Shown: positions 1-64,000 of the stretch, one piece after another | How the letters are laid out: the number at the start of each line of letters is the position of its first letter | Position numbering within the stretch: position 1 is the first letter of the stretch | IMG/VR virus record: IMGVR_UViG_3300025736_000012 | DNA length: 64,000 nucleotides | From: an uncultured virus (IMG/VR IMGVR_UViG_3300025736_000012) | Lineage: Duplodnaviria; Heunggongvirae; Uroviricota; Caudoviricetes | Reading direction: 5' to 3' (one strand) | Notes under the pieces: model-generated | The model's database searches: none | The model's input: the letters and a program-made list of their open reading frames with translations, nothing else | What the model was told of the DNA's origin: nothing | Position numbers and translations under genes: made by a program

Positions 1-375
1 CCGCGCAGGTTGGCCCCGCGCAGGTCGGCCCCGCTCAGGTTGGCCCCGCGCAGGTCGGCCCCGCACAGGTTGGCCCTGCTCAGGTTGGCCCCGCACAGGT
101 TGGCCTCGCTCAGGTTGGCCCCGCGCAGGTTAGCCACGCACAGGTTGGCCTCGCTCAAGTTGGCCCTGCGCAGGTCGGCTCCCCACAGGTTGGCCTCGCT
201 CAGGTTGGCCCCGCACAGGTCGGCCTCGCTCAGGTCGGCTCCGATCAGGTCGGCTCCCCACAGGTTGGCCCCGCGCAGGTCGGCCCCGCGCAGGTTGGCC
301 CCGCGCAGGTTGGCCACGCGCAGGTCGGCTCCCCACAGGTCGGCCCCGTTCAGGTCGGCTCGCCTCAGATCGGCC
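1..375. repeat. Degenerate 15-bp tandem repeat encoding the pentapeptide repeats
   Basis: Units such as ccgcgcaggttggcc and ccgcacaggtcggcc repeat with period 15. Confidence 0.95.
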
Positions 376-464
376 TTTTCTTCATTGGTCAGTAAGCGCC
401 ATACTAGGCACTGACCGCCCAGTTTTCCCTGTCTCCAATCACTATGCAGTTTAATACAATTCAT
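1..464 (-). CDS. Pentapeptide-repeat protein (3' end lies beyond the window)
   Basis: Manual translation from ATG at 464 (upstream AGGAG): MNCIKLHSDWRQGKLGGQCLVWRLLTNEEKADLRRADLNGADLWGADLRVANLRGANLRG..., i.e. A(D/N)LxX repeats. Missing from the ORF track because it runs off the window. Confidence 0.92.
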   Translation of the reverse strand, partial: MNCIKLHSDWRQGKLGGQCLVWRLLTNEEKADLRRADLNGADLWGADLRVANLRGANLRGADLRGANLWGADLIGADLSEADLCGANLSEANLWGADLRRANLSEANLCVANLRGANLSEANLCGANLSRANLCGADLRGANLSGADLRGANLR

Positions 465-521
465 CTCTTTTCTCCTCTCTCCCCGCGTCTGCCCCTGTGA
501 GACAGACGCAGGGAGGCTTGG

Positions 522-1664
522 TTACTCGGTCTTCGCCTCTTGATATTCTTTGAGCAATGTCCACATACCACCAGATGCCTCAATAGTCTGGCCGTTAGCA
601 TTACAGACAGCGGCATTCGGGTCAGCCTTGATTTTGCGCCAAGCACCCGTTACGTGATTAGCGTGATTGAACCCCAGATATTCAACAGCAGCGGCAGCGA
701 ATTCTTTCCAGTCAGAAGGGGGCTTGACGTTTACAATTTGCCCCTTGAGGCTCTTGCCCGCTCCTACAATCTGGTCTACCGTGGGGTCTTCAGGCAATTC
801 GTCGGACTCAATACCAAGCGCCTGGGCCAAAGCCCATAGTTCGGCATATCTTTCGAGGTATGCTTCCCTGTCCGGCTTCCCATTTCCCTCTGCCGGTTCA
901 CTGCTTTCAGCAAAAGGCGGCGGCGCTTCTTCCTCAATGATGTCCCATTCTGGCTCTTGTGACACGGTAAGAGTCTTCGAGGTTGCGGCAATGCGTGGCA
1001 CATCCCCGTTGTGCAATTGCTCCAAGCGTTCTCTGACATAGCGCGGGGCAACCTCAATAGACAAAAGCCACATTTCTTTTCTTGCCCTTTTACCGTTGCC
1101 GCGTGGTGTACTGACCATTCGAGGGCGCCTTTTGAGTATCAGTGGAATCCCTTGCAATTTCCCTTCTGTCTTTTTAATGGCTTGCAGGTTAGCGTAAATC
1201 TCCAGTATATCCCATATACTGGTCGTATGGACTACAACGCGGGCATAACGTTCTAGTGCTGGGATTATCACGCTCAACCGCCCTGTCTCTTTGCACCCTG
1301 TACAGATTGGCAATGGGCATTCCTTTTTCTCGTGGTGTAATCGGCCATCTGTGTCACGCCACATAAAGGCACTCCCGCCCTCAATATCTCCTCGGCATTG
1401 TAGGGCCGATGATACGTGCCGCTCCATAAACATCTCAAAATTGTGTTCAATGTCGCCGAACGGTAGGAATACAGCGACCTCCCGTGGTTCCTTTTTATAA
1501 ATCTGATGAAACAATTCCGCTGCCGCTTCCTCCCCCTCAATCGGAACGTAGCGGAAAAAGTCCAAGTCTGGGCCAGGTGCATTTGCGGTTTTCTTTGCTC
1601 CCTTGCGGATGTTCCCAATTAACGGAAAGCTCTCAGGGCGGTTTCTAATTCCAGGAATAGGCAT
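522..1664 (-). CDS. Gp3-like / recombination directionality factor-like protein
   Basis: N-terminal IGNIRKGAKK...PDLDFFR, C-x-GD and Cys cluster, GRLSVIIP, VHTTS motifs typical of this phage family. Confidence 0.65.
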   Translation of the reverse strand: MPIPGIRNRPESFPLIGNIRKGAKKTANAPGPDLDFFRYVPIEGEEAAAELFHQIYKKEPREVAVFLPFGDIEHNFEMFMERHVSSALQCRGDIEGGSAFMWRDTDGRLHHEKKECPLPICTGCKETGRLSVIIPALERYARVVVHTTSIWDILEIYANLQAIKKTEGKLQGIPLILKRRPRMVSTPRGNGKRARKEMWLLSIEVAPRYVRERLEQLHNGDVPRIAATSKTLTVSQEPEWDIIEEEAPPPFAESSEPAEGNGKPDREAYLERYAELWALAQALGIESDELPEDPTVDQIVGAGKSLKGQIVNVKPPSDWKEFAAAAVEYLGFNHANHVTGAWRKIKADPNAAVCNANGQTIEASGGMWTLLKEYQEAKTE

Positions 1665-1677
1665 CTCTCTCTCTCTT

Positions 1678-1947
1678 TTATCTTAATAGTGCCGCTACTT
1701 CTGGCGGCAGTCCGTTCCATACTTCTATGGAATCTATCTTCTGGCGTTGCAATGCTCGTTCGTGAATAAAATCGTGGCTTCCACAACCAAGACAGGCAAC
1801 GCTCCAATTATCTGGCATTTTCTCATCCCATTTCAAATTAAGAACCCCACCACAACTATTACATCGATACTCCCGACAAAGCCGCTCGTATGAAACACGC
1901 CTCTTGCCAAGCTGACAATCATAGCGGGTAAAGCCCGAGACTATCAT
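1678..1947 (-). CDS. Zn-ribbon hypothetical protein
   Basis: CNSCGG...CLGCGS; start overlaps upstream stop. Confidence 0.6.
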   Translation of the reverse strand: MIVSGFTRYDCQLGKRRVSYERLCREYRCNSCGGVLNLKWDEKMPDNWSVACLGCGSHDFIHERALQRQKIDSIEVWNGLPPEVAALLR

Positions 1948-2294
1948 AACCCCGCTGCCTCTCGACTATCCGCAGTCTGTGATATTGGTTCATCGTAACC
2001 AGAATAGACGACGGACAAATCTTTGAAATAGTAATCAGGTTCAAAGTTCATCACTTCGTTGAACTTCTCTCGTTCATCGCAATTATCACACAACTTCGCG
2101 TCGCCGAACGCCCACCCGCCGCAACCGAGAGCACACGGTAACGCCATTATCTTTTCTAGTTCCTTTGCGTCAACCTGCCAACCACAGGAACCGCACTTGT
2201 ACACAGCGTCAAAGCCAATTTGGTCAAAACGTGAGGACTGTATATACTCACCTTCTGCCTTGCATCTTGGGCAAATCGTTACGGGTTCCATCAA
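1944..2294 (-). CDS. Cys-rich Zn-ribbon hypothetical protein
   Basis: CPRC, CGSC, CDNC; coupled to neighbours. Confidence 0.6.
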   Translation of the reverse strand: MMEPVTICPRCKAEGEYIQSSRFDQIGFDAVYKCGSCGWQVDAKELEKIMALPCALGCGGWAFGDAKLCDNCDEREKFNEVMNFEPDYYFKDLSVVYSGYDEPISQTADSREAAGL

Positions 2295-2542
2295 TCCCCC
2301 CTTTCAATCCTGCTGGCAACGTGTGAACTATCCGTAACCCTGGTTTCCCAATCGCCAACCGTGATCCCGCCAGCGACGAGAAAGTGTTCGCTTGAATAGT
2401 CGGGCCTGTATTCGTTGAGCAGAGCTTCAATGGCTGTCACCGCTATAGAGTCAGTGACCACCCCTTTCTCTCTCAGTGCTTCGTATATTTTTTGCGCCAG
2501 TGCTTGATTATTCATTTCTTCCCCTTCTCTCTATGTATCTGT

Positions 2543-2571
2543 ATTATAACAGATATACCCTCGATTGTCAA
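2543..2571 (-). promoter_or_regulatory. Sigma70-type promoter
   Basis: TTGACA-17 bp-TATAAT with TG extension on the minus strand. Confidence 0.8.
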
Positions 2572-2576
2572 GAGTA

Positions 2577-2984
2577 TTATACGGGATTCAACCGATCTCG
2601 TATAACCCCAGCCACCAGCCTGACAAACCGTTCCGGCTCGTTCTTTAGCATTTCCTCAGTCACCCAGAACACCAGCCAGCCAGCCGCCAGGCAGTACGCC
2701 AGTTTCCAGCAGTCCTCGAGGTATTTTGCTGGCCGGGTGTGGCCGCGCTTTTTTGTACCGTGGACGCCGCCCTGACACTCAATGCCAACGCCAGCAGGAA
2801 CACAAGCGTAATCGAGGCGATGCTTGCGATTGGGTACAGGTTGGACGCAATCGTAAAACAGAGGAGGGAGATCGAGCGGCGAGAGCAAGCGCCAGTAGTG
2901 TGAGAAGGACGCTTCCACGTTGGACATTTCCTCTTGCATCTCAGGCGTGGGTGGGATGTTTTTGTGGATCACAGGTTGTGTCAT
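2577..2984 (-). CDS. PD-(D/E)xK / Vsr-like endonuclease (possible resolvase)
   Basis: RKHRLDYA...GIECQGGVH...GHTR...YLEDCWK...GWLVFWVT motif series. Confidence 0.75.
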   Translation of the reverse strand: MTQPVIHKNIPPTPEMQEEMSNVEASFSHYWRLLSPLDLPPLFYDCVQPVPNRKHRLDYACVPAGVGIECQGGVHGTKKRGHTRPAKYLEDCWKLAYCLAAGWLVFWVTEEMLKNEPERFVRLVAGVIRDRLNPV

Positions 2985-3669
2985 TTTCCAATCACCAACC
3001 ATCCACACTCGCGTGGAGCGCACTCATACTCTCCTTTCAATTTCCGCAGCGCATTCCGTGAAACACATTCACGCTGCCCATTTTCAAACTCCACGACCGC
3101 GCTATTCATTGCCAGTCGTGCAACGACGTTGCAGCGGCGGCGGTACAGGATTGCTCGCTTGGCGTTGTTTTTCCAGGCGTAATAGTAGAGAGTGGTCATA
3201 AATGCTCTCCTCGATATTTGGCACATTCTAGGGTTAGCGGTTGAAACATACAGCCGCCGTCGAGTTCACAGGTGTCACACAAAACAGATTCAAATAGAGT
3301 ACACAATTGTTCAAAAGCAGCGACAATAGCGTCACTGCGTTTTTGGCTTGCGACGTTGATTGCGCTGAAACGCCGAAAGTGGCCTCTTGGTAGGTCTATT
3401 TGTAGCTTGCACTGCTCTGCAACTTCTGTGAATATTTTCCATTGATCGTCTGTCATTTCTCCTCCTCACTCATAGCTGCCACATACGCTGCCTCAGTCAG
3501 CGTTTCCGAGAGCAGAATTGAATTCCCGTGTGTTGGCTCGATTGCGACGTTCCCGAACAAGGTGCGGATTCGCAACCGTCCGTCTCGTTCATCTAGGATA
3601 AATCGGTGGCCTCCGACTGAGATTCGCAGCATACCTTTTACTTTTTCTTCGTATTGCATTTTTCTCTCC

Positions 3670-4998
3670 CTATAGCGCCAGCCGCCGTTGCCAGCGGTCG
3701 GCTATTAAGCCACAACACGGTATTATGAAGTGCTCCCCGCTGCCCTTGCTCGTCCAACGGCTATACTTTAGCCTGAGTAACATAATTTTCGGCATTTGCT
3801 CATCCCTCGACACGATAAATTCAAAATCGGCTACGGCGTTTGCATCCCCGCCGCCCTTGACGCCAGAACTATACCCGCTTGAATCTCGAATAGAGGCTTC
3901 ATTCTTTTGCGCCAGCATACAAACGGCGACTTTTTCTGATGTGGCGATCTCTCCGACTTTCAGCGCTGTTACACTCTGCCGGTCGTAGAGAGAGCCTCCC
4001 GCATCGTTATTGAATAGCTGTGAATAATCACACCAGTGTACCAGGCTGCCGTGCTCGTGCTTGCTGCGTCGTATTCGGTGACGCAATGCTACTAAATTAC
4101 GGATACCATCGGTAGTATCCCATACCCGAACATTGTAGTTGTCCCATACTCGGCGTGCTTCATTTAATGCATCTAGTTCATCTTTTGTAAAGACGGCTAG
4201 TTGCTTACGCCAGGCACGAAAGATAAATAAGGCAGATAAACGCAACGGGGCTTCATAGCCTTGTTCGAGCAATACTCGTGTTGCAATCATCCCCTGGCAT
4301 TGCACGACAAACCATTCGCGGCTTCCTTCAGCACAGAACACGTCGCAAGCGTGACCAGCTTCGAGGGCAGTTAGAAGGCAACTTCTCATCATGGAACTTT
4401 TGCCCATTTTATATGGAGCGACGATCCAGTAATTCATACCCGGCCATAATCCACCCGTCATCTCGTCAAACCAGTGTAATCCAGTAGGAACACCGTTGCC
4501 ATCGAATTTCCGGATCTGTTCCCACGCGCTATCACTCACTGATTTTGCATCACCCTGCCGGTTGTTTATCTCGGCGAGCAAACCGCCCAACCTCGTCTCG
4601 GCATAGGCCACCATTGCGTCCAGTTCGTCGGCGTCGTCGGCTTTCCACATTTCGTGTCCCAACCGCCGAAACTCGAACAACCCACCTAGCCGCCGCAACT
4701 CACCCGCGTGGTAAACGAGCTTCCGGTTATCCTCGCTATCAAACTGATTCGCAATGGTCTGTACGTAGCCATCAACACCACAGCGGGCCGTCACCGCCTC
4801 GACCGTTGGGAGCGCCCCGGCCTCCATACACTGGAGAACGCCTTGCCAGACTTTCGCGCTCTCCTTCGGCCACCAGTGGAGCGAGTTACCAAGCACGTCG
4901 TGTGCCGGGTGTACCGCGCCGGGGTCTACCAGGACGGAGGCGAGGATTTTATGTGCGAGTGTCTCCCAGGTGCGCTGGAGAATATCTTGATCTGTCAC
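3670..4998 (-). CDS. DnaB-like replicative helicase
   Basis: GVPTGLHWFDEMTGGL, Walker A APYKMGKS, HWCDYSQL, MLAQ; directly downstream of initiator. Confidence 0.85.
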   Translation of the reverse strand: MTDQDILQRTWETLAHKILASVLVDPGAVHPAHDVLGNSLHWWPKESAKVWQGVLQCMEAGALPTVEAVTARCGVDGYVQTIANQFDSEDNRKLVYHAGELRRLGGLFEFRRLGHEMWKADDADELDAMVAYAETRLGGLLAEINNRQGDAKSVSDSAWEQIRKFDGNGVPTGLHWFDEMTGGLWPGMNYWIVAPYKMGKSSMMRSCLLTALEAGHACDVFCAEGSREWFVVQCQGMIATRVLLEQGYEAPLRLSALFIFRAWRKQLAVFTKDELDALNEARRVWDNYNVRVWDTTDGIRNLVALRHRIRRSKHEHGSLVHWCDYSQLFNNDAGGSLYDRQSVTALKVGEIATSEKVAVCMLAQKNEASIRDSSGYSSGVKGGGDANAVADFEFIVSRDEQMPKIMLLRLKYSRWTSKGSGEHFIIPCCGLIADRWQRRLAL

Positions 4999-6068
4999 TG
5001 GCTGGCCGTTTCGTGAAACGCTTGGTATTGTGGGTCGTCTTCCATTTGCTTCATCAAACGGTGAGTCTCGGCGCGTTCATACTCCTCATTGGACATTTTT
5101 CCATTGCTCTTTTCATCCAGTTCGGCGGCTTTCGCGGCCAGGGTCGCCGTCGTGATACCCCCTCCCCTCACGGCAACGAGCAAGGGGCCTAGTTCATTGC
5201 CAAAATTTGCATAGAACGGCTCGGCACGGGATTTCCAACTATATTCCACCGTCCAGGCTTGCCAGGCGAGACGTGCTTGCTCGACTGTTGCGCCTCCCCA
5301 TTCAGATAAGATACCGGCTATGTGTCGCCTCCAGGAAACACGTTGGGTTTCTGGAAATTCGAGAATGCCTTGCGAATGGCCGTTGTAGCGGCATATCCCA
5401 TCGGCTATGGCCTTGGCGGGAGAATCATCCCCCCCGGCCTGAGCAGGTGTTGATATGTCCTTCGTTTGGCGTTCGTACATTCGTTGTGCTGTCTCTACCA
5501 GTTCTGCTTTGTAACTCTCTTCCGTTCGTGGTATGCGTTGCTCTTGTTTTACCTGTTCCTCAATGGTAGCATCTGCCATTTCCTGAATGAAAGTTTCATT
5601 TTCTGTTGATTCTATTCTTTCTTTTCTCTTCTTATTCTCTTCTTCATGTAAAGCTGGCTTGAGAGGGGTACTCAAACTGGCTTGAGAGGGGGGTATCAAA
5701 CTGGCTTGAGAGGGGGGTATCAAACTGGCAGCGGCTTTTAAAACTGACTCGCTGAACCCAGTGAAATCATAAATAGTAGTTGTTCCTGTTCTGCGGATTC
5801 GTCGGAGCATCCCCTTTTCTTCTAGCTCGTTGGCGATCTGGCAAATTCTTTGGACCGTCCAGCCGGTTTGTTTTGATATACTGGCGAGAGACGGAAAACT
5901 CTCAGAGCCGGGTGTGTTGTAGCGATAGCTGGCGAGGTGCATAATCAAGAGAAACTCGTGCCGCTTGACACCAGCTCTTACATAATTGCGCAGGATAACA
6001 TTGGGAATGTCTGTGAAACCTGCGTCGAGAATTGGAACTCCCCATCGGAAAGAAAAGTTGTCACTCAT
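4995..6068 (-). CDS. HTH replication initiator (lambda O-like)
   Basis: FTDIPNVIL...SFPSLASISKQTGWTVQRICQIANELEEKGML wHTH; internal tandem repeats. Confidence 0.8.
   Translation of the reverse strand: MSDNFSFRWGVPILDAGFTDIPNVILRNYVRAGVKRHEFLLIMHLASYRYNTPGSESFPSLASISKQTGWTVQRICQIANELEEKGMLRRIRRTGTTTIYDFTGFSESVLKAAASLIPPSQASLIPPSQASLSTPLKPALHEEENKKRKERIESTENETFIQEMADATIEEQVKQEQRIPRTEESYKAELVETAQRMYERQTKDISTPAQAGGDDSPAKAIADGICRYNGHSQGILEFPETQRVSWRRHIAGILSEWGGATVEQARLAWQAWTVEYSWKSRAEPFYANFGNELGPLLVAVRGGGITTATLAAKAAELDEKSNGKMSNEEYERAETHRLMKQMEDDPQYQAFHETASQ
5654..5729. repeat. Iteron-like repeats, probable replication origin
   Basis: Three 23-24-bp units ctggcttgagagggg(gg)ta(c)tcaaa plus a partial, inside the initiator gene and next to an AT-rich tract (about 5580-5650). 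Confidence 0.75.
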
Positions 6069-6304
6069 TGGTTAGCCTCCAGTGTTCTTTGGACTTGTTG
6101 CATTGCCCAGTCTAATTTTTCTTCTTCTATATCATCAACTACTTCACTTATGGGGGTTTCAAGGTGTCCTTTTGCATACATTTTCTTAAAGAGCATTTGC
6201 TGGTCGTCAGTGCACTGCGCAAGCCCTGCTTTCAATTCAGTTCTTGCGTTTTGGGATAATTCAATTTGTATTTGCTTGTAGCTTTTCATTATTTTCCTCT
6301 CCTT

Positions 6305-6476
6305 TATAACGTCAAAATCCCTTCTGAGTTTTGTATTAGTGCTGGTGGCTTTACCGAGTGGGTATCAACACCAACACAAAACTCAACAGGGATTCTGTTG
6401 CACTCGGCGGCTCGCCACAAGCCGTTGGATTGTTTTACTACTCTCTGAGTATACACCAGGCCTGCGAGTTTGTCAA
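6305..6476 (-). promoter_or_regulatory. Promoter plus structured 5' leader A
   Basis: TTGACA(6476-6471)-17-TATACT; long stem-loop whose inner segments (cactcgg, gccac) are complementary to the 5' segments (ccgagtg, gtggc). Confidence 0.65.
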
Positions 6477-6666
6477 GCATCATCGAGTTGCTCCCTCACG
6501 GCTTGTTTCAAGATTTCCATAAAATCATTGGCGTGCTCTTTCAGGATTGCTTCAGTTTCCCAAACAATAAAATTGCCAATGAATCCCCATCGGCATAACC
6601 AGAATAGGATGGTTTCACGTAGGTTTCTTGTGCTTTTTGAGCGTATTTTGTTGTAGTCTGTTTTGT

Positions 6667-7674
6667 TCACCTCAACCCTCCCCACCGTCCCCCATCTTTC
6701 TTCTCCCAATAATCCCGCCCGCCCTCTCCCCTCACGCTTACGCGCTCATCTCCCTGCTTGTAAAACCGCGCCGTGTCCACGCCCGCAGCCTGCGCCATCT
6801 CCAGCATCACATCGCGCCGTTGCCCGTTTCGATAGGCGCTGCCGAACCTACACCAGCCCCACGCCTCCACCGGGCCGCCTCCGAACTCGGCCGTAAAGCA
6901 GTACCAGGTTGTATCATCTGGAGCGATGATCAACCCACCGTTGCCGCTCACCTTCGTCTCGTTCTCGTTCTCTGTCCGAGTACCCTGTTTGGCGAGGCCA
7001 AAGTGCTCGAAGATAGCCAGTGTCCCAGGCCATGCAGTGAGGGCGGCGGCCTGGAGAGAGCCGGCAGGAGGAGGGGTATAGTCGCCGTTGCGCCTGCGGG
7101 CGGGTTTTTCTCTGGGCGGGTCAAGTTCGTTGAGCCAGGCGATCAACGTATTCAGGTTATCGGTTTGTGTGATGGGGCCTTCCTGGAGAAAAACGTATGG
7201 ATTGAGCGAGGGGTGGATCGAGGGCGGTAGTACAGATTGGCAGAACTGAGCGCGGACGTTGAGGGAACCGAGCGCGGTACGCCAAGCGCGGTTCCCGATA
7301 GGCCGTTGATGTTTCGTACTCCAGCCAAAGTCGGGGAGTTGGGACAAAAAAACCGGAACATGATAACCCTCACCACTTCCGCTTTGAATAATTCTCCCTT
7401 TTGTCAATTCGGGGAATCTCTCTGTCAACGCTCGGTACATTCCGGCGTCTTTGTCGATGTCGAGCAGGATGTAGCCGTCGGATACCTCGCCGTGGACGGC
7501 CCCAATGTTAAATGAGTGACCATTGCTCCACCACTTGATAATCTCTTTAGTAGTAGAGCACCTCGTCTTGTAGTCGTCCCAATTGATTGCAGGCATCTTG
7601 TTCTTTGCTACGATAGGGATCACGCATAAATTCTCTTTGTGGTACTCCAGTGCTGCTATTAACATCGCACCCAT
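6667..7674 (-). CDS. Bifunctional primase-polymerase (Prim-Pol)
   Basis: AALEY..VIPI..KMPAINW, NIGAVHG..LLDID, SGSGEGYH, SVLPPSIHPS. Confidence 0.85.
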   Translation of the reverse strand: MGAMLIAALEYHKENLCVIPIVAKNKMPAINWDDYKTRCSTTKEIIKWWSNGHSFNIGAVHGEVSDGYILLDIDKDAGMYRALTERFPELTKGRIIQSGSGEGYHVPVFLSQLPDFGWSTKHQRPIGNRAWRTALGSLNVRAQFCQSVLPPSIHPSLNPYVFLQEGPITQTDNLNTLIAWLNELDPPREKPARRRNGDYTPPPAGSLQAAALTAWPGTLAIFEHFGLAKQGTRTENENETKVSGNGGLIIAPDDTTWYCFTAEFGGGPVEAWGWCRFGSAYRNGQRRDVMLEMAQAAGVDTARFYKQGDERVSVRGEGGRDYWEKKDGGRWGGLR

Positions 7675-8779
7675 CGATTAGCCTCCCAACCCCTTAACGT
7701 CCACCATCACGTTAGACTCTACGTTGATGATTGTCGTCTCATCAGTTGTCCCGAATTCTCTATTGCCAGCTTGTTTTACCAGGATGAATAAATCGGTGGC
7801 GGTTAGCTCGGTTTCACTTTCTATGTCGACTTGACAGTGATCGGTTTTCTCAATTTGAACTCGATATTTATACATTATCCCTCTTCTCGTTTAATACATA
7901 ACACAAAAATGCTGGATAGTGAGCAGCCCCGACGACTATTTTGTAACATAGCAGATGCTTTCCACACTAGCGCAATTGATGCGAGTGATAACAGTATCGT
8001 TTCTGTAGATCGCCAACCAGGGGACATAGGCACATTGCCCGGTTTCCTCATAGGCTTTAATTCTTGTAACACCGTTCTGTCCAACTTGCCAGCACTGCTC
8101 ATAATTGGGGATAGTGATGGTTTGAATTGGCCGCTTATCTTCGAGGATTGTTTTCATTTTTTTCTCCTTATTACTCACATAACAAAAAAACCCATCTTCA
8201 GTGAAGCAACCCTGGCAAACGTCACTATCGGCGGACGGTTGTTTTTACTAGTCCGCGCTCAACCAAAGTCTGTATAATCATTCCCCAAAAGTTGCCCAGG
8301 CAATGATGGTATGTTTCAACGTTGCTCTCACGCATCTGTTCAGGTGTTTGCTTGTCACCGTTGTGTCTCCAAACGATGTCCGACCAAAAGAAATCGTCTT
8401 GCCAGATCTCTTCTTTGATTTTACGTAGGCGTGGGCCTGTAACATCTGGCGCTGTGGGCATTTTCATAACGGCCCACTCTTGGGCAAAGTGGTTCCAGTA
8501 TTCGTGTTTTTTCTTATTTGATACTTTCATAGCGTCAAAATCCTTTTAAGTGACCTGATGACTGCTGGTGTTCTGGTCAGTTGTTCTTCATCACATCTTT
8601 CACACTCTGGCGAACGATTCCATACAGGCCAGCAGTGACCGCAATTCCAGCACAAATGGCATAGAATATTTTTATTGGTCCGGGCGTTTCAGGAAATGCT
8701 ATCAGCTTGTAGATTAACGCAATCGCTAGTGTGAGTGCTGCCCAACTCATTAGTATATCCACCTCTCTCCTCGTTTGAT

Positions 8780-8956
8780 ATATAGCAAAAAACACTCCTT
8801 TTGTGTGTTCTGGTTTAGTTCTGGCGGAACCTGTGGGAGCAATGTAAGCTCAACCAGAACACACAAAAAAAGTGTTTCTCGATTCTCCCACCAGCCCCGC
8901 CAGAGGCCGTTGTTTTACTACTCTGTAATTATAACCGATCACGTGCTGGTTGTCAA
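8780..8956 (-). promoter_or_regulatory. Promoter plus structured 5' leader B
   Basis: TTGACA-17-TATAAT; stem aaacacttt..tgtgtgttctggtt / aaccagaacacac..gagtgtttt; ctggcgg and gtgggag complementary to ccgccag and ctcccac. Confidence 0.65.
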
Positions 8957-9313
8957 GCATCTTTCTGACACTCCTTGCAGATGTTTCTTGGCCTACCACC
9001 GCCTGGGCATTCAAACTCTTTGCGTTTCTTCTCCTTTCTGCACGTCATACACCACCACCGCCCACGCCTAGCCTTAACACTGGGCCAATAGCGCGGAAAC
9101 CCAGGTATCTTGGGCCTACGTTTCTTGCTCAGTATTTTCATCGTCTTCCTCTCTCTCATCAAGCAAATTCGACACGTCAAAATCCCGCCGGTCGCCAAAC
9201 TCGGCGAGCTTGCCCGCGTTCCATTGCTTAGTCGGCGTCAAGTATCAAACGACTCGTGAGTAAATTAGGCACGAAACTCGGCGCTGTTCGGGTTGTTTGG
9301 TGTCAGACATAGT

Positions 9314-9619
9314 CTATCCCTCCTCTTTCCAATACTCCGAGTAAGGCTCCATCGAATAGTCATACCCGTGCAACTCTGCCAAGTGTCTCAACAGTCTAAC
9401 CCGCGACTTACGGTTCTCACTCTCTGAGTGATGCTTGCGGCACAGCGAAATGAGATTCTCGACGTCGGCTCGCTGTTCTGGATAGTTTCCTTTTGGTAAA
9501 ACGTGACAGGCGTCATCCGCCCTTTGCCCACACCCTCCCGGCCACTGGCACATCGGAACCGAGTACGTGCCGCTGTCACGTTCTGCGGCCTCTCGCTTGG
9601 CTCGTTGTTCGGCAGTCAT
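9314..9619 (-). CDS. HNH endonuclease
   Basis: CQWPGGC...DACHVL...NLISLCRKHH. Confidence 0.75.
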   Translation of the reverse strand: MTAEQRAKREAAERDSGTYSVPMCQWPGGCGQRADDACHVLPKGNYPEQRADVENLISLCRKHHSESENRKSRVRLLRHLAELHGYDYSMEPYSEYWKEEG

Positions 9620-10617
9620 ATCAGGCCAAGTATTGCTATGTAAAATGCACCTTTAACCCAAGAAGTTTGAACGCCTCTTTAATCATATCTTCTTGACTGA
9701 TACTCTCCTCCAGTCGGAGCCTTGACGGCTGGGTATGATTTTCTGAGGAAAGACAAACGCCGTTATCCCCTTCAAGCACCACGTAAACCTCTGGCGGGAT
9801 TTCAGGTAAACTGGTGTGCCCGGCAAGACTTTCAAAAAACTCTTGTGCTGTTTCAAATATTGTTTCTTTGTACATTCTCATCTCCTTTACTCAGATAACA
9901 AAAAAGCTTCTTATCAGTATTCTGGTCTAGTTCTGTTTTTCAAAGACCTGGTAGTTATCCTTGACAGTACCATCGTGGCAAACGATGAACAACCCGTTTG
10001 GCTCAAGACACATTACGTGAGTGTACCCCTCACGTTGTTCAATTGACAATAGCACTATTTCACCTGTATAGTTTTGTTCTCTGATAAAGTCAATCGCTTT
10101 ATTGAGTGCCGTGTCGTAGCTCATCTGGTCAGCCTGCGCTTGTATTCTGTCACGAATTTTCTGAATTTGCTCTTTCGACAAATATAGAGCGGCTGCGCCG
10201 AATTTTCCACCCAACACACGACGCCGATTCTCGATCTGTTCACTAGTCATTTTTGGATTATTACACACTTTCTCTCTCCTTGCTCAGATAAGAATTCATC
10301 GAACCTTTTCGAGATTGGATTTTCAAACATTTCGACCTTATCTTTCAACTCGGCCAGCGTGTGGGCATATTTATTGACGTTTATCAGAGCTTCGCAATCT
10401 TCACCGGTGTCGTCAATTTGCTCTCGAATGGCGCTTACAGCCTTGATGATAAGTTGCAAGACTTCCTCGGAAACTATTCCATCAAAAATCTTCCAATTCT
10501 GGTAGCCCCGTATAGTGGCGGTGAAACGTCGTTCTGCACTTCCGTCTTGGTATGATTCTGAGATAGTTGCACCCAATACCCACTGATGGCGACCTATTAT
10601 TTTTCTCATTTTTCCCT

Positions 10618-10841
10618 TGTCTATCAGATAACAAAAAACACCGACTTGACCAGAACGGTTTGACGGCTCGCGGTAGGAAGACTGGTAACGTGCCAGGTTA
10701 TCATCTAGCCGCAAACCGCCCTGGTAAAATCGGCGTTTTGCCTCGGTTCCTACCGCTGTTTGTCAAGTTAGTTGGTGTCATTGGCTTTGGCCTGCCTCTC
10801 CCAACTGAGTATATTGTAACACACTGGCACTCTATTGTCAA
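10618..10841 (-). promoter_or_regulatory. Promoter plus structured 5' leader C
   Basis: TTGACA-17-TACAAT; long stem; gcggtaggaa complementary to ttcctaccgc. Confidence 0.65.
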
Positions 10842-11298
10842 GCACCACCGGGTAGCTCCTCTTGCGCCAGTTTTTTTAATTCTTGGATTGCGGGCCAGAA
10901 GGATTGTTCGTGGAGCATTTGAGTCGAACTTCCGTAAAGTGTGTGGAATATCTGCCCCATCCTCACCTCGAAAAATGTATAGGATATGCTGATTAGGTCA
11001 TTGCTGGATGTCTCTATTTCTGTAGTCTTGTTGTCAATCATCGTTGTCCTCCTCCTCCTCATAAAACATCGGTGCGCTGTCTGGCAATTCGTCGTTGCTC
11101 CATACAATATATGAAGTTTCACCCTCTGCGTATTTGTCCATTTCGGACATTCGTACAGCCCGCAATTCTATGAACTCAAAATTATATTCACGAGGCCCCC
11201 ATCGATCTGCGTGAATCTTTGCCTTTCCTCTCGTTGGGGCAAAGACGAGTAGGCAAAAGTCATCACCGGGGAGGTTTACTCGGTATGCTTTCAGGGTG

Positions 11299-11607
11299 TC
11301 AAGCACTTTCCATCCTCTCCCGGTACGCCACCGTGGACGCACACGATTTACACCTCAATCCAAAACCCTTGATCGGTGTGCCGCAACTAACACACGTCGT
11401 GCTCACCGGCGGTTTCACCACATCCTTGTACCGATGCACGGCGGCGCAAGCTCGGCAGCGGGTTGCTCCCCGACTGATGGGCTTTGGACAGTCCAGGCAA
11501 GTTCGGGTTGCGGGCCGTCCGTTGTCGGGGATCTCGCACATCACGCGGCCTTTTGTTATGACGATTTGTTGGCATAACTTGAGATGTTCGCAGGTTTTAC
11601 ACGGCAT
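11299..11607 (-). CDS. Multi-Zn-finger protein
   Basis: Repeated CxxC..PI....RCxxC units. Confidence 0.6.
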   Translation of the reverse strand: MPCKTCEHLKLCQQIVITKGRVMCEIPDNGRPATRTCLDCPKPISRGATRCRACAAVHRYKDVVKPPVSTTCVSCGTPIKGFGLRCKSCASTVAYRERMESA

Positions 11608-12080
11608 CAGGTAACTCCATTTCCTGGTACTCGATAGAAACCAAGAAAGCAGTATTGCAGTGATCACAGGCCGGGCAATAGAATTTCATCACTTTGCCTC
11701 CAGACTATAATAGCAGTTATCGGCATAGCCGTCACAATCGTCACACGGCGGGCCGTAGGAATCACCGCGGCAGTCTTTGCAGAGATAGTGACCACAGGCA
11801 ACCTTGATGATTTCGCCTTCTGACTCAGTCTCTTCAAGCATACAATCGTAGCACTCGTGTTTCTCTTCTACTGTCACATCTTGCAACTCCAACCAGCGCC
11901 GGGCGGTTTCTTGGTGTAACACCCGTATGGTATCAAGCAGGCTCCAAAACTGATGTTCCTGTTGATGATTGAGTGTGAACTCTGTAAAAATCCCGTCTTT
12001 TATTATACCTGTCCTTTTCCAAGTATCTGCTTCCTTGAGTGCCTTGCATAGATACTCATCAGGCGCGTTTGTTAGATCGT

Positions 12081-12455
12081 TCATTTCCCCCTCACCTCCG
12101 GCGCGTCCGGTAGCAGTGCCCAGGCGTAGACAGTGCGATGCAAGACAATGCTGGGGGTACTACCGAGGTAACACCAGCCGTCATCAGGATAATAACAGGC
12201 TCGCTCTACAATGATACTTCCAATCTCATTCACCCACGCCGCCAGCACGTCAACGCCAGGCTCAGGTAGGCCGTCCTCGATGTAGGTGAACAGCCTGCAC
12301 AGGCAATCCTCGAAGGTGCATCTTGTCTTCTTCCTTCTCGTTGCTATTCTACACCGGGGTTCATCTTGCACATCCAGGTAACGGTGTGGGCAAGTGGTGT
12401 TGGGTGGTGTGTGCATAGTCTGCCAGGTTTTCTTGGTCATTGCGTTTCCCTCCAT
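12081..12455 (-). CDS. DUF551-like phage protein
   Basis: IEDGLPEPGVDVL...VYAWALLPDAP. Confidence 0.55.
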   Translation of the reverse strand: MEGNAMTKKTWQTMHTPPNTTCPHRYLDVQDEPRCRIATRRKKTRCTFEDCLCRLFTYIEDGLPEPGVDVLAAWVNEIGSIIVERACYYPDDGWCYLGSTPSIVLHRTVYAWALLPDAPEVRGK

Positions 12456-13101
12456 AATTGCATCAGTCCCACCGATTCAAATTCGTCATCAGTAATAAGA
12501 AAATCCCAGTCTACTGGTACACCAGTTTGGGATGTGTCTATCATTTTATTGAACCCACGGAGTATTTTCATTTCGCGTTTTAGCCGTGTATATTCATCAC
12601 TTCTTCTTCCATAGTGTGACGCCACGGCTCCAACAGCGGCTTGGAATTGCTCGTTTTTGTCTGCGCACATCCAATGATTACGGGTAGCCAGCATAGCCGC
12701 ATTGAGATTTTCCTCGAAGGTGGCGTCCTCATTCGTGAGTTTATCTTCTGCTTCGATCATTGCAATGAGCATAGCGTTTGATATTCGGTCAGTCATTTTT
12801 CTTCTCCTTTACACAAACGGTTTCCCGTCTGCCATCAGATACTCATCCGCGCATCCCTCTGAGCAGGTGAACATATTCTCACCCGTCACCCATTCCCCCT
12901 GCCCGCAGACCGTGCACTGAGCGAACCGGGGCCGGTTGCGCCAAGAGGTGCGTAGCCAGAGGCGGAGGCAGTAGAAAAAATCGTTGAGATTATCCGGGTA
13001 GTCTGGAACGGCGCGGAAAAAAAAGTCACTTGCAAATGGTTTTCTTGGTGGAAGTATCATATTTTTTATCCCTTTCCGCGCTCAGTCGCCAGCGGGTGAG
13101 C

Positions 13102-13146
13102 AAAAAAGTTTCCCTATCCCGCAAGCCTCCACGCTGCGGGATAGGG
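13102..13146 (-). terminator. Intrinsic terminator
   Basis: 12-bp stem ccctatcccgca/tgcgggataggg followed by a T-run on the minus strand. Confidence 0.6.
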
Positions 13147-13157
13147 TGAGAATTGTG

Positions 13158-13526
13158 CTACAGTTCTTTGATCAATTCTTGGATCTCCTCGATGGGCAGG
13201 GCGCGCAAGGACTCGTCCTGCTTTTCTGCAACGAAGGCCAGGAGTTTCTGCTTTTTGGCAGCCTTTAGAATTTCATCTTCCCTCGCCTTTGTCTCTGCCA
13301 GTTTGGTGACTACGACGTGCTTGACGATGCTGATTTGTAGAGCAAGAGCTTCATTCTCTTGGCTCTTCTCGCCAAGTAGGCTTTCCTCTGACTGGAGCTT
13401 GGCGTGCTGGTTTAGACTTTTGAAGATAGCGTCCAGCACCTCGACGGGCAAATCCCACAAATCCTCAACAGTGCACAGTCCGCGAAACGAAAACCGCAAC
13501 TTCATACGTGATGCTTTTTGAAACAT
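13158..13526 (-). CDS. Conserved phage coiled-coil protein (partner of the upstream large gene)
   Basis: MFQKASRMKLRF..RG..TVEDLWDL motif; good RBS. Confidence 0.7.
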   Translation of the reverse strand: MFQKASRMKLRFSFRGLCTVEDLWDLPVEVLDAIFKSLNQHAKLQSEESLLGEKSQENEALALQISIVKHVVVTKLAETKAREDEILKAAKKQKLLAFVAEKQDESLRALPIEEIQELIKEL

Positions 13527-13540
13527 TTTCAACTCCTTTT

Positions 13541-15571
13541 CTAAAAGACTATCTTGACGACTCGATTGTCGTCAACTTTACAGACGAGCGACACTCGCCG
13601 TGTTGAGCTAAATCCGAGGCCAGATAACTGATTTTCCGACCGGGCAATCTTCATCTTGCTACCCAGTGCCTCAAAGACGCGCTTGTGCTCCATAAACTCT
13701 TGGCGCAGATACTCGTTGAAAAATCCATTGGGTTGTTCATCATTTGTACAGCCAGCAAGCATAAAGAAAAAGTGCTTGTGGCCGATTCCATTTTGCTCGT
13801 CCCAGTAGTTGGGGGAAAACGTTAGAACTGATACGGGATGAAACTGGTTGGTTTTTATTCCCCATACCGTCTTGGCGCTCATCGTTGATGGTAGGGATTC
13901 AACGATTTTGAAACCGTTCTCGTCAAGTTTCACTTTTGCGATCATCACATCTTCTTTCTGCCTGAGTTCTTTGTGGTATTCATACTCAAAGATTTGTCCA
14001 TCATACTCGACCTCTGCGCTGAATCCAGAGCGGCCACCGCGATGTGCATAATTGCGCACAAAAAGTTTATACACTCCTACGGGCATTCTGTTGATATTGG
14101 CCCAGGTGATGTTCTCAACAGCAATCTGATGCCGCTCAGGGTATTGGATGTCAACGTCGAGCATACCCGAAGACAGGTGGCGACGCCGTTGATTAGGATA
14201 GTAGATGTGATTGCCGCCTGGCTCAACGCAGTGCACATCAAGATCGTTCCGATCATCGTGATTCTCATTCCACTGCAACGAGAACCGTAACACACCGCTA
14301 ACGTCACCACCAGCAGCTTTTACTCGTTGCTTCATACTGTCGGTGATGTTTCCATTGTACGCCCAGCTAAACCCGTTGTCCCACTTGAACAAGGTGGGGC
14401 TTTCTTTCACCTCTGGCGCAATAAGGGAAACCAGATTGGGCGCGTGCTGGTTAAGCAGTAACACGCTCAAACTTGTAGCATTGGGCAGTATATCAGTGAT
14501 GAATTGGTCTATACCTACGCCGGGTACTCTCTCGAATTGTTTGGGATTCACAGACGCTTCTTGCTTCAGCGCCTCAAACACGCCCACACCACCGTTCATT
14601 TGTTTGGCAGCATCTCGGTCTGCAAAGATGACGTTGTTGATTGTGATGTCCCCTAGTGTAGCGTGGCGACGACCAAGTGAGTCAAGAAGTCCTAGCTCCT
14701 CAATTGTCTGCTGCGCTTGCTCAACCATTCGGTTGGTAAAAATGGGCTTTGGCCGCTTGTAATTCTGAGGTGCAACGATGGCCTCATATTTGCGTACAGC
14801 GGTTTCCACATCCACACCCTCGGTTACGTCTTTCAATAGTGTGCCGATAGAATGATTGCGGATACGGCTGACAGCGCCGCTGACTTGAGTGCTCCAACAA
14901 TAGTTGTCTTTTTCATCGTCGGGTAGGGCGCGGTACTCGGCCTGTAATTCTGAGAATCGTGCCAGTACGCCCGCCCACTCGTCACCTTTGTACAAAGTCT
15001 TTTCAGCAATGAGGTCAACCACTGTTCCCAACGCATCGGGTGAGATTTCCTCAAGGCTTCGCTGAAAGACGTTGCGGGCGTCCCGGAGTTCCCCCATCAG
15101 TGCCGCTACCGACTTGGACGACTTGGTAACGAATGTGCTTGGAAGATCAACTCTGAAGTGATGCCAGGTGTGAACGGTTCCATCGTCACGTTGCTCGTGG
15201 TTAAAGTCTGTACCAAACGCTCCTTCTTTCGTGACAAAGCAATAGTTGACTGGAGCCGTCTTGACGAAAGCGGATAGCGCGTTGATGACAGGCTGAAACG
15301 TCTCGTCGCCTGTCTCAAAGTCCCAAATGCTGACCACTTTGTTGTCTCTGATTGCAACGACGTTACCGAATGCTCGTATGAATGACCGGCAACAACTACA
15401 ATCGTAAAAACGGCGCTCTCGGAAAGTTTCATTTGCTCCTTGTGGAAAGCTGTTGAGATATATTTCCCACAAGGTATCCTTGTTCACGCCGGTCACGTAT
15501 AACTGGCGTGTGTCCTGTAGCATATCGGCTACGTGTTGTTGTAGTGCGTTTTTAAGCTCTGCAAACTCCAT
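13541..15571 (-). CDS. Large conserved phage protein with YfaP/DUF2135-like domain
   Basis: DCSCCRSFI; LRFSLQW...DLDVHCVEPGGNHIYY...LDVD...AVENITW; ATG at 15571 after AAGGAG. Confidence 0.65.
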   Translation of the reverse strand: MEFAELKNALQQHVADMLQDTRQLYVTGVNKDTLWEIYLNSFPQGANETFRERRFYDCSCCRSFIRAFGNVVAIRDNKVVSIWDFETGDETFQPVINALSAFVKTAPVNYCFVTKEGAFGTDFNHEQRDDGTVHTWHHFRVDLPSTFVTKSSKSVAALMGELRDARNVFQRSLEEISPDALGTVVDLIAEKTLYKGDEWAGVLARFSELQAEYRALPDDEKDNYCWSTQVSGAVSRIRNHSIGTLLKDVTEGVDVETAVRKYEAIVAPQNYKRPKPIFTNRMVEQAQQTIEELGLLDSLGRRHATLGDITINNVIFADRDAAKQMNGGVGVFEALKQEASVNPKQFERVPGVGIDQFITDILPNATSLSVLLLNQHAPNLVSLIAPEVKESPTLFKWDNGFSWAYNGNITDSMKQRVKAAGGDVSGVLRFSLQWNENHDDRNDLDVHCVEPGGNHIYYPNQRRRHLSSGMLDVDIQYPERHQIAVENITWANINRMPVGVYKLFVRNYAHRGGRSGFSAEVEYDGQIFEYEYHKELRQKEDVMIAKVKLDENGFKIVESLPSTMSAKTVWGIKTNQFHPVSVLTFSPNYWDEQNGIGHKHFFFMLAGCTNDEQPNGFFNEYLRQEFMEHKRVFEALGSKMKIARSENQLSGLGFSSTRRVSLVCKVDDNRVVKIVF

Positions 15572-15582
15572 TTCTCTCCTTT

Positions 15583-15851
15583 TACTCAGATAACAGAAAA
15601 CTCCTAGCCATTGCCAACGGTTCACCGATCAGAGAGAGCGGCTACACGGAACGGTTGTTCAGTAGAGGTGTGCGTTGTAGCATAACGTACACACCCACCG
15701 GTAAACCGTTGGCAATACTCAGGAGTTTCCTGGATTGTCATATTTTGCCTCTCTCTGAAGGCCTACGTTGTTAAACCTCTGCGGTGCTACACCGCTTACA
15801 GTAAATCTCAACCTACATCAACAGTATAACACAACACCGCCCCGCTGTCAA
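15583..15851 (-). promoter_or_regulatory. Promoter plus structured 5' leader D
   Basis: TTGACA-17-TATACT; stem gaaactcct..ttgccaacggtt / aaccgttggcaa..aggagtttt; tcagagagag complementary to ctctctctga. Confidence 0.65.
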
Positions 15852-16094
15852 GCATTTTCCAATTTCCACTTTGCAAGGTGTATGTAATACACGGCAGCAG
15901 CCTCAAGATGCGCTTCTGCCGCTACCAGGACAGAACGGGCAGAGGTCGTTGTTTTGTCCTCTAGTGCATAGTAATGCTCTGTGCATTCTTCCGACTGTAT
16001 AGCAGCGGCACGGGCGGCAGAGGTGAGTAAATTAGTGTAATCATAGTCCCCTGAGATGTGGTGTTTTTCAGCTTTGCCTTGTGGTGGCACTTGT

Positions 16095-16460
16095 TTAGTC
16101 ATTGTTCACTTCTCCTTTTGTCTCATCTCGCTCCCACGCTTTCTCCATTGGCATTAGGGTGATAGTGGCGTCGCTGTTACGCGCCTTAATTATAACAGGC
16201 GACTTTGGCGATGAGCCGATCCAGATATACAATCCGTTAGATCCTAATGCGGTAATTATTTTCTGTAAATAGTCCGCGTTCAGTATTACATCGGGAGGAC
16301 GCTGGGACATCTGTGTATCTAGGATGGCATTTGCAAGTTGCTCTTCGACTTTTTGTGCCAGTGATACCATTTTTTCATCTGGTTTGTTCATAATGTATTT
16401 TCCATCAGTTTCAAAGCGTCCTTGTTCTGTCGTTATTGTATGCATCTTGTTCAGTTTCAT
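16095..16460 (-). CDS. Protein with a beta-clamp C-terminal-like segment
   Basis: ILNADYLQKII...SPKSPVIIK...ITLMPM resembles the DnaN C-terminus. Confidence 0.45.
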   Translation of the reverse strand: MKLNKMHTITTEQGRFETDGKYIMNKPDEKMVSLAQKVEEQLANAILDTQMSQRPPDVILNADYLQKIITALGSNGLYIWIGSSPKSPVIIKARNSDATITLMPMEKAWERDETKGEVNND

Positions 16461-17174
16461 CGTTCACTTTCTCCTTTTGCCTCATCTTGCCTCACCGCTG
16501 CCCGCTCGCCGCTAGGCTGTATCTGTTCAGACAACCGTGCCAGGTGTAACAGCCGCTCAACTGTGAAGGTCATCGCCTCCAGGTTGTTATACAACTGTTC
16601 AATCGCGATCAAGTCGGGTAGTGCTATGAACAGCCGCTGGAGAATCAAATCAAGCAGGTCATCGTCGTCGGACGTGATGGCGTAAAGTACCTCGATAGCA
16701 AAACAAGCCGTGGCGGTTTCCAGCCTGTCAAATGACAATGCTTGCAACGCTTCCATTGCACCAGGGGTTAGATGGATCAATTTTGATCCGGCGGCCTTGT
16801 CACCGTAGGTTCTACGCGGGAGGGTAAGTTTTGTCATAGTATTTCTCGTAGGGGAATACCTTTCTCTTTCTCGTACCAGATAGGAGCGTTGTTAATCAAA
16901 CAAGGGCACGCTTTTCCTTCCAATCTCGGCTGAACTATTTTATTTTCCGCAATGAGCTTGCGAGCGATTGACTCAGCTTCGCCCGGAAAATTGTGCCAGT
17001 ATGCTTCCTTGTATTCTCCTATCGTGCATTCCCACGACTTTGCATCTGGGACATTTGTACTAGAGATAATTTTTTCAACTTGATCATATTGGATGTTACC
17101 ACGAGCAATATCTGATACACAAAAAGAAAGTGAAGCGCCAATCATTTTCAGACCTCCTTTTAATCTATATACAT

Positions 17175-17203
17175 ATTATATACTATCTTGGTGGGGTTGT
17201 CAA
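17175..17203 (-). promoter_or_regulatory. Sigma70-type promoter
   Basis: TTGACA-17-TATAAT. Confidence 0.8.
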
Positions 17204-17241
17204 GCACAAAACTGCCTTTTTCATCAAAAATACCACCCCAC

Positions 17242-17404
17242 AGGAAGCCCCTAGACGTGTTATGAGAGCAATATGTGTATATAGTATGGCGTTTTTAGGG
17301 GGTATAAAAACTACCCTCAGGGGTGGGAGAAAACAGCGAATTCAAGAGGTTCTGCCCATATATAGGGGTACGAAAAAATGTTACAGAATTTTTTGCAAAT
17401 ATTT
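17242..17404. repeat. Dispersed non-coding repeat, copy 1 (copy 2 at 55496-55658)
   Basis: 75 bp identical, 41 bp diverged, 47 bp identical; same orientation; offset 38254. Confidence 0.95.
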
Positions 17405-20400
17405 TACCCCCTCAAAATGGTAGAATTTGGGATATATCTGACATTCACTCCTCAAAAAGTACCGGCTGGACAACAGTTTCCGCTTCCGGCGGCTTACCCA
17501 CAACAGCAAGCCGTCCCGGTTCACCGGTATATCCACGAATGACACGTCCACATTCAAGGCACTGCCACAGCAGCGTGGTGAGCCAGCGCAGGATAGCCTC
17601 TTGTTTGCAGCTTGGACAAGTGGCCTTCATATCCCCAGCGCCTTCAGCGCCACGTCTGGGTCCACAATATTTTCAAGTAACTCACGTCCCCATCCAGAGT
17701 GAAAAAACTTTTCTGCTTCTGATACTCGCTCTCGTTCAAGATCGGTGAGGAGTTCGGGTGGTTTCTCACGGACAACGTTCAGGTGCTTCACCGGTTCGCC
17801 CAGAAGGGAACCATAGATGAAGGCGAGGAATGCGTCGTTGTTATACTGTGGTATCATCGGTTTCCTCCATAAATCTAATCCAGTGCCGCACAACCCTTTC
17901 TACTCTGCTTTTCGCCTCATCCATAGTCGAAAAGTTTCCTTGCCGCTTGTTCAACCCAGGCAAGAAACAAGCTGCTTGATAACGCAAAGGATCACCTTTT
18001 GACACAGTGCCGTCGTTTGTCACCATACCGACTTTCCACTTCCCTAGATATAGGGCGTGTCCGTCGGTATACTTCTTGGTTATGCGTTGCCATTTCATTT
18101 GTTGTTTTCCTCCTTATCCACCGTCACCTTGAAAACAAATCCATCCCGCCGCAGGGTCAGGTTATATGGCTCTGCTTCCACCGTGTAGGGCGGGTGGTGG
18201 GATTGAGATTCTAGCCATCCTCTTCCTCCTTTTCCTCTAGCATCCCATCTAAATAACAAGCCTGCTCGAGAAACCCATCAGGCCACCTCTTGAGCCTTCC
18301 TCGTTTGTTCATAGTTAGTATTTTTTCATCGAAAAGAAAACAGAATGCCTCTTTGTCTATTTCATCTTTGTGTACAGCGAGCCGTATTCTGTTAAATATA
18401 TTGGCCGTACTGTACGAGAAATTTTCCTGTCGGCTCGAAAGAATCTTTTCAAGTTCTTGGTCAACGAGCCAATCGTTGACCGGTTCGCCTGCGATGCAGT
18501 ATTCCAATATCTTCATCGTGTTTCCTCCTTTTCCTCTAGTCCCAGCCACCGCACCCCGCCGCCGTCCCGTTGCCAGCCTCAAGGCGTCAGCGCTGTGAGG
18601 GTGCGGGGTAATGAGAATTGAGAAAGGTTTACTAAATACCACCTAAAGCTTTCTCGACTTTACAGGTATGCTCTAAGGCCCGACTATGCCACCGGCTCTC
18701 GCCTCTGTCCGCCAATAGCCCGTTTCCGGGGTTCAGCGTCAACTCAGCGAGAGCCTCGGCTGGCTCTACCCGCTGCGGGTGGGCGGGGTTGGGTGGTTTT
18801 ATTGCCTGAACTTTGCCAAAGCCGCTCGAATCACTTCGGATTCTGGCGGTTCACAGTATGTGAACCACACCGGCGGATCGATCTTACTCACCTCTATGCT
18901 CCAGGTACAGGCGTGACAACCATCATAGGAATGCCCCACCGTTTCACCGTTGAGCGCCTTCGCTTTTTCCTGAGCTTGCTCAAATGTCAATCCCTCAAAA
19001 TCCACCACAACCGAATTGCCTGCCAAGTTATCGTGTTCACCTTCGTCTCTGAGCACGAGGATTGTTTCAACGACCATTTCGTATAAAGCTTTCCTCGTTC
19101 CATAACCGCTACCTGCTGATACTTGCACAAACATCAAAATCTCCTTGCCGGGTACAAGGCCCCTCGGCTGGCGCTTGGTGTTCTATGGTTCCGCAAATAA
19201 TGAGGTGATTCTATATCTGTATACTTCACCTTCTCTTTTATCTTGTTTTTTAGCTTTGCCAATCGCCTTTTCTGCTTTCTTTTCAGTATCAAAGAGACGG
19301 TTATTGAAAATGCAGTCATATTCAAAATCTTCTTTCACGACAATAATGATATACCCCGCGACTGTTCTGAACATCATCGTTCCTCTCCTTTCCCACCCGG
19401 CAACCCCTCGGCTACCGGGTGGGGATAGCTAGTTCGTCTATTTGTAGTACCTGCGGCCCATCGGGTGGTTTTCTATCATCCAACGAGCTTCCTCAACGCT
19501 GCTCATCTCACTGGACAGGTAAGGACTAAGATAACACCCGTGTGGGTGCACATGTACTATCTTTTTGTCCAACAACACAACGTACACGGTTTGCCAGTCT
19601 CCCAGATAACCATCTGGGACTTTGTAAGCTCCGATATACTTTGACATTTTGTATTCCCTTTCCTCTCTTGGGTCGCTCTCAAATTGCAACCCCTCGATTA
19701 TGTTCGACCAGTAGTCAAGCAGAATCGAGAGCTTGCAATCTCTCGGCGCTTTTAACGCGCAGCGCAGCGGGTCACTATCGTATGTACCTCACGCCCTCAA
19801 TCGCCGATCTCACACTATCCCAGGCCCCAGGCGTTCCCCTACCGTAGCGGGTTCAAGGCGTGGGGCATTTCGTTCTCTTGTCTCGCGGTCGTTTTGAGCG
19901 GGTGGGGGAAAGATACAATCTCTCCCCCTGAGTGCTCTTATTTAGTTGTAAAAGCTGGCTAGCCAGTCGGCGATCTCTTGTTCGCTGGCAGTGTCAATCC
20001 AGTCCTGATGTTCCGCGCCCTCATTCCAGTCGGCACAGATATTGTTCTCGACTAGTTCGGGTGTCTCTGTCACTCCATTGTCGGCATTGAAAATCTCGGT
20101 AACTGCCTGTAATTTCTCGCTACTGATGCTGTATTCCATTTTGCTCTCCTTTTGTGGTTTTAATTTTTGCACTTCGGCTTTAGTTTTTTGTGGGCAACCG
20201 ATCTAGCCTCTCGTTACAACCAACCAGCATCTCGGCACTTTCGGCATAATTCATTGGGAAACTCATCAGTGTGCCAGCCCTCAATTTCGTGTTTTTCCTC
20301 AGCACGGTCACGTTTCCCCCGCAAACTCGCTGCAATTCTGTCCAGCTTTTCTCGATCCCAGCCTTTTGGATTGTCACCTGCTACCTCGACGGTTGCCTGT

Positions 20401-20714
20401 ATTCGCATCTGCGCATTTTCGCTATAATCAAACTCGCTCATTAGTTGTGCTGCCAATTCTCGGAACGTCATTTTGTTCCCTCCTTTTCTATTAGTTGATT
20501 ATCCACACTTTGATTTTATGGGGGGATAATCCCCCTCCCTGGCCTGCTTCTCGGCCTCTTCGTTCGGTTCATTTTATTATCTGGTTTCCCCCTTCCGGCC
20601 TCCGCTTTTTTTCTGGTCTGGGTCAGTTACGTTTGTGTATTTTACTTCAGGTTTTGGGGGGTTCTAGTGTTTTCGGTTGTTAAGTTCTAGTGCTTCTCTC
20701 TCTCAGGTAAGTAT

Positions 20715-20877
20715 ATTATAACAGATTTCTTGACGTTGTCAAGTGTTTTTAGGATATTGGTCAGATTGGTCGGTTTTTGGTATCATAGGTGGTATCATTT
20801 TCTATTTTTTTGAGTGGTGTAAAACCGTCGAGATTGCTTGAGAATTGCTTGACAACAGAAAGTGTTTGTGTTATACT
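20715..20877. promoter_or_regulatory. Divergent promoter pair at the main strand switch
   Basis: Leftward TTGACA-16-TATAAT with TG extension (20742-20715); rightward TTGACA-17-TATACT (20849-20877); inverted repeat cttgac-gtt-gtcaag over the left -35. Confidence 0.8.
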
Positions 20878-20883
20878 GATGCT

Positions 20884-21171
20884 ATGGATAAATCACTCGT
20901 AATCGTATATGCTCGAATACCGCCTGACCTCAAAAAGAGACTCCTTGCACTTGGTAAACGTCACGGCCACGTCCAAACTAAAGACGGCAAGGCAGTTTTG
21001 TCGTCTGTTATTCGATGGGGTCTCATTGAATGGATTGAGACAAAAGAAACGGAAAACGGGCAACCTTCTGAGCTTGCTCAACTCCGCGCCCAAGTCGCCC
21101 AACTCGAAGCCGACCTCGCCGCCGCCCGTCACCGCGCTGTGAGCCTGACAGAGGGGAGACCGGCGGGATGA
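20884..21171 (+). CDS. Ribbon-helix-helix-like regulator with coiled-coil tail (probably leaderless)
   Basis: VIVYARIPPDLKKRL...LSSVIRWGL; ATG 7 nt after the -10 box. Confidence 0.6.
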   Translation: MDKSLVIVYARIPPDLKKRLLALGKRHGHVQTKDGKAVLSSVIRWGLIEWIETKETENGQPSELAQLRAQVAQLEADLAAARHRAVSLTEGRPAG

Positions 21172-21699
21172 ACCAGTGGCTCACACGATGGCAGCAGGTA
21201 GCGACAACCATAAAACCAGCAACTCGTTATGGAATCGAGGGAGGTACTTGGGTGAAACGCAGATTTTTGTTCTGGTTCGTCGCCTGGGCTACCTTGCTAC
21301 AAGGTATTATCGGTGTCCTATCACTCGGTTTCTGGCTACCGGGATGGGACTTGGCAGCGATTGACTACCTGGTGAGGATGAGGGTACGCAAGATGGTCGA
21401 GGTGAGAGAGGATGACGAGGGCGTAGAGATCGTGGTTACTGGATAAGCGCCGCCTATTTGAAAAAGGAGAAACGATGGCAAAGAGAGAGAAAGCAATTCA
21501 TATTGACGTAGAATCTGGAACCCGATTGGGTATTTACACCGATTTGTCAAAAGCGCAGTTAGAGAAAATAGAGGGCGTGAGCCTCGTTTTTGATACATCG
21601 CTCCCAATGACCGTGTATATTGACAAACGTTACGACCAAGATGAAATTATCGCCGAGATCACAGCACTGGCAGAAGCAAAGGCGACCAACGAGGTATAA

Positions 21700-21786
21700 A
21701 TGCAACCCGCCAGGCCCATCCCACCCGGTCGTATCCTGCGCGAGGCTGGCACAAGAAAAGGAAAGAATGAACACACTCAAACTTAA
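21700..21786 (+). pseudogene. N-terminal remnant of a HigA-type antitoxin
   Basis: Manual translation MQPARPIPPGRILREAGTRKGKNEHTQT*; upstream GAGGT. Confidence 0.45.
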
Positions 21787-22432
21787 CTGGTTAACTGGGC
21801 TTTTTATTTTGCTGTACGTCCTCGTCACAGTTGCAACATTGCGTCACAGTGCTGCTGGATTTGCATCGCTTGAGGGCGGCAACCTGGTATGGGGTTATAT
21901 GTCCGCACTGGCCGTCGATGCAGGTATGGCGCTATCTGCAACGGGACTACGCAAGCGCAAATCGGGTTGGCTCATCATTGGGTTGTTCGTGAGTGGGGCA
22001 GCCTCCACGTATACGCAACTTCTATACGCCATTGCCAATGCCGCGATGATGACCGTCGCACCTGGTGCGCAATGGCTCGGTGTTGGCGCACAACAGATCG
22101 CAAATGCCCGCGTACTCATTTTGCCTGCCCTGTTGCCCGTTCTTTCGATTGTCTACTCGTTTTCGTCAAAGTCAGTGGGTGCTGAACAGAATAGCATTAC
22201 TGTTCAGCAGGTTGCAGAACTTGAGAGAGAACGCGACACACTCAAAGCAGAGCTTGAACATGTCAACAAACTAGCACCACTTGTTGAATTGTTACCGCAA
22301 CAGTCACGAGCAGAACTGTACATGCTAGCAGATGGCAACGGTACAAAACCCCGGCAAGTTGCAGAGAGGCTGCGCATTAGTTTGGGCGCTGCACAGCGGG
22401 GTGTTAAAGCGGCCCGCAAACAAAACTCGTGA
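21767..22432 (+). CDS. Membrane protein (DUF2637-like) with coiled coil and C-terminal HTH
   Basis: About 4 TM segments, ALAVDAG, LPALLP; C-terminal PRQVAERLRISLGAAQR. Confidence 0.6.
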   Translation: MNTLKLNWLTGLFILLYVLVTVATLRHSAAGFASLEGGNLVWGYMSALAVDAGMALSATGLRKRKSGWLIIGLFVSGAASTYTQLLYAIANAAMMTVAPGAQWLGVGAQQIANARVLILPALLPVLSIVYSFSSKSVGAEQNSITVQQVAELERERDTLKAELEHVNKLAPLVELLPQQSRAELYMLADGNGTKPRQVAERLRISLGAAQRGVKAARKQNS

Positions 22433-22463
22433 AGCGAAACGGAAAAGCCGTGGAGGTGATTTG

Positions 22464-22964
22464 ATGCTGATACGCTATTCAATCGGGGTCTTTTTTTTCT
22501 GTTGTATCATTGCAACAGTAGTCGCATTGGCCTGGGGTGGAATCGGTTATGCCCTTGAGGCATTGGAAACACGCAAAGTGGAGGCCGCCGTCGGGGTTGA
22601 GCAGGCTCGTGTTGAGCAAATCGTAACCCAGGGCGATAATGAGCAACAGGCACTTGAACTTGAGAAACAACTAGTACAGGCGCGGTCTGAGTTGGTACAG
22701 GCTCAGGGCTTTCTCGCAAAGGCACAGGCAGAAGCGGATTCTCTGCGAATGCTCACTCAAGCTGCCGCCGCTGCCGTCAATTCAAACACGCAAATTGTCT
22801 ACGAGGTCGTCACCCGCCAAGCCGAGACTATCAGGCGCGAGGAAGGCCAAGAGGATTGGAAAGCCTTCATCAAGGGGCTTTGGGATCGGTATACTGGTTG
22901 TATGATCGGTATACTGATTGTAATTGTGTTGGCTGGTCTAGCAGTGGGGAAGAAGGAAGAATGA
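22464..22964 (+). CDS. Membrane-anchored coiled-coil protein
   Basis: TM segments at both ends, central heptads; GGAGG RBS. Confidence 0.6.
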   Translation: MLIRYSIGVFFFCCIIATVVALAWGGIGYALEALETRKVEAAVGVEQARVEQIVTQGDNEQQALELEKQLVQARSELVQAQGFLAKAQAEADSLRMLTQAAAAAVNSNTQIVYEVVTRQAETIRREEGQEDWKAFIKGLWDRYTGCMIGILIVIVLAGLAVGKKEE

Positions 22965-23860
22965 ACGGAATGCGCCATACTGGTGGGGGTATACAACCAC
23001 CCCCACCAGTACAAAGCAAAGAAAGCCGGACAGAAGACCAGCAAACAAGCGTCAAAATTCCCGGCACACAAGCTGTCTTGGTAAGTACCTCGGCAACTTT
23101 GGCTATATTGTGTTTTATCGTTGCGCCCGCACTCATTGGCGAGCGGATTCTGTTTTTTATTGCTGGTATTATGTCGCTGGCGGCATTTATCTGGTCACTG
23201 AACTATGAATCACGGTGGTTTGAGCGTGTAACGATTGTTGTTCTACCGTCTGCCGTCGCGTGGTTCCTATGGGCATTTACAGATAGTTTTGGGTGGGCAG
23301 TACCAGAATCTTGGCAACCTGGCCCGGCATTATTGGCAATGGTATTGTGTATTTTTTTCTGGTTTCTCACGGTGCTGCTTATCCTGGCGTTCGTTCAGGA
23401 ACTTGCCTACCGCTCTCCATTCCAGGAATACGCGATCTTCACCGCTCTGGGCGAGTTGCTGAAACTATGGGGACAGAAACGACTAGAACATCCCGCGCAG
23501 CAAGAACAACCAGAGCGGCGTATTGTCATCGAGGTTAACGAACAAAAGGCCGGGGGAATTACAAGTCAGATGAACTTATTCCCACCGGTGGGGGATGTGC
23601 GATTTACGTCTCTCTGCCAGATTTTGAATTCTGGAAAGTCGTTAACCGAGGTGAATGTCTGCGGGAACGGAAAGCCTCTTGGCGGGCGTGAGGAGTTGCA
23701 CAAAGTTCAAGATTGGTTCGTTAGTAGGCACTTGGCACGATGGAAAGTTACACAACTCGATGGTGAACCAGAGAGACGGCAGGGAATGATTTTTGATGCG
23801 CTTGGCAAAAAAATCATAGAAAAGGTTCTCGCCCCCCCACCCCACCCCCCTACTGCCTGA
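22961..23860 (+). CDS. Multi-pass membrane protein with cytoplasmic C-terminal domain
   Basis: Four hydrophobic segments; ATGA overlap. Confidence 0.6.
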   Translation: MNGMRHTGGGIQPPPPVQSKESRTEDQQTSVKIPGTQAVLVSTSATLAILCFIVAPALIGERILFFIAGIMSLAAFIWSLNYESRWFERVTIVVLPSAVAWFLWAFTDSFGWAVPESWQPGPALLAMVLCIFFWFLTVLLILAFVQELAYRSPFQEYAIFTALGELLKLWGQKRLEHPAQQEQPERRIVIEVNEQKAGGITSQMNLFPPVGDVRFTSLCQILNSGKSLTEVNVCGNGKPLGGREELHKVQDWFVSRHLARWKVTQLDGEPERRQGMIFDALGKKIIEKVLAPPPHPPTA

Positions 23861-23916
23861 GGTGGTTCGGGAGAGCTAAAAGGGACGCTTAACGAACGAA
23901 CGGATAACGAACGAAC

Positions 23917-24348
23917 GTGAAAACTGTCGCGCACAACCTGGCCTCAATAGCTCTGGCTGCACCGACGGGCCTCATTGCTCATTATTACACCAGTGACGGC
24001 ACTGTAGCGCTTTGTGTTTTCGCTGGTTGCATTTCGGGCGTCTGGTTCTCTCCTGACCTGGACTTGGGCGAAAACCGCAAGGCAAAGGTGAAAAACTTCT
24101 TGTGGGTTTGGTTCTGGTGGCCGTATGCAAAAGTCATCAAACATCGTTCTTTCTGGAGTCACGCGCCGATAGTCGGAACACTCGTTCGGATGGTTTATTT
24201 TTGGGGGATCATCGGAGCATTGGCGTGGATGTTAGACTGGTGGGCTGCATTCGTGGCATTGCCCTACCATCTCATTGCCTGGTGGTGCATTGGGTTGGTA
24301 GTAGCAGATACAGCGCACTGGATGATGGATACGATAGGGAGTAAATAA
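23917..24348 (+). CDS. DUF2227-like metal-binding membrane protein
   Basis: FSPDLD...WWPYAKVIKHRSFWSHAPIVGTLVR...HWMMD. Confidence 0.75.
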   Translation: MKTVAHNLASIALAAPTGLIAHYYTSDGTVALCVFAGCISGVWFSPDLDLGENRKAKVKNFLWVWFWWPYAKVIKHRSFWSHAPIVGTLVRMVYFWGIIGALAWMLDWWAAFVALPYHLIAWWCIGLVVADTAHWMMDTIGSK

Positions 24349-24350
24349 TA

Positions 24351-25070
24351 ATGCAATCTGTAGCAACCTTTCTTGTTGAGGGACTAGAGTGTAAATTACC
24401 AGCAGGGATCGAACGGTACATCGCAACCGAATTGGATACCGTTTGTGCTATCACAGGAGAGAGAATCACGGAAGGAATTCCCTGGAAGCGTGTAATTCCC
24501 TCCTCAACTGGAGAATATCTTGATTTGATGCACGGAATGACATTTAAGTACCTATCCCTATCCGCCGCTGCCGCATTCAAAGGCTCTTGGAATATGGGAA
24601 GTCGCCTTATCTTTGAGGATAGCACGATGTACCATCCCTACATCGGTATGGAGAGCGCAGCCAAAAGCGAACGCACGTATTGGAGCGTATTGGTTCGGGA
24701 GATATGGCCGCAGCGCCAGGGGCAGAATTGTCTATGTATCATCACAGATGACTACAAAAAGAAAATCTGGCCCAGGGCGACAATTGGGCCACTGGGCATC
24801 AATACACCAGTTCTGCTTTATGATTCAGGACGGTTCGTATTGAAAAATTTGTCTATCGACTGGGAAAGACTCATAGAGGTTCTGAATTTTGTAGAGGAGG
24901 TGTACACGCAAGGATTTAGGAAACAGGCCATAGCTGAAAGTCTTTTCTCGCATTATGGCGCTTTGTCCGATAACTTCGACCTGGTGATGGATTATGAGCA
25001 GCGCCTTCAAGAGTTGCGACCATTGCCCGAATTTGCTGTTGCGATTTTGATCGCACAGAAAGGAGAATGA
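24351..25070 (+). CDS. csf1: Type IV CRISPR-Cas large subunit Csf1 (Cas8-like)
   Basis: Degenerate N-terminal Zn finger (CAITG...YLSLSA), KKKIWPRA, GFRKQAI, C-terminal LR..PEFAVAILIAQK; sits directly before csf2. Confidence 0.75.
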   Translation: MQSVATFLVEGLECKLPAGIERYIATELDTVCAITGERITEGIPWKRVIPSSTGEYLDLMHGMTFKYLSLSAAAAFKGSWNMGSRLIFEDSTMYHPYIGMESAAKSERTYWSVLVREIWPQRQGQNCLCIITDDYKKKIWPRATIGPLGINTPVLLYDSGRFVLKNLSIDWERLIEVLNFVEEVYTQGFRKQAIAESLFSHYGALSDNFDLVMDYEQRLQELRPLPEFAVAILIAQKGE

Positions 25071-25071
25071 G

Positions 25072-26469
25072 ATGGAAAGCCAAATTTTTTCACTGGTGCT
25101 GACGGCCCTTGAGGGAATCAGCCACCACGATCCGACGACGGGCAATGATAGCAATACACTGACGTTTAATCGTCAAAAACAGTTCGTTTATCGCAAGCCA
25201 ACTGATACGCCGGTGTTTCGCCACCTGGTAGATGCTATCTGTGAGCAAAATCCGATGCCGGAAACTATTGCCAGTCTGACGAGTCGTCTCAATATGCCAG
25301 AGTGGTTGAGTGTGGCTTATATTCGGCTTTTGCTCGACATTCACAACGCAGGGGATGGCGAGGGCCTGCTTTCCGGTATGGGGCGTTATCGGATGCTGGA
25401 GAATCGGCTACAGACGGCAGCGGTGCGCTGCCACACACTTCACCGACTGTGGGCCATCCTCACCGACGATTTGCAACTCGGTATTCATCCTGCGAAATGG
25501 GATACTCAGATTGCAGCTTTCTGGACATTGCCACCCAGTGTACAGTATCAGATACTCACAGCGATGACTGAGCAATATCGTGCTGCTGCAACACTGGCGC
25601 GGGTGTGGCACACGAAAAACAAGGAACAGGACGAGGCGTATTGCGAAAGGGCGGGTGTAACATTTGCGCCTGAATCCTGGCACACGGCCAGCTTTTCGGA
25701 TGACGCAATGCCAGAGCCAGAGGATCACATTGTGCTTGACGTGCCTGCTGTGAGCGTCAATAGCCTCCGCCACCAACTGGTGCGTGAGCCGTCCTGGTTG
25801 CATTTGTGCAATGCATTGGGAATTGAGCCAGCGGCACGCGGGGAGGGTGAAATACCCATCCACGCTGACAGCATTTTCTACAACGGCGGCAATATCAAGG
25901 CAGGGGCCAAGCAACCGACAAATGCCTTCTTTCTCGGTGATGAAATTCGCAAGGCATATCCGTCGCTTGACCTGCTTGGTGGAGTTACAGCGTCTTTTGA
26001 TCTAGGCGAGAGCAAGTTAAAAGTTTCGGCCTGGATTGTATGTTCTGAAAATGTCGACGCATTGCCTGAATCGTTACGTGACACAGCGCAGTCAAGAACG
26101 AGCGTTTTTGAGATGCTTGACAGTGTGACACGCACTCGCCATGCTACGGCCAGTGGCGAAGGGCAAATGATTTACAACTATGAAACGTTGATAAAAGGTA
26201 CTCAGGTCTACGTCGAGTTGACGCTGACGCCCTACACCACCGCATTGACTCAGGGTGCTCTCGCGGCAGCGGTGGCTTACTACGCCGACAATGACAACGT
26301 GATCGGCGGCCAATCGGCACGCGGACACGGACATGTCACTGTGGATTGGCTTGGTGAGAAACCGAGTGGCGTTGCAGAATATGAGGCGTATCTGGTGGAG
26401 AACAAAGAGCGCCTGTTTTCTGGAATACTGGATGGTACATTGTGTTGTTCGGCGGTCGTCGTAAAATAA
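25072..26469 (+). CDS. csf2: Type IV Csf2 (Cas7 backbone) with an internal helical insertion of about 180 aa (Cas11-like)
   Basis: LTALEGISH, VPAVSVNSLRH, FYNGG, YPSLDLLGG, GESKLKV, QMIYNYETLIKGT, Gly-rich loop IGGQSARGHGHV. Confidence 0.9.
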   Translation: MESQIFSLVLTALEGISHHDPTTGNDSNTLTFNRQKQFVYRKPTDTPVFRHLVDAICEQNPMPETIASLTSRLNMPEWLSVAYIRLLLDIHNAGDGEGLLSGMGRYRMLENRLQTAAVRCHTLHRLWAILTDDLQLGIHPAKWDTQIAAFWTLPPSVQYQILTAMTEQYRAAATLARVWHTKNKEQDEAYCERAGVTFAPESWHTASFSDDAMPEPEDHIVLDVPAVSVNSLRHQLVREPSWLHLCNALGIEPAARGEGEIPIHADSIFYNGGNIKAGAKQPTNAFFLGDEIRKAYPSLDLLGGVTASFDLGESKLKVSAWIVCSENVDALPESLRDTAQSRTSVFEMLDSVTRTRHATASGEGQMIYNYETLIKGTQVYVELTLTPYTTALTQGALAAAVAYYADNDNVIGGQSARGHGHVTVDWLGEKPSGVAEYEAYLVENKERLFSGILDGTLCCSAVVVK

Positions 26470-26666
26470 ATCACATACTCCTGGCGGCAATTTATGCACA
26501 GGTGATGTTAGTTCCTGGTTGTCGCCAGGTAGATATTGCGCGATCATTAGGTATTCCAAAGAGCAATGTGCATCGTAAATTGCCAGTGCTCGAAAAACAA
26601 GGTTTTCTTTTAGCCGAGGATAATGGGCGACTTTACCCATATCGGATTCTAAGTTATAATACGTAA
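26442..26666 (+). CDS. Small winged-HTH regulator (start uncertain)
   Basis: PGCRQVDIARSLGIPKSNVHRKLPVLEKQGFLLAEDNGRLYPY. Confidence 0.7.
   Translation: MLFGGRRKINHILLAAIYAQVMLVPGCRQVDIARSLGIPKSNVHRKLPVLEKQGFLLAEDNGRLYPYRILSYNT
26632..26660 (+). promoter_or_regulatory. Candidate internal promoter for peptide-cysH-csf3
   Basis: TTTACC-17-TATAAT. Confidence 0.5.
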
Positions 26667-26692
26667 AACTGCCTGGAACAGGAGGTGATGAT

Positions 26693-26767
26693 ATGAAAGC
26701 TCTATTCAAGCAAAGACCACCGGGTGGTTCCCCATCAGGGGGAGGAACAAGGGGCCAGGGTAAGTGA
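26693..26767 (+). CDS. 24-aa Gly-rich basic micropeptide
   Basis: AGGAGGTGA RBS; MKALFKQRPPGGSPSGGGTRGQGK*; stop overlaps the cysH start (GTGA). Confidence 0.6.
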   Translation: MKALFKQRPPGGSPSGGGTRGQGK

Positions 26768-27546
26768 GGGCAATTACCATCGGGGATAAAGCGCATGCTA
26801 TGCTGCCAGCGTTTCAGCGAAAAGCTGATCGTGCTATTGATCTGCTTTCATCGTTGGTAGAGCGCGGTTTCAAGATGGGAGTTTCATTCAGTACAGGGAA
26901 AGACTCAACAGTGACACTCGATCTAGTACGGCGGGTATATCCAGGCGTACCCGCTGCATTTTTCAGTAGCGGTATTGAAACTGAATATGATCAATGTTTT
27001 GAATTGCTAAAAAACCATCATCCAGATGTGGATGTTTTCGAGTCTTATAGAACATTGGCCGATCTGTGTCGTGATTTTGGATATTGGGGGCATGAACCCG
27101 AAAAATTTGCCGATGAGGTAGATTGGTTCGCCTTTCTAGTCGGTGAGCCAAGCGTTAGATTTGTCCGAAAGTACAAGTTTGACGTGACCGTGATGGGATT
27201 GCGGGCGCAAGAGAGCGCGGGGCGGCGCTTGTCAAGAAAAGTGCGCGGATATTTTTATCCAGTCAAATTTGAATACCTGGATGGCGTACAGCATCACCAC
27301 TGCACACCAATAGTTGACTGGAAAGATGAGGACGTGTGGGCTTATATTGCGTCACGCGACTTGCCATATAACAAAATTTACGACAAGATGGCCGAAATTG
27401 GCGTACCTAGAAAGCATTGGCGTGTTTCAATTCTTCTTGGAGAGGTTGCCTCGAATCTAGGACGGTACTCTACATTGAAACGTATCGCTCCAGAGAAATT
27501 TAACCAGTTATCAATACACTTTCCTTCGATAAGGAGAATGATATGA
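26764..27546 (+). CDS. cysH: CysH-like (PAPS reductase family) type IV-B accessory protein
   Basis: PP-loop SFSTGKDS, GLRAQES..RR, PIVDWKDEDVWAYI..LPYNKIYD; no C-terminal ECG(L/I)H. Confidence 0.88.
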   Translation: MRAITIGDKAHAMLPAFQRKADRAIDLLSSLVERGFKMGVSFSTGKDSTVTLDLVRRVYPGVPAAFFSSGIETEYDQCFELLKNHHPDVDVFESYRTLADLCRDFGYWGHEPEKFADEVDWFAFLVGEPSVRFVRKYKFDVTVMGLRAQESAGRRLSRKVRGYFYPVKFEYLDGVQHHHCTPIVDWKDEDVWAYIASRDLPYNKIYDKMAEIGVPRKHWRVSILLGEVASNLGRYSTLKRIAPEKFNQLSIHFPSIRRMI

Positions 27547-28283
27547 TCCACCTACCAGAACTTGACCGATTTACCGCAGGATTCGCGCAGTGCAATTGTG
27601 AGCCGTTGCGTGTGACATTTAATCTGCAATCCAATAGTCGGATCGTCAACTATGACCCGATTCATTTCGATGGCCTATTGGCCCGCGCCGTCGTGGAGAT
27701 TGCTACCGAAGGACGACTACTCGCAGATTCAGAGGATGGCTATTGGATACCGTTACCATTCAAGATGCTGTGGCGGGACAAGAATGGATTTCCGCTGTGG
27801 GCTGCATCAGTGTTGTACCCAGCTGCCCAAGCCGTTGAGGATGTGTATGTGCGACACAAGCGCAATTCAGAAGGTTTTTTGCACAACCGGCCTAAACTCC
27901 AGACGCGAAATGGACCGTGGATGGAACGCCGGTTGCCTACGCCCACACGGGTGTGCAGTACCTACAAGGCGCGGTGTATTGGAAACCTGGAGATAGTCCA
28001 AGAACTTTGCAACTATTTTACTCATATAGGCAAGCTGAGACTTGGACGAGTAGCAAGTGTCTTGGTTGAGCAGGCCGGTTACACAGAACGAGACATTGTG
28101 CAACGTAATGGAGCATTGATAAAACCCGTGCCAGCGCAAGCAGATTTGATCCCCTGGTTGCAAAACCCCTCACTTGTTGGTTGGACACCGCCATTCTGGA
28201 AACCGTCACTTTTTGCGATGGGGTGGCGAGCAGGGGCGAAAATTGACACAATGTTTGAATTTTTTACAGACATTCCCTGTTGA
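27543..28283 (+). CDS. csf3: Type IV Csf3 (Cas5-like RAMP)
   Basis: EPLRVTF, PIHFDGLLA, IPLP, WAAS, CIGN..THIGK..GRV, KPVP, PPFW. Confidence 0.85.
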   Translation: MIHLPELDRFTAGFAQCNCEPLRVTFNLQSNSRIVNYDPIHFDGLLARAVVEIATEGRLLADSEDGYWIPLPFKMLWRDKNGFPLWAASVLYPAAQAVEDVYVRHKRNSEGFLHNRPKLQTRNGPWMERRLPTPTRVCSTYKARCIGNLEIVQELCNYFTHIGKLRLGRVASVLVEQAGYTERDIVQRNGALIKPVPAQADLIPWLQNPSLVGWTPPFWKPSLFAMGWRAGAKIDTMFEFFTDIPC

Positions 28284-28374
28284 CAAGCGGCTCTCCCTGG
28301 TGTATACTGTAATCGAATGGCTGGCCGGGCCAGCAGGCGCTAGAGAACTAGGGTCGAAGACGGCCCGGCCAGCC
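28280..28374 (+). promoter_or_regulatory. Promoter plus GC-rich 13-bp stem at the transcript start
   Basis: TTGACA(28280)-17-TATACT; ggctggccgggcc (28319-28331) pairs with ggcccggccagcc (28362-28374). Confidence 0.7.
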
Positions 28375-28394
28375 CATATAATTGAGGAGGTTTT

Positions 28395-28694
28395 GTGATG
28401 GAAACTTTTACAGCAGGTCTTTTTCTCGCTGGCGCAAACAAGGCCGTTATAGACTGCCTGGCCGCGCCGTTTCGCAAAAAGTTCCCCGACCTGGACTTGT
28501 GGTGGCTGGTTTACGTGGCGCTGGTAACAGGTGCGATCCTGGCCTGGTTTGCCAGAGTCAACCTGTTTACTACCTACATTCCCGACTTGCTCGTTGGACG
28601 AATCGCAACTTGTTTGTTCGTCGGCGGCGGATCTTCCCTGATTCACGACGTTTTCAAGAAAGACGAGTTTGAGCTTTTCTCCGATGAGGTATAG
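28395..28694 (+). CDS. Small membrane protein, holin-like
   Basis: 2-3 TM segments, GGGSSLIHD, charged tail; GAGGAGG RBS. Confidence 0.55.
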   Translation: MMETFTAGLFLAGANKAVIDCLAAPFRKKFPDLDLWWLVYVALVTGAILAWFARVNLFTTYIPDLLVGRIATCLFVGGGSSLIHDVFKKDEFELFSDEV

Positions 28695-29165
28695 CAATTA
28701 ACCTTCTAGCGGTCGGCGCGGGCGCGGGCCTGATTCTCCCGTCTCCTTGCCAGCGAAAGCTGGTTGCCCGCGCCGACTAGAGGACGTTTCTATTGGCTCA
28801 CGGGATTGAGGAGATCGAGGTGAACGATGGCGAATAACTGGACACGCGAGTGGCCCACAGAGCCGGGGTTCTACTGGTTCTATGGCACGTGGGGATTTTT
28901 AGGTTATGATGAACCGCTCAGTTTTTTCTACGTCGAGGTCGAGTTGATCGAGGATATTCCGCGTTACACTTGGGGGCGGAATACTTTTTACAATCTTTAC
29001 GATGTAACCGGCCAATGGCAACCGGTGACGTTTCCAGAGCCGCCGGAAAGCTGGAAGGTAACACGTTCAATTCCCTGGAAAGAAGGCGATCTACTACCAG
29101 AAGACGCCATAAGGCGGTTGCGCGATGCACTGCGCTGTTGAACGAGTTACGAAAGGAGGTACAAG

Positions 29166-29354
29166 ATGAAAAAACCTGAATCCGTTTTACTTTTGGCTCT
29201 CGTTGCTCTCGTCCTGATTCTTCTTACACCGTTTGCATCCACACCGCTCGCCGACGTAACTGGCATCACTCCCACCCCGCCTGAGCCGACATTGCTGCCG
29301 CCGTTTGTGCCGTGGGCATACTGCCCGTTTGTGGCGCGCGGGGTAGTGCGATGA
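29166..29354 (+). CDS. Small secreted Pro/Thr-rich protein with a YLPxV-like tail
   Basis: Signal peptide, TPTPPEPT, AYCPFVAR; AGGAGG RBS. Confidence 0.55.
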   Translation: MKKPESVLLLALVALVLILLTPFASTPLADVTGITPTPPEPTLLPPFVPWAYCPFVARGVVR

Positions 29355-29820
29355 ATCCTAGATTAAAGACGACGACCGATGGTAAACGCTTCATCCCCGC
29401 CCCGACACCTTACGATGGTCGCACGATGACAGGGCAGATAATGGGCGTCTATCTAGCCGACGACGAAGACGTGAATTGGATTCGTGGTGCAAGCGGCGAG
29501 GCGATTGGGTATACGATTAGTAAGAGGGAGATAAAAAATGGAATCAGCGACACCTAGTGTATTGGCAATAGTCCTGGTTTTGTATGTATCAGGGTGTGTA
29601 ATCACCGGTTTTTTTCTGATGTTTGACAATGAAGAAAAATTCTTGCTCGCTATCGCGTGGCCCATCGTCGCTGTCATCGGTGTCGCTATGCTACTGGTTC
29701 ATTCGTGTGTGCTGCTATGGAGACTTATCAAGGATACTTGGAGATGGGCAATCTGGAGCTAAATTGAGCCGCCCGCAGCGACTTGACAGGCTGCTGCAAT
29801 AGTTAAAGGAGATGTGAAAG

Positions 29821-30327
29821 ATGGACAAAGACTTACAGGCTAAAATCGAGAAAGCGATCCGCGATGATCTGCCACAACAGGTCGGGGATGTGTTACAGGC
29901 GCGGCTTGGAGAAGTTGTTGCCCTGGAGAATCGAATAGAAGACCTCCAGGTACAGCTAGAGGTCGCCGGGGACAATTGCACACAACTTCAGCGTAATTTC
30001 AATAACCAGAAAAAAAAGGTCGAAAAACTAAACAGCCAACTTGAACTTGCTGGCGACCTGGATGCAAAGGCCGAGGTACTTTGTACTCAAGCGGGCCGCC
30101 TACGAGAGAGGGAACTAGAGATCAAACTCGGGGCAGAGAGGCGTATCAGTAGTACGATGGTCACGGTGCTAGAAACGCTCGTTCGCAATCCAGTTGTCAA
30201 GCGGGCAGTATTGAATCGCATAGAAGACCGCGCCACTGGAGAGCACTACGATCCGGCGACCGGTAAAACGTTTTATAACCAGACCCCGATGGTAACAGAG
30301 ACAGAGGTCGAGGAGACGGTTGAGTGA
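29821..30327 (+). CDS. Coiled-coil hypothetical protein
   Basis: Long heptad region, RBS. Confidence 0.6.
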   Translation: MDKDLQAKIEKAIRDDLPQQVGDVLQARLGEVVALENRIEDLQVQLEVAGDNCTQLQRNFNNQKKKVEKLNSQLELAGDLDAKAEVLCTQAGRLRERELEIKLGAERRISSTMVTVLETLVRNPVVKRAVLNRIEDRATGEHYDPATGKTFYNQTPMVTETEVEETVE

Positions 30328-30393
30328 CTTGATGGACTGTCGCCGAAGCGCCGTCTGAGAATAGCGCGAGAGGTTTTTGTTATCTGGAGCATT

Positions 30394-30711
30394 ATGGTCT
30401 ATTTGATGCACGTCACAAATATCGATAGCCGCCTACACAAAATAGGATTCTCAAGCAATGTCGAACGACGCCGCCGTGAGCTTTCCCGCGAGTTTTGCAC
30501 ACCACTCGTTTTGATAGGTTCTATCCAGGTAGACGATGGCAAAATGGTAGAAACCTGGTTCCACGAGTTGTTTGCGAGAGAGCGAGTAGACGGTGAACTA
30601 TTTTTACTGGATGATAGACAGGTTGCGTTATGGCTGGCATTAGCAACTGTTATAGCACGCAGCCAGGGATGCATTCTGAATACGGCAGTCTATGAAAAAG
30701 GAACTAAATGA
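30394..30711 (+). CDS. GIY-YIG (T5orf172/MUG113-like) protein
   Basis: VYLM..KIGFSSNVERR..L...ETWFHELF..RVDGELF. Confidence 0.75.
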   Translation: MVYLMHVTNIDSRLHKIGFSSNVERRRRELSREFCTPLVLIGSIQVDDGKMVETWFHELFARERVDGELFLLDDRQVALWLALATVIARSQGCILNTAVYEKGTK

Positions 30712-31173
30712 AACCAGTAGAATTTGATGAAATGACAAATACATTAGAAGGATACAGAAGTGACTTTTTAGATGAAAGCATTTTGTCACTACCGGTATGG
30801 AGGGATAACGAGAGATGCGTTTCTTGTTGGCAAATGTCATTCCGCGAACGTCTCTCAGCATTACTGTTCGGTCGTGTCTGGGCAGCCGTTTTGAGTGAGG
30901 CAACGCAACCCCCGATCTATTTGCAAGCCTCCAAGAGCTATTTTGAAACATCAGGACAAAAAGTGACACTTAGGCGGCTCTGGCATTGGATTATTGCTCG
31001 GTATCTCCGCAAGTGCGGAAGTAGTTTTCACACGTTTCCTTACGGGCCACGAGGTAGGTACGTGGTACTGATGGATGAGTGGCAGTATCATAATTATCAG
31101 GTTGGCAATCAGTAACGAGTGCAATCTATAGCGGTGACTGAGAGAGTACAAACCCAGAGTCAGAGATGTCAGG

Positions 31174-32049
31174 ATGAAAATTATGAAACCCAAACCAAAC
31201 TGGATTACAATCGCCGCACTCGCCACGCTTCTCATCTTTGCCAGAGGCGAAAAGCACAGCGCATCGTTAGGCCCCATCCCCCCAGCGGTTGTACAGTTTG
31301 CTATCCAACAAAAACCATCCCTCGGCGCTCTAATCCTCGATGGCGCAGAGAGTATCTGCCACACCTGGACGGGCGGCTGTTCCCCTACTGCGAGCTTTTG
31401 TTGGCTAAAGTACCTCGACGATCTGGGGTTCAATGCTATTCCCGACGACAAACCGGAGAGCGACTATATCGAAAGTCCCGAATGGTACGAAACTGTATCT
31501 TTGCCAATCGATTATGGCCCTCCCATCCCTGATTGTACAGAGTTGCCCGATTGCGATCCGCCAGATCCGCCAACGTCACTCGCTGGATATATGAGGACGA
31601 GCGCATCGGCTGATGGACTGGTTTACGGCTCAACCTGGTCTGACAAAGTTCTGCCTGGAGTGGTCGAGTACCTGCGCTATGTCTCTGTAACACACGGTTT
31701 ACCGGAGTACCAGATAGATATTGACACGGTCTATTCCTTCGGCTGGGATACCGTCGTGGCAGAACTAGAGCGCGGTTATCCTCTCCCGGCCCTGGGTTAC
31801 ATCGGCGGTGGCGGGCATTCTTGGGTGATAGTCGGCTACGATGATGATGCGCTACTGACCGCGATTTGCTCGACCTGGAGTAGCAGAATTGAATGGGTAG
31901 AGTATGGCAGAACAGATTCGGACGTCGTGTTTAAACTCTTACGAATTTACCCCGTCGCGTTGACCTGGGACGGGATGCCGGAATTGCCGGGGCTTGTTCC
32001 GTTGTATGGGAAGCGTGTGTACCTGCCGTTTGTGGCGCGTGAGGAGTAG
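31174..32049 (+). CDS. Secreted papain-like cysteine peptidase (C10/C39-like) with YLPxV tail
   Basis: Signal peptide; GGCSPTA (Cys), GGHSWVIVGYD (His); C-terminal RVYLPFVAREE. Confidence 0.7.
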   Translation: MKIMKPKPNWITIAALATLLIFARGEKHSASLGPIPPAVVQFAIQQKPSLGALILDGAESICHTWTGGCSPTASFCWLKYLDDLGFNAIPDDKPESDYIESPEWYETVSLPIDYGPPIPDCTELPDCDPPDPPTSLAGYMRTSASADGLVYGSTWSDKVLPGVVEYLRYVSVTHGLPEYQIDIDTVYSFGWDTVVAELERGYPLPALGYIGGGGHSWVIVGYDDDALLTAICSTWSSRIEWVEYGRTDSDVVFKLLRIYPVALTWDGMPELPGLVPLYGKRVYLPFVAREE

Positions 32050-32066
32050 GAGCGAGAAATGCTGGT

Positions 32067-32471
32067 CTACTTTGTAGCCTCCAACAGTTCCAAGATCGCA
32101 GCCTTCCGCGACCGAAACTGTCCCCCCTGGTTATCATCGTTGAACCACACCCACGACCGCCGAGCATCACTGTCCTGGTATACCCAACCGATGCGTCTTC
32201 CCTCATAGTACACTGCTTGGGCGTCCTTCTCTTGGGCGAGTGTCACACCCGGCACGCCAGAAGGCTGCCCTTGTACTGGATATTTATTGTCTGGCAACTC
32301 CACTGCCCAGTAGGGTATAGAGTGAGGCAGCTTGACACCAGTACCCCGGCAGCGGGCGCAGTCTTCTGCTTGGCCGTCACAGGCCGGGCAGGGTTGGGTG
32401 AGCATTTGCACGATACGCCGGGTGGATAGGTTGAGGATGTCGGCGGCCTGGGTTGTTGTGAGTTGGGTCAT
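32067..32471 (-). CDS. Excisionase-like HTH protein with DnaJ-type Zn finger
   Basis: LTTTQAADILNLSTRRIVQM; CPACDG..CARCRGTG. Confidence 0.6.
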   Translation of the reverse strand: MTQLTTTQAADILNLSTRRIVQMLTQPCPACDGQAEDCARCRGTGVKLPHSIPYWAVELPDNKYPVQGQPSGVPGVTLAQEKDAQAVYYEGRRIGWVYQDSDARRSWVWFNDDNQGGQFRSRKAAILELLEATK

Positions 32472-32972
32472 TGTGCTCCTGTGCGTAGGCATTCAAGTGC
32501 AACTGATAGACGTTCTTCTGCCACACGAAGTATCACAGTGTCTTTTTTAGGATAACTTGCACGGGTGTGCACCCACCATTCTTTTCTTTGTTCGTGGTAC
32601 ATCATATAACGTCTATGGCAAGACAATCTGGCATCTTCTCGTTTTAGGAATTCCACAACTTCTTGTTTCATTCGCCTTGCTCCCTGGCCTCTAGCCGGCT
32701 GGCTAGTTCTCTCGTCGCTGCCCGGACTAGCCAGGTTATACTTTTTCCTATCAGGTTGTCATAGCACTCATCTCCTACCAATTCCCTTACGAGTGCATTC
32801 CTGTAACCCTGAGCCTGTCTGATGTACTCGCCTGCTATCTGGTGTTTGGTCGGTAAGGGCATCTCGGATGATTCGGCTAGTGCTATTTGTTCCTGTTCGA
32901 TTTTTTCTATTTATTCGTAGTTGATTTTGCTGGTCATTTTCTTCTCTCCTTGTCTCTCTCTTATCTGACACT

Positions 32973-33137
32973 AGTATACACCACAATGCCAGGGTTGTCA
33001 AGTGATTGGTCATATTGCTCCTTTTTCGTTGTAGTAAATAGACAAAAATGGCAAGTTACTGCAATGGAATTTTAGCTCAAAAACCCGTCGAGAATGCTTG
33101 ACAATCCGTTGACAATTGACAACGGTTGTGGTACAAT
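32973..33137. promoter_or_regulatory. Second divergent promoter pair
   Basis: Leftward TTGACA-17-TATACT (33001-32973); rightward TTGACA(33109)-17-TACAAT; three closely spaced TTGACAA. Confidence 0.75.
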
Positions 33138-33143
33138 AGCTCT

Positions 33144-33332
33144 ATGGATGATAAGGTATTCGCCTCTGTTGAACTTTTGAGAATACAACGCGACCGGTGG
33201 GATGCTGTAGCGGATGAGCGCGGCATAAGCCGATCAGAGTTGATCCGTCAGGCTGTTGAACGTGACATCAACGGACGCCAGCCGCGAGAGGTGGCGTCCG
33301 TTGGGGAAATTAGCAGAGACTTTCAAGAATGA
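33144..33332 (+). CDS. CopG-like ribbon-helix-helix regulator (probably leaderless)
   Basis: RWDAVADERGISRSELIRQAVE; ATG 7 nt after the -10 box. Confidence 0.75.
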   Translation: MDDKVFASVELLRIQRDRWDAVADERGISRSELIRQAVERDINGRQPREVASVGEISRDFQE

Positions 33333-33680
33333 CTATAAAGGTGGTGAGAGATGACAACTTATGAAACAGTAGTAGCAGTCGGTGTGGAAAATACTGGCAC
33401 AGATATGCCGCGGGAATCTATTCTCGACAAAATTCATCAGCTTGATGATTGTTTGACAGATATTGTTACAGGTGTGATGAAAATCAGCGGCAACGAATCA
33501 CCTGAAGAAAAGCAATCGACACCTGGTGGTTGTGTGTTATCTGTCATTGAAATCAACCTGGATGTTATGACGAGTAAAGCGAGGGCGGCCATAAAATACC
33601 TGCAAGAAATAGACAACAGGATCTCATAACAAAAGCGGGGGGTTGGCGGCGCTGGCGGATGCGTTTGGGGAGGGGGAATA

Positions 33681-34151
33681 GTGTACGATAGCAAACAAGA
33701 CACGATAAATCACATCCAGAGAGTGCGCGAACTTCTAGTTAATTTTACTCTTGCACTTTCAGATAGAGCGAGCGACCACGACGAGAGTAAACTCAAGCCA
33801 CCTGAAAAGGAAATGTTTGATGAGTACACGCCATTGCTCGCGTCTCTCGATTATGGCAGTGATGCGTATAAAGAGGCATTGGATGGATTAGGGCCAGCGT
33901 TAGATCATCATTATCAGCATAACAGGCATCACCCAGAACATCACAAACACGGTATCAGAGGTATGACCCTCGTTGACGTGGTTGAGATGCTGATGGATTG
34001 GAAGGCAGCGAGCGAACGGCACGACAGTGGCAGCATAGAGCAATCATTGGCGGTGAACCTAGAACGGTTCGGGATCTCTAGTCAGTTAATGGAAATTCTT
34101 TTGAATACGGCGGTTGAGTTTGGGTGGATTGAGACGGATGGAAAAGAGTGA
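33681..34151 (+). CDS. DUF5662-like HD-type protein
   Basis: HDESKL..PE, HHYQHNRHHPEH, EMLMDW. Confidence 0.75.
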   Translation: MYDSKQDTINHIQRVRELLVNFTLALSDRASDHDESKLKPPEKEMFDEYTPLLASLDYGSDAYKEALDGLGPALDHHYQHNRHHPEHHKHGIRGMTLVDVVEMLMDWKAASERHDSGSIEQSLAVNLERFGISSQLMEILLNTAVEFGWIETDGKE

Positions 34152-34653
34152 AAATAAAAATCACAAAGATCACCCGTTACCGCGCCGACCTGGTAGACCT
34201 CCCTGGCTCACCTCCCTGTGGAGACGGTGACACGCCAGAGAGGGCGATTGCTAACCTCTTCCTTTTTATCCTGCGTTTACGAGGGCAAGAGAACTGGTTG
34301 AGGCATATCGACCTGGAGGATTGCATATTGGAACAGGTGGAGGAATGAATGACAGCTAAAGCAACGGTGGACGGGCGTGAACTTGTATACGGCGACGATA
34401 ATCAGTGGCGTTACTGTAATACCGATGAATTGGTCGATAACACGCTGGAAGTCTGCATAGTCAAAGATGGTGGCAAGACGTTGGGCATTGAACTGCAAGA
34501 AGCCACGCAAGCATTTTTCCTGGCGATTGACCAAGAGAAGTGGCCCTATCTCCGCGTTGGTAAATTTCCGTGCAAGAGCGACGGTTCAGATTATGAACGA
34601 CTCGTTGCTCGCGTTTACACCTATTCGAAAGCGGTGAAGGGAAAAGACGCTCG

Positions 34654-35883
34654 GTGACAAACCTACTCGAAACCTTGAAACTGATTGGCGTCGACGAGGT
34701 GACTTTCCATCCTCAGAACTATAATGAGCATCCCGATGCTCAGGTTGACACGCTGGAGAAGAGCCTCGAAAAGTTCAATCAATACAAAAACCTGGTAGTT
34801 TGGAGAGACCCTGACGACGGCGTTCTCTACTGCATCGCGGGCCACGGTATGCTATTGGCGGCCAAGCAGAAAGGTGACACAAAGATCGTCGTTAGTGACC
34901 AGAGTCATCTATCGCGTGAAGAGGCTGAGGACTTAATGATAACCGACAACCTCTCGCCCTCGCGCAAATTCGACAACGAGACGCTGGCGGCGCTGCTGGG
35001 GGATCGGGATGACCCGACTGAGATTCCGGGGATCGACGACGAGGTGCTGGCTGATTTGTTGGCGGGGATTGAGGAGGAGTTGCCACCAGCGCCAGAACCG
35101 CAGATTTCGCGGGCAGATGAGTTGCAAGAGAAGTGGAAGGTTAAAACGGGCGATCTGTGGGAGATAGGCAGACACAAGTTGATCTGCGGTGATTGCACGG
35201 ACGCGGCGGTGGTGGCGCAGTTGGGAAAACTGCCCTGTAATCTATTTTATGATCCGTCCTGGGATGGAGGTTTTCAAGTGCCAGAAGGGAAGTGGGAATC
35301 AACCCTCGCGTTCTGTGATGGATTTCGGGCAGGTACAATAATTGATCTTCTTGGCTCCCCGGCCTGGGTTTTTATTTGGGATTGCGTGACATCGTGGTAT
35401 ACTCCTAACCGCCCACTGCGACGCGGTAAACTGGCCCTATGGTACGGCAATCTCACAGATTATAATTTTAACGGTGCTCATTATGGGGAGCCACTTGAGG
35501 CGCACACTGTTAGAAATACGAGGGGAGAATATGATTTTGTGCCCGATCAACGCGGTAAGCATCTTTCAGATGTGTTTCAGATGGGCATTACGCAAATCCA
35601 CAAATCGCACAAGCACGAAAAACCGTTTGACTGGGTGCGGCTTCTCGTGGGTAACTGTTTGATTGGCGATGTTTATGATCCGTTTGCCGGAAGCGGCACA
35701 ACCGGCATAGCCTGTGAGAGACTTGGGCGCAAATCAAGGATGATAGAAATAGAGCCTAAATACTGTGCTGTAATTCTCCAGCGATTTGCGGATATGGGAC
35801 TCGTTCCATCCCTCATCAAAGATGCGTCTGGCAACCGCGTCGGCGGCAACGTGGCAATCACGACACAGCGTGATGAGGTTTGA
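34654..35883 (+). CDS. ParB-N domain fused to DNA methyltransferase (N4/N6 beta-type)
   Basis: HPQNYNEH..IAGHG..DN; GRHKLICGDCTD; atypical motif IV DPSW; HEKP; VYDPFAGSGTT. Confidence 0.8.
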   Translation: MTNLLETLKLIGVDEVTFHPQNYNEHPDAQVDTLEKSLEKFNQYKNLVVWRDPDDGVLYCIAGHGMLLAAKQKGDTKIVVSDQSHLSREEAEDLMITDNLSPSRKFDNETLAALLGDRDDPTEIPGIDDEVLADLLAGIEEELPPAPEPQISRADELQEKWKVKTGDLWEIGRHKLICGDCTDAAVVAQLGKLPCNLFYDPSWDGGFQVPEGKWESTLAFCDGFRAGTIIDLLGSPAWVFIWDCVTSWYTPNRPLRRGKLALWYGNLTDYNFNGAHYGEPLEAHTVRNTRGEYDFVPDQRGKHLSDVFQMGITQIHKSHKHEKPFDWVRLLVGNCLIGDVYDPFAGSGTTGIACERLGRKSRMIEIEPKYCAVILQRFADMGLVPSLIKDASGNRVGGNVAITTQRDEV

Positions 35884-36456
35884 TAGATAGTTGGCTTTAC
35901 TATGATTATCGAAAAGTCGAAATGGTTTAATATGATGCACTTCCAGGGCATGGTCAGATTGACTCTCGGTCAGGTTGCAGGTTTGGCAGGTATAGTTGTC
36001 GCGCTGTCGTGCCTTTCTGCGCTGGCGTTTCCAAGTTGGGCCATAGTATTGTTTATAGCCGCCGCGCCAGCTGGGGTGATTTTCACCGGTCAGATTTTGC
36101 GATTGCCATTTGCCCATACACTTTCGAGAGCAAAAGTTGTGTTTGTTGATTTGTGTATTTTTGCGACTAAACTCTTTGCCGCACCAATCACAAGCAACTA
36201 TTTGACTTCCCCATCCCAATATAACCATTCTGCATTCAGGACTACAAGCAACAGCGCCAGCCCTTTTTCGCCTGTACGGTTTTGCATAAAACTCTTTTCC
36301 GCAAGCTGGGCAGCGAGTGAACACTTTCTGCTTTTTTCTGTAGGCACGCTGGCATTCCCAAGAGCAAAAGAAAATACCGCTCTTGCTTCGTTTAATATAG
36401 CAATCGTGTTTGTATTGCTCTTTGCCACAATTTTCACAACCGGTTTTTCTTCCCAT
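35734..36456 (-). CDS. HNH homing endonuclease with Zn-finger repeats
   Basis: Repeated CxxCGK..FCS..C; RQRDNYTCQTC..LEVHHI..N..NLITLCRDCH; own promoter TTGACA(36492)-17-TATCAT immediately upstream. Confidence 0.9.
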   Translation of the reverse strand: MGRKTGCENCGKEQYKHDCYIKRSKSGIFFCSWECQRAYRKKQKVFTRCPACGKEFYAKPYRRKRAGAVACSPECRMVILGWGSQIVACDWCGKEFSRKNTQINKHNFCSRKCMGKWQSQNLTGENHPSWRGGYKQYYGPTWKRQRRKARQRDNYTCQTCNLTESQSDHALEVHHIKPFRLFDNHSKANYLSNLITLCRDCHVAADAVARRIFDEGWNESHIRKSLENYSTVFRLYFYHP

Positions 36457-36469
36457 ATACCGAATGATA

Positions 36470-37327
36470 CTACAGAAGGACAAATGTGTCAAACCCTTGT
36501 TGCGTGTGAGCAATTGGGGCGGCGGGCGGTTGGCGTAGAGATTGAACCAAAAAACGTCGCTCTAACTCTGCAACGGTTATGTGACATGGGCCTAGAGCCT
36601 CGCTTGGTAGAAGATTGAGCAGGTCGTTCTTGATGTAGTACGGTTGGTTGAGACTTTCGAGCAATTCGATTGCAGTTATGCCAAAGTCACGCCAGTTGAT
36701 AGTTTCTGCCAATGAGTGATAATTGAGCTTTCCGATTTTGAACAGGTTGACAAAGGTGTGGATTTCCTTGATAATCTGCAATGCTACACCTGGAGACAAT
36801 ACAGGTTCAAGACTAACCCAGGTTGGAATGTTTTTTTCGTAAAATTGATGTAAGGCGTAGATTCTATCGGATGGCAACGCAGCGCCAGGTTCCCATTCTA
36901 AGCTACGTTCGTCGTCAAGCCAGGTGAGAGTTGAGGCAAATGCATCATTGGGGGTGAATAGATCTATATCGCGCAGCGCCCGACTGCCGCCTTTCGTGAG
37001 GACTTGTACATTTAGTTGGCGACCGTGCAAAATCTCAATAGTTTGTCGGGTTAGCTTGTGTTCAATGTCAAGTTTTTGATATGGATCACAGGTGAAACAG
37101 AGTAAGATACGAACGTGGGTTCCGCTTTTCCATAGTTTCAATGTATCCTTCTTGAGTTGCAGAATGAAGTTTTTTCGTAGCGTGGGAACGTTGAAAACGG
37201 TACGAGGATTATATGTGGCGCTTGGAGCAAAACAGTATGTGCAACGATGGTCACAGCCACGATAAATATTACAGGCGAGAGGTGCATATTCACGAGCTTT
37301 TCTGCTAGGTTGATAGATGACAGACAT
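36470..37327 (-). CDS. Radical SAM protein (spore photoproduct lyase-like)
   Basis: GCDHRCTYCFA (CxxxCxxC), CDPYQ, VLTK, WEPGA, WVSLEP. Confidence 0.88.
   Translation of the reverse strand: MSVIYQPSRKAREYAPLACNIYRGCDHRCTYCFAPSATYNPRTVFNVPTLRKNFILQLKKDTLKLWKSGTHVRILLCFTCDPYQKLDIEHKLTRQTIEILHGRQLNVQVLTKGGSRALRDIDLFTPNDAFASTLTWLDDERSLEWEPGAALPSDRIYALHQFYEKNIPTWVSLEPVLSPGVALQIIKEIHTFVNLFKIGKLNYHSLAETINWRDFGITAIELLESLNQPYYIKNDLLNLLPSEALGPCHITVAELERRFLVQSLRQPPAAPIAHTQQGFDTFVLL
36493..36618 (+). pseudogene. Orphaned duplicate C-terminus of the DNA methyltransferase
   Basis: TLVACEQLGRRAVGVEIEPKNVALTLQRLCDMGLEP parallels TGIACERLGRKSRMIEIEPKYCAVILQRFADMGLVP at 35701. Confidence 0.8.
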
Positions 37328-37375
37328 TTTTCTCCTTTGTCGAGATTGGTACAGGCTCCCGGCTGGCCTGAGTAA

Positions 37376-37831
37376 TTATGATTTGATTTTGAATATCCAG
37401 ATTGGGAAATGGGGATCGCCGTGATGAACGTGAATGAAACCCAACAGAATAGGTTCAGTGATAGCATCCTGGCGCTCTGGTACAGGTGGGTCATACGAGT
37501 GCGTGCTTCCGTCGCTGCTGGCTACGCGCCAGCCTGGAGGTGCATCGGCGCGCAATTGACTTATTCCTTCATACAGTCCAGTCCTGAACAGGTTGACACC
37601 ACCTACTATGCGACAGGCCACCAACTCCTCGTCCGTATACTCGCCACCCTCAATGAGTTGCGAATGTTCTACAAATCTGCGCGTGTTCATCTTCTTCTCC
37701 TTTGGAATATATTTTTCAAATCCGTCTCTAATCAGTGTTTCAAAAGTTACTCGTTGGCTCTCAAACTTTCTGACCAGTTCGTCTAGTTTGTCTCCGGCGT
37801 CGTCGCTGATGCGATTGTTTATGGGTCTCAT
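37376..37831 (-). CDS. Hypothetical protein with RHH-like N-terminus
   Basis: INNRISDDAGDKLDELV...ETLIRD. Confidence 0.45.
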   Translation of the reverse strand: MRPINNRISDDAGDKLDELVRKFESQRVTFETLIRDGFEKYIPKEKKMNTRRFVEHSQLIEGGEYTDEELVACRIVGGVNLFRTGLYEGISQLRADAPPGWRVASSDGSTHSYDPPVPERQDAITEPILLGFIHVHHGDPHFPIWIFKIKS

Positions 37832-38482
37832 TTGTTTCTCCTAGCAGGCACAGTGCTTATAGCATCGTTCGCAATCCAAACAAACCGGCTCATTTCCACA
37901 AAAACACTCTTGCCACAATTGGCCGTGGGGCATTGGGCCGATTTTCTCCCGTTCAACATAGATCATCTCGCCTCGCGCTATCAATTCGGCAGTCTCGGCA
38001 GTCAGGTCGTGGCGGCCAGCGCCACCGATTCCCAACCCCGTTTTGTCAAAATCATTAGGCATTTTATTCTCCTATGCGTTAACGTACTTGGCGTCAAATC
38101 GCTCGCGGGTTGCACTGTCCCATCCGCGCCGGTTGCTCTCGTAGCCATTATATCCTCGGTTGTATCCGAGATTGTAGGTGTTCTCGTTTCGTTCCTCAGA
38201 GTATCCCAGTTCGCGAGCGGTGTCTACTCGTCCCTGCCAGAGACCGATCTGGTATTCACGGGTTTTAACCATATTGCTGAGTACCCAATCCCGTTTCATC
38301 ATTCCCCACCCGCTTACCTTTCCGTGATGGGCTTTTGCCCAGCGGGTTTTGAATTGCTCGTCGGTGGGCATCTCAACCGTTTTATACCTGGCCCACTTTT
38401 TCTCGTTTCCTGCTGTTGGTTCGTATTTTATTCTGCTGGTCATTTTCTCTCTCCTGGTTTGTTTGATTTCCTATCTAGCTAT

Positions 38483-38511
38483 ATTCTACCATATATCAAG
38501 CTATCTGTCAA
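38483..38511 (-). promoter_or_regulatory. Promoter of the leftward 38443-35734 unit
   Basis: TTGACA-17-TAGAAT. Confidence 0.7.
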
Positions 38512-39012
38512 TACGTGTAGTAATCTCGCAGTGTAGCAATTTTGTTCTAATTGTGGTATAATGGATAATGAGATGATAATTTTCACCTGGAACAAGACCG
38601 ACCCACTAGCCCGCCCGTATCCGCTAGGCGAGAGCCGGGCTGCGAACGTAGCGTTGAAAAGGAGTTTGCTAGAATGAACGTAACACCTTTTGCGGATATG
38701 AATTTAGCACAAACGGCATCGATTTATGTCCTCATCTGTTTGGATATTTTGTTATCGTTCTCTGTTGTATTTTCCAGGCAGGCGAGGCGATAGGAAAGGA
38801 GAAAAATGGAACTAACATTGCATACTGGTGGCGCAGGCGATTGGAATACTATTCACGTGAAATGGTTCGATGAGAATAATGTAGTCCGCCAAGACAGTCT
38901 CGAAATTATCATCAGAGAACAAGACAAGCCGCGTGTGTTGGAGTTTTACCTCAACGGCGTAAAGATTGCAGCGATAGATAGTCGCATTGGTAAAGCAGGA
39001 AAGTGAGGCAAA

Positions 39013-39615
39013 ATGACTAACCCCTGGCAGCGCCAACGAGACGGCGACGAACTGGAACCGATGCTCTGGTACGGGCGATTCGACAAGATTTACCGTCCGA
39101 TGGGTACAGAGAGGTCGCTGTTAGGCGCTGTCAATCGCTGGAGAGTACAAACCGGTAGGAAAAAGTATCACGCAGTGCCCGGTGCGTGGAATAATGCTTT
39201 TGAGCGTTGGCAATGGAAAACTAGAGCCGAAGCGTGGGACATTGCAGAGCTAGAACGTATCAAGGAAAAGTTTCAAAAGGACGCCGACGAGTGGCGGGCC
39301 AACCGTTTCAAAGACGCCGCGATGTTGCGAGACAAGGCGCTGGAGTTGCTCAAGCTGCCCACGACGACACGCATTGCTACGCGAGAGGAAATGATCGGTG
39401 ATAAATTGGTAGCGGTCGCCTATACGGTCGAAGCCATCCCACCCACGACGCTCAGGGCAGCGGCGGGTATCCTCAAGACCGCTGATGAGTTAGCACGGAT
39501 CACGACGAGGGAGACGTTGCCGACGACCGAGATCGATCACAAGACCGGTGGCGAGAAGATCAAGTCCAACGTCATCATAGTGCGTGAGTACGTGGATGAG
39601 CCAACAGCCGACTGA
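39013..39615 (+). CDS. terS: Terminase small subunit (putative)
   Basis: PWQRQ..E, W....QWKTRAEAWD; directly upstream of terL. Confidence 0.7.
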   Translation: MTNPWQRQRDGDELEPMLWYGRFDKIYRPMGTERSLLGAVNRWRVQTGRKKYHAVPGAWNNAFERWQWKTRAEAWDIAELERIKEKFQKDADEWRANRFKDAAMLRDKALELLKLPTTTRIATREEMIGDKLVAVAYTVEAIPPTTLRAAAGILKTADELARITTRETLPTTEIDHKTGGEKIKSNVIIVREYVDEPTAD

Positions 39616-41020
39616 CTGGCACTTCGAGTTACCCCTACGAAATGAGGCAGAGCTACGCCTGTTCGTCGAGAAAGCCTGGGGTGTATCTATTCCTGATGTG
39701 CAAGTATGCCCCGATCACTCGACACCCTGGCGAGCTTTTGCAGACGCTTACTTTGCGGTCGCGCCCTTGACGGTATGGCAAGCATCTCGAGGATTCGGTG
39801 GAAAATCTTACCTTCTGGCACTTCTCGGATTGACTGAGGCCGCAACGCTCAAAGCAAACGTCAACGTTCTGGGTGGTAGTGGGGAGCAGTCCGGGCGTGT
39901 TCTGGAGTACATCGGCGAGTTTTGGAATCACAAAGGATCGCCGCTGGACTTGTTGGCCGGTGACATAAAACGTGAGACGCGCCTGGTATGGGGGAACAAG
40001 ATCAAGGCGCTGATGGCATCACAGGCGAGCGTGAGAGGTCCGCATACGCCCCGCTTGAGACTCGATGAAATCGACGAAATGTCCCTCGAAATCTTTGACG
40101 CTGCGATGGGCCAAACGATGGCCCTGGTAGAAGACGGGGACATCATCGTACCCGCTCAGACGGTAGCGAGCAGCACACATCATTATGCCGATGGAACGAT
40201 GACGGAAATACTGAAACGGGCAAGGGAACGCAACTTTCCGATTCATACCTGGTGTTACAAGGAAACGAGCGCGGCTGGTGGGTGGCTCTTGCAGTCAGAG
40301 ATTGAACGGAAACGCTTAGAGGTGACAGATGCGCAGTGGCTCACAGAGTATGATCACCAGGAACCGTCACCAGAAGACCGCGCTATTCGCCCTGAAGCGG
40401 TGGCCGCGATGTTTGACAAATCTCGCGGCCACTGGGTAGGCGGCAATCAGGAATACATCGAAGTTGAACCGCCGGTACAGAGATGCGTTGCTTGTCAGGA
40501 AGAGACGAGCGATGTGGAAACGAGCAAGTGCCCTGCTTGCGGTGGGAGAGATCTGGAGAGCGCAACGTACAGCACGGGGGCAGACTGGGCAAGGAAAAAA
40601 GACTGGACAGTGATCGTGACGTTCCGCACCGATGTTACCCCGATGCACCTGGTGGCCTTTGAACGTTGTGGGCGCTTGCCCTGGCCGGTGATGGTAAGCA
40701 AGTTTGACGAACGGGTACAGCGGTATCCAGGACGCGCCGCCCACGACGAAACTGGCATCGGGGATGTGGTGAGAGGGTTTATGAAAAGCGGCGGCGTCGA
40801 AGGTGTTATAATGGTAGGGCGGGCGCGTTCGGATATGCTCAGTAACTACATCTCTGCTATTGAGCGCGGGGAATTTGTTGCGCCGATGATTGACTTTATG
40901 CACGACGGCCACAGGTACGCCAGTGTGGATGACGTATACAGGGAGGGGCACTTGCCCGATGACATTGCGGCTGGCGCTTTGGCGAATCACGGCGCTAGGA
41001 GGGGGATGGGGTTTTGGTAG
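39596..41020 (+). CDS. terL: Terminase large subunit
   Basis: Walker A ASRGFGGKS, Walker B LRLDEID, nuclease GADWAR..DWT, HDETGIGD, HLPDD. Confidence 0.9.
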   Translation: MSQQPTDWHFELPLRNEAELRLFVEKAWGVSIPDVQVCPDHSTPWRAFADAYFAVAPLTVWQASRGFGGKSYLLALLGLTEAATLKANVNVLGGSGEQSGRVLEYIGEFWNHKGSPLDLLAGDIKRETRLVWGNKIKALMASQASVRGPHTPRLRLDEIDEMSLEIFDAAMGQTMALVEDGDIIVPAQTVASSTHHYADGTMTEILKRARERNFPIHTWCYKETSAAGGWLLQSEIERKRLEVTDAQWLTEYDHQEPSPEDRAIRPEAVAAMFDKSRGHWVGGNQEYIEVEPPVQRCVACQEETSDVETSKCPACGGRDLESATYSTGADWARKKDWTVIVTFRTDVTPMHLVAFERCGRLPWPVMVSKFDERVQRYPGRAAHDETGIGDVVRGFMKSGGVEGVIMVGRARSDMLSNYISAIERGEFVAPMIDFMHDGHRYASVDDVYREGHLPDDIAAGALANHGARRGMGFW

Positions 41021-41445
41021 CAAAAACGACCATCTACATCGTTGAGAATAATGAACTCGTAGAGTATAACCGCCTGGGACAGTGTAACCGATGCGGGGAG
41101 TGCTGCGGTATACACAACACGATTAAGTTTTCTATGAAGGTGTCATTTGTGGATTCACTACCAGAAGAGGGAGAAGAACAGGTTTGCTCAAAAGAACCAG
41201 CAGATTGGTCTAATTGGGAAGGCTGGTCAATAATTTACGGGCAGGGCACTTGGTTCTGGTTCAAGATTAGTTCAATAGATGATACGCCACACCCCTGTCC
41301 CTCACAAGATGAATTAAGCGCTTGTACCATCTGGAAAGACGAAGATGATTTTAGGCCCATCTGCCGTTACTGGCCTTTTCACCCTGACAACTTGATAAAG
41401 TTCCCCAATTGCGGGTTTAGTTTCGAGAGGTGCGAAGGTGAGTGA
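41014..41445 (+). CDS. YkgJ-like cysteine-cluster protein
   Basis: CNRCGECC...CP....CTIW..RPICRYWP. Confidence 0.7.
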   Translation: MVAKTTIYIVENNELVEYNRLGQCNRCGECCGIHNTIKFSMKVSFVDSLPEEGEEQVCSKEPADWSNWEGWSIIYGQGTWFWFKISSIDDTPHPCPSQDELSACTIWKDEDDFRPICRYWPFHPDNLIKFPNCGFSFERCEGE

Positions 41446-43132
41446 AACCAGATGCTTGTACCACAGAGACGCAGACAAGACGCTTTGTGGTGAACCTAAT
41501 AATGATTGGCTCACGGCGTCTATCTCTTTTTCAGTTGAGGAGCTATGTCCGCATTGTCTGGATAAACTGCGTGACATATCACATACTGGAGTGACTAAAT
41601 CATTCTCTGAGCGGTTAGGAGATCGTTCAATTACGCCAGAGGCCATAGAGGCGATCAAGACTGTTGAGGCTGCCGGTTTGCATTGGCGAATGAGTGAGAA
41701 TTCCCTTGAGCAAAAGACCTTTTTTATCGGCATTCGTTTGCTACCCAATGCACTCACGATAATTGATACGGTAGGTGACGATCTATCCGATGCAATATGC
41801 ACCGCGTATCAACTACTTTTAGTACGATTGCCAGAAGTTGAGCGAGCACTGGAGTAGCCCTAATGAGTCTTTGGCCTATCGTCGTAGCAGAATGTAGCAA
41901 TTATCCGTGTGGTGAACGGCGTAGCATATTTGATTACGGCCTAGACTTTGACGACGATCAACAACTTTTTCTAGATGCCCTGGTCGCTGATGGATGGTAC
42001 GTTACTTTTCGGGCTGAGGAAATTGAGGCAGATGATGACGGGTTTATTGACCCGTATTGCCCGAAGTGCGTCGAGGTAGGCAAGATGTGGACGAGACGTG
42101 ATCCGGCTTATTGTGGGGAGGGAGTAAAGATGATGAGTGTGCAACCGACAGGACGAGGTTCATCCTATTCTTGGATGCTTTTCGAGCAGGGCATATCGGC
42201 AGAGAGGGTGCGTGAGCGGATAGCGGAACTTGAACAGGAACAACTTGCCGCTGCTCAGGAAAAGGCTGCTCTCTTATCTGGACTGTTTGGCGTTATTCAG
42301 CGGATTGACGAGGTATTAGAAGATGATGGCAGCGCCGGGGAACGGAAGAAGGGAAAACGCACTATGTAGAAATAAACAGGTGCGATTGTGCATCTGGTAT
42401 GCGCTGTGATTGTGGCTCGATTCTAACACAGGATGACGTTGAGGAGGTTGTCAATGATAAAGACAGGAAAGAGTCTTGTATTACAAATACGAAATGTAGC
42501 CGGTGACTGGATACGCAAATTATTTACCAAAGAATCTAGTCCCAAGTTTCCGAATCCTAGAGAATACTGGACTGCGGGAGGATATGAACCGTATACCTGG
42601 ACGCCAGCCGATATAGAGGCGGCAATAACAGAAGGGTGGACAAATATTCATCTTCATAAAAATGACGAGTATCCCTATCTCAAAGGAGTTGTATCGGGAA
42701 ATGACCCAGAAGACAAAGGTAACTGGTATCTCCCAAAGTTGTCTCATCATTTGCCGCTCTGCGCCATTAAAATTGGCGATATACCACGACCTACTCGCAT
42801 TACAGTTGAATTTGGTGACGAGATTAAAGAGAGAGAGATCGAATGGGATGGCGAGAAAGGCGTGGTAAAATGGATTGACAAAATGTGAGGAGAGAGCGGA
42901 TAATGAGTAGTTTCCTCAGCTTATTGCAATTTATGGAGCTTCAATTAGGAAATGAAACTAAGTATGGCCGCCTTGTTGACACCGGATCGTTAAGGAAGTC
43001 TTTATTGCATCCCGGCGAGGCAGTTAAACGCAAGCCGCAACACTGTGCATATTGCGGTCGGGCAAAACTGATAGGTGTATTGTGCTGCAAGAACTGTGGC
43101 AGTGATGAATGGGAATAAGAAAGGCAGGTCAA

Positions 43133-43474
43133 ATGACTACTAACTACATCCGCTGTACCGCCTGCCAAACCCCTATCGCTGAAGTGCAAAACGGTTGCCT
43201 GGTCGTCAAGGCCAAGCATCACGGCCAGGAACACACGACCGTCATCCCTATCACAAACCTGGTGCGCCGCTACTGTGGTACTGAGGAAAAGGGGCGCAAG
43301 ATATTACGGTTGCTTGAGATGGGGCCTGCCCCGGCGGTTGAACTGGTGGCGGCGCTGTATTGTTTCCCCGATGATATTGCCATAGCGTTGAACACACTAG
43401 AAGGGCTTGGACTTGTGCAGAGGGAACAGGTTAGGGGTAGAGATATATTTGAGTTGACTAAAGGAGAAAAATGA
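43133..43474 (+). CDS. Zn-ribbon plus wHTH regulator
   Basis: IRCTACQTPIA..HHG; KILRLLEMGP..LNTLEGLGLV. Confidence 0.5.
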   Translation: MTTNYIRCTACQTPIAEVQNGCLVVKAKHHGQEHTTVIPITNLVRRYCGTEEKGRKILRLLEMGPAPAVELVAALYCFPDDIAIALNTLEGLGLVQREQVRGRDIFELTKGEK

Positions 43475-44300
43475 CCAAAAAGAGTAACACTAACTTGACA
43501 TCCACGTAATTTTGTGATAACCTACCAGGATAACAACAAGGGGCAAAACTTGTTACAGATAAAGGAGAATGATAATGGATGAAATGACAGAACGTGAGGT
43601 AAAATTGGAAAAGTTCAAATTGTTTCTGTTCCAATACCTTAATGATAATCTAAAAGAAACGGTAGTCGGTGAGCGGAAGGTTGATTTGAAAGCTGCGGAA
43701 TTCCACGCAAACCAACTTGTCTTGCGTATCATCCAAGAGGTCTATGGCGAGACGTTGGAATGGGTTAAAGTTGAGTATCCCGCTAACTGGCTAGAACACG
43801 CCAAGAAACGGTTTGCTCCTGCGTGGTTCAAGGCGAAGTGGCCCGTACGTCTCGGATATACTGTTATTGAGATGCGTGCATTGTACCCGAAATTATCCCT
43901 ACCCACAGAGCCGCACAGCCTGAAAGCGCACGTTCGCCAGTCTGAGCCGGGGGCTTGTGTGTCGATGGAATTTGATTCTGAGCAAGGAGAGCAAGATGGA
44001 TAAAAACGTATCTGTAGAACTAAAAGAGAAAATTCTCAGTTACTATGAAGAGAACAAAGAAGACCTACTGAATTACGCTAGATCAATTCATTCAGAGCGT
44101 CGCTATTTGACATTCCCTGTAATCATTGGCGGTGTGATGGATTGGATACGATTTGATACTGAGGAAAACTGCTTTGTTGGAATAACTATCTCTGCCACAC
44201 AGATAGCCGACGCTCCTTCAGTCGGCTGGGTGCCACTTGCTCCTTTTTACAACGGTGCTGTGATGAGTGAAAAGGCAACGTTTGTTACTATTCCGCTTGC

Positions 44301-44407
44301 TTGACATCCACGATATTTTGTGTTAAACTAGTGTAGTTACAACTAAATACTGAGCGCCTATGAGCGCCCCGCTTGTGTGCCCTGAGCACCTCAAGCGGGG
44401 CTTTTTT
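44301..44407 (+). promoter_or_regulatory. Promoter and leader hairpin of the head operon
   Basis: TTGACA-17-TAAACT; gccccgctt/aagcggggc stem followed by a T-run before the portal ATG. Confidence 0.6.
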
Positions 44408-44415
44408 GTGTTTAT

Positions 44416-46620
44416 ATGACAAGACCAAACGCAATTGAACGGGCAAAAATAGCACTGAACGTTTTCCGAAACGGCTTCCCTCAGAAGAGTACAGGCTCCA
44501 GAGAGAAGAAATCAGCGCCGTTTATCTGGCCGAACTGGAGAAACGAGCAACCGCAGTGGCAACTCTGTGATTATCAGGCATACGTTAAGGAGGGGTTCAA
44601 TCTCAACTCAGTCGTGTATAGTTGCATAATGTACAAAGCTCGCTCTATGATGCAAGTGCCGTTGCGGGCCTACACCGGGACACGCGAGAATCCAGAGATG
44701 TTACCAGAAGACGATCCGCTTTCAAAACTGGTAACACGCCCCAATCCACACCAGGGATTTGCAGAGTTTCAAGCTCAGTGCGAGGTGTACCTTAACATTT
44801 CAGGGAATTGCTATGTAGCCGTGGAAAGAAAACCGGGAGAAGATGTGCCGGTTGCCCTGTATGCACTTCGGCCAGATCGCACTTTCGTTGTGCCACTTGG
44901 CAGGCGCGAGGTAGGCTATCTCTATGTACCGGAGGGCAAGACCTGGGAGAAAGGCGAAGCGATTCTGAGCAAGGATATGATGCACGTCAAGCTACCCAAT
45001 CCGCTTGACCCGCTCGAGGGAATGGGACAAGGTTTATCGCCCATCTCACCAGTCGCCAGGAGTGCCGACGTCGACAACTCGGTGACGCATTTCCTCAAGT
45101 TGTTTTTCGACAAAGGTGTTATTCTGCCCGGCATCATCAGTGTCAAGGGATTCGCTGACGAGGCTACTGCTTCCCGTATCAAAGAACGCTACAAGGAGAT
45201 TTACGGCGGTTATCGCAACTGGGCCGAGGAAATTGCGGTGTTGGATGAGAGTGCAAGTTATGAACGCATCGGTCTATCGTTTGACGAGATGGGGTTTCAA
45301 GTAATTGACGAACGAAACGAGAGCCGTATCTGTGGACCTTTTGGTGTTCACCCAATGCTTATCGGGACGCGGCTTGGTTTGTTTAGAAGTACAGAATCTA
45401 ACTACCCTACTGCCCGGCGCGGCTTCTGGGAAGATACACTGTACCCAGAGATGAAACTGTATGAAGATGAATTTCGTTACTATTTGCAGGGTGGAAATAG
45501 TTGGGTGGCTTATGATTTCAGCGACGTGCCAGCATTGCAGAAAGATGTACCCGCGCTCGTTACAGCGGCGTATACGATGTTTCAAATGGGAACACCCGCC
45601 GATGAAGCGTTTGCCGCTGTTGGGCTTAAAGTTCCGCCCATCCCCGGTGGCAACCGGGGGTATTTGCCGTTCAATCTGATGGCAACGGGTTCGTCAGAAA
45701 CGCCACGACTGCCGGAGCCGTCCGATCAACCCGTCGAGGCAGAGGAAGACGAAGAAGATCGAAGCGGTAAGGTTAAAACGAAAGCCAACCGCTTAATGCA
45801 GGAACAAAAAGCTGCCTTCTGGAAACAGATGGACACTCAGGCTATTTCCTGGGAACCGAAGTTTGGAGACGCTGCCAACGGCGCTTTTGCCCACGACCTC
45901 CGCGAGATACTAGCCATCGTCCACGGCGCAAAGTCAAAGGCGCTGGAAAGCAAAGCGACGATTGCCTGGAATGAAACTCTCTTGCGCGTCGAGGATTATT
46001 TAGCGATGGGCGGCCTGGAAAACTGGCGCGAGACTTTCGCTCCTGTGCTGGCGGGACTAGTCGAAGACCGAGCCAAGCAATTGAATATTGAGTTTGGTAT
46101 GTCATTTGACGTTGAGAACCTGTTGGCCGAAGAATGGTTTATGCAATACGTCATCGAGTTTGCCCAACCCATTCTCGACACTACGAACGAGGCGATGCGG
46201 ATTATGTTCCAGCAGTCGATGGAAGAGGGCTGGAGCATTCACGATATGACCAAGAATCTGGAGGCGATGTTTCAGCAGTGGATGAAGGGTGATTTGACGA
46301 AAGAGGACTTTGAATGGTACGCCTCTCGAATGCCCTTTTATCGCCGTGAAAACATTGCCCGGACTGAAACTGTAGGAGCATCTAATACCGGTTCGTGGGA
46401 ATTGTACAAAGCGTGGGGCGCACCAGGGAAGGAGTGGTTGGCGACGGGTGACAAGAGGACGCGAGATGATCATAAACCGCCGACCAGTGGGCAAGTGCGG
46501 CCTATTAACGAGCCTTTCGACGTGGCTGGGATTCCAATGCAGCACCCTGGCGACAAGAGCGCGCCGCCCGAACAGATTTGTTTTTGTCGGTGCACGGTCT
46601 TGCCGGTACTGGAGATGTGA
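44416..46620 (+). CDS. Portal protein fused to Mu gpF-like minor head domain
   Basis: NSVVYSCI, RPNP, GNCY, LRPD, GLSPI, ICGPFGVHP; C-terminal IARTE..KEWLATGDKRTRDDH..HPGD..CRCT. Confidence 0.9.
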   Translation: MTRPNAIERAKIALNVFRNGFPQKSTGSREKKSAPFIWPNWRNEQPQWQLCDYQAYVKEGFNLNSVVYSCIMYKARSMMQVPLRAYTGTRENPEMLPEDDPLSKLVTRPNPHQGFAEFQAQCEVYLNISGNCYVAVERKPGEDVPVALYALRPDRTFVVPLGRREVGYLYVPEGKTWEKGEAILSKDMMHVKLPNPLDPLEGMGQGLSPISPVARSADVDNSVTHFLKLFFDKGVILPGIISVKGFADEATASRIKERYKEIYGGYRNWAEEIAVLDESASYERIGLSFDEMGFQVIDERNESRICGPFGVHPMLIGTRLGLFRSTESNYPTARRGFWEDTLYPEMKLYEDEFRYYLQGGNSWVAYDFSDVPALQKDVPALVTAAYTMFQMGTPADEAFAAVGLKVPPIPGGNRGYLPFNLMATGSSETPRLPEPSDQPVEAEEDEEDRSGKVKTKANRLMQEQKAAFWKQMDTQAISWEPKFGDAANGAFAHDLREILAIVHGAKSKALESKATIAWNETLLRVEDYLAMGGLENWRETFAPVLAGLVEDRAKQLNIEFGMSFDVENLLAEEWFMQYVIEFAQPILDTTNEAMRIMFQQSMEEGWSIHDMTKNLEAMFQQWMKGDLTKEDFEWYASRMPFYRRENIARTETVGASNTGSWELYKAWGAPGKEWLATGDKRTRDDHKPPTSGQVRPINEPFDVAGIPMQHPGDKSAPPEQICFCRCTVLPVLEM

Positions 46621-46800
46621 TGGCAATGATTAGCTTGCAGATTGACTTCGCTCGGTGTGCTGGATGTGACTATCCTATGCGCTGTGACCTGTTGGTGGTA
46701 GCGCCACCGAATAGCAAACACGCCGGGAAACAATTATGCCGCCGGTGTCTCAGTAAGATAAAACCGGGGCCAGTCGAGACAAAAAGTGAGGACTAATAAA

Positions 46801-48150
46801 ATGGAACGCAAGACATTTTCTGCAATGGTAACAAAGTCAGACGAGGCGCAAGGGATCGTCGAGGCGGTTTGGGCTGTGATGGGAAACGTGGACGAGGGCC
46901 TTGACGTTATTCACCCTGGCGCATTTACGAAGACGTTTGCCGAGCACGGGCGAAATGTGAGTGTGCTCGACAAACACCAGACCGATAGTGTATTGCGTGT
47001 CCTGGGCCACCCAATGGCCTTTCGGGAATTGGGGCGTGATGAACTCCCTGTTGAGATAAAATCCAGTTGTCCCGATGCAACAGGTGGGGCCTGGGCGCGT
47101 ATCAAGTTCAATATGAAAACCCAAAACGGAAGCGAGGTTTTCCACTTGCTCGAAGCTGGCGACGTAAGGGAATGGAGCTTTGGGTATGACGTGCTCGATT
47201 GCGATTTCTCGAAGGCCACGAAGGAAGAGCAAGAAGTTACCGTTCGTAATCTTCGCACATTGAAACTGTGGGAGATTTCCCCCGTCATCTGGGGTGTGAA
47301 CTCCGAGACTGCTACGACAGGGACAAAGCAGAAAGAACAAAAGCCCTGGGATATTTTCCCAGAGAGCGAACAGTTTTGTGTCTACAAGGTAGACGAGGAA
47401 GGCAATCAGACTGGTGAAAGTCTGGGCTGTCACGACACAGAGGAAGAGGCGCAAGCGCAAATGGCGGCGCTGTATGCCAACGAAGAAACAGATAAACAGA
47501 TGACAGAAGAAGACAACCCCGAAATCGTACCAGAAGAGGAGGGGGGATTTTCTTGTGAGTGCATCGAGTGTGGCTACAAGATGGAATCGAGCGAACACTG
47601 CCGGGATGTAAAATGTCCAGAGTGTGGGGGGCAGATGCGACGGGCCGAACGACCGGGCGAAGGTGATAAAGAGACGGATATTGACGAAATTGTGCTAGAT
47701 GAAGACGAAAAATCAGGGCGTTTCATACTGGTTATCAAAGATCATCTCACTGATATGGAAATGACGGCTGAGGCTCATAGATTCAACGAATGGCTAGACG
47801 GCAAAGAGCGTGGATTTGTAGCCAACGCTAAATGTCAATTGATCCGGTTGCCAGATGTCAACTCATATCCAGATTCTAAGGCCGGGCGTGTTCTAGCTCA
47901 ACGCAACGCCGACCGTCTAGTAACAGCACTTGGCACAATACTCGAAATACTAGAGGACGCTGGTGTGGAAGTTCCAGGCTGGGAGAAACTACCCCAATCG
48001 AAACCACCACCAGATAAAACCGCACCTGACAAACAGGCCGCGAGTAAAGAGTCAATCGCAGCGCAGGCCGGGCCAGATGATAGTCTACCCACCTCAGACG
48101 AGTTGACGTTGTTGGATATTCACAAAATAAGACTAGCCTTGACGGGTTAG
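46801..48150 (+). CDS. HK97-type prohead protease with long C-terminal extension
   Basis: GNVD..DVIHPGAF, H, EWSFGY, LWEISPV.WG.N. Confidence 0.88.
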   Translation: MERKTFSAMVTKSDEAQGIVEAVWAVMGNVDEGLDVIHPGAFTKTFAEHGRNVSVLDKHQTDSVLRVLGHPMAFRELGRDELPVEIKSSCPDATGGAWARIKFNMKTQNGSEVFHLLEAGDVREWSFGYDVLDCDFSKATKEEQEVTVRNLRTLKLWEISPVIWGVNSETATTGTKQKEQKPWDIFPESEQFCVYKVDEEGNQTGESLGCHDTEEEAQAQMAALYANEETDKQMTEEDNPEIVPEEEGGFSCECIECGYKMESSEHCRDVKCPECGGQMRRAERPGEGDKETDIDEIVLDEDEKSGRFILVIKDHLTDMEMTAEAHRFNEWLDGKERGFVANAKCQLIRLPDVNSYPDSKAGRVLAQRNADRLVTALGTILEILEDAGVEVPGWEKLPQSKPPPDKTAPDKQAASKESIAAQAGPDDSLPTSDELTLLDIHKIRLALTG

Positions 48151-48172
48151 CTGAGATGGAGGATTGACTAAA

Positions 48173-49492
48173 ATGGAAATCACAGAAACCAAGATCGCCG
48201 AGATGAAGGGGCAAGGAACTTTCTTGCTCAATGAAGCCCAACCTGTATTGCTCAACGAAGAAGCATCAGCAGAGGAAAAGCAGGCTGCCCGCGCCAAAGT
48301 TGAGCAAGCTATAGCAATCACAGCAGACATCGATTCCCTGCTTCAGATCAAGCAGGCGAGCAAGGCGTTTATGTCCACCACCGTCCACGACGATGATCCA
48401 GAACTGCAAAAGCCACAGGGGTTCAAGACCTTGGGTGAATTCCTTCTGGCTATCTATAATTCTGCTCGAGGTCAGCACGACAACCAGCTCAAGTCGTGGA
48501 GGGACCCGACTGAACCGGGGACGCCTGTTCGACAGACGAGCGGATGGAATGAATTAAAAGAACAAAAAGATCTGGTCGAAAGCGTGGGGGCTTCTGGTGG
48601 CTTTCTCGTTCCTGTAGAGCAAGGCACTGAACTGTTCTTTATCAAGCCGCCTGAAACTATCGTCCGCCAGCGTGCTACCATCATCCCTATGCGTCGCCGG
48701 ACGATCCGCTTCCCCTCGCTCAACCAGACTAGCACGACTAGCGGACAGCCTCACTGGTGGGGCGGTGTGCTGGCGAAGTGGACCGAGGAAGTTACATCGA
48801 AGACCGAGACTGAGCCGACCTTTCGCCAGTTGACTTTGACGGCGCACAAGCTGGTCTGCTATACTGAGGCCGGTGATGAACTGCTCGAGGATTCTGCCAT
48901 CAGCCTGGAGGCTCTCTTGATGCAAGCCTTTCAGGGTACGATCAACTGGTATGAAGAGCAGGCGTTTGTGAACGGAACCGGAGCAGGGCAACCCCTCGGC
49001 GTCATCGGTGCACCCGCTACCATCACAGTCAACCGTGCTGGGGCGAATGCTGTTGTCCTCGCCGACGTGGTCAATATGATCGAGTCGTTCCAGGGCGTTA
49101 GCCCAGTGTGGTTTGCTTCCCGGCAGTTGCTCAGTAACCTGATGCTGCTGAACGGCCCGGCAGAGAATCCGAGTTACGTCTTTATGCCCAGCGCCCGCGA
49201 CGCGATGCCGCACACCCTGTTCGGGTATCCGCTCATCTTCAATGAACACTGCCCGGCGCTTGGAACGGCTGGCGATCTCATCCTGGCTGACTGGTCGAAG
49301 TATTTGATTGGCGACCGCCAGAGCATCACAGTGGACAGTTCGAACCACTATAGGTTCCAAAATGACATCACCGCATGGCGCGCCGTGCACCGCGTGGATG
49401 GAAGGCCCTGGCTTTCCGCGCCACTAACCTATTCCGATGGGGTAACTCAGATTTCACCGTTCGTGATCTTGGGCGATCCGTCCAGTAGCTAA
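48173..49492 (+). CDS. Major capsid protein (HK97 fold)
   Basis: GGFLVP, W.EE..K, L.AHKL, ELLEDS, FVNGTGAGQPLG, LFGYP, GDLILADWS, RVDGRP. Confidence 0.95.
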   Translation: MEITETKIAEMKGQGTFLLNEAQPVLLNEEASAEEKQAARAKVEQAIAITADIDSLLQIKQASKAFMSTTVHDDDPELQKPQGFKTLGEFLLAIYNSARGQHDNQLKSWRDPTEPGTPVRQTSGWNELKEQKDLVESVGASGGFLVPVEQGTELFFIKPPETIVRQRATIIPMRRRTIRFPSLNQTSTTSGQPHWWGGVLAKWTEEVTSKTETEPTFRQLTLTAHKLVCYTEAGDELLEDSAISLEALLMQAFQGTINWYEEQAFVNGTGAGQPLGVIGAPATITVNRAGANAVVLADVVNMIESFQGVSPVWFASRQLLSNLMLLNGPAENPSYVFMPSARDAMPHTLFGYPLIFNEHCPALGTAGDLILADWSKYLIGDRQSITVDSSNHYRFQNDITAWRAVHRVDGRPWLSAPLTYSDGVTQISPFVILGDPSSS

Positions 49493-49507
49493 TCGGAGGT
49501 ATGACAA

Positions 49508-49948
49508 ATGTATACAGCTAAATTTACAGAACTGAACGAGATAATCGCCGGTCTCTACCCGGCGAACAAAATCCCGGCAGCTTACAACTCGGCTTGGGCA
49601 TCGTATGCAAGCCACCAGCGCGGGGTGTACCTCGTCCGTGTAGGTGTGATGGCGGCCACCGCGACACTGGATTTCAAACTGCAACAGGCGACTGACTCGT
49701 CTGGAACCGGTGCGAAAGACATCAGCGGCAAATCCATCACGCAGTTGACGCAGGCTGGTGGTGATGGAAGCGAGACCTGCGTGGTTGAACTACGCACCGC
49801 AGAGCTTGACGTGGACGGCGGCTTTGACTATGTGCGGGGTGTTCTAACGGTGGGCACGGCAAATGTCTACTGTGAACTCATCCCTATCAAGTTCGTTGCG
49901 GCCTATCCGCCCGTATCCACTTCGGCGCTTGCTGAGGTGATTGACTAA
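49508..49948 (+). CDS. Putative head decoration / capsid-associated protein
   Basis: Follows MCP; beta-rich; LQQATDSSGTGAKDI..GFDYVR. Confidence 0.55.
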   Translation: MYTAKFTELNEIIAGLYPANKIPAAYNSAWASYASHQRGVYLVRVGVMAATATLDFKLQQATDSSGTGAKDISGKSITQLTQAGGDGSETCVVELRTAELDVDGGFDYVRGVLTVGTANVYCELIPIKFVAAYPPVSTSALAEVID

Positions 49949-49961
49949 CCGAGGCTTGACA

Positions 49962-49991
49962 AGGGGAGCGGGTATACATTGCCCGCTCCCC
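49962..49991 (+). terminator. Hairpin after capsid genes
   Basis: ggggagcggg..cccgctcccc; no T-run. Confidence 0.4.
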
Positions 49992-50002
49992 AAAGGAAAC
50001 CT

Positions 50003-50683
50003 ATGGGCAAGATCTACGTCAAAGCAACAGGTATCATTCGCGAGACAGACGAGCACGGCGATCAAGTGGTTTACCATCCGGGTAGCTGGGTTCCTGTTTA
50101 CAAGAATCGTGCCCGCCAACTATTTGCAGCTGGACAGGCAGAGATTCCTCGACAAGACCGGTTTGAAGAAGCTATGCAGTTTGACGGCTGTGGGATTTTG
50201 GCACGCTCAGACACTCTTCCTACTATAACCTTCTTGGGGCGGGCCGGTGAATTGCTCGACGTTGAGTGTGGCGCTATCTCTTTACCTTTCCCCGGGACGA
50301 TGTTATGGAATACGGATAAAGTGACAGTTACAGAGAACGCCACAATCGCTGGGTTCTCTCGGTTACTTGATTTTGAGGAGACAGGACAGCCAGGATGGGA
50401 AATCCTGGCAATGCTCGTAGACGAAAACGAAACAGCAAAAGACTATGGAACTGATGAAGAAAAAGCCCGCACACTGAATATCGTTGGCGACTTACGTATC
50501 CCGGTTTATGATACGAATTTGATGTGGATGCGCAGAACTGCCAACACTGAAAACATCGTTGCGCGCTGGCGTTCAGAAATAGAATCAGGGGCAGATGAAC
50601 AGCACGCTTTCCTTCGTTCACTTTACGCCGTTCGTGCAATGGTATGCACCCTGCCACCGAAGTGGAACTTGCGACAATTATGA
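50003..50683 (+). CDS. Degenerate GT-A-like protein with small N-terminal domain
   Basis: C-terminal YDTNLMWMRR..DEQHAFLRSL parallels the next gene (LNTGVMWFKK..DQGALLRAL) but lacks DxD. Confidence 0.5.
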   Translation: MGKIYVKATGIIRETDEHGDQVVYHPGSWVPVYKNRARQLFAAGQAEIPRQDRFEEAMQFDGCGILARSDTLPTITFLGRAGELLDVECGAISLPFPGTMLWNTDKVTVTENATIAGFSRLLDFEETGQPGWEILAMLVDENETAKDYGTDEEKARTLNIVGDLRIPVYDTNLMWMRRTANTENIVARWRSEIESGADEQHAFLRSLYAVRAMVCTLPPKWNLRQL

Positions 50684-51282
50684 GAGGCGTCATATACGTG
50701 GCTTATGGAGAGCGGGCCGTGATAGAAGCAACTGCGAGTATTCGTACTTTAAGAAAACAAAATCATTATCCTGTTGCCGTCGTCGGAGACAGAATTGAGG
50801 GAGTTGATTTTACCCTGGACAGTGAGAACATAGGCCAACCGGGGCGATGGGCCAAAACGATGCTTTTTCATACGACGCCATTCGTTGACACACTTTTCCT
50901 GGATGCCGACACACGGGTACACGGAGATGTGTCGTGGGGATTTAGGGCACTAGACGATGGATGGGATTTTGTAATCGTGCCAAGCAAAATAACTGGAGAG
51001 CCATTGCACCACCTGGATAAAAATGAGCGATTGGCGACACTGAAAGAACTTGGAGATAATTTCCCACTGATGCTCAATACCGGTGTGATGTGGTTCAAAA
51101 AGAATGAACGAACGCAGAAATTATTTGACGCCTGGCACAAAGAATGGTTGCAATGGAGACGGCACGACCAGGGGGCGCTACTCAGGGCGCTTCGTAAAAG
51201 TCCGGTAAAATTATTCATTGCCGGAAGACCATTTAACGGCGGCGAGATTGTAGAGCACTTATTCGGGAGGGCTGCCCTGTGA
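50680..51282 (+). CDS. Glycosyltransferase (GT8-like / NDP-sugar transferase)
   Basis: GVIYVAYG, TLFLDADT, NTGVMWF, DQGAL. Confidence 0.8.
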   Translation: MRGVIYVAYGERAVIEATASIRTLRKQNHYPVAVVGDRIEGVDFTLDSENIGQPGRWAKTMLFHTTPFVDTLFLDADTRVHGDVSWGFRALDDGWDFVIVPSKITGEPLHHLDKNERLATLKELGDNFPLMLNTGVMWFKKNERTQKLFDAWHKEWLQWRRHDQGALLRALRKSPVKLFIAGRPFNGGEIVEHLFGRAAL

Positions 51283-51890
51283 GAGATATTTGTATTATCA
51301 TACCGACGCTTGACAAACAACAAGGTGAAGACACCGGGCGACGGGCACAGATTTCAGCAGGTATGGACACCCGACTTGTAGTTATACACGACGAAAAAGG
51401 ACAAGGCTTTACGAAGACAGTCAACGCAGGGCTAGAGCGCACGTTATCAAATGAAGATGTTTGCTTTTTGAACGATGACATCAAGCGGTTTTCTTATAGT
51501 TGGCTGGCAGCATTACAAGCCGCGCTCTACGCAAAAGAGAATTACGGGATCGCTGTTCCGTCTGGGCACTGTGCATCGAGTATGAAGAGTGGACGATTAG
51601 GCAACACTGGCCTGGTACTTGCAAATACCGTTCCTTTTTGGTGTGCGCTTATACGGCGCGAGGTATTTGATACCATCGGTTACCTGGATGAGGATTTTAT
51701 TCATTATTCATCTGATACCTGGTTTTGTATCCAAGCACGGAGGGCGGACTGGCGTAGCGTCTGGGTAAAGGCTGTCTATCTCTGGCACGAGCATCAAGGT
51801 TCTGGATTCAAGTCTGATTGGAAGATACACGACTCTGATGTATTCAAGCAGAGAATGTTAGAAACATACACGCGGGATGTGTTCCAATGA
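51279..51890 (+). CDS. Glycosyltransferase family 2
   Basis: IIIPT, GFTKTVNAGL, FLNDDI, ALIRREVFDTIGYLDE. Confidence 0.85.
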   Translation: MRDICIIIPTLDKQQGEDTGRRAQISAGMDTRLVVIHDEKGQGFTKTVNAGLERTLSNEDVCFLNDDIKRFSYSWLAALQAALYAKENYGIAVPSGHCASSMKSGRLGNTGLVLANTVPFWCALIRREVFDTIGYLDEDFIHYSSDTWFCIQARRADWRSVWVKAVYLWHEHQGSGFKSDWKIHDSDVFKQRMLETYTRDVFQ

Positions 51891-52627
51891 AACTGAACAT
51901 CGTTACAGAGACAGAAAAACAACGCTGGTCACTGCGCTATGACGCTGAAAACCTGGCCGAGTGGATGCCTAGTGCAGTCATAACAGAGAAGCCCGATCCA
52001 GAAGCGGACGTGAATATGTTCATCAACTACGCCCTGTACGAACCTGTAGACACAGTAACGACGGCGATGTTCACACATCTTGAAAAAGAAGGAAAATGGG
52101 TGGACGTTTTCTTTGAGGTGGCCGATGCCGTAGACTGGTGTTTTGCGATGTGCAAGAATACATTGCGTCGTCTGCCAAAATGGAAATCGAGCATTATGAC
52201 GGTCTGGCCGTGCCCGCAGTATTATCGAGACAATCTTACCATCGGCATCTGTGGCCGTGACTACAAAAGTGGGCGCAAGCGGATGCACTGGGTAGACGAA
52301 CTGCGCGCTATTCCTGGGGTTGTGGTCAAGACGACAGACGGCAACGTGGCGAGGGAAGATATGCCTGCCTACTATGACGGCTTGGATTATCTGGTTGTCA
52401 TCAGCGAGAACGAAGGGGGGCCGAAGCCAGTAGTTGAGGCGCTGGCGCGAGGAGTTCCGATTATTGCTCCCGACGTTGGGTATAGTTGGGATTTTCCGGT
52501 ATTGCGTTATGAGACAAAGGAGCAAATGCTGGATATTGTACAGAGGCTCATTGTACCACATGATGCGTGGAAGGAAACGGCGCGGCAGGTAGCAGAAGTA
52601 AATCGGAGACTGATAAATGGAAGTTAA
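51887..52627 (+). CDS. Glycosyltransferase family 4 (GT-B)
   Basis: YYDGLDYLV..SENEGGPKPVVEALARGVPIIAPDVG. Confidence 0.85.
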   Translation: MKLNIVTETEKQRWSLRYDAENLAEWMPSAVITEKPDPEADVNMFINYALYEPVDTVTTAMFTHLEKEGKWVDVFFEVADAVDWCFAMCKNTLRRLPKWKSSIMTVWPCPQYYRDNLTIGICGRDYKSGRKRMHWVDELRAIPGVVVKTTDGNVAREDMPAYYDGLDYLVVISENEGGPKPVVEALARGVPIIAPDVGYSWDFPVLRYETKEQMLDIVQRLIVPHDAWKETARQVAEVNRRLINGS

Positions 52628-53027
52628 TGGAAACATAAAAGTTCAGGAATTTTATAATCCACTTACAGGCAAAGCAGAGCGTGTTGATTATAGGTGGGAA
52701 GGCGGCGATGTAACTGAAATCTCTATTTGCTGTTTACTTGATATGATCGGCAAGGAAAAACTTTCAGCCGGGGATACTTTTGAGATTGGGCCATTCAGGC
52801 TACGTGTTGCTGAATTTATGCCGTTGCAAGGTGCTTTCAAAGTGGTTCGGATACGCGGAGCAATTTCATATTTGCTTTTTTTGTGGCATAGGTGGGGATA
52901 CATCCCCGATTTAATATACCGCCGTTTGATTATCACGGCAACTGTTTGGAACTTGGCAGTTTATCAAAGAGGAAATATTCCATCGTGGCGTGATATAAAA
53001 CTTGTCCATAGGATTTTGAAGAAATGA
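52617..53027 (+). CDS. Hypothetical protein
   Basis: Coupled ORF inside the cluster; AT-richer than its neighbours. Confidence 0.5.
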   Translation: MEVNGNIKVQEFYNPLTGKAERVDYRWEGGDVTEISICCLLDMIGKEKLSAGDTFEIGPFRLRVAEFMPLQGAFKVVRIRGAISYLLFLWHRWGYIPDLIYRRLIITATVWNLAVYQRGNIPSWRDIKLVHRILKK

Positions 53028-54205
53028 GCATCGTTATTTACTCCGCTGTCTTTGGAGGTTACGACACGTTGCTACCAACGAGGTATCAAAGCCTATGCTT
53101 TACAGACGGCGGTATGCCGTCCGTGAACGGCTGGTCATACCAGTCTATTTACTCAGGCCGCGATCCGAAATGGGCAAACCGACGATGTAAGATTCTGGCT
53201 CACAAACATCTCAATTGTGAATATTCAATCTATCACGATGGCAACGTTCAAATGCTTACCAGTCCTGAAAGGTTAATAACGAACTATCTCAAAGACGCTG
53301 ATATGGCGGTGTTTACCCATCCTGAAGGGCGTGACTGTATTTACCAGGAAGCCCGCGAGGTGTTACGCCAGAGCAAGGCGAAACCGGGCACAGTCGGTGC
53401 ACAGATGGAACGTTATCACCAAGATGGATTTCCAGAGCACTTTGGATTATCGGCTTGTTACGTGCTCATCAGGCGACACACTGAGGCTGTGGAGCGATTC
53501 AACGAACTGTGGTGGAACGAGTACGAGAGAGGTGCAAAGCGTGATCAATTATCATTCGATTATGTGCGCTGGAAGACAGGTATAAAAGTGGCAACGTTGC
53601 CAGGGAATTTATTCAAGGGAACAAGTGATGATTTCAAGCGATTTCCCCACGAGAGACAACGACAGGATTTTGCAATGGTAGACTGGAAAACAGCTTACGG
53701 AAAACAGTTAACACCAGACGAGCGACAATACCTCAAGAACACCGCCTCGCTCATTGCCGGGCGGTTCACAGATCCGGTCTTTGTGAACATCGGTATTTTT
53801 CGCTATGCTTCGATGTATTGCTTACGGGCAGGTTCACAGAAAGCGAAATTGTATGGAATTGACATCAAAAAACCAGACGTTGATCCGTCTCCTAGCTTGC
53901 GTACCACTGACATCATAGCAGATAGCGTGACTTGCCACACGGCATTTGACGGGCCGATTCATCTGCTTTTCGTTGACGGCGATCATCATTATGCTGGGGT
54001 GAAAGCAGACCTGGTGAATTGGACACCTAAAATTGTACCGTGGGGCATAGTCGTGATGCATGACTATGCCCCACTGCCCAAGCACTTGGTACTACTGCCT
54101 CACCTCGAGGGAGTGAGGCGGGCAATCAGCGAATGGGCACAGGAAGCAAGATGGGAACAACTAGACACGCCGGACTCATTGGCAGCATACAAGAGGCCAG
54201 AATGA
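53024..54205 (+). CDS. DUF616-like glycosyltransferase fused to class I SAM methyltransferase
   Basis: VIYSAVFGGYD, KILAH, HP..RDCIYQEA, RDQLSF; C-terminal LLFVDGDHHY..MHDY. Confidence 0.85.
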   Translation: MSIVIYSAVFGGYDTLLPTRYQSLCFTDGGMPSVNGWSYQSIYSGRDPKWANRRCKILAHKHLNCEYSIYHDGNVQMLTSPERLITNYLKDADMAVFTHPEGRDCIYQEAREVLRQSKAKPGTVGAQMERYHQDGFPEHFGLSACYVLIRRHTEAVERFNELWWNEYERGAKRDQLSFDYVRWKTGIKVATLPGNLFKGTSDDFKRFPHERQRQDFAMVDWKTAYGKQLTPDERQYLKNTASLIAGRFTDPVFVNIGIFRYASMYCLRAGSQKAKLYGIDIKKPDVDPSPSLRTTDIIADSVTCHTAFDGPIHLLFVDGDHHYAGVKADLVNWTPKIVPWGIVVMHDYAPLPKHLVLLPHLEGVRRAISEWAQEARWEQLDTPDSLAAYKRPE

Positions 54206-54936
54206 AAAACCCGCAACCCGCTATCATACTGGCCGGGCCACGCACAGGCGGTACATTTTTAGCCTGCTGCCTGAGTAATCATCCCGACATATTTTGCACA
54301 AGGGGGGAGCCATTCCACCGGGGGAGCCGGTGGGGGGTGGCCTGCCAAGACCAGACTGAACGATTGAAATTGATCTGGTGCCAACAGCATTATCGAGCCT
54401 GTATGTGTAAGCTAATGCACAACCACGCAAGCCGTGAGCAGGTATGGCAATGTATCATAGAGTACGAGCCGCAGGTAAAGATCATTTATCTAACACGCGA
54501 GAATATTGTAGAGCAGTCTGTGAGCGTTGCGATAAACATTGCGCAACGCTCAGGGAAAGTGTGCGATCATCCGACGCATACATTTGAACAGGTACACCCA
54601 ACACCGGCAACGCTAGACCCGTATGATGTTTTCAACTGGTGTCGTAGTTTGACGCAGCGACAAGGGGATTGGAGCCAGCGATTTCAAGAGAGCGGATTGC
54701 CTGTCTTGCACGTGACTTACGAACAGATGACGAGAGGCGTAGAAACATCCAGTATTGCCAATTCTGCCACCGAGGAGATTTGTCAATTTCTGGAAGTACC
54801 ATATCGAGAGATGTATAGCGATATGCGTAAGCTCCACCGGGGAACAATGGCAGAGACAGTTGCCAATTGGGATGAAGTCGTTGCATTTTTGCAACAGACT
54901 GATTTTGCAGACAATGTAAATGAGGGGCTACAATGA
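54202..54936 (+). CDS. Sulfotransferase (Stf0-like)
   Basis: 5'-PSB loop ILAGPRTGGTFL..LSNHPDI..GE; 3'-PB IIYLTRENIVEQSVS; VTYE. Confidence 0.85.
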   Translation: MKNPQPAIILAGPRTGGTFLACCLSNHPDIFCTRGEPFHRGSRWGVACQDQTERLKLIWCQQHYRACMCKLMHNHASREQVWQCIIEYEPQVKIIYLTRENIVEQSVSVAINIAQRSGKVCDHPTHTFEQVHPTPATLDPYDVFNWCRSLTQRQGDWSQRFQESGLPVLHVTYEQMTRGVETSSIANSATEEICQFLEVPYREMYSDMRKLHRGTMAETVANWDEVVAFLQQTDFADNVNEGLQ

Positions 54937-55508
54937 ATTTAAGCAAAGCATTATCTATCCGCGCTGGTGGCACATCTGTGGCCGATCTGCAATGGTTAGC
55001 AGAGCAAGCACGAGGATGTGGAAATATTCTGGAGTTGGGCTGTTACCACGGGCGTTCGACACGAGCAATGCTTGACAACTCCAATGCCCGTCTCTGGTGT
55101 GTAGATAGCTGGAGTGGAGTTGACGAGGGTGGAGTGCAAGGCCGTGTCACGATTACGGACGCCGACTATCAAGTATTCCTAGAGAACATTGCAGACGTTC
55201 AGGGGCGAGTGACAGTGATGCCAATGTTCACACGAGAGGCTCTTGAGATATTGCCGCTTGGTATCTTTGACCTGATATTTATAGATGCCGATCACGATTA
55301 TGAGGCCGTCAAATTTGACATCGAAAACAGTATCCCGTTGCTCGAAGAAAATGCCATCCTCTGCGGCCACGATTATATTGAGCGATGGCCCGGTGTAGCA
55401 CGCGCCGTCGGGGAGATGTTCGGGGCTGATTTTGAGTTGTGCGGTCATCATATCTGGGCTGTTTCCCCTGAAATTTGGGATAAAACTAGGGATATAGGAA
55501 GCCCCTAG
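54933..55508 (+). CDS. Class I SAM methyltransferase (Methyltransf_24-like)
   Basis: LELGCYHGRST, CVDSW, FIDADHDYE, GHDY..PGV. Confidence 0.88.
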   Translation: MNLSKALSIRAGGTSVADLQWLAEQARGCGNILELGCYHGRSTRAMLDNSNARLWCVDSWSGVDEGGVQGRVTITDADYQVFLENIADVQGRVTVMPMFTREALEILPLGIFDLIFIDADHDYEAVKFDIENSIPLLEENAILCGHDYIERWPGVARAVGEMFGADFELCGHHIWAVSPEIWDKTRDIGSP

Positions 55509-55658
55509 ACGTGTTATGAGAGCAATATGTGTATATAGTATGGCGTTTTTAGGGGGTATAAAAACTACCCCTATATGTAGGGAAAAGTAGCAAATCCAAG
55601 GAGTTCTGTCTATATATAGGGGTACGAAAAAATGTTACAGAATTTTTTGCAAATATTT
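55496..55658. repeat. Dispersed non-coding repeat, copy 2
   Basis: Direct repeat of 17242-17404; followed by a 22-bp perfect palindrome at 55658-55679. Confidence 0.95.
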
Positions 55659-55728
55659 ATATCCCAAATTTGGGATATATTTGGGATATAATGGACACAA
55701 AACACTGTTTAGATGGGAGAAATAAACA

Positions 55729-56352
55729 ATGAGCGTTGATTTAACGAGAGCTTTGCAAATTCCGGTTCAGTCGTCTATGTTTGAACACGACTTGAGACGA
55801 CTCGCTGAACTGGCAACCGGTTGTCAGAAAATCATTGAACTCGGTTGCTATCACGGGCGCTCGACGCGAGCACTGCTCGACAGTAGTGACGCGCACATCT
55901 GGTGTGTGGACAATTGGAACTTGCCACCAGTCAAACCTGGTGGTCGTGAAGTGGGCGATAAAGACGTGGCGATCTTCCTTGCGAATATCACAGACAAGCG
56001 GCATAGGGTAACAGTCTTGAGAATGCTCACCAGTGATGCGGTTGGACTACTTCCGGCGGGTTGTTTTGACCTGGTATGTATAGACGCCGATCACAGTTAC
56101 GAAGCCGTCAAGTTTGATATTCTGCATTATGCCCCCCTACTGAAAACCGGCGGCATTCTGTGCGGGCACGATTACGGAAAAGGGCGCGAGGGTGTGATCC
56201 GGGCAGTAGACGAAACGTTAGCCGATCCACAAGTGCCGAAGGGGGGAGTTGTCTGGTGGGCAAGAAAAGAGGCAGACTGGATGCTCGTTAGTTCTGCCAA
56301 TATACGATCTAAAAAAATGCACTTTACATCTGTCAAGGAAGGCGATGAATAA
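55729..56352 (+). CDS. Class I SAM methyltransferase, paralog of 54933-55508
   Basis: IELGCYHGRST, CVDNW, IDADHSYE, GHDY. Confidence 0.88.
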   Translation: MSVDLTRALQIPVQSSMFEHDLRRLAELATGCQKIIELGCYHGRSTRALLDSSDAHIWCVDNWNLPPVKPGGREVGDKDVAIFLANITDKRHRVTVLRMLTSDAVGLLPAGCFDLVCIDADHSYEAVKFDILHYAPLLKTGGILCGHDYGKGREGVIRAVDETLADPQVPKGGVVWWARKEADWMLVSSANIRSKKMHFTSVKEGDE

Positions 56353-57112
56353 AACGATCACGATAGCGGCTTACAACAGACCCGACAACTTGCGCTTGCT
56401 CACTGATTCACTATATAACCAACAAGCATCCTTTGATGATTGGAAACTCCACATCCGTATCGACGCGGGTGGTGGGAATTTTGATGATGTCTGGGCGGTA
56501 GCAGAAGAAGTTGACTTTGTTGACACGGCGATTCATCGGGCGAGAGAGAATGAAGGTATAAACCAAAATACCTACTGGCTAATGAATCACGTATTTGACC
56601 ACGAAGGGGCTGGCTACAACCTGTACCTGGAAGATGACCTGGTACTATCTCCTGATGCGCTTGACGTCGCAAACTGGTACATTGAAAACGAAGCGCAACT
56701 ATTAGCCACGCCAGGCCTCGATGACATCGGGGCATTATGCTTGTGTAAAATGCACGATATGGGACGAGAGAATCCTCAAGACCTACTTTTCTCGCGGGCC
56801 TTTGTTGGGTGGGGCTTTTTGATGGGTGAGCGCCAGTGGTGGTCTTATGGCAATCCGGCTTGGTGCAACGCCGAGATATTGTGGGGGCGTCCGGGGATGT
56901 GGGACAACAGCGTGGCAAACTACATTAGAAAGCGGGGGGAGCGAGTGTACAATCTATTTCCCGCCCTATCCCGTGTGACAAATACTGGACGTGTCGGAAC
57001 TCACTTCACAGCCAAGAAATATGACAAGCGGATGGCCGGACACGTTTATCAGCAAAAACACTGGGTGTTTGATTATCAATTTGGAGGATGGGCTAGTGGG
57101 CCAAAAGCGTAA
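56345..57112 (+). CDS. GT-A fold glycosyltransferase
   Basis: IAAYNRP, IDA, LYLEDDLVLSPD, WG, WD, SRVTNTG. Confidence 0.8.
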   Translation: MNKTITIAAYNRPDNLRLLTDSLYNQQASFDDWKLHIRIDAGGGNFDDVWAVAEEVDFVDTAIHRARENEGINQNTYWLMNHVFDHEGAGYNLYLEDDLVLSPDALDVANWYIENEAQLLATPGLDDIGALCLCKMHDMGRENPQDLLFSRAFVGWGFLMGERQWWSYGNPAWCNAEILWGRPGMWDNSVANYIRKRGERVYNLFPALSRVTNTGRVGTHFTAKKYDKRMAGHVYQQKHWVFDYQFGGWASGPKA

Positions 57113-57377
57113 ACTGAAACGCCAACAGGTAGAGAATCTATTCATCTTTGAGAGTATTCTGTACAAGATGAATGGACTGCTTATAACGGTTTCTCCAGAA
57201 GATGAAAAATACAGAACGGCATACCGTAACCTGTTCAAGAAGAAAGGCAAGTGGCTGCCTGATGGATTCTACACATTGAAAAACGGCAAGATGAAGCCGT
57301 CGTTTTTCAATGGTTCAGAAGAAGATCTGCAAACCGCCTTGATGGTACTTGCCGACAGCCTGGGAATTGGGCAATGA
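57096..57377 (+). CDS. Hypothetical basic protein
   Basis: GGAGG RBS, GTG start, coupled to the next gene. Confidence 0.45.
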   Translation: MGQKRKLKRQQVENLFIFESILYKMNGLLITVSPEDEKYRTAYRNLFKKKGKWLPDGFYTLKNGKMKPSFFNGSEEDLQTALMVLADSLGIGQ

Positions 57378-57991
57378 AATCTTACTACTTGAAACTGAAT
57401 CACGAGATGTTGGCCTATGCCGTCCTCCAGCGTACAGCGATCCGGCGACTTGATTTGATGTACTCAGAGATTATCGAGTACGATATGGCGCTAATAAGGC
57501 CCTGGTTGTCCGACGAGGCTGACGCTATCCTCGACATCGGGTGTGGCATTGCCGCCATAGATGCACGTTTGTATTCACTGTATCCTGATGCTGACTTTTA
57601 TTTACTGGATAAAACATCAATCAACGCAGAATATGGAACAGAAACCCAAGACGCTTTCTATACGTCGCTTCGGACAGCGTGGAAACTGATGGGCAACAAC
57701 GGTGTGCCCGCAAAGCAGATTCACCTGCTTGAGGCAACAGATGACTGTGAGATCCCTACAGATGTAAAAGTAGACTTGGCACTTTCTTTGTTTGCATGGG
57801 GTTGGCATTTCCCACTGGAAGCTTATGCAAAAGAAACCAGTCGTCTAGTTCGCCCTGGAGGACTTTTGATAATAGACGTTCGCAATGACGAAGGCAGGGA
57901 TGAATTGCTAAAGTCTTTTGAACTTGAGTGTAGTCTTGAATTATTCGACGGCGAGCGTCGTTTCTATCGGAGGAAAAATGACAGCGGCTAA
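57374..57991 (+). CDS. Class I SAM methyltransferase
   Basis: ILDIGCG, DLALS..WGWHFP, RPGGLLIID. Confidence 0.85.
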   Translation: MKSYYLKLNHEMLAYAVLQRTAIRRLDLMYSEIIEYDMALIRPWLSDEADAILDIGCGIAAIDARLYSLYPDADFYLLDKTSINAEYGTETQDAFYTSLRTAWKLMGNNGVPAKQIHLLEATDDCEIPTDVKVDLALSLFAWGWHFPLEAYAKETSRLVRPGGLLIIDVRNDEGRDELLKSFELECSLELFDGERRFYRRKNDSG

Positions 57992-58703
57992 TCCGGCGGT
58001 ACTCATTACACTGCAACGAACGGGCGGAAGCTGGTTGGCTGGTTGCCTGAGCAATCACCCGGACATCTTCTGTGAACGAGGGGAGCCGTTAGCGAAACGT
58101 AGCCAATGGGCCAAAGCTGCGCCTGACGAAGTAGCGCGTCTTGAATTGATCTTGCACTCGCAGCATTACAAGATCGCAATGTGTAAGCTAATCAATAATC
58201 ACGCTTTCCGTTCACCGGTATGGAAATATCTCACGTCTCAAGCGCCACCCGTCAAGGTGATTTTCCTGAAGCGTGAAAACATTCTCAACCAGGCAATCAG
58301 TCACGAGATAAACGCCGGACGGCGGTTGGGAACTATAAAGGGACATCCAACGCACACCTTCACACCTGTTGATTTGCCACCGTGTAAACTCGGTCCCGGC
58401 AGTGTGCTGGCCCGCTGTAATGATGAGGCCGGACGCTACTTTTTAGCCGAAAGAAAACTAACGAGAAGCAATCTCCCAGTTTTGAACTTGACTTATGAGC
58501 AGATTACAGGCGGCGAAAACGCTAGTTGGATACCAGAAACTTTTGGACGGTCAATATGTGGTTTTCTTGGCGTTCCATATTTACCACTCTCGTATGCAAT
58601 GCAGAAGGTTCACCATGCGCCCTGGCGGGATACGATTTCAAATTGGAAGGCCATCGTTGGGCACTTGCGTGGAACAGAGTACGAACAGTTTGTGGAGGAA
58701 TAA
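57978..58703 (+). CDS. Sulfotransferase (Stf0-like), paralog of 54202-54936
   Basis: ITLQRTGGSWL..LSNHPDI..GE; IFLKRENILNQAIS; LTYE. Confidence 0.85.
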   Translation: MTAANPAVLITLQRTGGSWLAGCLSNHPDIFCERGEPLAKRSQWAKAAPDEVARLELILHSQHYKIAMCKLINNHAFRSPVWKYLTSQAPPVKVIFLKRENILNQAISHEINAGRRLGTIKGHPTHTFTPVDLPPCKLGPGSVLARCNDEAGRYFLAERKLTRSNLPVLNLTYEQITGGENASWIPETFGRSICGFLGVPYLPLSYAMQKVHHAPWRDTISNWKAIVGHLRGTEYEQFVEE

Positions 58704-59410
58704 TGGCTTACGCGACAATAGCAATATTCAAAGCCGAGATTGACCTTAAAGACACCGCTGGGAAATGGACAGCGACGATCACTCGTTTGCTCGATAGCGC
58801 CACCAGAAACATCGACCGGTTTTGTAATCGTCCCGATGGGTTTACGGCAGATGATAGCGCCACCGCTCGTTATTATTCTGGCTCAGGAAAGCCCTATCAA
58901 TTGATAGACGAGTGCACGTCAATCTCAACAGTCGCTGTAAAAAACTCACCAAGCGACGATGAAGACGAATACACGGCCTGGACGGTGGGAACCCTGGGCA
59001 TTACGACAGATGCGGACTGCTTTCCGGCGACGGGTGATCCGAAGTTGCCTGACTACGTATCTATGCCTTACACGATGCTCGTCATTGGGGCAAACGCAGC
59101 TTATAGTCTATTCACCAGTGGGGACTATTCTTTCAAGGCTGGATTCAAACCCCACACGACTGTCTCGCGGGGCGTTCCTACTGTCAAAGTTACGGCCAAG
59201 TGGGGCTGGGCGACAGATACGCCAGCAGACATCGTGACGGCATGTATTATGCAATCGGCGCGCTGGTTCAAGCGTCTTCAGGCTGCAATGAGTGACACGC
59301 TGGCAAGTGGGGAGTTGGGGACGTTGATGTATACGCAAAGTCTCGACCCAGACATCAAGCGGCTGCTCGTTGATGGGCGCTATGTCAAGCCGATGACGGG
59401 GAGGCGGTAA
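58703..59410 (+). CDS. Head-tail connector (gp6/gp15-like)
   Basis: MAYAT, ATRNIDRFCNR, VKVTAKWGW, PADIVTAC. Confidence 0.8.
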   Translation: MAYATIAIFKAEIDLKDTAGKWTATITRLLDSATRNIDRFCNRPDGFTADDSATARYYSGSGKPYQLIDECTSISTVAVKNSPSDDEDEYTAWTVGTLGITTDADCFPATGDPKLPDYVSMPYTMLVIGANAAYSLFTSGDYSFKAGFKPHTTVSRGVPTVKVTAKWGWATDTPADIVTACIMQSARWFKRLQAAMSDTLASGELGTLMYTQSLDPDIKRLLVDGRYVKPMTGRR

Positions 59411-59779
59411 GTGGACGTCAGTGTTGAAGTGCGCGGGTTGAAAAAAATCCAAAGTGCTATGATTCGCACAGTTCAAGGCTTGCGCGGATCGCCGATGCTC
59501 CAGGCAATGCGTGATGCTACTTTGATAGTTGTGAGGGATGCCAAGATCAATGCCCCGGTAGACACTGGGCGATTGCGGGCAAGCATCACACCAGAGGTAA
59601 GGCAAGGAAATCCAGTCGAGGGAATTGTAGGAAGCAATGTACATTATGCGCCTTATCAAGAGTTCGGAACAAAGTTTATGAAGGGCAAATTCTATCTGAG
59701 CCGAGCAATAGAAAAAAACAAAGAGCGCATCTTTGCCATCTTTGACCGGGCAGTGGGCAGCATCACGAGGGGGAAATGA
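59411..59779 (+). CDS. HK97 gp10-like tail component
   Basis: APVDTGRLRASI, YAPYQEFGT. Confidence 0.88.
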   Translation: MDVSVEVRGLKKIQSAMIRTVQGLRGSPMLQAMRDATLIVVRDAKINAPVDTGRLRASITPEVRQGNPVEGIVGSNVHYAPYQEFGTKFMKGKFYLSRAIEKNKERIFAIFDRAVGSITRGK

Positions 59780-59780
59780 T

Positions 59781-60230
59781 ATGGGAGGCAGCACCCTAAC
59801 ACTAGCACAGATGTGCGATGCGATAGAAGGCAAACTGAGCGTCGCTTCGGGGATTGCCCGGAGTGAATCCTACGACGAACTGACCGAGGGACAACACGAA
59901 GATCTACTGCTCCAGGTCTGGCCGCAATCTGGTTCACCTGTGAGCACGGACAGCAGAACGCAGAAAGTGACACTCAACAACGCTGAGATCGTAGAGGAAA
60001 TAATCATCTTTGCCGACGTGTACCGCCCGCGTCGTCACCTGGGAGAGGATATGAAGGCGCTCGTTGGCGGGGTGGACGCGATCCGAGCGATAATGAAAGT
60101 TCAGGATTGCCCGCCGTTTGATTTGACAGGTATTCGCACGTTCAAATGGTCGTGGGCGATAGGCTCATTTGAATATCAGGGCGTAACAGACCTGCGTGGG
60201 CGGTTCACGATTGTGCTGAATGTGTTCTAG
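59781..60230 (+). CDS. Putative tail terminator
   Basis: Position and size. Confidence 0.5.
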   Translation: MGGSTLTLAQMCDAIEGKLSVASGIARSESYDELTEGQHEDLLLQVWPQSGSPVSTDSRTQKVTLNNAEIVEEIIIFADVYRPRRHLGEDMKALVGGVDAIRAIMKVQDCPPFDLTGIRTFKWSWAIGSFEYQGVTDLRGRFTIVLNVF

Positions 60231-60237
60231 GAGAGCT

Positions 60238-60576
60238 ATGGGACGATATACAGTTTTGAAACAATTGAGCACAGGACAACCTATTGGCGCTCTTGTCACC
60301 GAGGGTGATTTCAAACCCGGCGTAATCGGTGTGCTGTTGAAAAAGAATGCTCTCGCACCAGTTTACACGCCGCCTCTTTCGGAGTTGCCCGGCTGGGTGA
60401 GGAGAGGAAAAAGGCTTGCAATGATTGGAATTGTCACGGTAGCTCAATTTTTAGATGCCGACGATGAACAAGTAGCAGAATTATTCAAATACAAAACGAG
60501 CACGATTCAGAAGTGGAAACGAAATGCACAAGAATGGATTACGGCTTCACAGCCTGCACGAAGACGTAAAGGCTGA
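60238..60576 (+). CDS. Hypothetical protein with HhH-like segment
   Basis: PLSELPG..RLAMIGIVTVAQFL. Confidence 0.45.
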   Translation: MGRYTVLKQLSTGQPIGALVTEGDFKPGVIGVLLKKNALAPVYTPPLSELPGWVRRGKRLAMIGIVTVAQFLDADDEQVAELFKYKTSTIQKWKRNAQEWITASQPARRRKG

Positions 60577-60606
60577 AAATAGGTTAACTATCAGGAGGTA
60601 GACGAA

Positions 60607-61065
60607 ATGGCACAGACTACAGAACGTTTTTCAATGGCTTGCGGGAAAATAGAGTTCAGCAGTGACAATGCGTCCTGGTCAGACATCAGTGGGACGGCAC
60701 AATCAATCTCTGGCCTAGACCAATCGAGAATGAGTGGAGAAGGGTATACCCAAGACGGTGACACTGCCGTAATCACCTTCGGCAAAAGAGAACCGATGAC
60801 GCCGACTGTAACGGTCATCTACTCAGAAAACGACGTCGAGGGTTGGGAATTGGCACGAGCAGAGCACGAGGCTGCCTGTGGAGACGCGATCTATATTCGG
60901 TGGAGTCCTGGAGGTGGGGATATTGGAGACCAGCGGTACTATACTCCGCTGACAAAGATCACCAATTTCCAATACCCGCCGCTCGACGCTGGTGATGGTA
61001 GTCCGATCAAGTGCTCATTCCAGTTCAAAGTGGCTTACGTGACGACGGAGACTATCGCAAGCTAA
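60607..61065 (+). CDS. Major tail protein
   Basis: Position, strong RBS, beta-rich, RWSPGG. Confidence 0.7.
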   Translation: MAQTTERFSMACGKIEFSSDNASWSDISGTAQSISGLDQSRMSGEGYTQDGDTAVITFGKREPMTPTVTVIYSENDVEGWELARAEHEAACGDAIYIRWSPGGGDIGDQRYYTPLTKITNFQYPPLDAGDGSPIKCSFQFKVAYVTTETIAS

Positions 61066-61478
61066 TGAATATATCACACAAAAAGCTAGAACTGTCCTTC
61101 GACTTGCCAAACTTGCGCCAACGGGGAGTAGAGGAGTTTTTCGCCATCCTACGCCGGATCAAAGGTGGTGGCATAGACGCTCACAAATACGGCGAGGAAA
61201 TAACGGATTTTGTGAAATCGCTACCCAAGCTCGATGGCGAGCGATTCGGCCTGGTGTTGCGTGAGTTTATAGCCAACTTGCAAGCAGAACAGAAGCGCAG
61301 CGCACAACTATCTATCCCGGAAAACCGGGGGGCTATTGTGCGTGCAGCAGCTTCGTGTGGTTGGCTCAAGGATGTCACAGAAGAGACCGTTGACGATATG
61401 CTCCCCGCTGCCGTGCATTGGCTATCTCGTGAGATCGACAACTGGATCGCTGATTCTCAGGACGTACCGGGGGAATGA
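61065..61478 (+). CDS. Tail assembly chaperone (G-like)
   Basis: Between tail tube and tape measure; ends at slippery GGGGGAA. Confidence 0.65.
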   Translation: MNISHKKLELSFDLPNLRQRGVEEFFAILRRIKGGGIDAHKYGEEITDFVKSLPKLDGERFGLVLREFIANLQAEQKRSAQLSIPENRGAIVRAAASCGWLKDVTEETVDDMLPAAVHWLSREIDNWIADSQDVPGE

Positions 61479-61762
61479 TCCTGGCGGCGGCGGATCACGC
61501 CGAAAACCCAAAGAAGTACCCTCCGCCGCCAGAATTAGAACTTGCCTGGCAATGCAAAGCATTTGATGCATTGCCAGAACCGGGAGGGGTACGAGATCAA
61601 CGCGCCGGGGAGTTGCGCCGAGCGCTAACAGCACTAAACGTATACAATGCTGTACGAGCGTGGAAAACAAGCCGTGACTGGAACACCTGGATAGATTCTA
61701 ACCCTGGGTTGTGGCGAATCGTAGGTGAGGTTATCAATCTGAGGAACGAATATGGGCGCTGA
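61475..61762 (+). CDS. Tail assembly chaperone (T-like, -1 frame)
   Basis: LPEPGGVRDQ motif; lies in the -1 frame after the slippery site. Confidence 0.65.
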   Translation: MILAAADHAENPKKYPPPPELELAWQCKAFDALPEPGGVRDQRAGELRRALTALNVYNAVRAWKTSRDWNTWIDSNPGLWRIVGEVINLRNEYGR

Positions 61763-64000
61763 ATATACCATCGCAGTCCTGCTTACGTCTGAGGACGATG
61801 CGACGAAAACCATAAAAAAGTTTACCGACAATCTCGGTGAAACTGAAAAAACCGCGCAGGATGTATCAAAGTCCTTTCGCAGTTTCAGCACATCCTCAAA
61901 AACCGCGTTTGATTCCCTACTCAACACCGATCGTGCTGCTGAATCATCCTCCGATGAACTAGGTTCCCTTGCCGCCCAATTGGGTGTAACATCTCAAGCA
62001 CAAGTTCAAGCTAAGATGAAGATGGATTCTCTCGTCGCCGCGTGGGACAAGGGGGAAATCTCCAGTGAGGAGCTTGCAGAAGGGCTCGATGGACTTGGGG
62101 AAGCAACGCAGGATGTATCAAAGTCCTTTCGCAGTTTCAGCACGTCCTCAAAAACCGCGTTTGATTCCCTACTCAACACCGATCGTGCTGCTGAATCATC
62201 CTCCGATGAACTAGGTTCCCTTGCCGCCCAATTGGGTGTAACATCTCAAGCACAAGTTCAAGCTAAGATGAAGATGGATTCTCTCGTCGCCGCGTGGGAC
62301 AAGGGGGAAATCTCCAGTGAGGAGCTTGCAGAAGGGCTCGATGGACTTGGGGAAGCAACCGAGGAAGTGGGCGATGACCTGTTCAGTCTGGAGAACATCG
62401 TCAAGGGCGCTGGTGCTGCGATCACAATAGACCTCGCCAAAGAAGCCGCTGAAGCTGTTTGGGAACTTGGAAAACTTGGCGCTCAATCATTGCGTACTGA
62501 ATCTGCTTTTAATGCGATCTCTGGCGGTGCGGATAACGCAACGGCCAACCTGGAAGCGATGCGTTCAGCGACGCGTGGTGCACTCTCTGACCAGGAAATG
62601 ATGGCCGCCGCTTCCCAATCGTTGCAGATGGGAATCACCTCCAATGCTGAAGAGTTGGGTGTGATGACTAAAATGGCTGTCCAGCTAGGCGCGGCAATGG
62701 GAACGGAAGCCGGGCCAGCGATGGAGAATTGGAACGCGATGCTTGCGAACCAATCTCTTCCCAGGCTTGATACGTATGGCATAAGTTCTGGACGTGTCAA
62801 GACACGGATTACTGATTTGATGGCTTCAGTCAAAGGAATGACACGTGAACAAGCGTTCAACACGGCTGTAATCGAAGAAGGTACTTTGGCAATGAATCGC
62901 CTGGGAGACGCAGCGGGCGACGAACTACTGGCCTTTGAACAACTTGACGCCACGATGGTCAACCTTAAAACAACGATGGCAGAAAAAGCCGCACCTGCCG
63001 TGTCACAGTTTGCCGGAACGCTTAATTTGCTTCTGAATTGGAGTGACAAATTAGCAGAGGCGCAAAGCCGGAATACTGAAGAGGCAGAGAAAACATCTGA
63101 AACATACGTGGAATATAGATCTCGTATGGAACAAGTGGCGGCAGCGACAGGCAAAACGATAGATGCGACAGGTAATCTAATCAATACAGATCACATCCTC
63201 AACAAGACAATCATAGGGCTGATAGCTCCTATCGAGCGTGTATCAAAAGAAAACTTTGCACTAACCGAATCAGCTTGGAATGCTGCGCAGAGCCAGGAAG
63301 CACTCAATGAAAAGATGGAACGCCAAACTCAGGTTGCGGCAAATCTGGCAGAGATAACGAAGGATGAAGTCGTAAACGCGATCCTCGAAGCCGATGACGC
63401 GATGATTATATACACTGATGCGCTCGAGGCGGGAAACTTGTCTGCGGAGAGTATAGCGTGGAACATTGAATTGCTCTCCCAATCGCTAGGAGTCGTCACG
63501 ACCGCCGAACAGCAGGCACAACAAGACGCTCAACTGCTAACCGAGGCATACGCAGCAGGCACAATCTCGGCAGGCGAGTACCGCCAGCGATTAGAAGGGG
63601 TGGCACAAGGAACAAATGCGCTGACTGAAGCCGAGCGCCAAGCTATTCAAACAGAGATGGCTACCGCCGACGCCACTCGTAAATTGGCCGATGCTCACCG
63701 AGATGCCGCCACTGCCGCGGCAGGACAAGCGCAACAAACGCTTGCATTAGCTGGAAGCCTCAAGGATGCTACTTCTTCTCAGATAGCACAGCAAATGATA
63801 GGGATGCTCGATCCCAAGAAAATGGGGGCTGATGCGTACAGTGCGGCCGTCAAAGATATTGGAATCGCCTTTGGCACAATGGATGAGGAAAGCATAGCCT
63901 TGTCTGAGAATATCGGTGGACTGGCTTTGATGATCGAGGAAGGCATTATACCCACAGAGAATGCCGATGAAGCATTGGCAGCCTTGATCGAGGATGCCCA
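61752..64000 (+). CDS. Tape measure protein (runs off the window)
   Basis: Manual translation from ATG 61752: MGAEYTIAVLLTSEDDATK...LEAMRSATRGALSDQEMMAAA...; long Ala-rich helical ORF absent from the track. Confidence 0.88.
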   Translation, partial: MGAEYTIAVLLTSEDDATKTIKKFTDNLGETEKTAQDVSKSFRSFSTSSKTAFDSLLNTDRAAESSSDELGSLAAQLGVTSQAQVQAKMKMDSLVAAWDKGEISSEELAEGLDGLGEATQDVSKSFRSFSTSSKTAFDSLLNTDRAAESSSDELGSLAAQLGVTSQAQVQAKMKMDSLVAAWDKGEISSEELAEGLDGLGEATEEVGDDLFSLENIVKGAGAAITIDLAKEAAEAVWELGKLGAQSLRTESAFNAISGGADNATANLEAMRSATRGALSDQEMMAAASQSLQMGITSNAEELGVMTKMAVQLGAAMGTEAGPAMENWNAMLANQSLPRLDTYGISSGRVKTRITDLMASVKGMTREQAFNTAVIEEGTLAMNRLGDAAGDELLAFEQLDATMVNLKTTMAEKAAPAVSQFAGTLNLLLNWSDKLAEAQSRNTEEAEKTSETYVEYRSRMEQVAAATGKTIDATGNLINTDHILNKTIIGLIAPIERVSKENFALTESAWNAAQSQEALNEKMERQTQVAANLAEITKDEVVNAILEADDAMIIYTDALEAGNLSAESIAWNIELLSQSLGVVTTAEQQAQQDAQLLTEAYAAGTISAGEYRQRLEGVAQGTNALTEAERQAIQTEMATADATRKLADAHRDAATAAAGQAQQTLALAGSLKDATSSQIAQQMIGMLDPKKMGADAYSAAVKDIGIAFGTMDEESIALSENIGGLALMIEEGIIPTENADEALAALIEDA
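61855..62359. repeat. 252-bp tandem duplication in the tape measure gene
   Basis: Two copies with period 252 and one visible mismatch (61892 A vs 62144 G). Confidence 0.95.

What the first reader, a model, noticed from the sequence alone, without database searches (positions are those of the whole stretch)
24351..28283. Phage-encoded, array-less type IV-B CRISPR-Cas-like effector module with non-canonical layout
Seen: co-oriented, tightly coupled csf1 - csf2 - wHTH - micropeptide - cysH-like - csf3 inside a genome carrying terminase, portal, capsid and tail genes. There is no cas6, cas1/2, dinG or CRISPR array in these 64 kb. Known: type IV-B loci pair Csf1/2/3 and Cas11 with a CysH-like protein, usually lack arrays, and have no established function. 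Inference: this is a derived phage version, with cysH between csf2 and csf3 and no stand-alone cas11. It may capture host crRNAs or other RNAs to counter defence, or guide a CysH-catalysed modification.
Basis: partly seen in the sequence, partly recalled or inferred. Interest (0 to 1): 0.88.

Follow-up and report, generated by a model that had tools for sequence, protein, structure and literature searches.

The report
Phage type IV-B CRISPR module, built-in Cas11
An uncultured phage from salt-lake samples carries a real CRISPR-like type IV-B protein machine with no CRISPR array, in which the usual small subunit is built into the backbone protein; it is a compact variant of a known system whose job is still unknown.

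Summary

Three corrections apply. Cas11 is probably not missing: Csf2 carries an all-helical insert of about 175 aa (residues about 42-216) that matches type IV Cas11 profiles in 10 of 22 family members. The 24-codon 'micropeptide' is not conserved. Phage-borne, array-less IV-B is already in print.

The layout is a large clade: 100 of the best 150 representative clusters are the long form, on viral contigs and Chloroflexota MAGs. The wHTH is fused to the Csf1 N-terminus in three lineages. The enzyme slot varies, with a radical SAM protein replacing CysH in one relative.

Verdict: a genuine IV-B variant, moderately interesting. Its function is unresolved. My best guess, at about 35%, is an RNA-bound filament that brings an exchangeable modifying enzyme to nucleic acid.

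The parts
24351..25070 (+). csf1-like large subunit (239 aa). It keeps only one invariant Cys (C32) in place of the CxxC...CxxC of canonical Csf1.
25072..26469 (+). csf2 (type IV Cas7 backbone, 465 aa) of the long form
25195..25719 (+). Cas11-like all-helical insert inside csf2 (residues about 42-216), lying between strand 2 and the rest of the Cas7 core
   Evidence: Model helices 50-194 flanked by strands 34-40 and 219-225. Window protein residues 85-177 match typeIV_Cas11 PDLC01482 at E 0.0046. 10 of 22 members hit a type IV Cas11 profile at E<=0.02, always inside the insert, best 2.4e-05. Canonical short Csf2 proteins align from their residue about 40-50 to query residue about 218-225. The insert was not folded alone or compared structurally.
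26442..26666 (+). small winged helix-turn-helix protein (74 aa)
   Evidence: HTH_IclR 1.7e-06 and MarR_2 4.8e-06; wHTH of Csa3/CasR-type profiles. Homologous domain fused to the Csf1 N-terminus in the L007 group, L008 and L013. Stand-alone after csf2 in L001, L003 and L010.
26693..26767 (+). 24-codon ORF ('micropeptide'), doubtful
   Evidence: The ORF and an upstream AGGAGG-like site exist. L003 has only 57 nt between wHTH and cysH. The region shows no RNA structure signal, z +0.42.
26764..27546 (+). CysH-like PP-loop (PAPS-reductase-family) protein, 260 aa
   Evidence: PF01507 1.9e-18. phrog_2302 6.1e-28. Family profile hits PAPS reductase and CysD chains, 2.6e-17 to 1e-14. Invariant S43-x-G-K-D-S48 and G145-x-R-x-x-E150, with no conserved C-terminal Cys.
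27543..28283 (+). csf3 (type IV Cas5), 246 aa, last gene of the module
   Evidence: PADLOC typeIV_Cas5 1.4e-26. TIGR03116 6.3e-12. Family profile hits solved Csf3 chains 8rc3_F at 3.3e-16 and 7xfz_B at 1.7e-14 over their full length.
28319..28374 (+). 13-bp-stem hairpin just after csf3; probable end of the transcription unit (inference)
   Evidence: MFE -48 kcal/mol, z -3.06, 0 of 200 shuffles as good. Strong terminator-type hairpins sit at the same place in L003, L001, L018 and L007.

Best explanation
This is a genuine, probably functional, array-less type IV-B CRISPR-Cas effector module carried by a tailed phage.

Shown:
- Four proteins have the folds or profiles of Csf1, Csf2, Csf3 and a CysH-like PP-loop enzyme.
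- They are translationally coupled.
- The arrangement is conserved in a large clade.

Supported but not proven: the small subunit Cas11 is not a separate gene. It is a domain of about 175 aa inserted into a hairpin of Csf2.

Inferred assembly:
- Csf2 polymerises on an RNA as in the solved IV-B complex. Each subunit brings its own Cas11 domain, so the 'belly' filament forms in cis at 1:1.
- Csf3 caps the RNA 5' end.
- Csf1 sits beside Csf3, together with the wHTH. The wHTH is physically fused to Csf1 in some relatives and so probably acts with it, either binding DNA or regulating the operon.
- The locus has no array and no Cas6, so the RNA must come from elsewhere: host crRNAs or ordinary transcripts.

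My committed functional model carries about 35% odds and is inference. The RNA-bound filament is a platform that brings an exchangeable nucleic-acid-modifying enzyme to its substrate early in infection, for counter-defence or competition with other mobile elements. Here that enzyme is an ATP-using PP-loop protein that lacks the sulfonucleotide-reducing cysteine.

The confidence figure below refers to the identity and architecture, not to this functional model.
For: Identity:
- Csf2 matches at 1.5e-31 and Csf3 at 1.4e-26.
- The Csf3 family profile hits solved Csf3 at 3.3e-16.
- CysH-like matches PF01507 at 1.9e-18, with an invariant SxGKDS PP-loop and no conserved C-terminal Cys. PMC8175902 describes this for CasCysH (passages read).

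Cas11 insert:
- The insert is all-helical, residues 50-194, between strands 34-40 and 219-225.
- The only non-Cas7/Cas5 profile families hit are four type IV Cas11 models. They are hit in 10 of 22 members at E<=0.02, best 2.4e-05, cover profile positions about 27-128 of 134, and always fall inside the insert.
- There is no room for a separate cas11, since the csf1-csf2 gap is 1 nt.
- Canonical loci have csf1-cas11-csf2-csf3-cysH (L024, L025).

Conservation:
- 193 homologues were found; the 120 listed are all 452-513 aa with 96-100% query coverage.
- 336 representative clusters score E<=1e-3. Of the best 150, 100 are >=430 aa.
- The insert is 149-212 aa, median 175, in 101 long forms.
- cysH lies between csf2 and csf3 in 13 of 16 distinct relatives.
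- The module shows 0-2 substitutions and no indels in contigs of four salt-lake runs.

wHTH link: the domain is homologous in stand-alone and Csf1-fused forms.

Enzyme-platform idea: the slot between csf2 and csf3 varies.
- L001 has a radical SAM protein of 428 aa and no CysH.
- L012 and L019 carry an extra PAPS_reduct+DUF3440 protein.
- L008 has a GT2 glycosyltransferase.

Early expression (weak, consensus only): the module lies in the rightward gene run, downstream of divergent promoter-like sites at about 20.7-20.9 kb.
Against: - No experiment or RNA data exists for this clade.
- The Cas11 assignment rests on weak single-sequence profile hits: 12 of 22 members have none at E<=0.02, and the window's own hit is E 0.0046.
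- An HMM of 101 inserts does not detect the two haloarchaeal Cas11 proteins, E 9.5. The full-family profile reaches 7JHY Cas11 only at E 0.93.
- The insert was not folded or structurally compared on its own.
- Csf1 lacks the CxxC...CxxC cysteines of canonical Csf1, so its nucleic-acid contacts may differ.
- The CysH family profile scores other PAPS-reductase paralogues on the haloarchaeal plasmids (4.5e-33, 4.5e-29) above the csf3-adjacent one (7.8e-24). Membership of a Cas-specific CysH branch is therefore not shown.
- The JS623 complex bound heterogeneous RNA and did not prefer co-expressed crRNA (PMC7937560). This argues against guide hijacking and leaves target choice for a 'platform' unexplained.
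- The rest of the contig (at least 82 kb) was not available, so a distant array cannot be excluded.
Confidence: 0.85

Rival explanations
1. crRNA or RNA sponge. The complex soaks up host crRNAs, or loads them and misdirects them, and so acts as a bulky anti-CRISPR. The CysH-like enzyme is ancillary.
For: There is no array or Cas6 in the window or in 25 related or reference loci. The module is phage-borne in a putative early operon. The idea is discussed in PMC7038947 and PMC7937560 (passages read).
Against: It does not explain the near-obligate, exchangeable enzyme gene or the wHTH. The JS623 complex did not prefer co-expressed crRNAs (PMC7937560). The authors of PMC7038947 themselves call it unlikely because of its complexity.
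Confidence: 0.2
2. Nuclease-free, RNA-guided binding and silencing, like type IV-A but without a helicase. It would be used for competition with other mobile elements or for regulating host or phage genes. The wHTH-Csf1 unit would supply DNA recognition.
For: The nearest solved relatives of Csf1, Csf2 and Csf3 are the DNA-binding type IV-A complexes. A DNA-binding-type wHTH is fused to Csf1 in three lineages.
Against: No guide source was identified. Csf1 lacks the zinc-ligand cysteines. Cas11 and the invariant S-H-x-D loop resemble RNA-targeting type III features (PMC7937560).
Confidence: 0.2
3. The helical insert in Csf2 is not a Cas11 homologue. It is an unrelated helical domain, so this clade truly lacks a small subunit, as type IV-A does.
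For: The Cas11 profile hits are weak (best 2.4e-05, and 12 of 22 members have none at E<=0.02). The insert HMM misses haloarchaeal Cas11. No structural comparison of the insert was done.
Against: Four independent type IV Cas11 models, and no other helical family among 5027 models, are hit at the same place, covering most of each model. The size (about 175 aa against 132-162 aa for Cas11) and all-alpha nature fit. Canonical relatives have cas11 immediately upstream of csf2.
Confidence: 0.2
4. A decaying, non-functional remnant of a CRISPR-Cas system carried passively by the phage.
For: No array, adaptation genes or nuclease are present.
Against: All frames are intact with coupled starts. Many invariant residues persist across proteins only 42-81% identical. 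At least 100 long-form clusters exist at 50% identity. Synteny is conserved. No indels appear across four runs.
Confidence: 0.03

Closest known systems
Subtype IV-B CRISPR-Cas of Mycobacterium sp. JS623 megaplasmids (Csf complex, PDB 7JHY; PMC7937560)
   Different: Here Cas11 is a domain inside Csf2 rather than a gene between csf1 and csf2. cysH lies between csf2 and csf3 rather than at the end. An extra wHTH is present. Csf1 lacks the CxxC pairs. The carrier is a phage, not a plasmid.
Type IV-B module of 'Fuxiviridae' (Bathyarchaeia viruses; PMC10848311, passages read)
   Same: It is a virus-encoded IV-B effector with a CysH-like protein next to Csf3 and no adaptation module. A counter-defence or inter-element role has been proposed.
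   Different: That system is archaeal, lists Cas11 among its Cas proteins as a separate family, and has a two-repeat mini-array. This one is bacterial (relatives lie in Chloroflexota MAGs), has no array and has Cas11 inside Csf2.
Type IV-A effector complexes (P. aeruginosa, P. oleovorans, K. pneumoniae; PDB 7XFZ/7XG1, 8RC3, 8RC2; PMC11519345)
   Different: IV-A has DinG, Cas6/Csf5 and an array, and no Cas11 or CysH. None of DinG, Cas6 or an array is present here.
Type III-E Cas7-11 (gRAMP): Cas11 embedded in a Cas7 polypeptide (analogy, recalled)
   Different: III-E is a single giant protein with four Cas7 domains and one Cas11, and it uses its own array. Here each Csf2 monomer carries one Cas11-like domain and presumably still polymerises.

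Membership tests
Subtype IV-B CRISPR-Cas | Csf2 (type IV Cas7) backbone subunit | tested here: met
Subtype IV-B CRISPR-Cas | Csf3 (type IV Cas5) | tested here: met
   PDLC01727 1.4e-26. TIGR03116 6.3e-12, which is below NCBIfam's curated cut-off of 140 bits. Family profile against solved Csf3 gives 3.3e-16 over the full length.
Subtype IV-B CRISPR-Cas | Csf1 (small Cas8-like large subunit), by fold | tested here: met
Subtype IV-B CRISPR-Cas | CxxC...CxxC cysteine pairs of Csf1. I saw them in two reference Csf1 proteins; that they define the family is recalled. | tested here: not met
   L026 and L025 Csf1 proteins have two CxxC pairs. In 13 members of this clade only C32 is invariant and no CxxC pair exists.
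Subtype IV-B CRISPR-Cas | Cas11 small subunit | tested here: inconclusive
   There is no separate gene. The helical insert in Csf2 matches type IV Cas11 profiles in 10 of 22 members at E<=0.02, best 2.4e-05. The insert HMM misses two haloarchaeal Cas11 proteins. 7JHY Cas11 is reached only at E 0.93. The insert was not folded alone.
Subtype IV-B CRISPR-Cas | Adjacent cysH-like (PAPS-reductase-family) gene lacking the catalytic C-terminal cysteine | tested here: met
   PF01507 1.9e-18. PP-loop SxGKDS is invariant and there is no conserved C-terminal Cys in 16 sequences. The feature is described in PMC8175902. Membership of the Cas-specific CysH branch was not resolved.
Subtype IV-B CRISPR-Cas | No helicase (DinG/RecD), no Cas6, no adaptation genes, no CRISPR array | tested here: met
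   This holds within the 64-kb window only. The remainder of the contig was not available.
Subtype IV-B CRISPR-Cas | Assembles into an RNA-bound Csf2/Cas11 filament | not testable with these tools
   This needs expression and purification, or a multimer-plus-RNA model.
Subtype IV-A CRISPR-Cas | DinG helicase, Csf5/Cas6 and an associated array | tested here: not met
   None found among the 97 other ORFs or the repeats.

The most novel reading that the evidence does not exclude
The phage module is a self-contained RNA-scaffolded delivery device. A Csf2 filament with a built-in Cas11 belly is capped by Csf3 and a wHTH-assisted Csf1. It recruits a swappable chemistry module (PP-loop adenylating enzyme, radical SAM enzyme or glycosyltransferase) to covalently modify host or phage nucleic acid in a position-dependent way. 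That would make type IV-B the first CRISPR-derived system whose output is nucleic-acid modification rather than cleavage, binding or signalling.
Probability: 0.15. Interest if true: 0.85.

Novelty: new variant of a known kind. Interest (0 to 1): 0.5.

Why it matters
Type IV-B is the one CRISPR-Cas subtype with no known function. This clade offers a compact version with four or five genes and no separate Cas11. It also provides three natural 'experiments':
- Cas11 covalently tied to Csf2 at 1:1.
- A wHTH that is alternately free or fused to Csf1.
- An enzyme slot that changes between a CysH-like protein, a radical SAM protein and added glycosyltransferase or DUF3440-type enzymes.

Together these point to which parts touch each other, and to the enzyme as the output of the system. 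They give a tractable construct for expression, RNA sequencing and structure work.

The finding does not overturn anything. Phage-borne, array-less IV-B is already described, and earlier agents of this scan reported the same Cas11-in-Csf2 layout in other phage genomes.

Tried and rejected
- **Csf1-wHTH binding.** Complex prediction on the Csf1 alignment plus the wHTH alignment gave no verdict: score 0.00 against a mark of 0.32, and the controls were not run. This is no evidence either way.
- **Insert compared with reference Cas11.** hhalign of the family alignments against single haloarchaeal Cas11 or Csf1 sequences gave nothing usable. Cas11 gave E 0.64 and 0.72. Csf1 gave E 0.17 and 0.0018, the latter over the C-terminal helices only.
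- **Language-model look-alikes of the insert.** The best score was 0.81 with no named family, so this was uninformative.
- **Whole-model fold searches.** pdb_via_wide and pdb_via list only Cas7 chains. They cannot test the insert.
- **Sequence profile of the Csf1 family against PDB.** Only chance hits, E>=0.094.
- **Mini-arrays in relatives.** The two candidates, L003 12193-12338 and L013 12905-13081, are plain tandem duplications of 73 and 79 nt without unique spacers.
- **A structured RNA in the wHTH-cysH gap.** z is +0.42.
- **The whole genome or contig.** None is held.
- **GenBank phages.** No tblastn hit for Csf2.
- **Plasmids.** Only two distant haloarchaeal IV-B loci.
- **Expression.** No RNA holder is listed among 15 runs.
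- **Terminase.** Not found by Pfam or PHROGs.
- **Papers not held.** PMC8658065 and PMC11165670. Al-Shayeb 2022 is not in the library (one search lists only citing papers).
- **Upstream DUF2227 gene (23917-24348).** Rejected as part of the module, because no relative has it nearby.


Full report
**1. What is there**

On the + strand between 24351 and 28283 lie five real ORFs and one doubtful one, packed with gaps or overlaps of 1-28 nt:

| ORF | Coordinates | Length | Junction |
|---|---|---|---|
| csf1 candidate | 24351-25070 | 239 aa | |
| csf2 | 25072-26469 | 465 aa | 1-nt gap |
| wHTH | 26442-26666 | 74 aa | 28-nt overlap |
| small ORF (doubtful) | 26693-26767 | 24 codons | |
| cysH-like | 26764-27546 | 260 aa | |
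| csf3 | 27543-28283 | 246 aa | ATGA overlap |

- The 465-aa protein matches type IV Cas7 models: PDLC01572 at 1.5e-31 and Csf2_0_IV at 2.2e-26.
- The 246-aa protein matches type IV Cas5: Csf3_0_IV at 1.4e-26 and TIGR03116 at 6.3e-12.
- The 260-aa protein matches PAPS_reduct at 1.9e-18.
- The 74-aa protein is a MarR/IclR-type winged helix.

The 239-aa protein has no hit in Pfam, NCBIfam, PADLOC or PHROGs.

**2. The csf1 candidate is Csf1 by fold**

I used an alignment of 13 orthologues taken from related loci (A2). AlphaFold2 gave a confident model, pLDDT 90.7 and pTM 0.86.
- Foldseek's only significant PDB matches are 7xg1_A (E 8.4e-06, TM 0.58) and 8rc3_G (2.4e-04).

I checked what those chains are. 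An annotated csf1 gene from a P. aeruginosa type IV-A plasmid hits 8rc3_G and 7xfz_A, both named Csf1 (3.7e-53, 3.6e-50). The neighbouring gene hits the Csf5 chains. My Csf3 family profile hits chains 8rc3_F and 7xfz_B, named Csf3 (3.3e-16, 1.7e-14).

Two of the 13 orthologues also touch PADLOC's Csf1_0_IV model, best 6.1e-05.

There is one difference. The two reference Csf1 proteins I translated carry CxxC...CxxC pairs. In this clade only one cysteine (C32, in a 'CAITG' motif) is invariant.

**3. Cas11 is probably inside Csf2**

The Cas7 profiles align only to residues about 218-448, starting at profile position about 40. The AlphaFold2 model (pLDDT 85.6, 22-row alignment A1) has this order:
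- two N-terminal strands (4-12, 34-40);
- a purely helical block (helices 50-194);
- the rest of the Cas7 core (219-454).

The window protein's residues 85-177 match a type IV Cas11 model (PDLC01482, E 0.0046). I scanned 22 diverse family members one by one:
- 10 have a type IV Cas11 hit at E<=0.02.
- The hits involve four different models: PDLC01482, 01695, 01008 and 01694.
- The best is 2.4e-05 (P0044, residues 115-205 against profile positions 30-113 of 122).
- Every hit falls inside the insert.

Twelve members have none at that threshold. No other helical family is hit.

Evidence against is real:
- An HMM of 101 inserts fails to find the Cas11 proteins of two haloarchaeal IV-B loci, E 9.5.
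- The full-family profile reaches 7JHY Cas11 only at E 0.93.

I therefore rate 'Cas11-like insert' at about 0.8.

Canonical IV-B loci that I fetched for comparison (L024, L025) have the order csf1 - small ORF of 132-139 aa - csf2 (295 aa) - csf3 - PAPS-reductase-family gene. I identified only csf2, csf3 and the PAPS-reductase-family genes by profile. The csf1 and cas11 labels rest on position and size.

Short canonical Csf2 proteins found in the representative search (274-312 aa) align from their residue about 40-50 to query residue about 218-225. They share the N-terminal 'SH(G/H)D' loop. That loop (S17, H18, D20 invariant) is the counterpart of the loop that carries the putative catalytic Asp42 in JS623 Csf2 (PMC7937560, passages). 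The correspondence is my inference.

**4. It is the standard layout of a large clade**

- The search for homologous proteins returned 193 relatives. The 120 listed are 452-513 aa with 96-100% query coverage.
- The exhaustive representative search found 336 clusters at E<=1e-3 and 115 at E<=1e-30. Of the best 150, 100 are >=430 aa, 7 are 320-429 aa and 43 are <320 aa, the last group being fragments and canonical forms.
- I fetched 23 loci. They comprise 16 distinct relatives, two records of this same phage and duplicates.
- cysH lies between csf2 and csf3 in 13 of the 16. L011 has csf3 before cysH. L022 ends after cysH. L001 has no CysH at all.
- Named records are Chloroflexota MAGs (Bellilinea sp. 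and others) and one Microbacterium MAG. The rest are IMG/VR viral contigs of 8-56 kb.
- GenBank phages have no tblastn match.
- The window's module occurs nearly unchanged (0-2 substitutions in 4.5 kb, no indels) in contigs of four salt-lake metagenome runs. Eight runs hold at least half of its sampled words, and three of those may be the source.

**5. The wHTH belongs to the system**

An HMM of the wHTH finds it in four arrangements:
- stand-alone after csf2 in the window, L001, L003 (two tandem copies) and L010;
- as an N-terminal domain of Csf1 in the L007 group, L008 and L013;
- just upstream of csf1 in L009, weakly (E 3e-4);
- not found in L011, L012, L018 or L021, and found only as weak hits far upstream of the module in L014 and L017.

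A domain that is alternately free and fused to Csf1 most simply works with Csf1. Whether it acts as a subunit or as an operon regulator cannot be told.

**6. The enzyme slot is variable**

- In L001 (Csf2 61% identical) the gene between wHTH and csf3 is a 428-aa radical SAM protein (PF04055 7.6e-12) and no CysH is present.
- L012 and L019 add a PAPS_reduct+DUF3440 protein.
- In L008 a GT2 glycosyltransferase match lies between cysH and csf3.

The window's CysH-like protein keeps the PP-loop (S43-x-G-K-D-S48) and the G-x-R-x-x-E motif, and it has no conserved C-terminal cysteine. Its nearest solved relatives are CysD, PAPS reductases and other PP-loop ATP-pyrophosphatases. It should therefore bind ATP and adenylate something, but it should not reduce sulfonucleotides. 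PMC8175902 reaches the same reading for CasCysH.

**7. Boundaries and what is absent**

- Strong terminator-type hairpins follow csf3 in L003, L001, L018 and L007 (z -6.8, -4.3, -7.1, -1.8). The window has a 13-bp-stem hairpin at 28319-28374 (z -3.06). csf3 therefore ends the unit.
- The upstream DUF2227 gene is not conserved with the module.
- The 24-codon ORF is not conserved and the region shows no RNA structure signal.
- No array-like repeats occur in the window or in any of the 25 loci. The two candidates are plain tandem duplications.
- No Rfam family was found.
- No other Cas protein, DinG, Cas6 or Cas1/2 was found among the 97 other ORFs.
- The rest of the contig was not available.

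**8. How it most likely works**

Shown: the parts list and its conservation.

Inferred from the solved IV-B and IV-A complexes: Csf2 polymerises on RNA, Csf3 and Csf1 cap the 5' end, and the Cas11-like domains form the minor filament in cis.

The source of the RNA is open. Published work found heterogeneous RNA and no preference for crRNA in the JS623 complex (PMC7937560).

Three observations bear on function:
- The enzyme gene is near-obligate.
- It sits inside the operon.
- It is exchanged for other chemistry in relatives.

I therefore favour, at about 35%, a platform that delivers a modifying enzyme to nucleic acid. The rivals are a crRNA sponge (about 20%), helicase-free RNA-guided silencing (about 20%), and other or unknown roles for the rest. 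The position in the rightward gene run, after divergent promoter-like sites at about 20.7-20.9 kb, suggests early expression. That rests on consensus matches only.

**9. Comparison with what is known, and novelty**

Array-less IV-B with CysH on plasmids, prophages and viruses is published. I read passages of PMC7038947, PMC8175902, PMC7937560 and PMC10848311. Al-Shayeb 2022 I saw only as reference 74 of PMC10848311.

My full-text searches found no description of a Cas11 domain inside type IV Csf2. The only type IV fusion I met in print was Csf1-Csf3 in IV-E (PMC7038947). Several sources were not available to me and could hold it:
- Moya-Beltran 2021;
- Faure 2019;
- Makarova 2020;
- Al-Shayeb 2022;
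- the supplements of PMC7038947.

Earlier agents of this scan reported the same Cas11-in-Csf2 layout, and radical-SAM or swapped enzyme partners, in other phage genomes. One such report was later marked 'part of it fell' and one cyanophage IV-B report 'in print'. My results agree with them but are not independent proof.

Overall this is a new variant of a known kind, and this window is one more member of it.

**10. Verdict**

Interest is about 0.5. The module is real and conserved, and it is useful for attacking an open question. It is neither unprecedented nor mechanistically resolved.

Noticed in passing
window 1-359: About 24 tandem copies of a 15-nt unit (CCGCGCAGGTTGGCC, 81% matches) at the very start of the window, inside open frames that run off the edge. 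This may be a pentapeptide-repeat coding region or a contig-end repeat.
   Followed up: no
window 49979-58703: A run of about ten glycosyltransferase, methyltransferase and sulfotransferase-like genes sits between the capsid gene and the head-tail adaptor genes, which is an unusual place. The families include Nucleotid_trans, GT2, GT1, TOD1/MUCI70, Sulfotransfer_3 and Methyltransf_24. They may modify virion glycans.
   Followed up: no
window 61855-62359: A 252-nt unit is duplicated in tandem at 99% identity inside the long ORF 61752-63998, which runs off the window. That ORF has no Pfam or PHROG hit.
   Followed up: no
window 13541-15625 (-): A 694-aa protein matches phrog_1735 (function unknown) at E 6.5e-259 over its full length. 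It has no Pfam domain. It is a highly conserved phage protein of unknown role in the leftward gene block.
   Followed up: no
window 34654-35883 (+) and 36470-37327 (-): A ParB-like domain is fused to an N6/N4 DNA methyltransferase (phrog_498 3.3e-50). A radical SAM protein (PF04055 8.3e-07; phrog_13321 1.5e-23) lies nearby on the opposite strand. This is further DNA-modification potential in the same phage.
   Followed up: no
window 5654-5729: 3.2 tandem copies of a 24-nt unit lie inside the DnaD/RepO-like replication gene 4995-6068 (-). They are possibly origin iterons.
   Followed up: no
window 28695-28826: A second long GC-rich hairpin (MFE -57.8 kcal/mol, z -3.01) lies between the two small genes downstream of the module. 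Its role is unknown.
   Followed up: partly
L001 2075-3361; L012 8724-10355; L019 2200-3378; L008 3500-4170: In relatives the slot between csf2 and csf3 holds other enzymes. L001 has a radical SAM protein instead of CysH. L012 and L019 have an extra PAPS_reduct+DUF3440 protein. L008 has a GT2 glycosyltransferase match.
   Followed up: partly
L003 8412-8657 and 8642-8869: The closest distinct relative has two tandem wHTH genes after csf2, scoring 2e-09 and 3.3e-32 against the wHTH HMM.
   Followed up: no
L003 12193-12338; L013 12905-13081: Tandem duplicated hairpin-rich units (73 nt x2 at 90%; 79 nt x2 at 92%) lie 1.7-3 kb downstream of the module. They are not CRISPR-like, because they have no unique spacer. 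The L003 pair lies inside a 604-aa ORF.
   Followed up: partly
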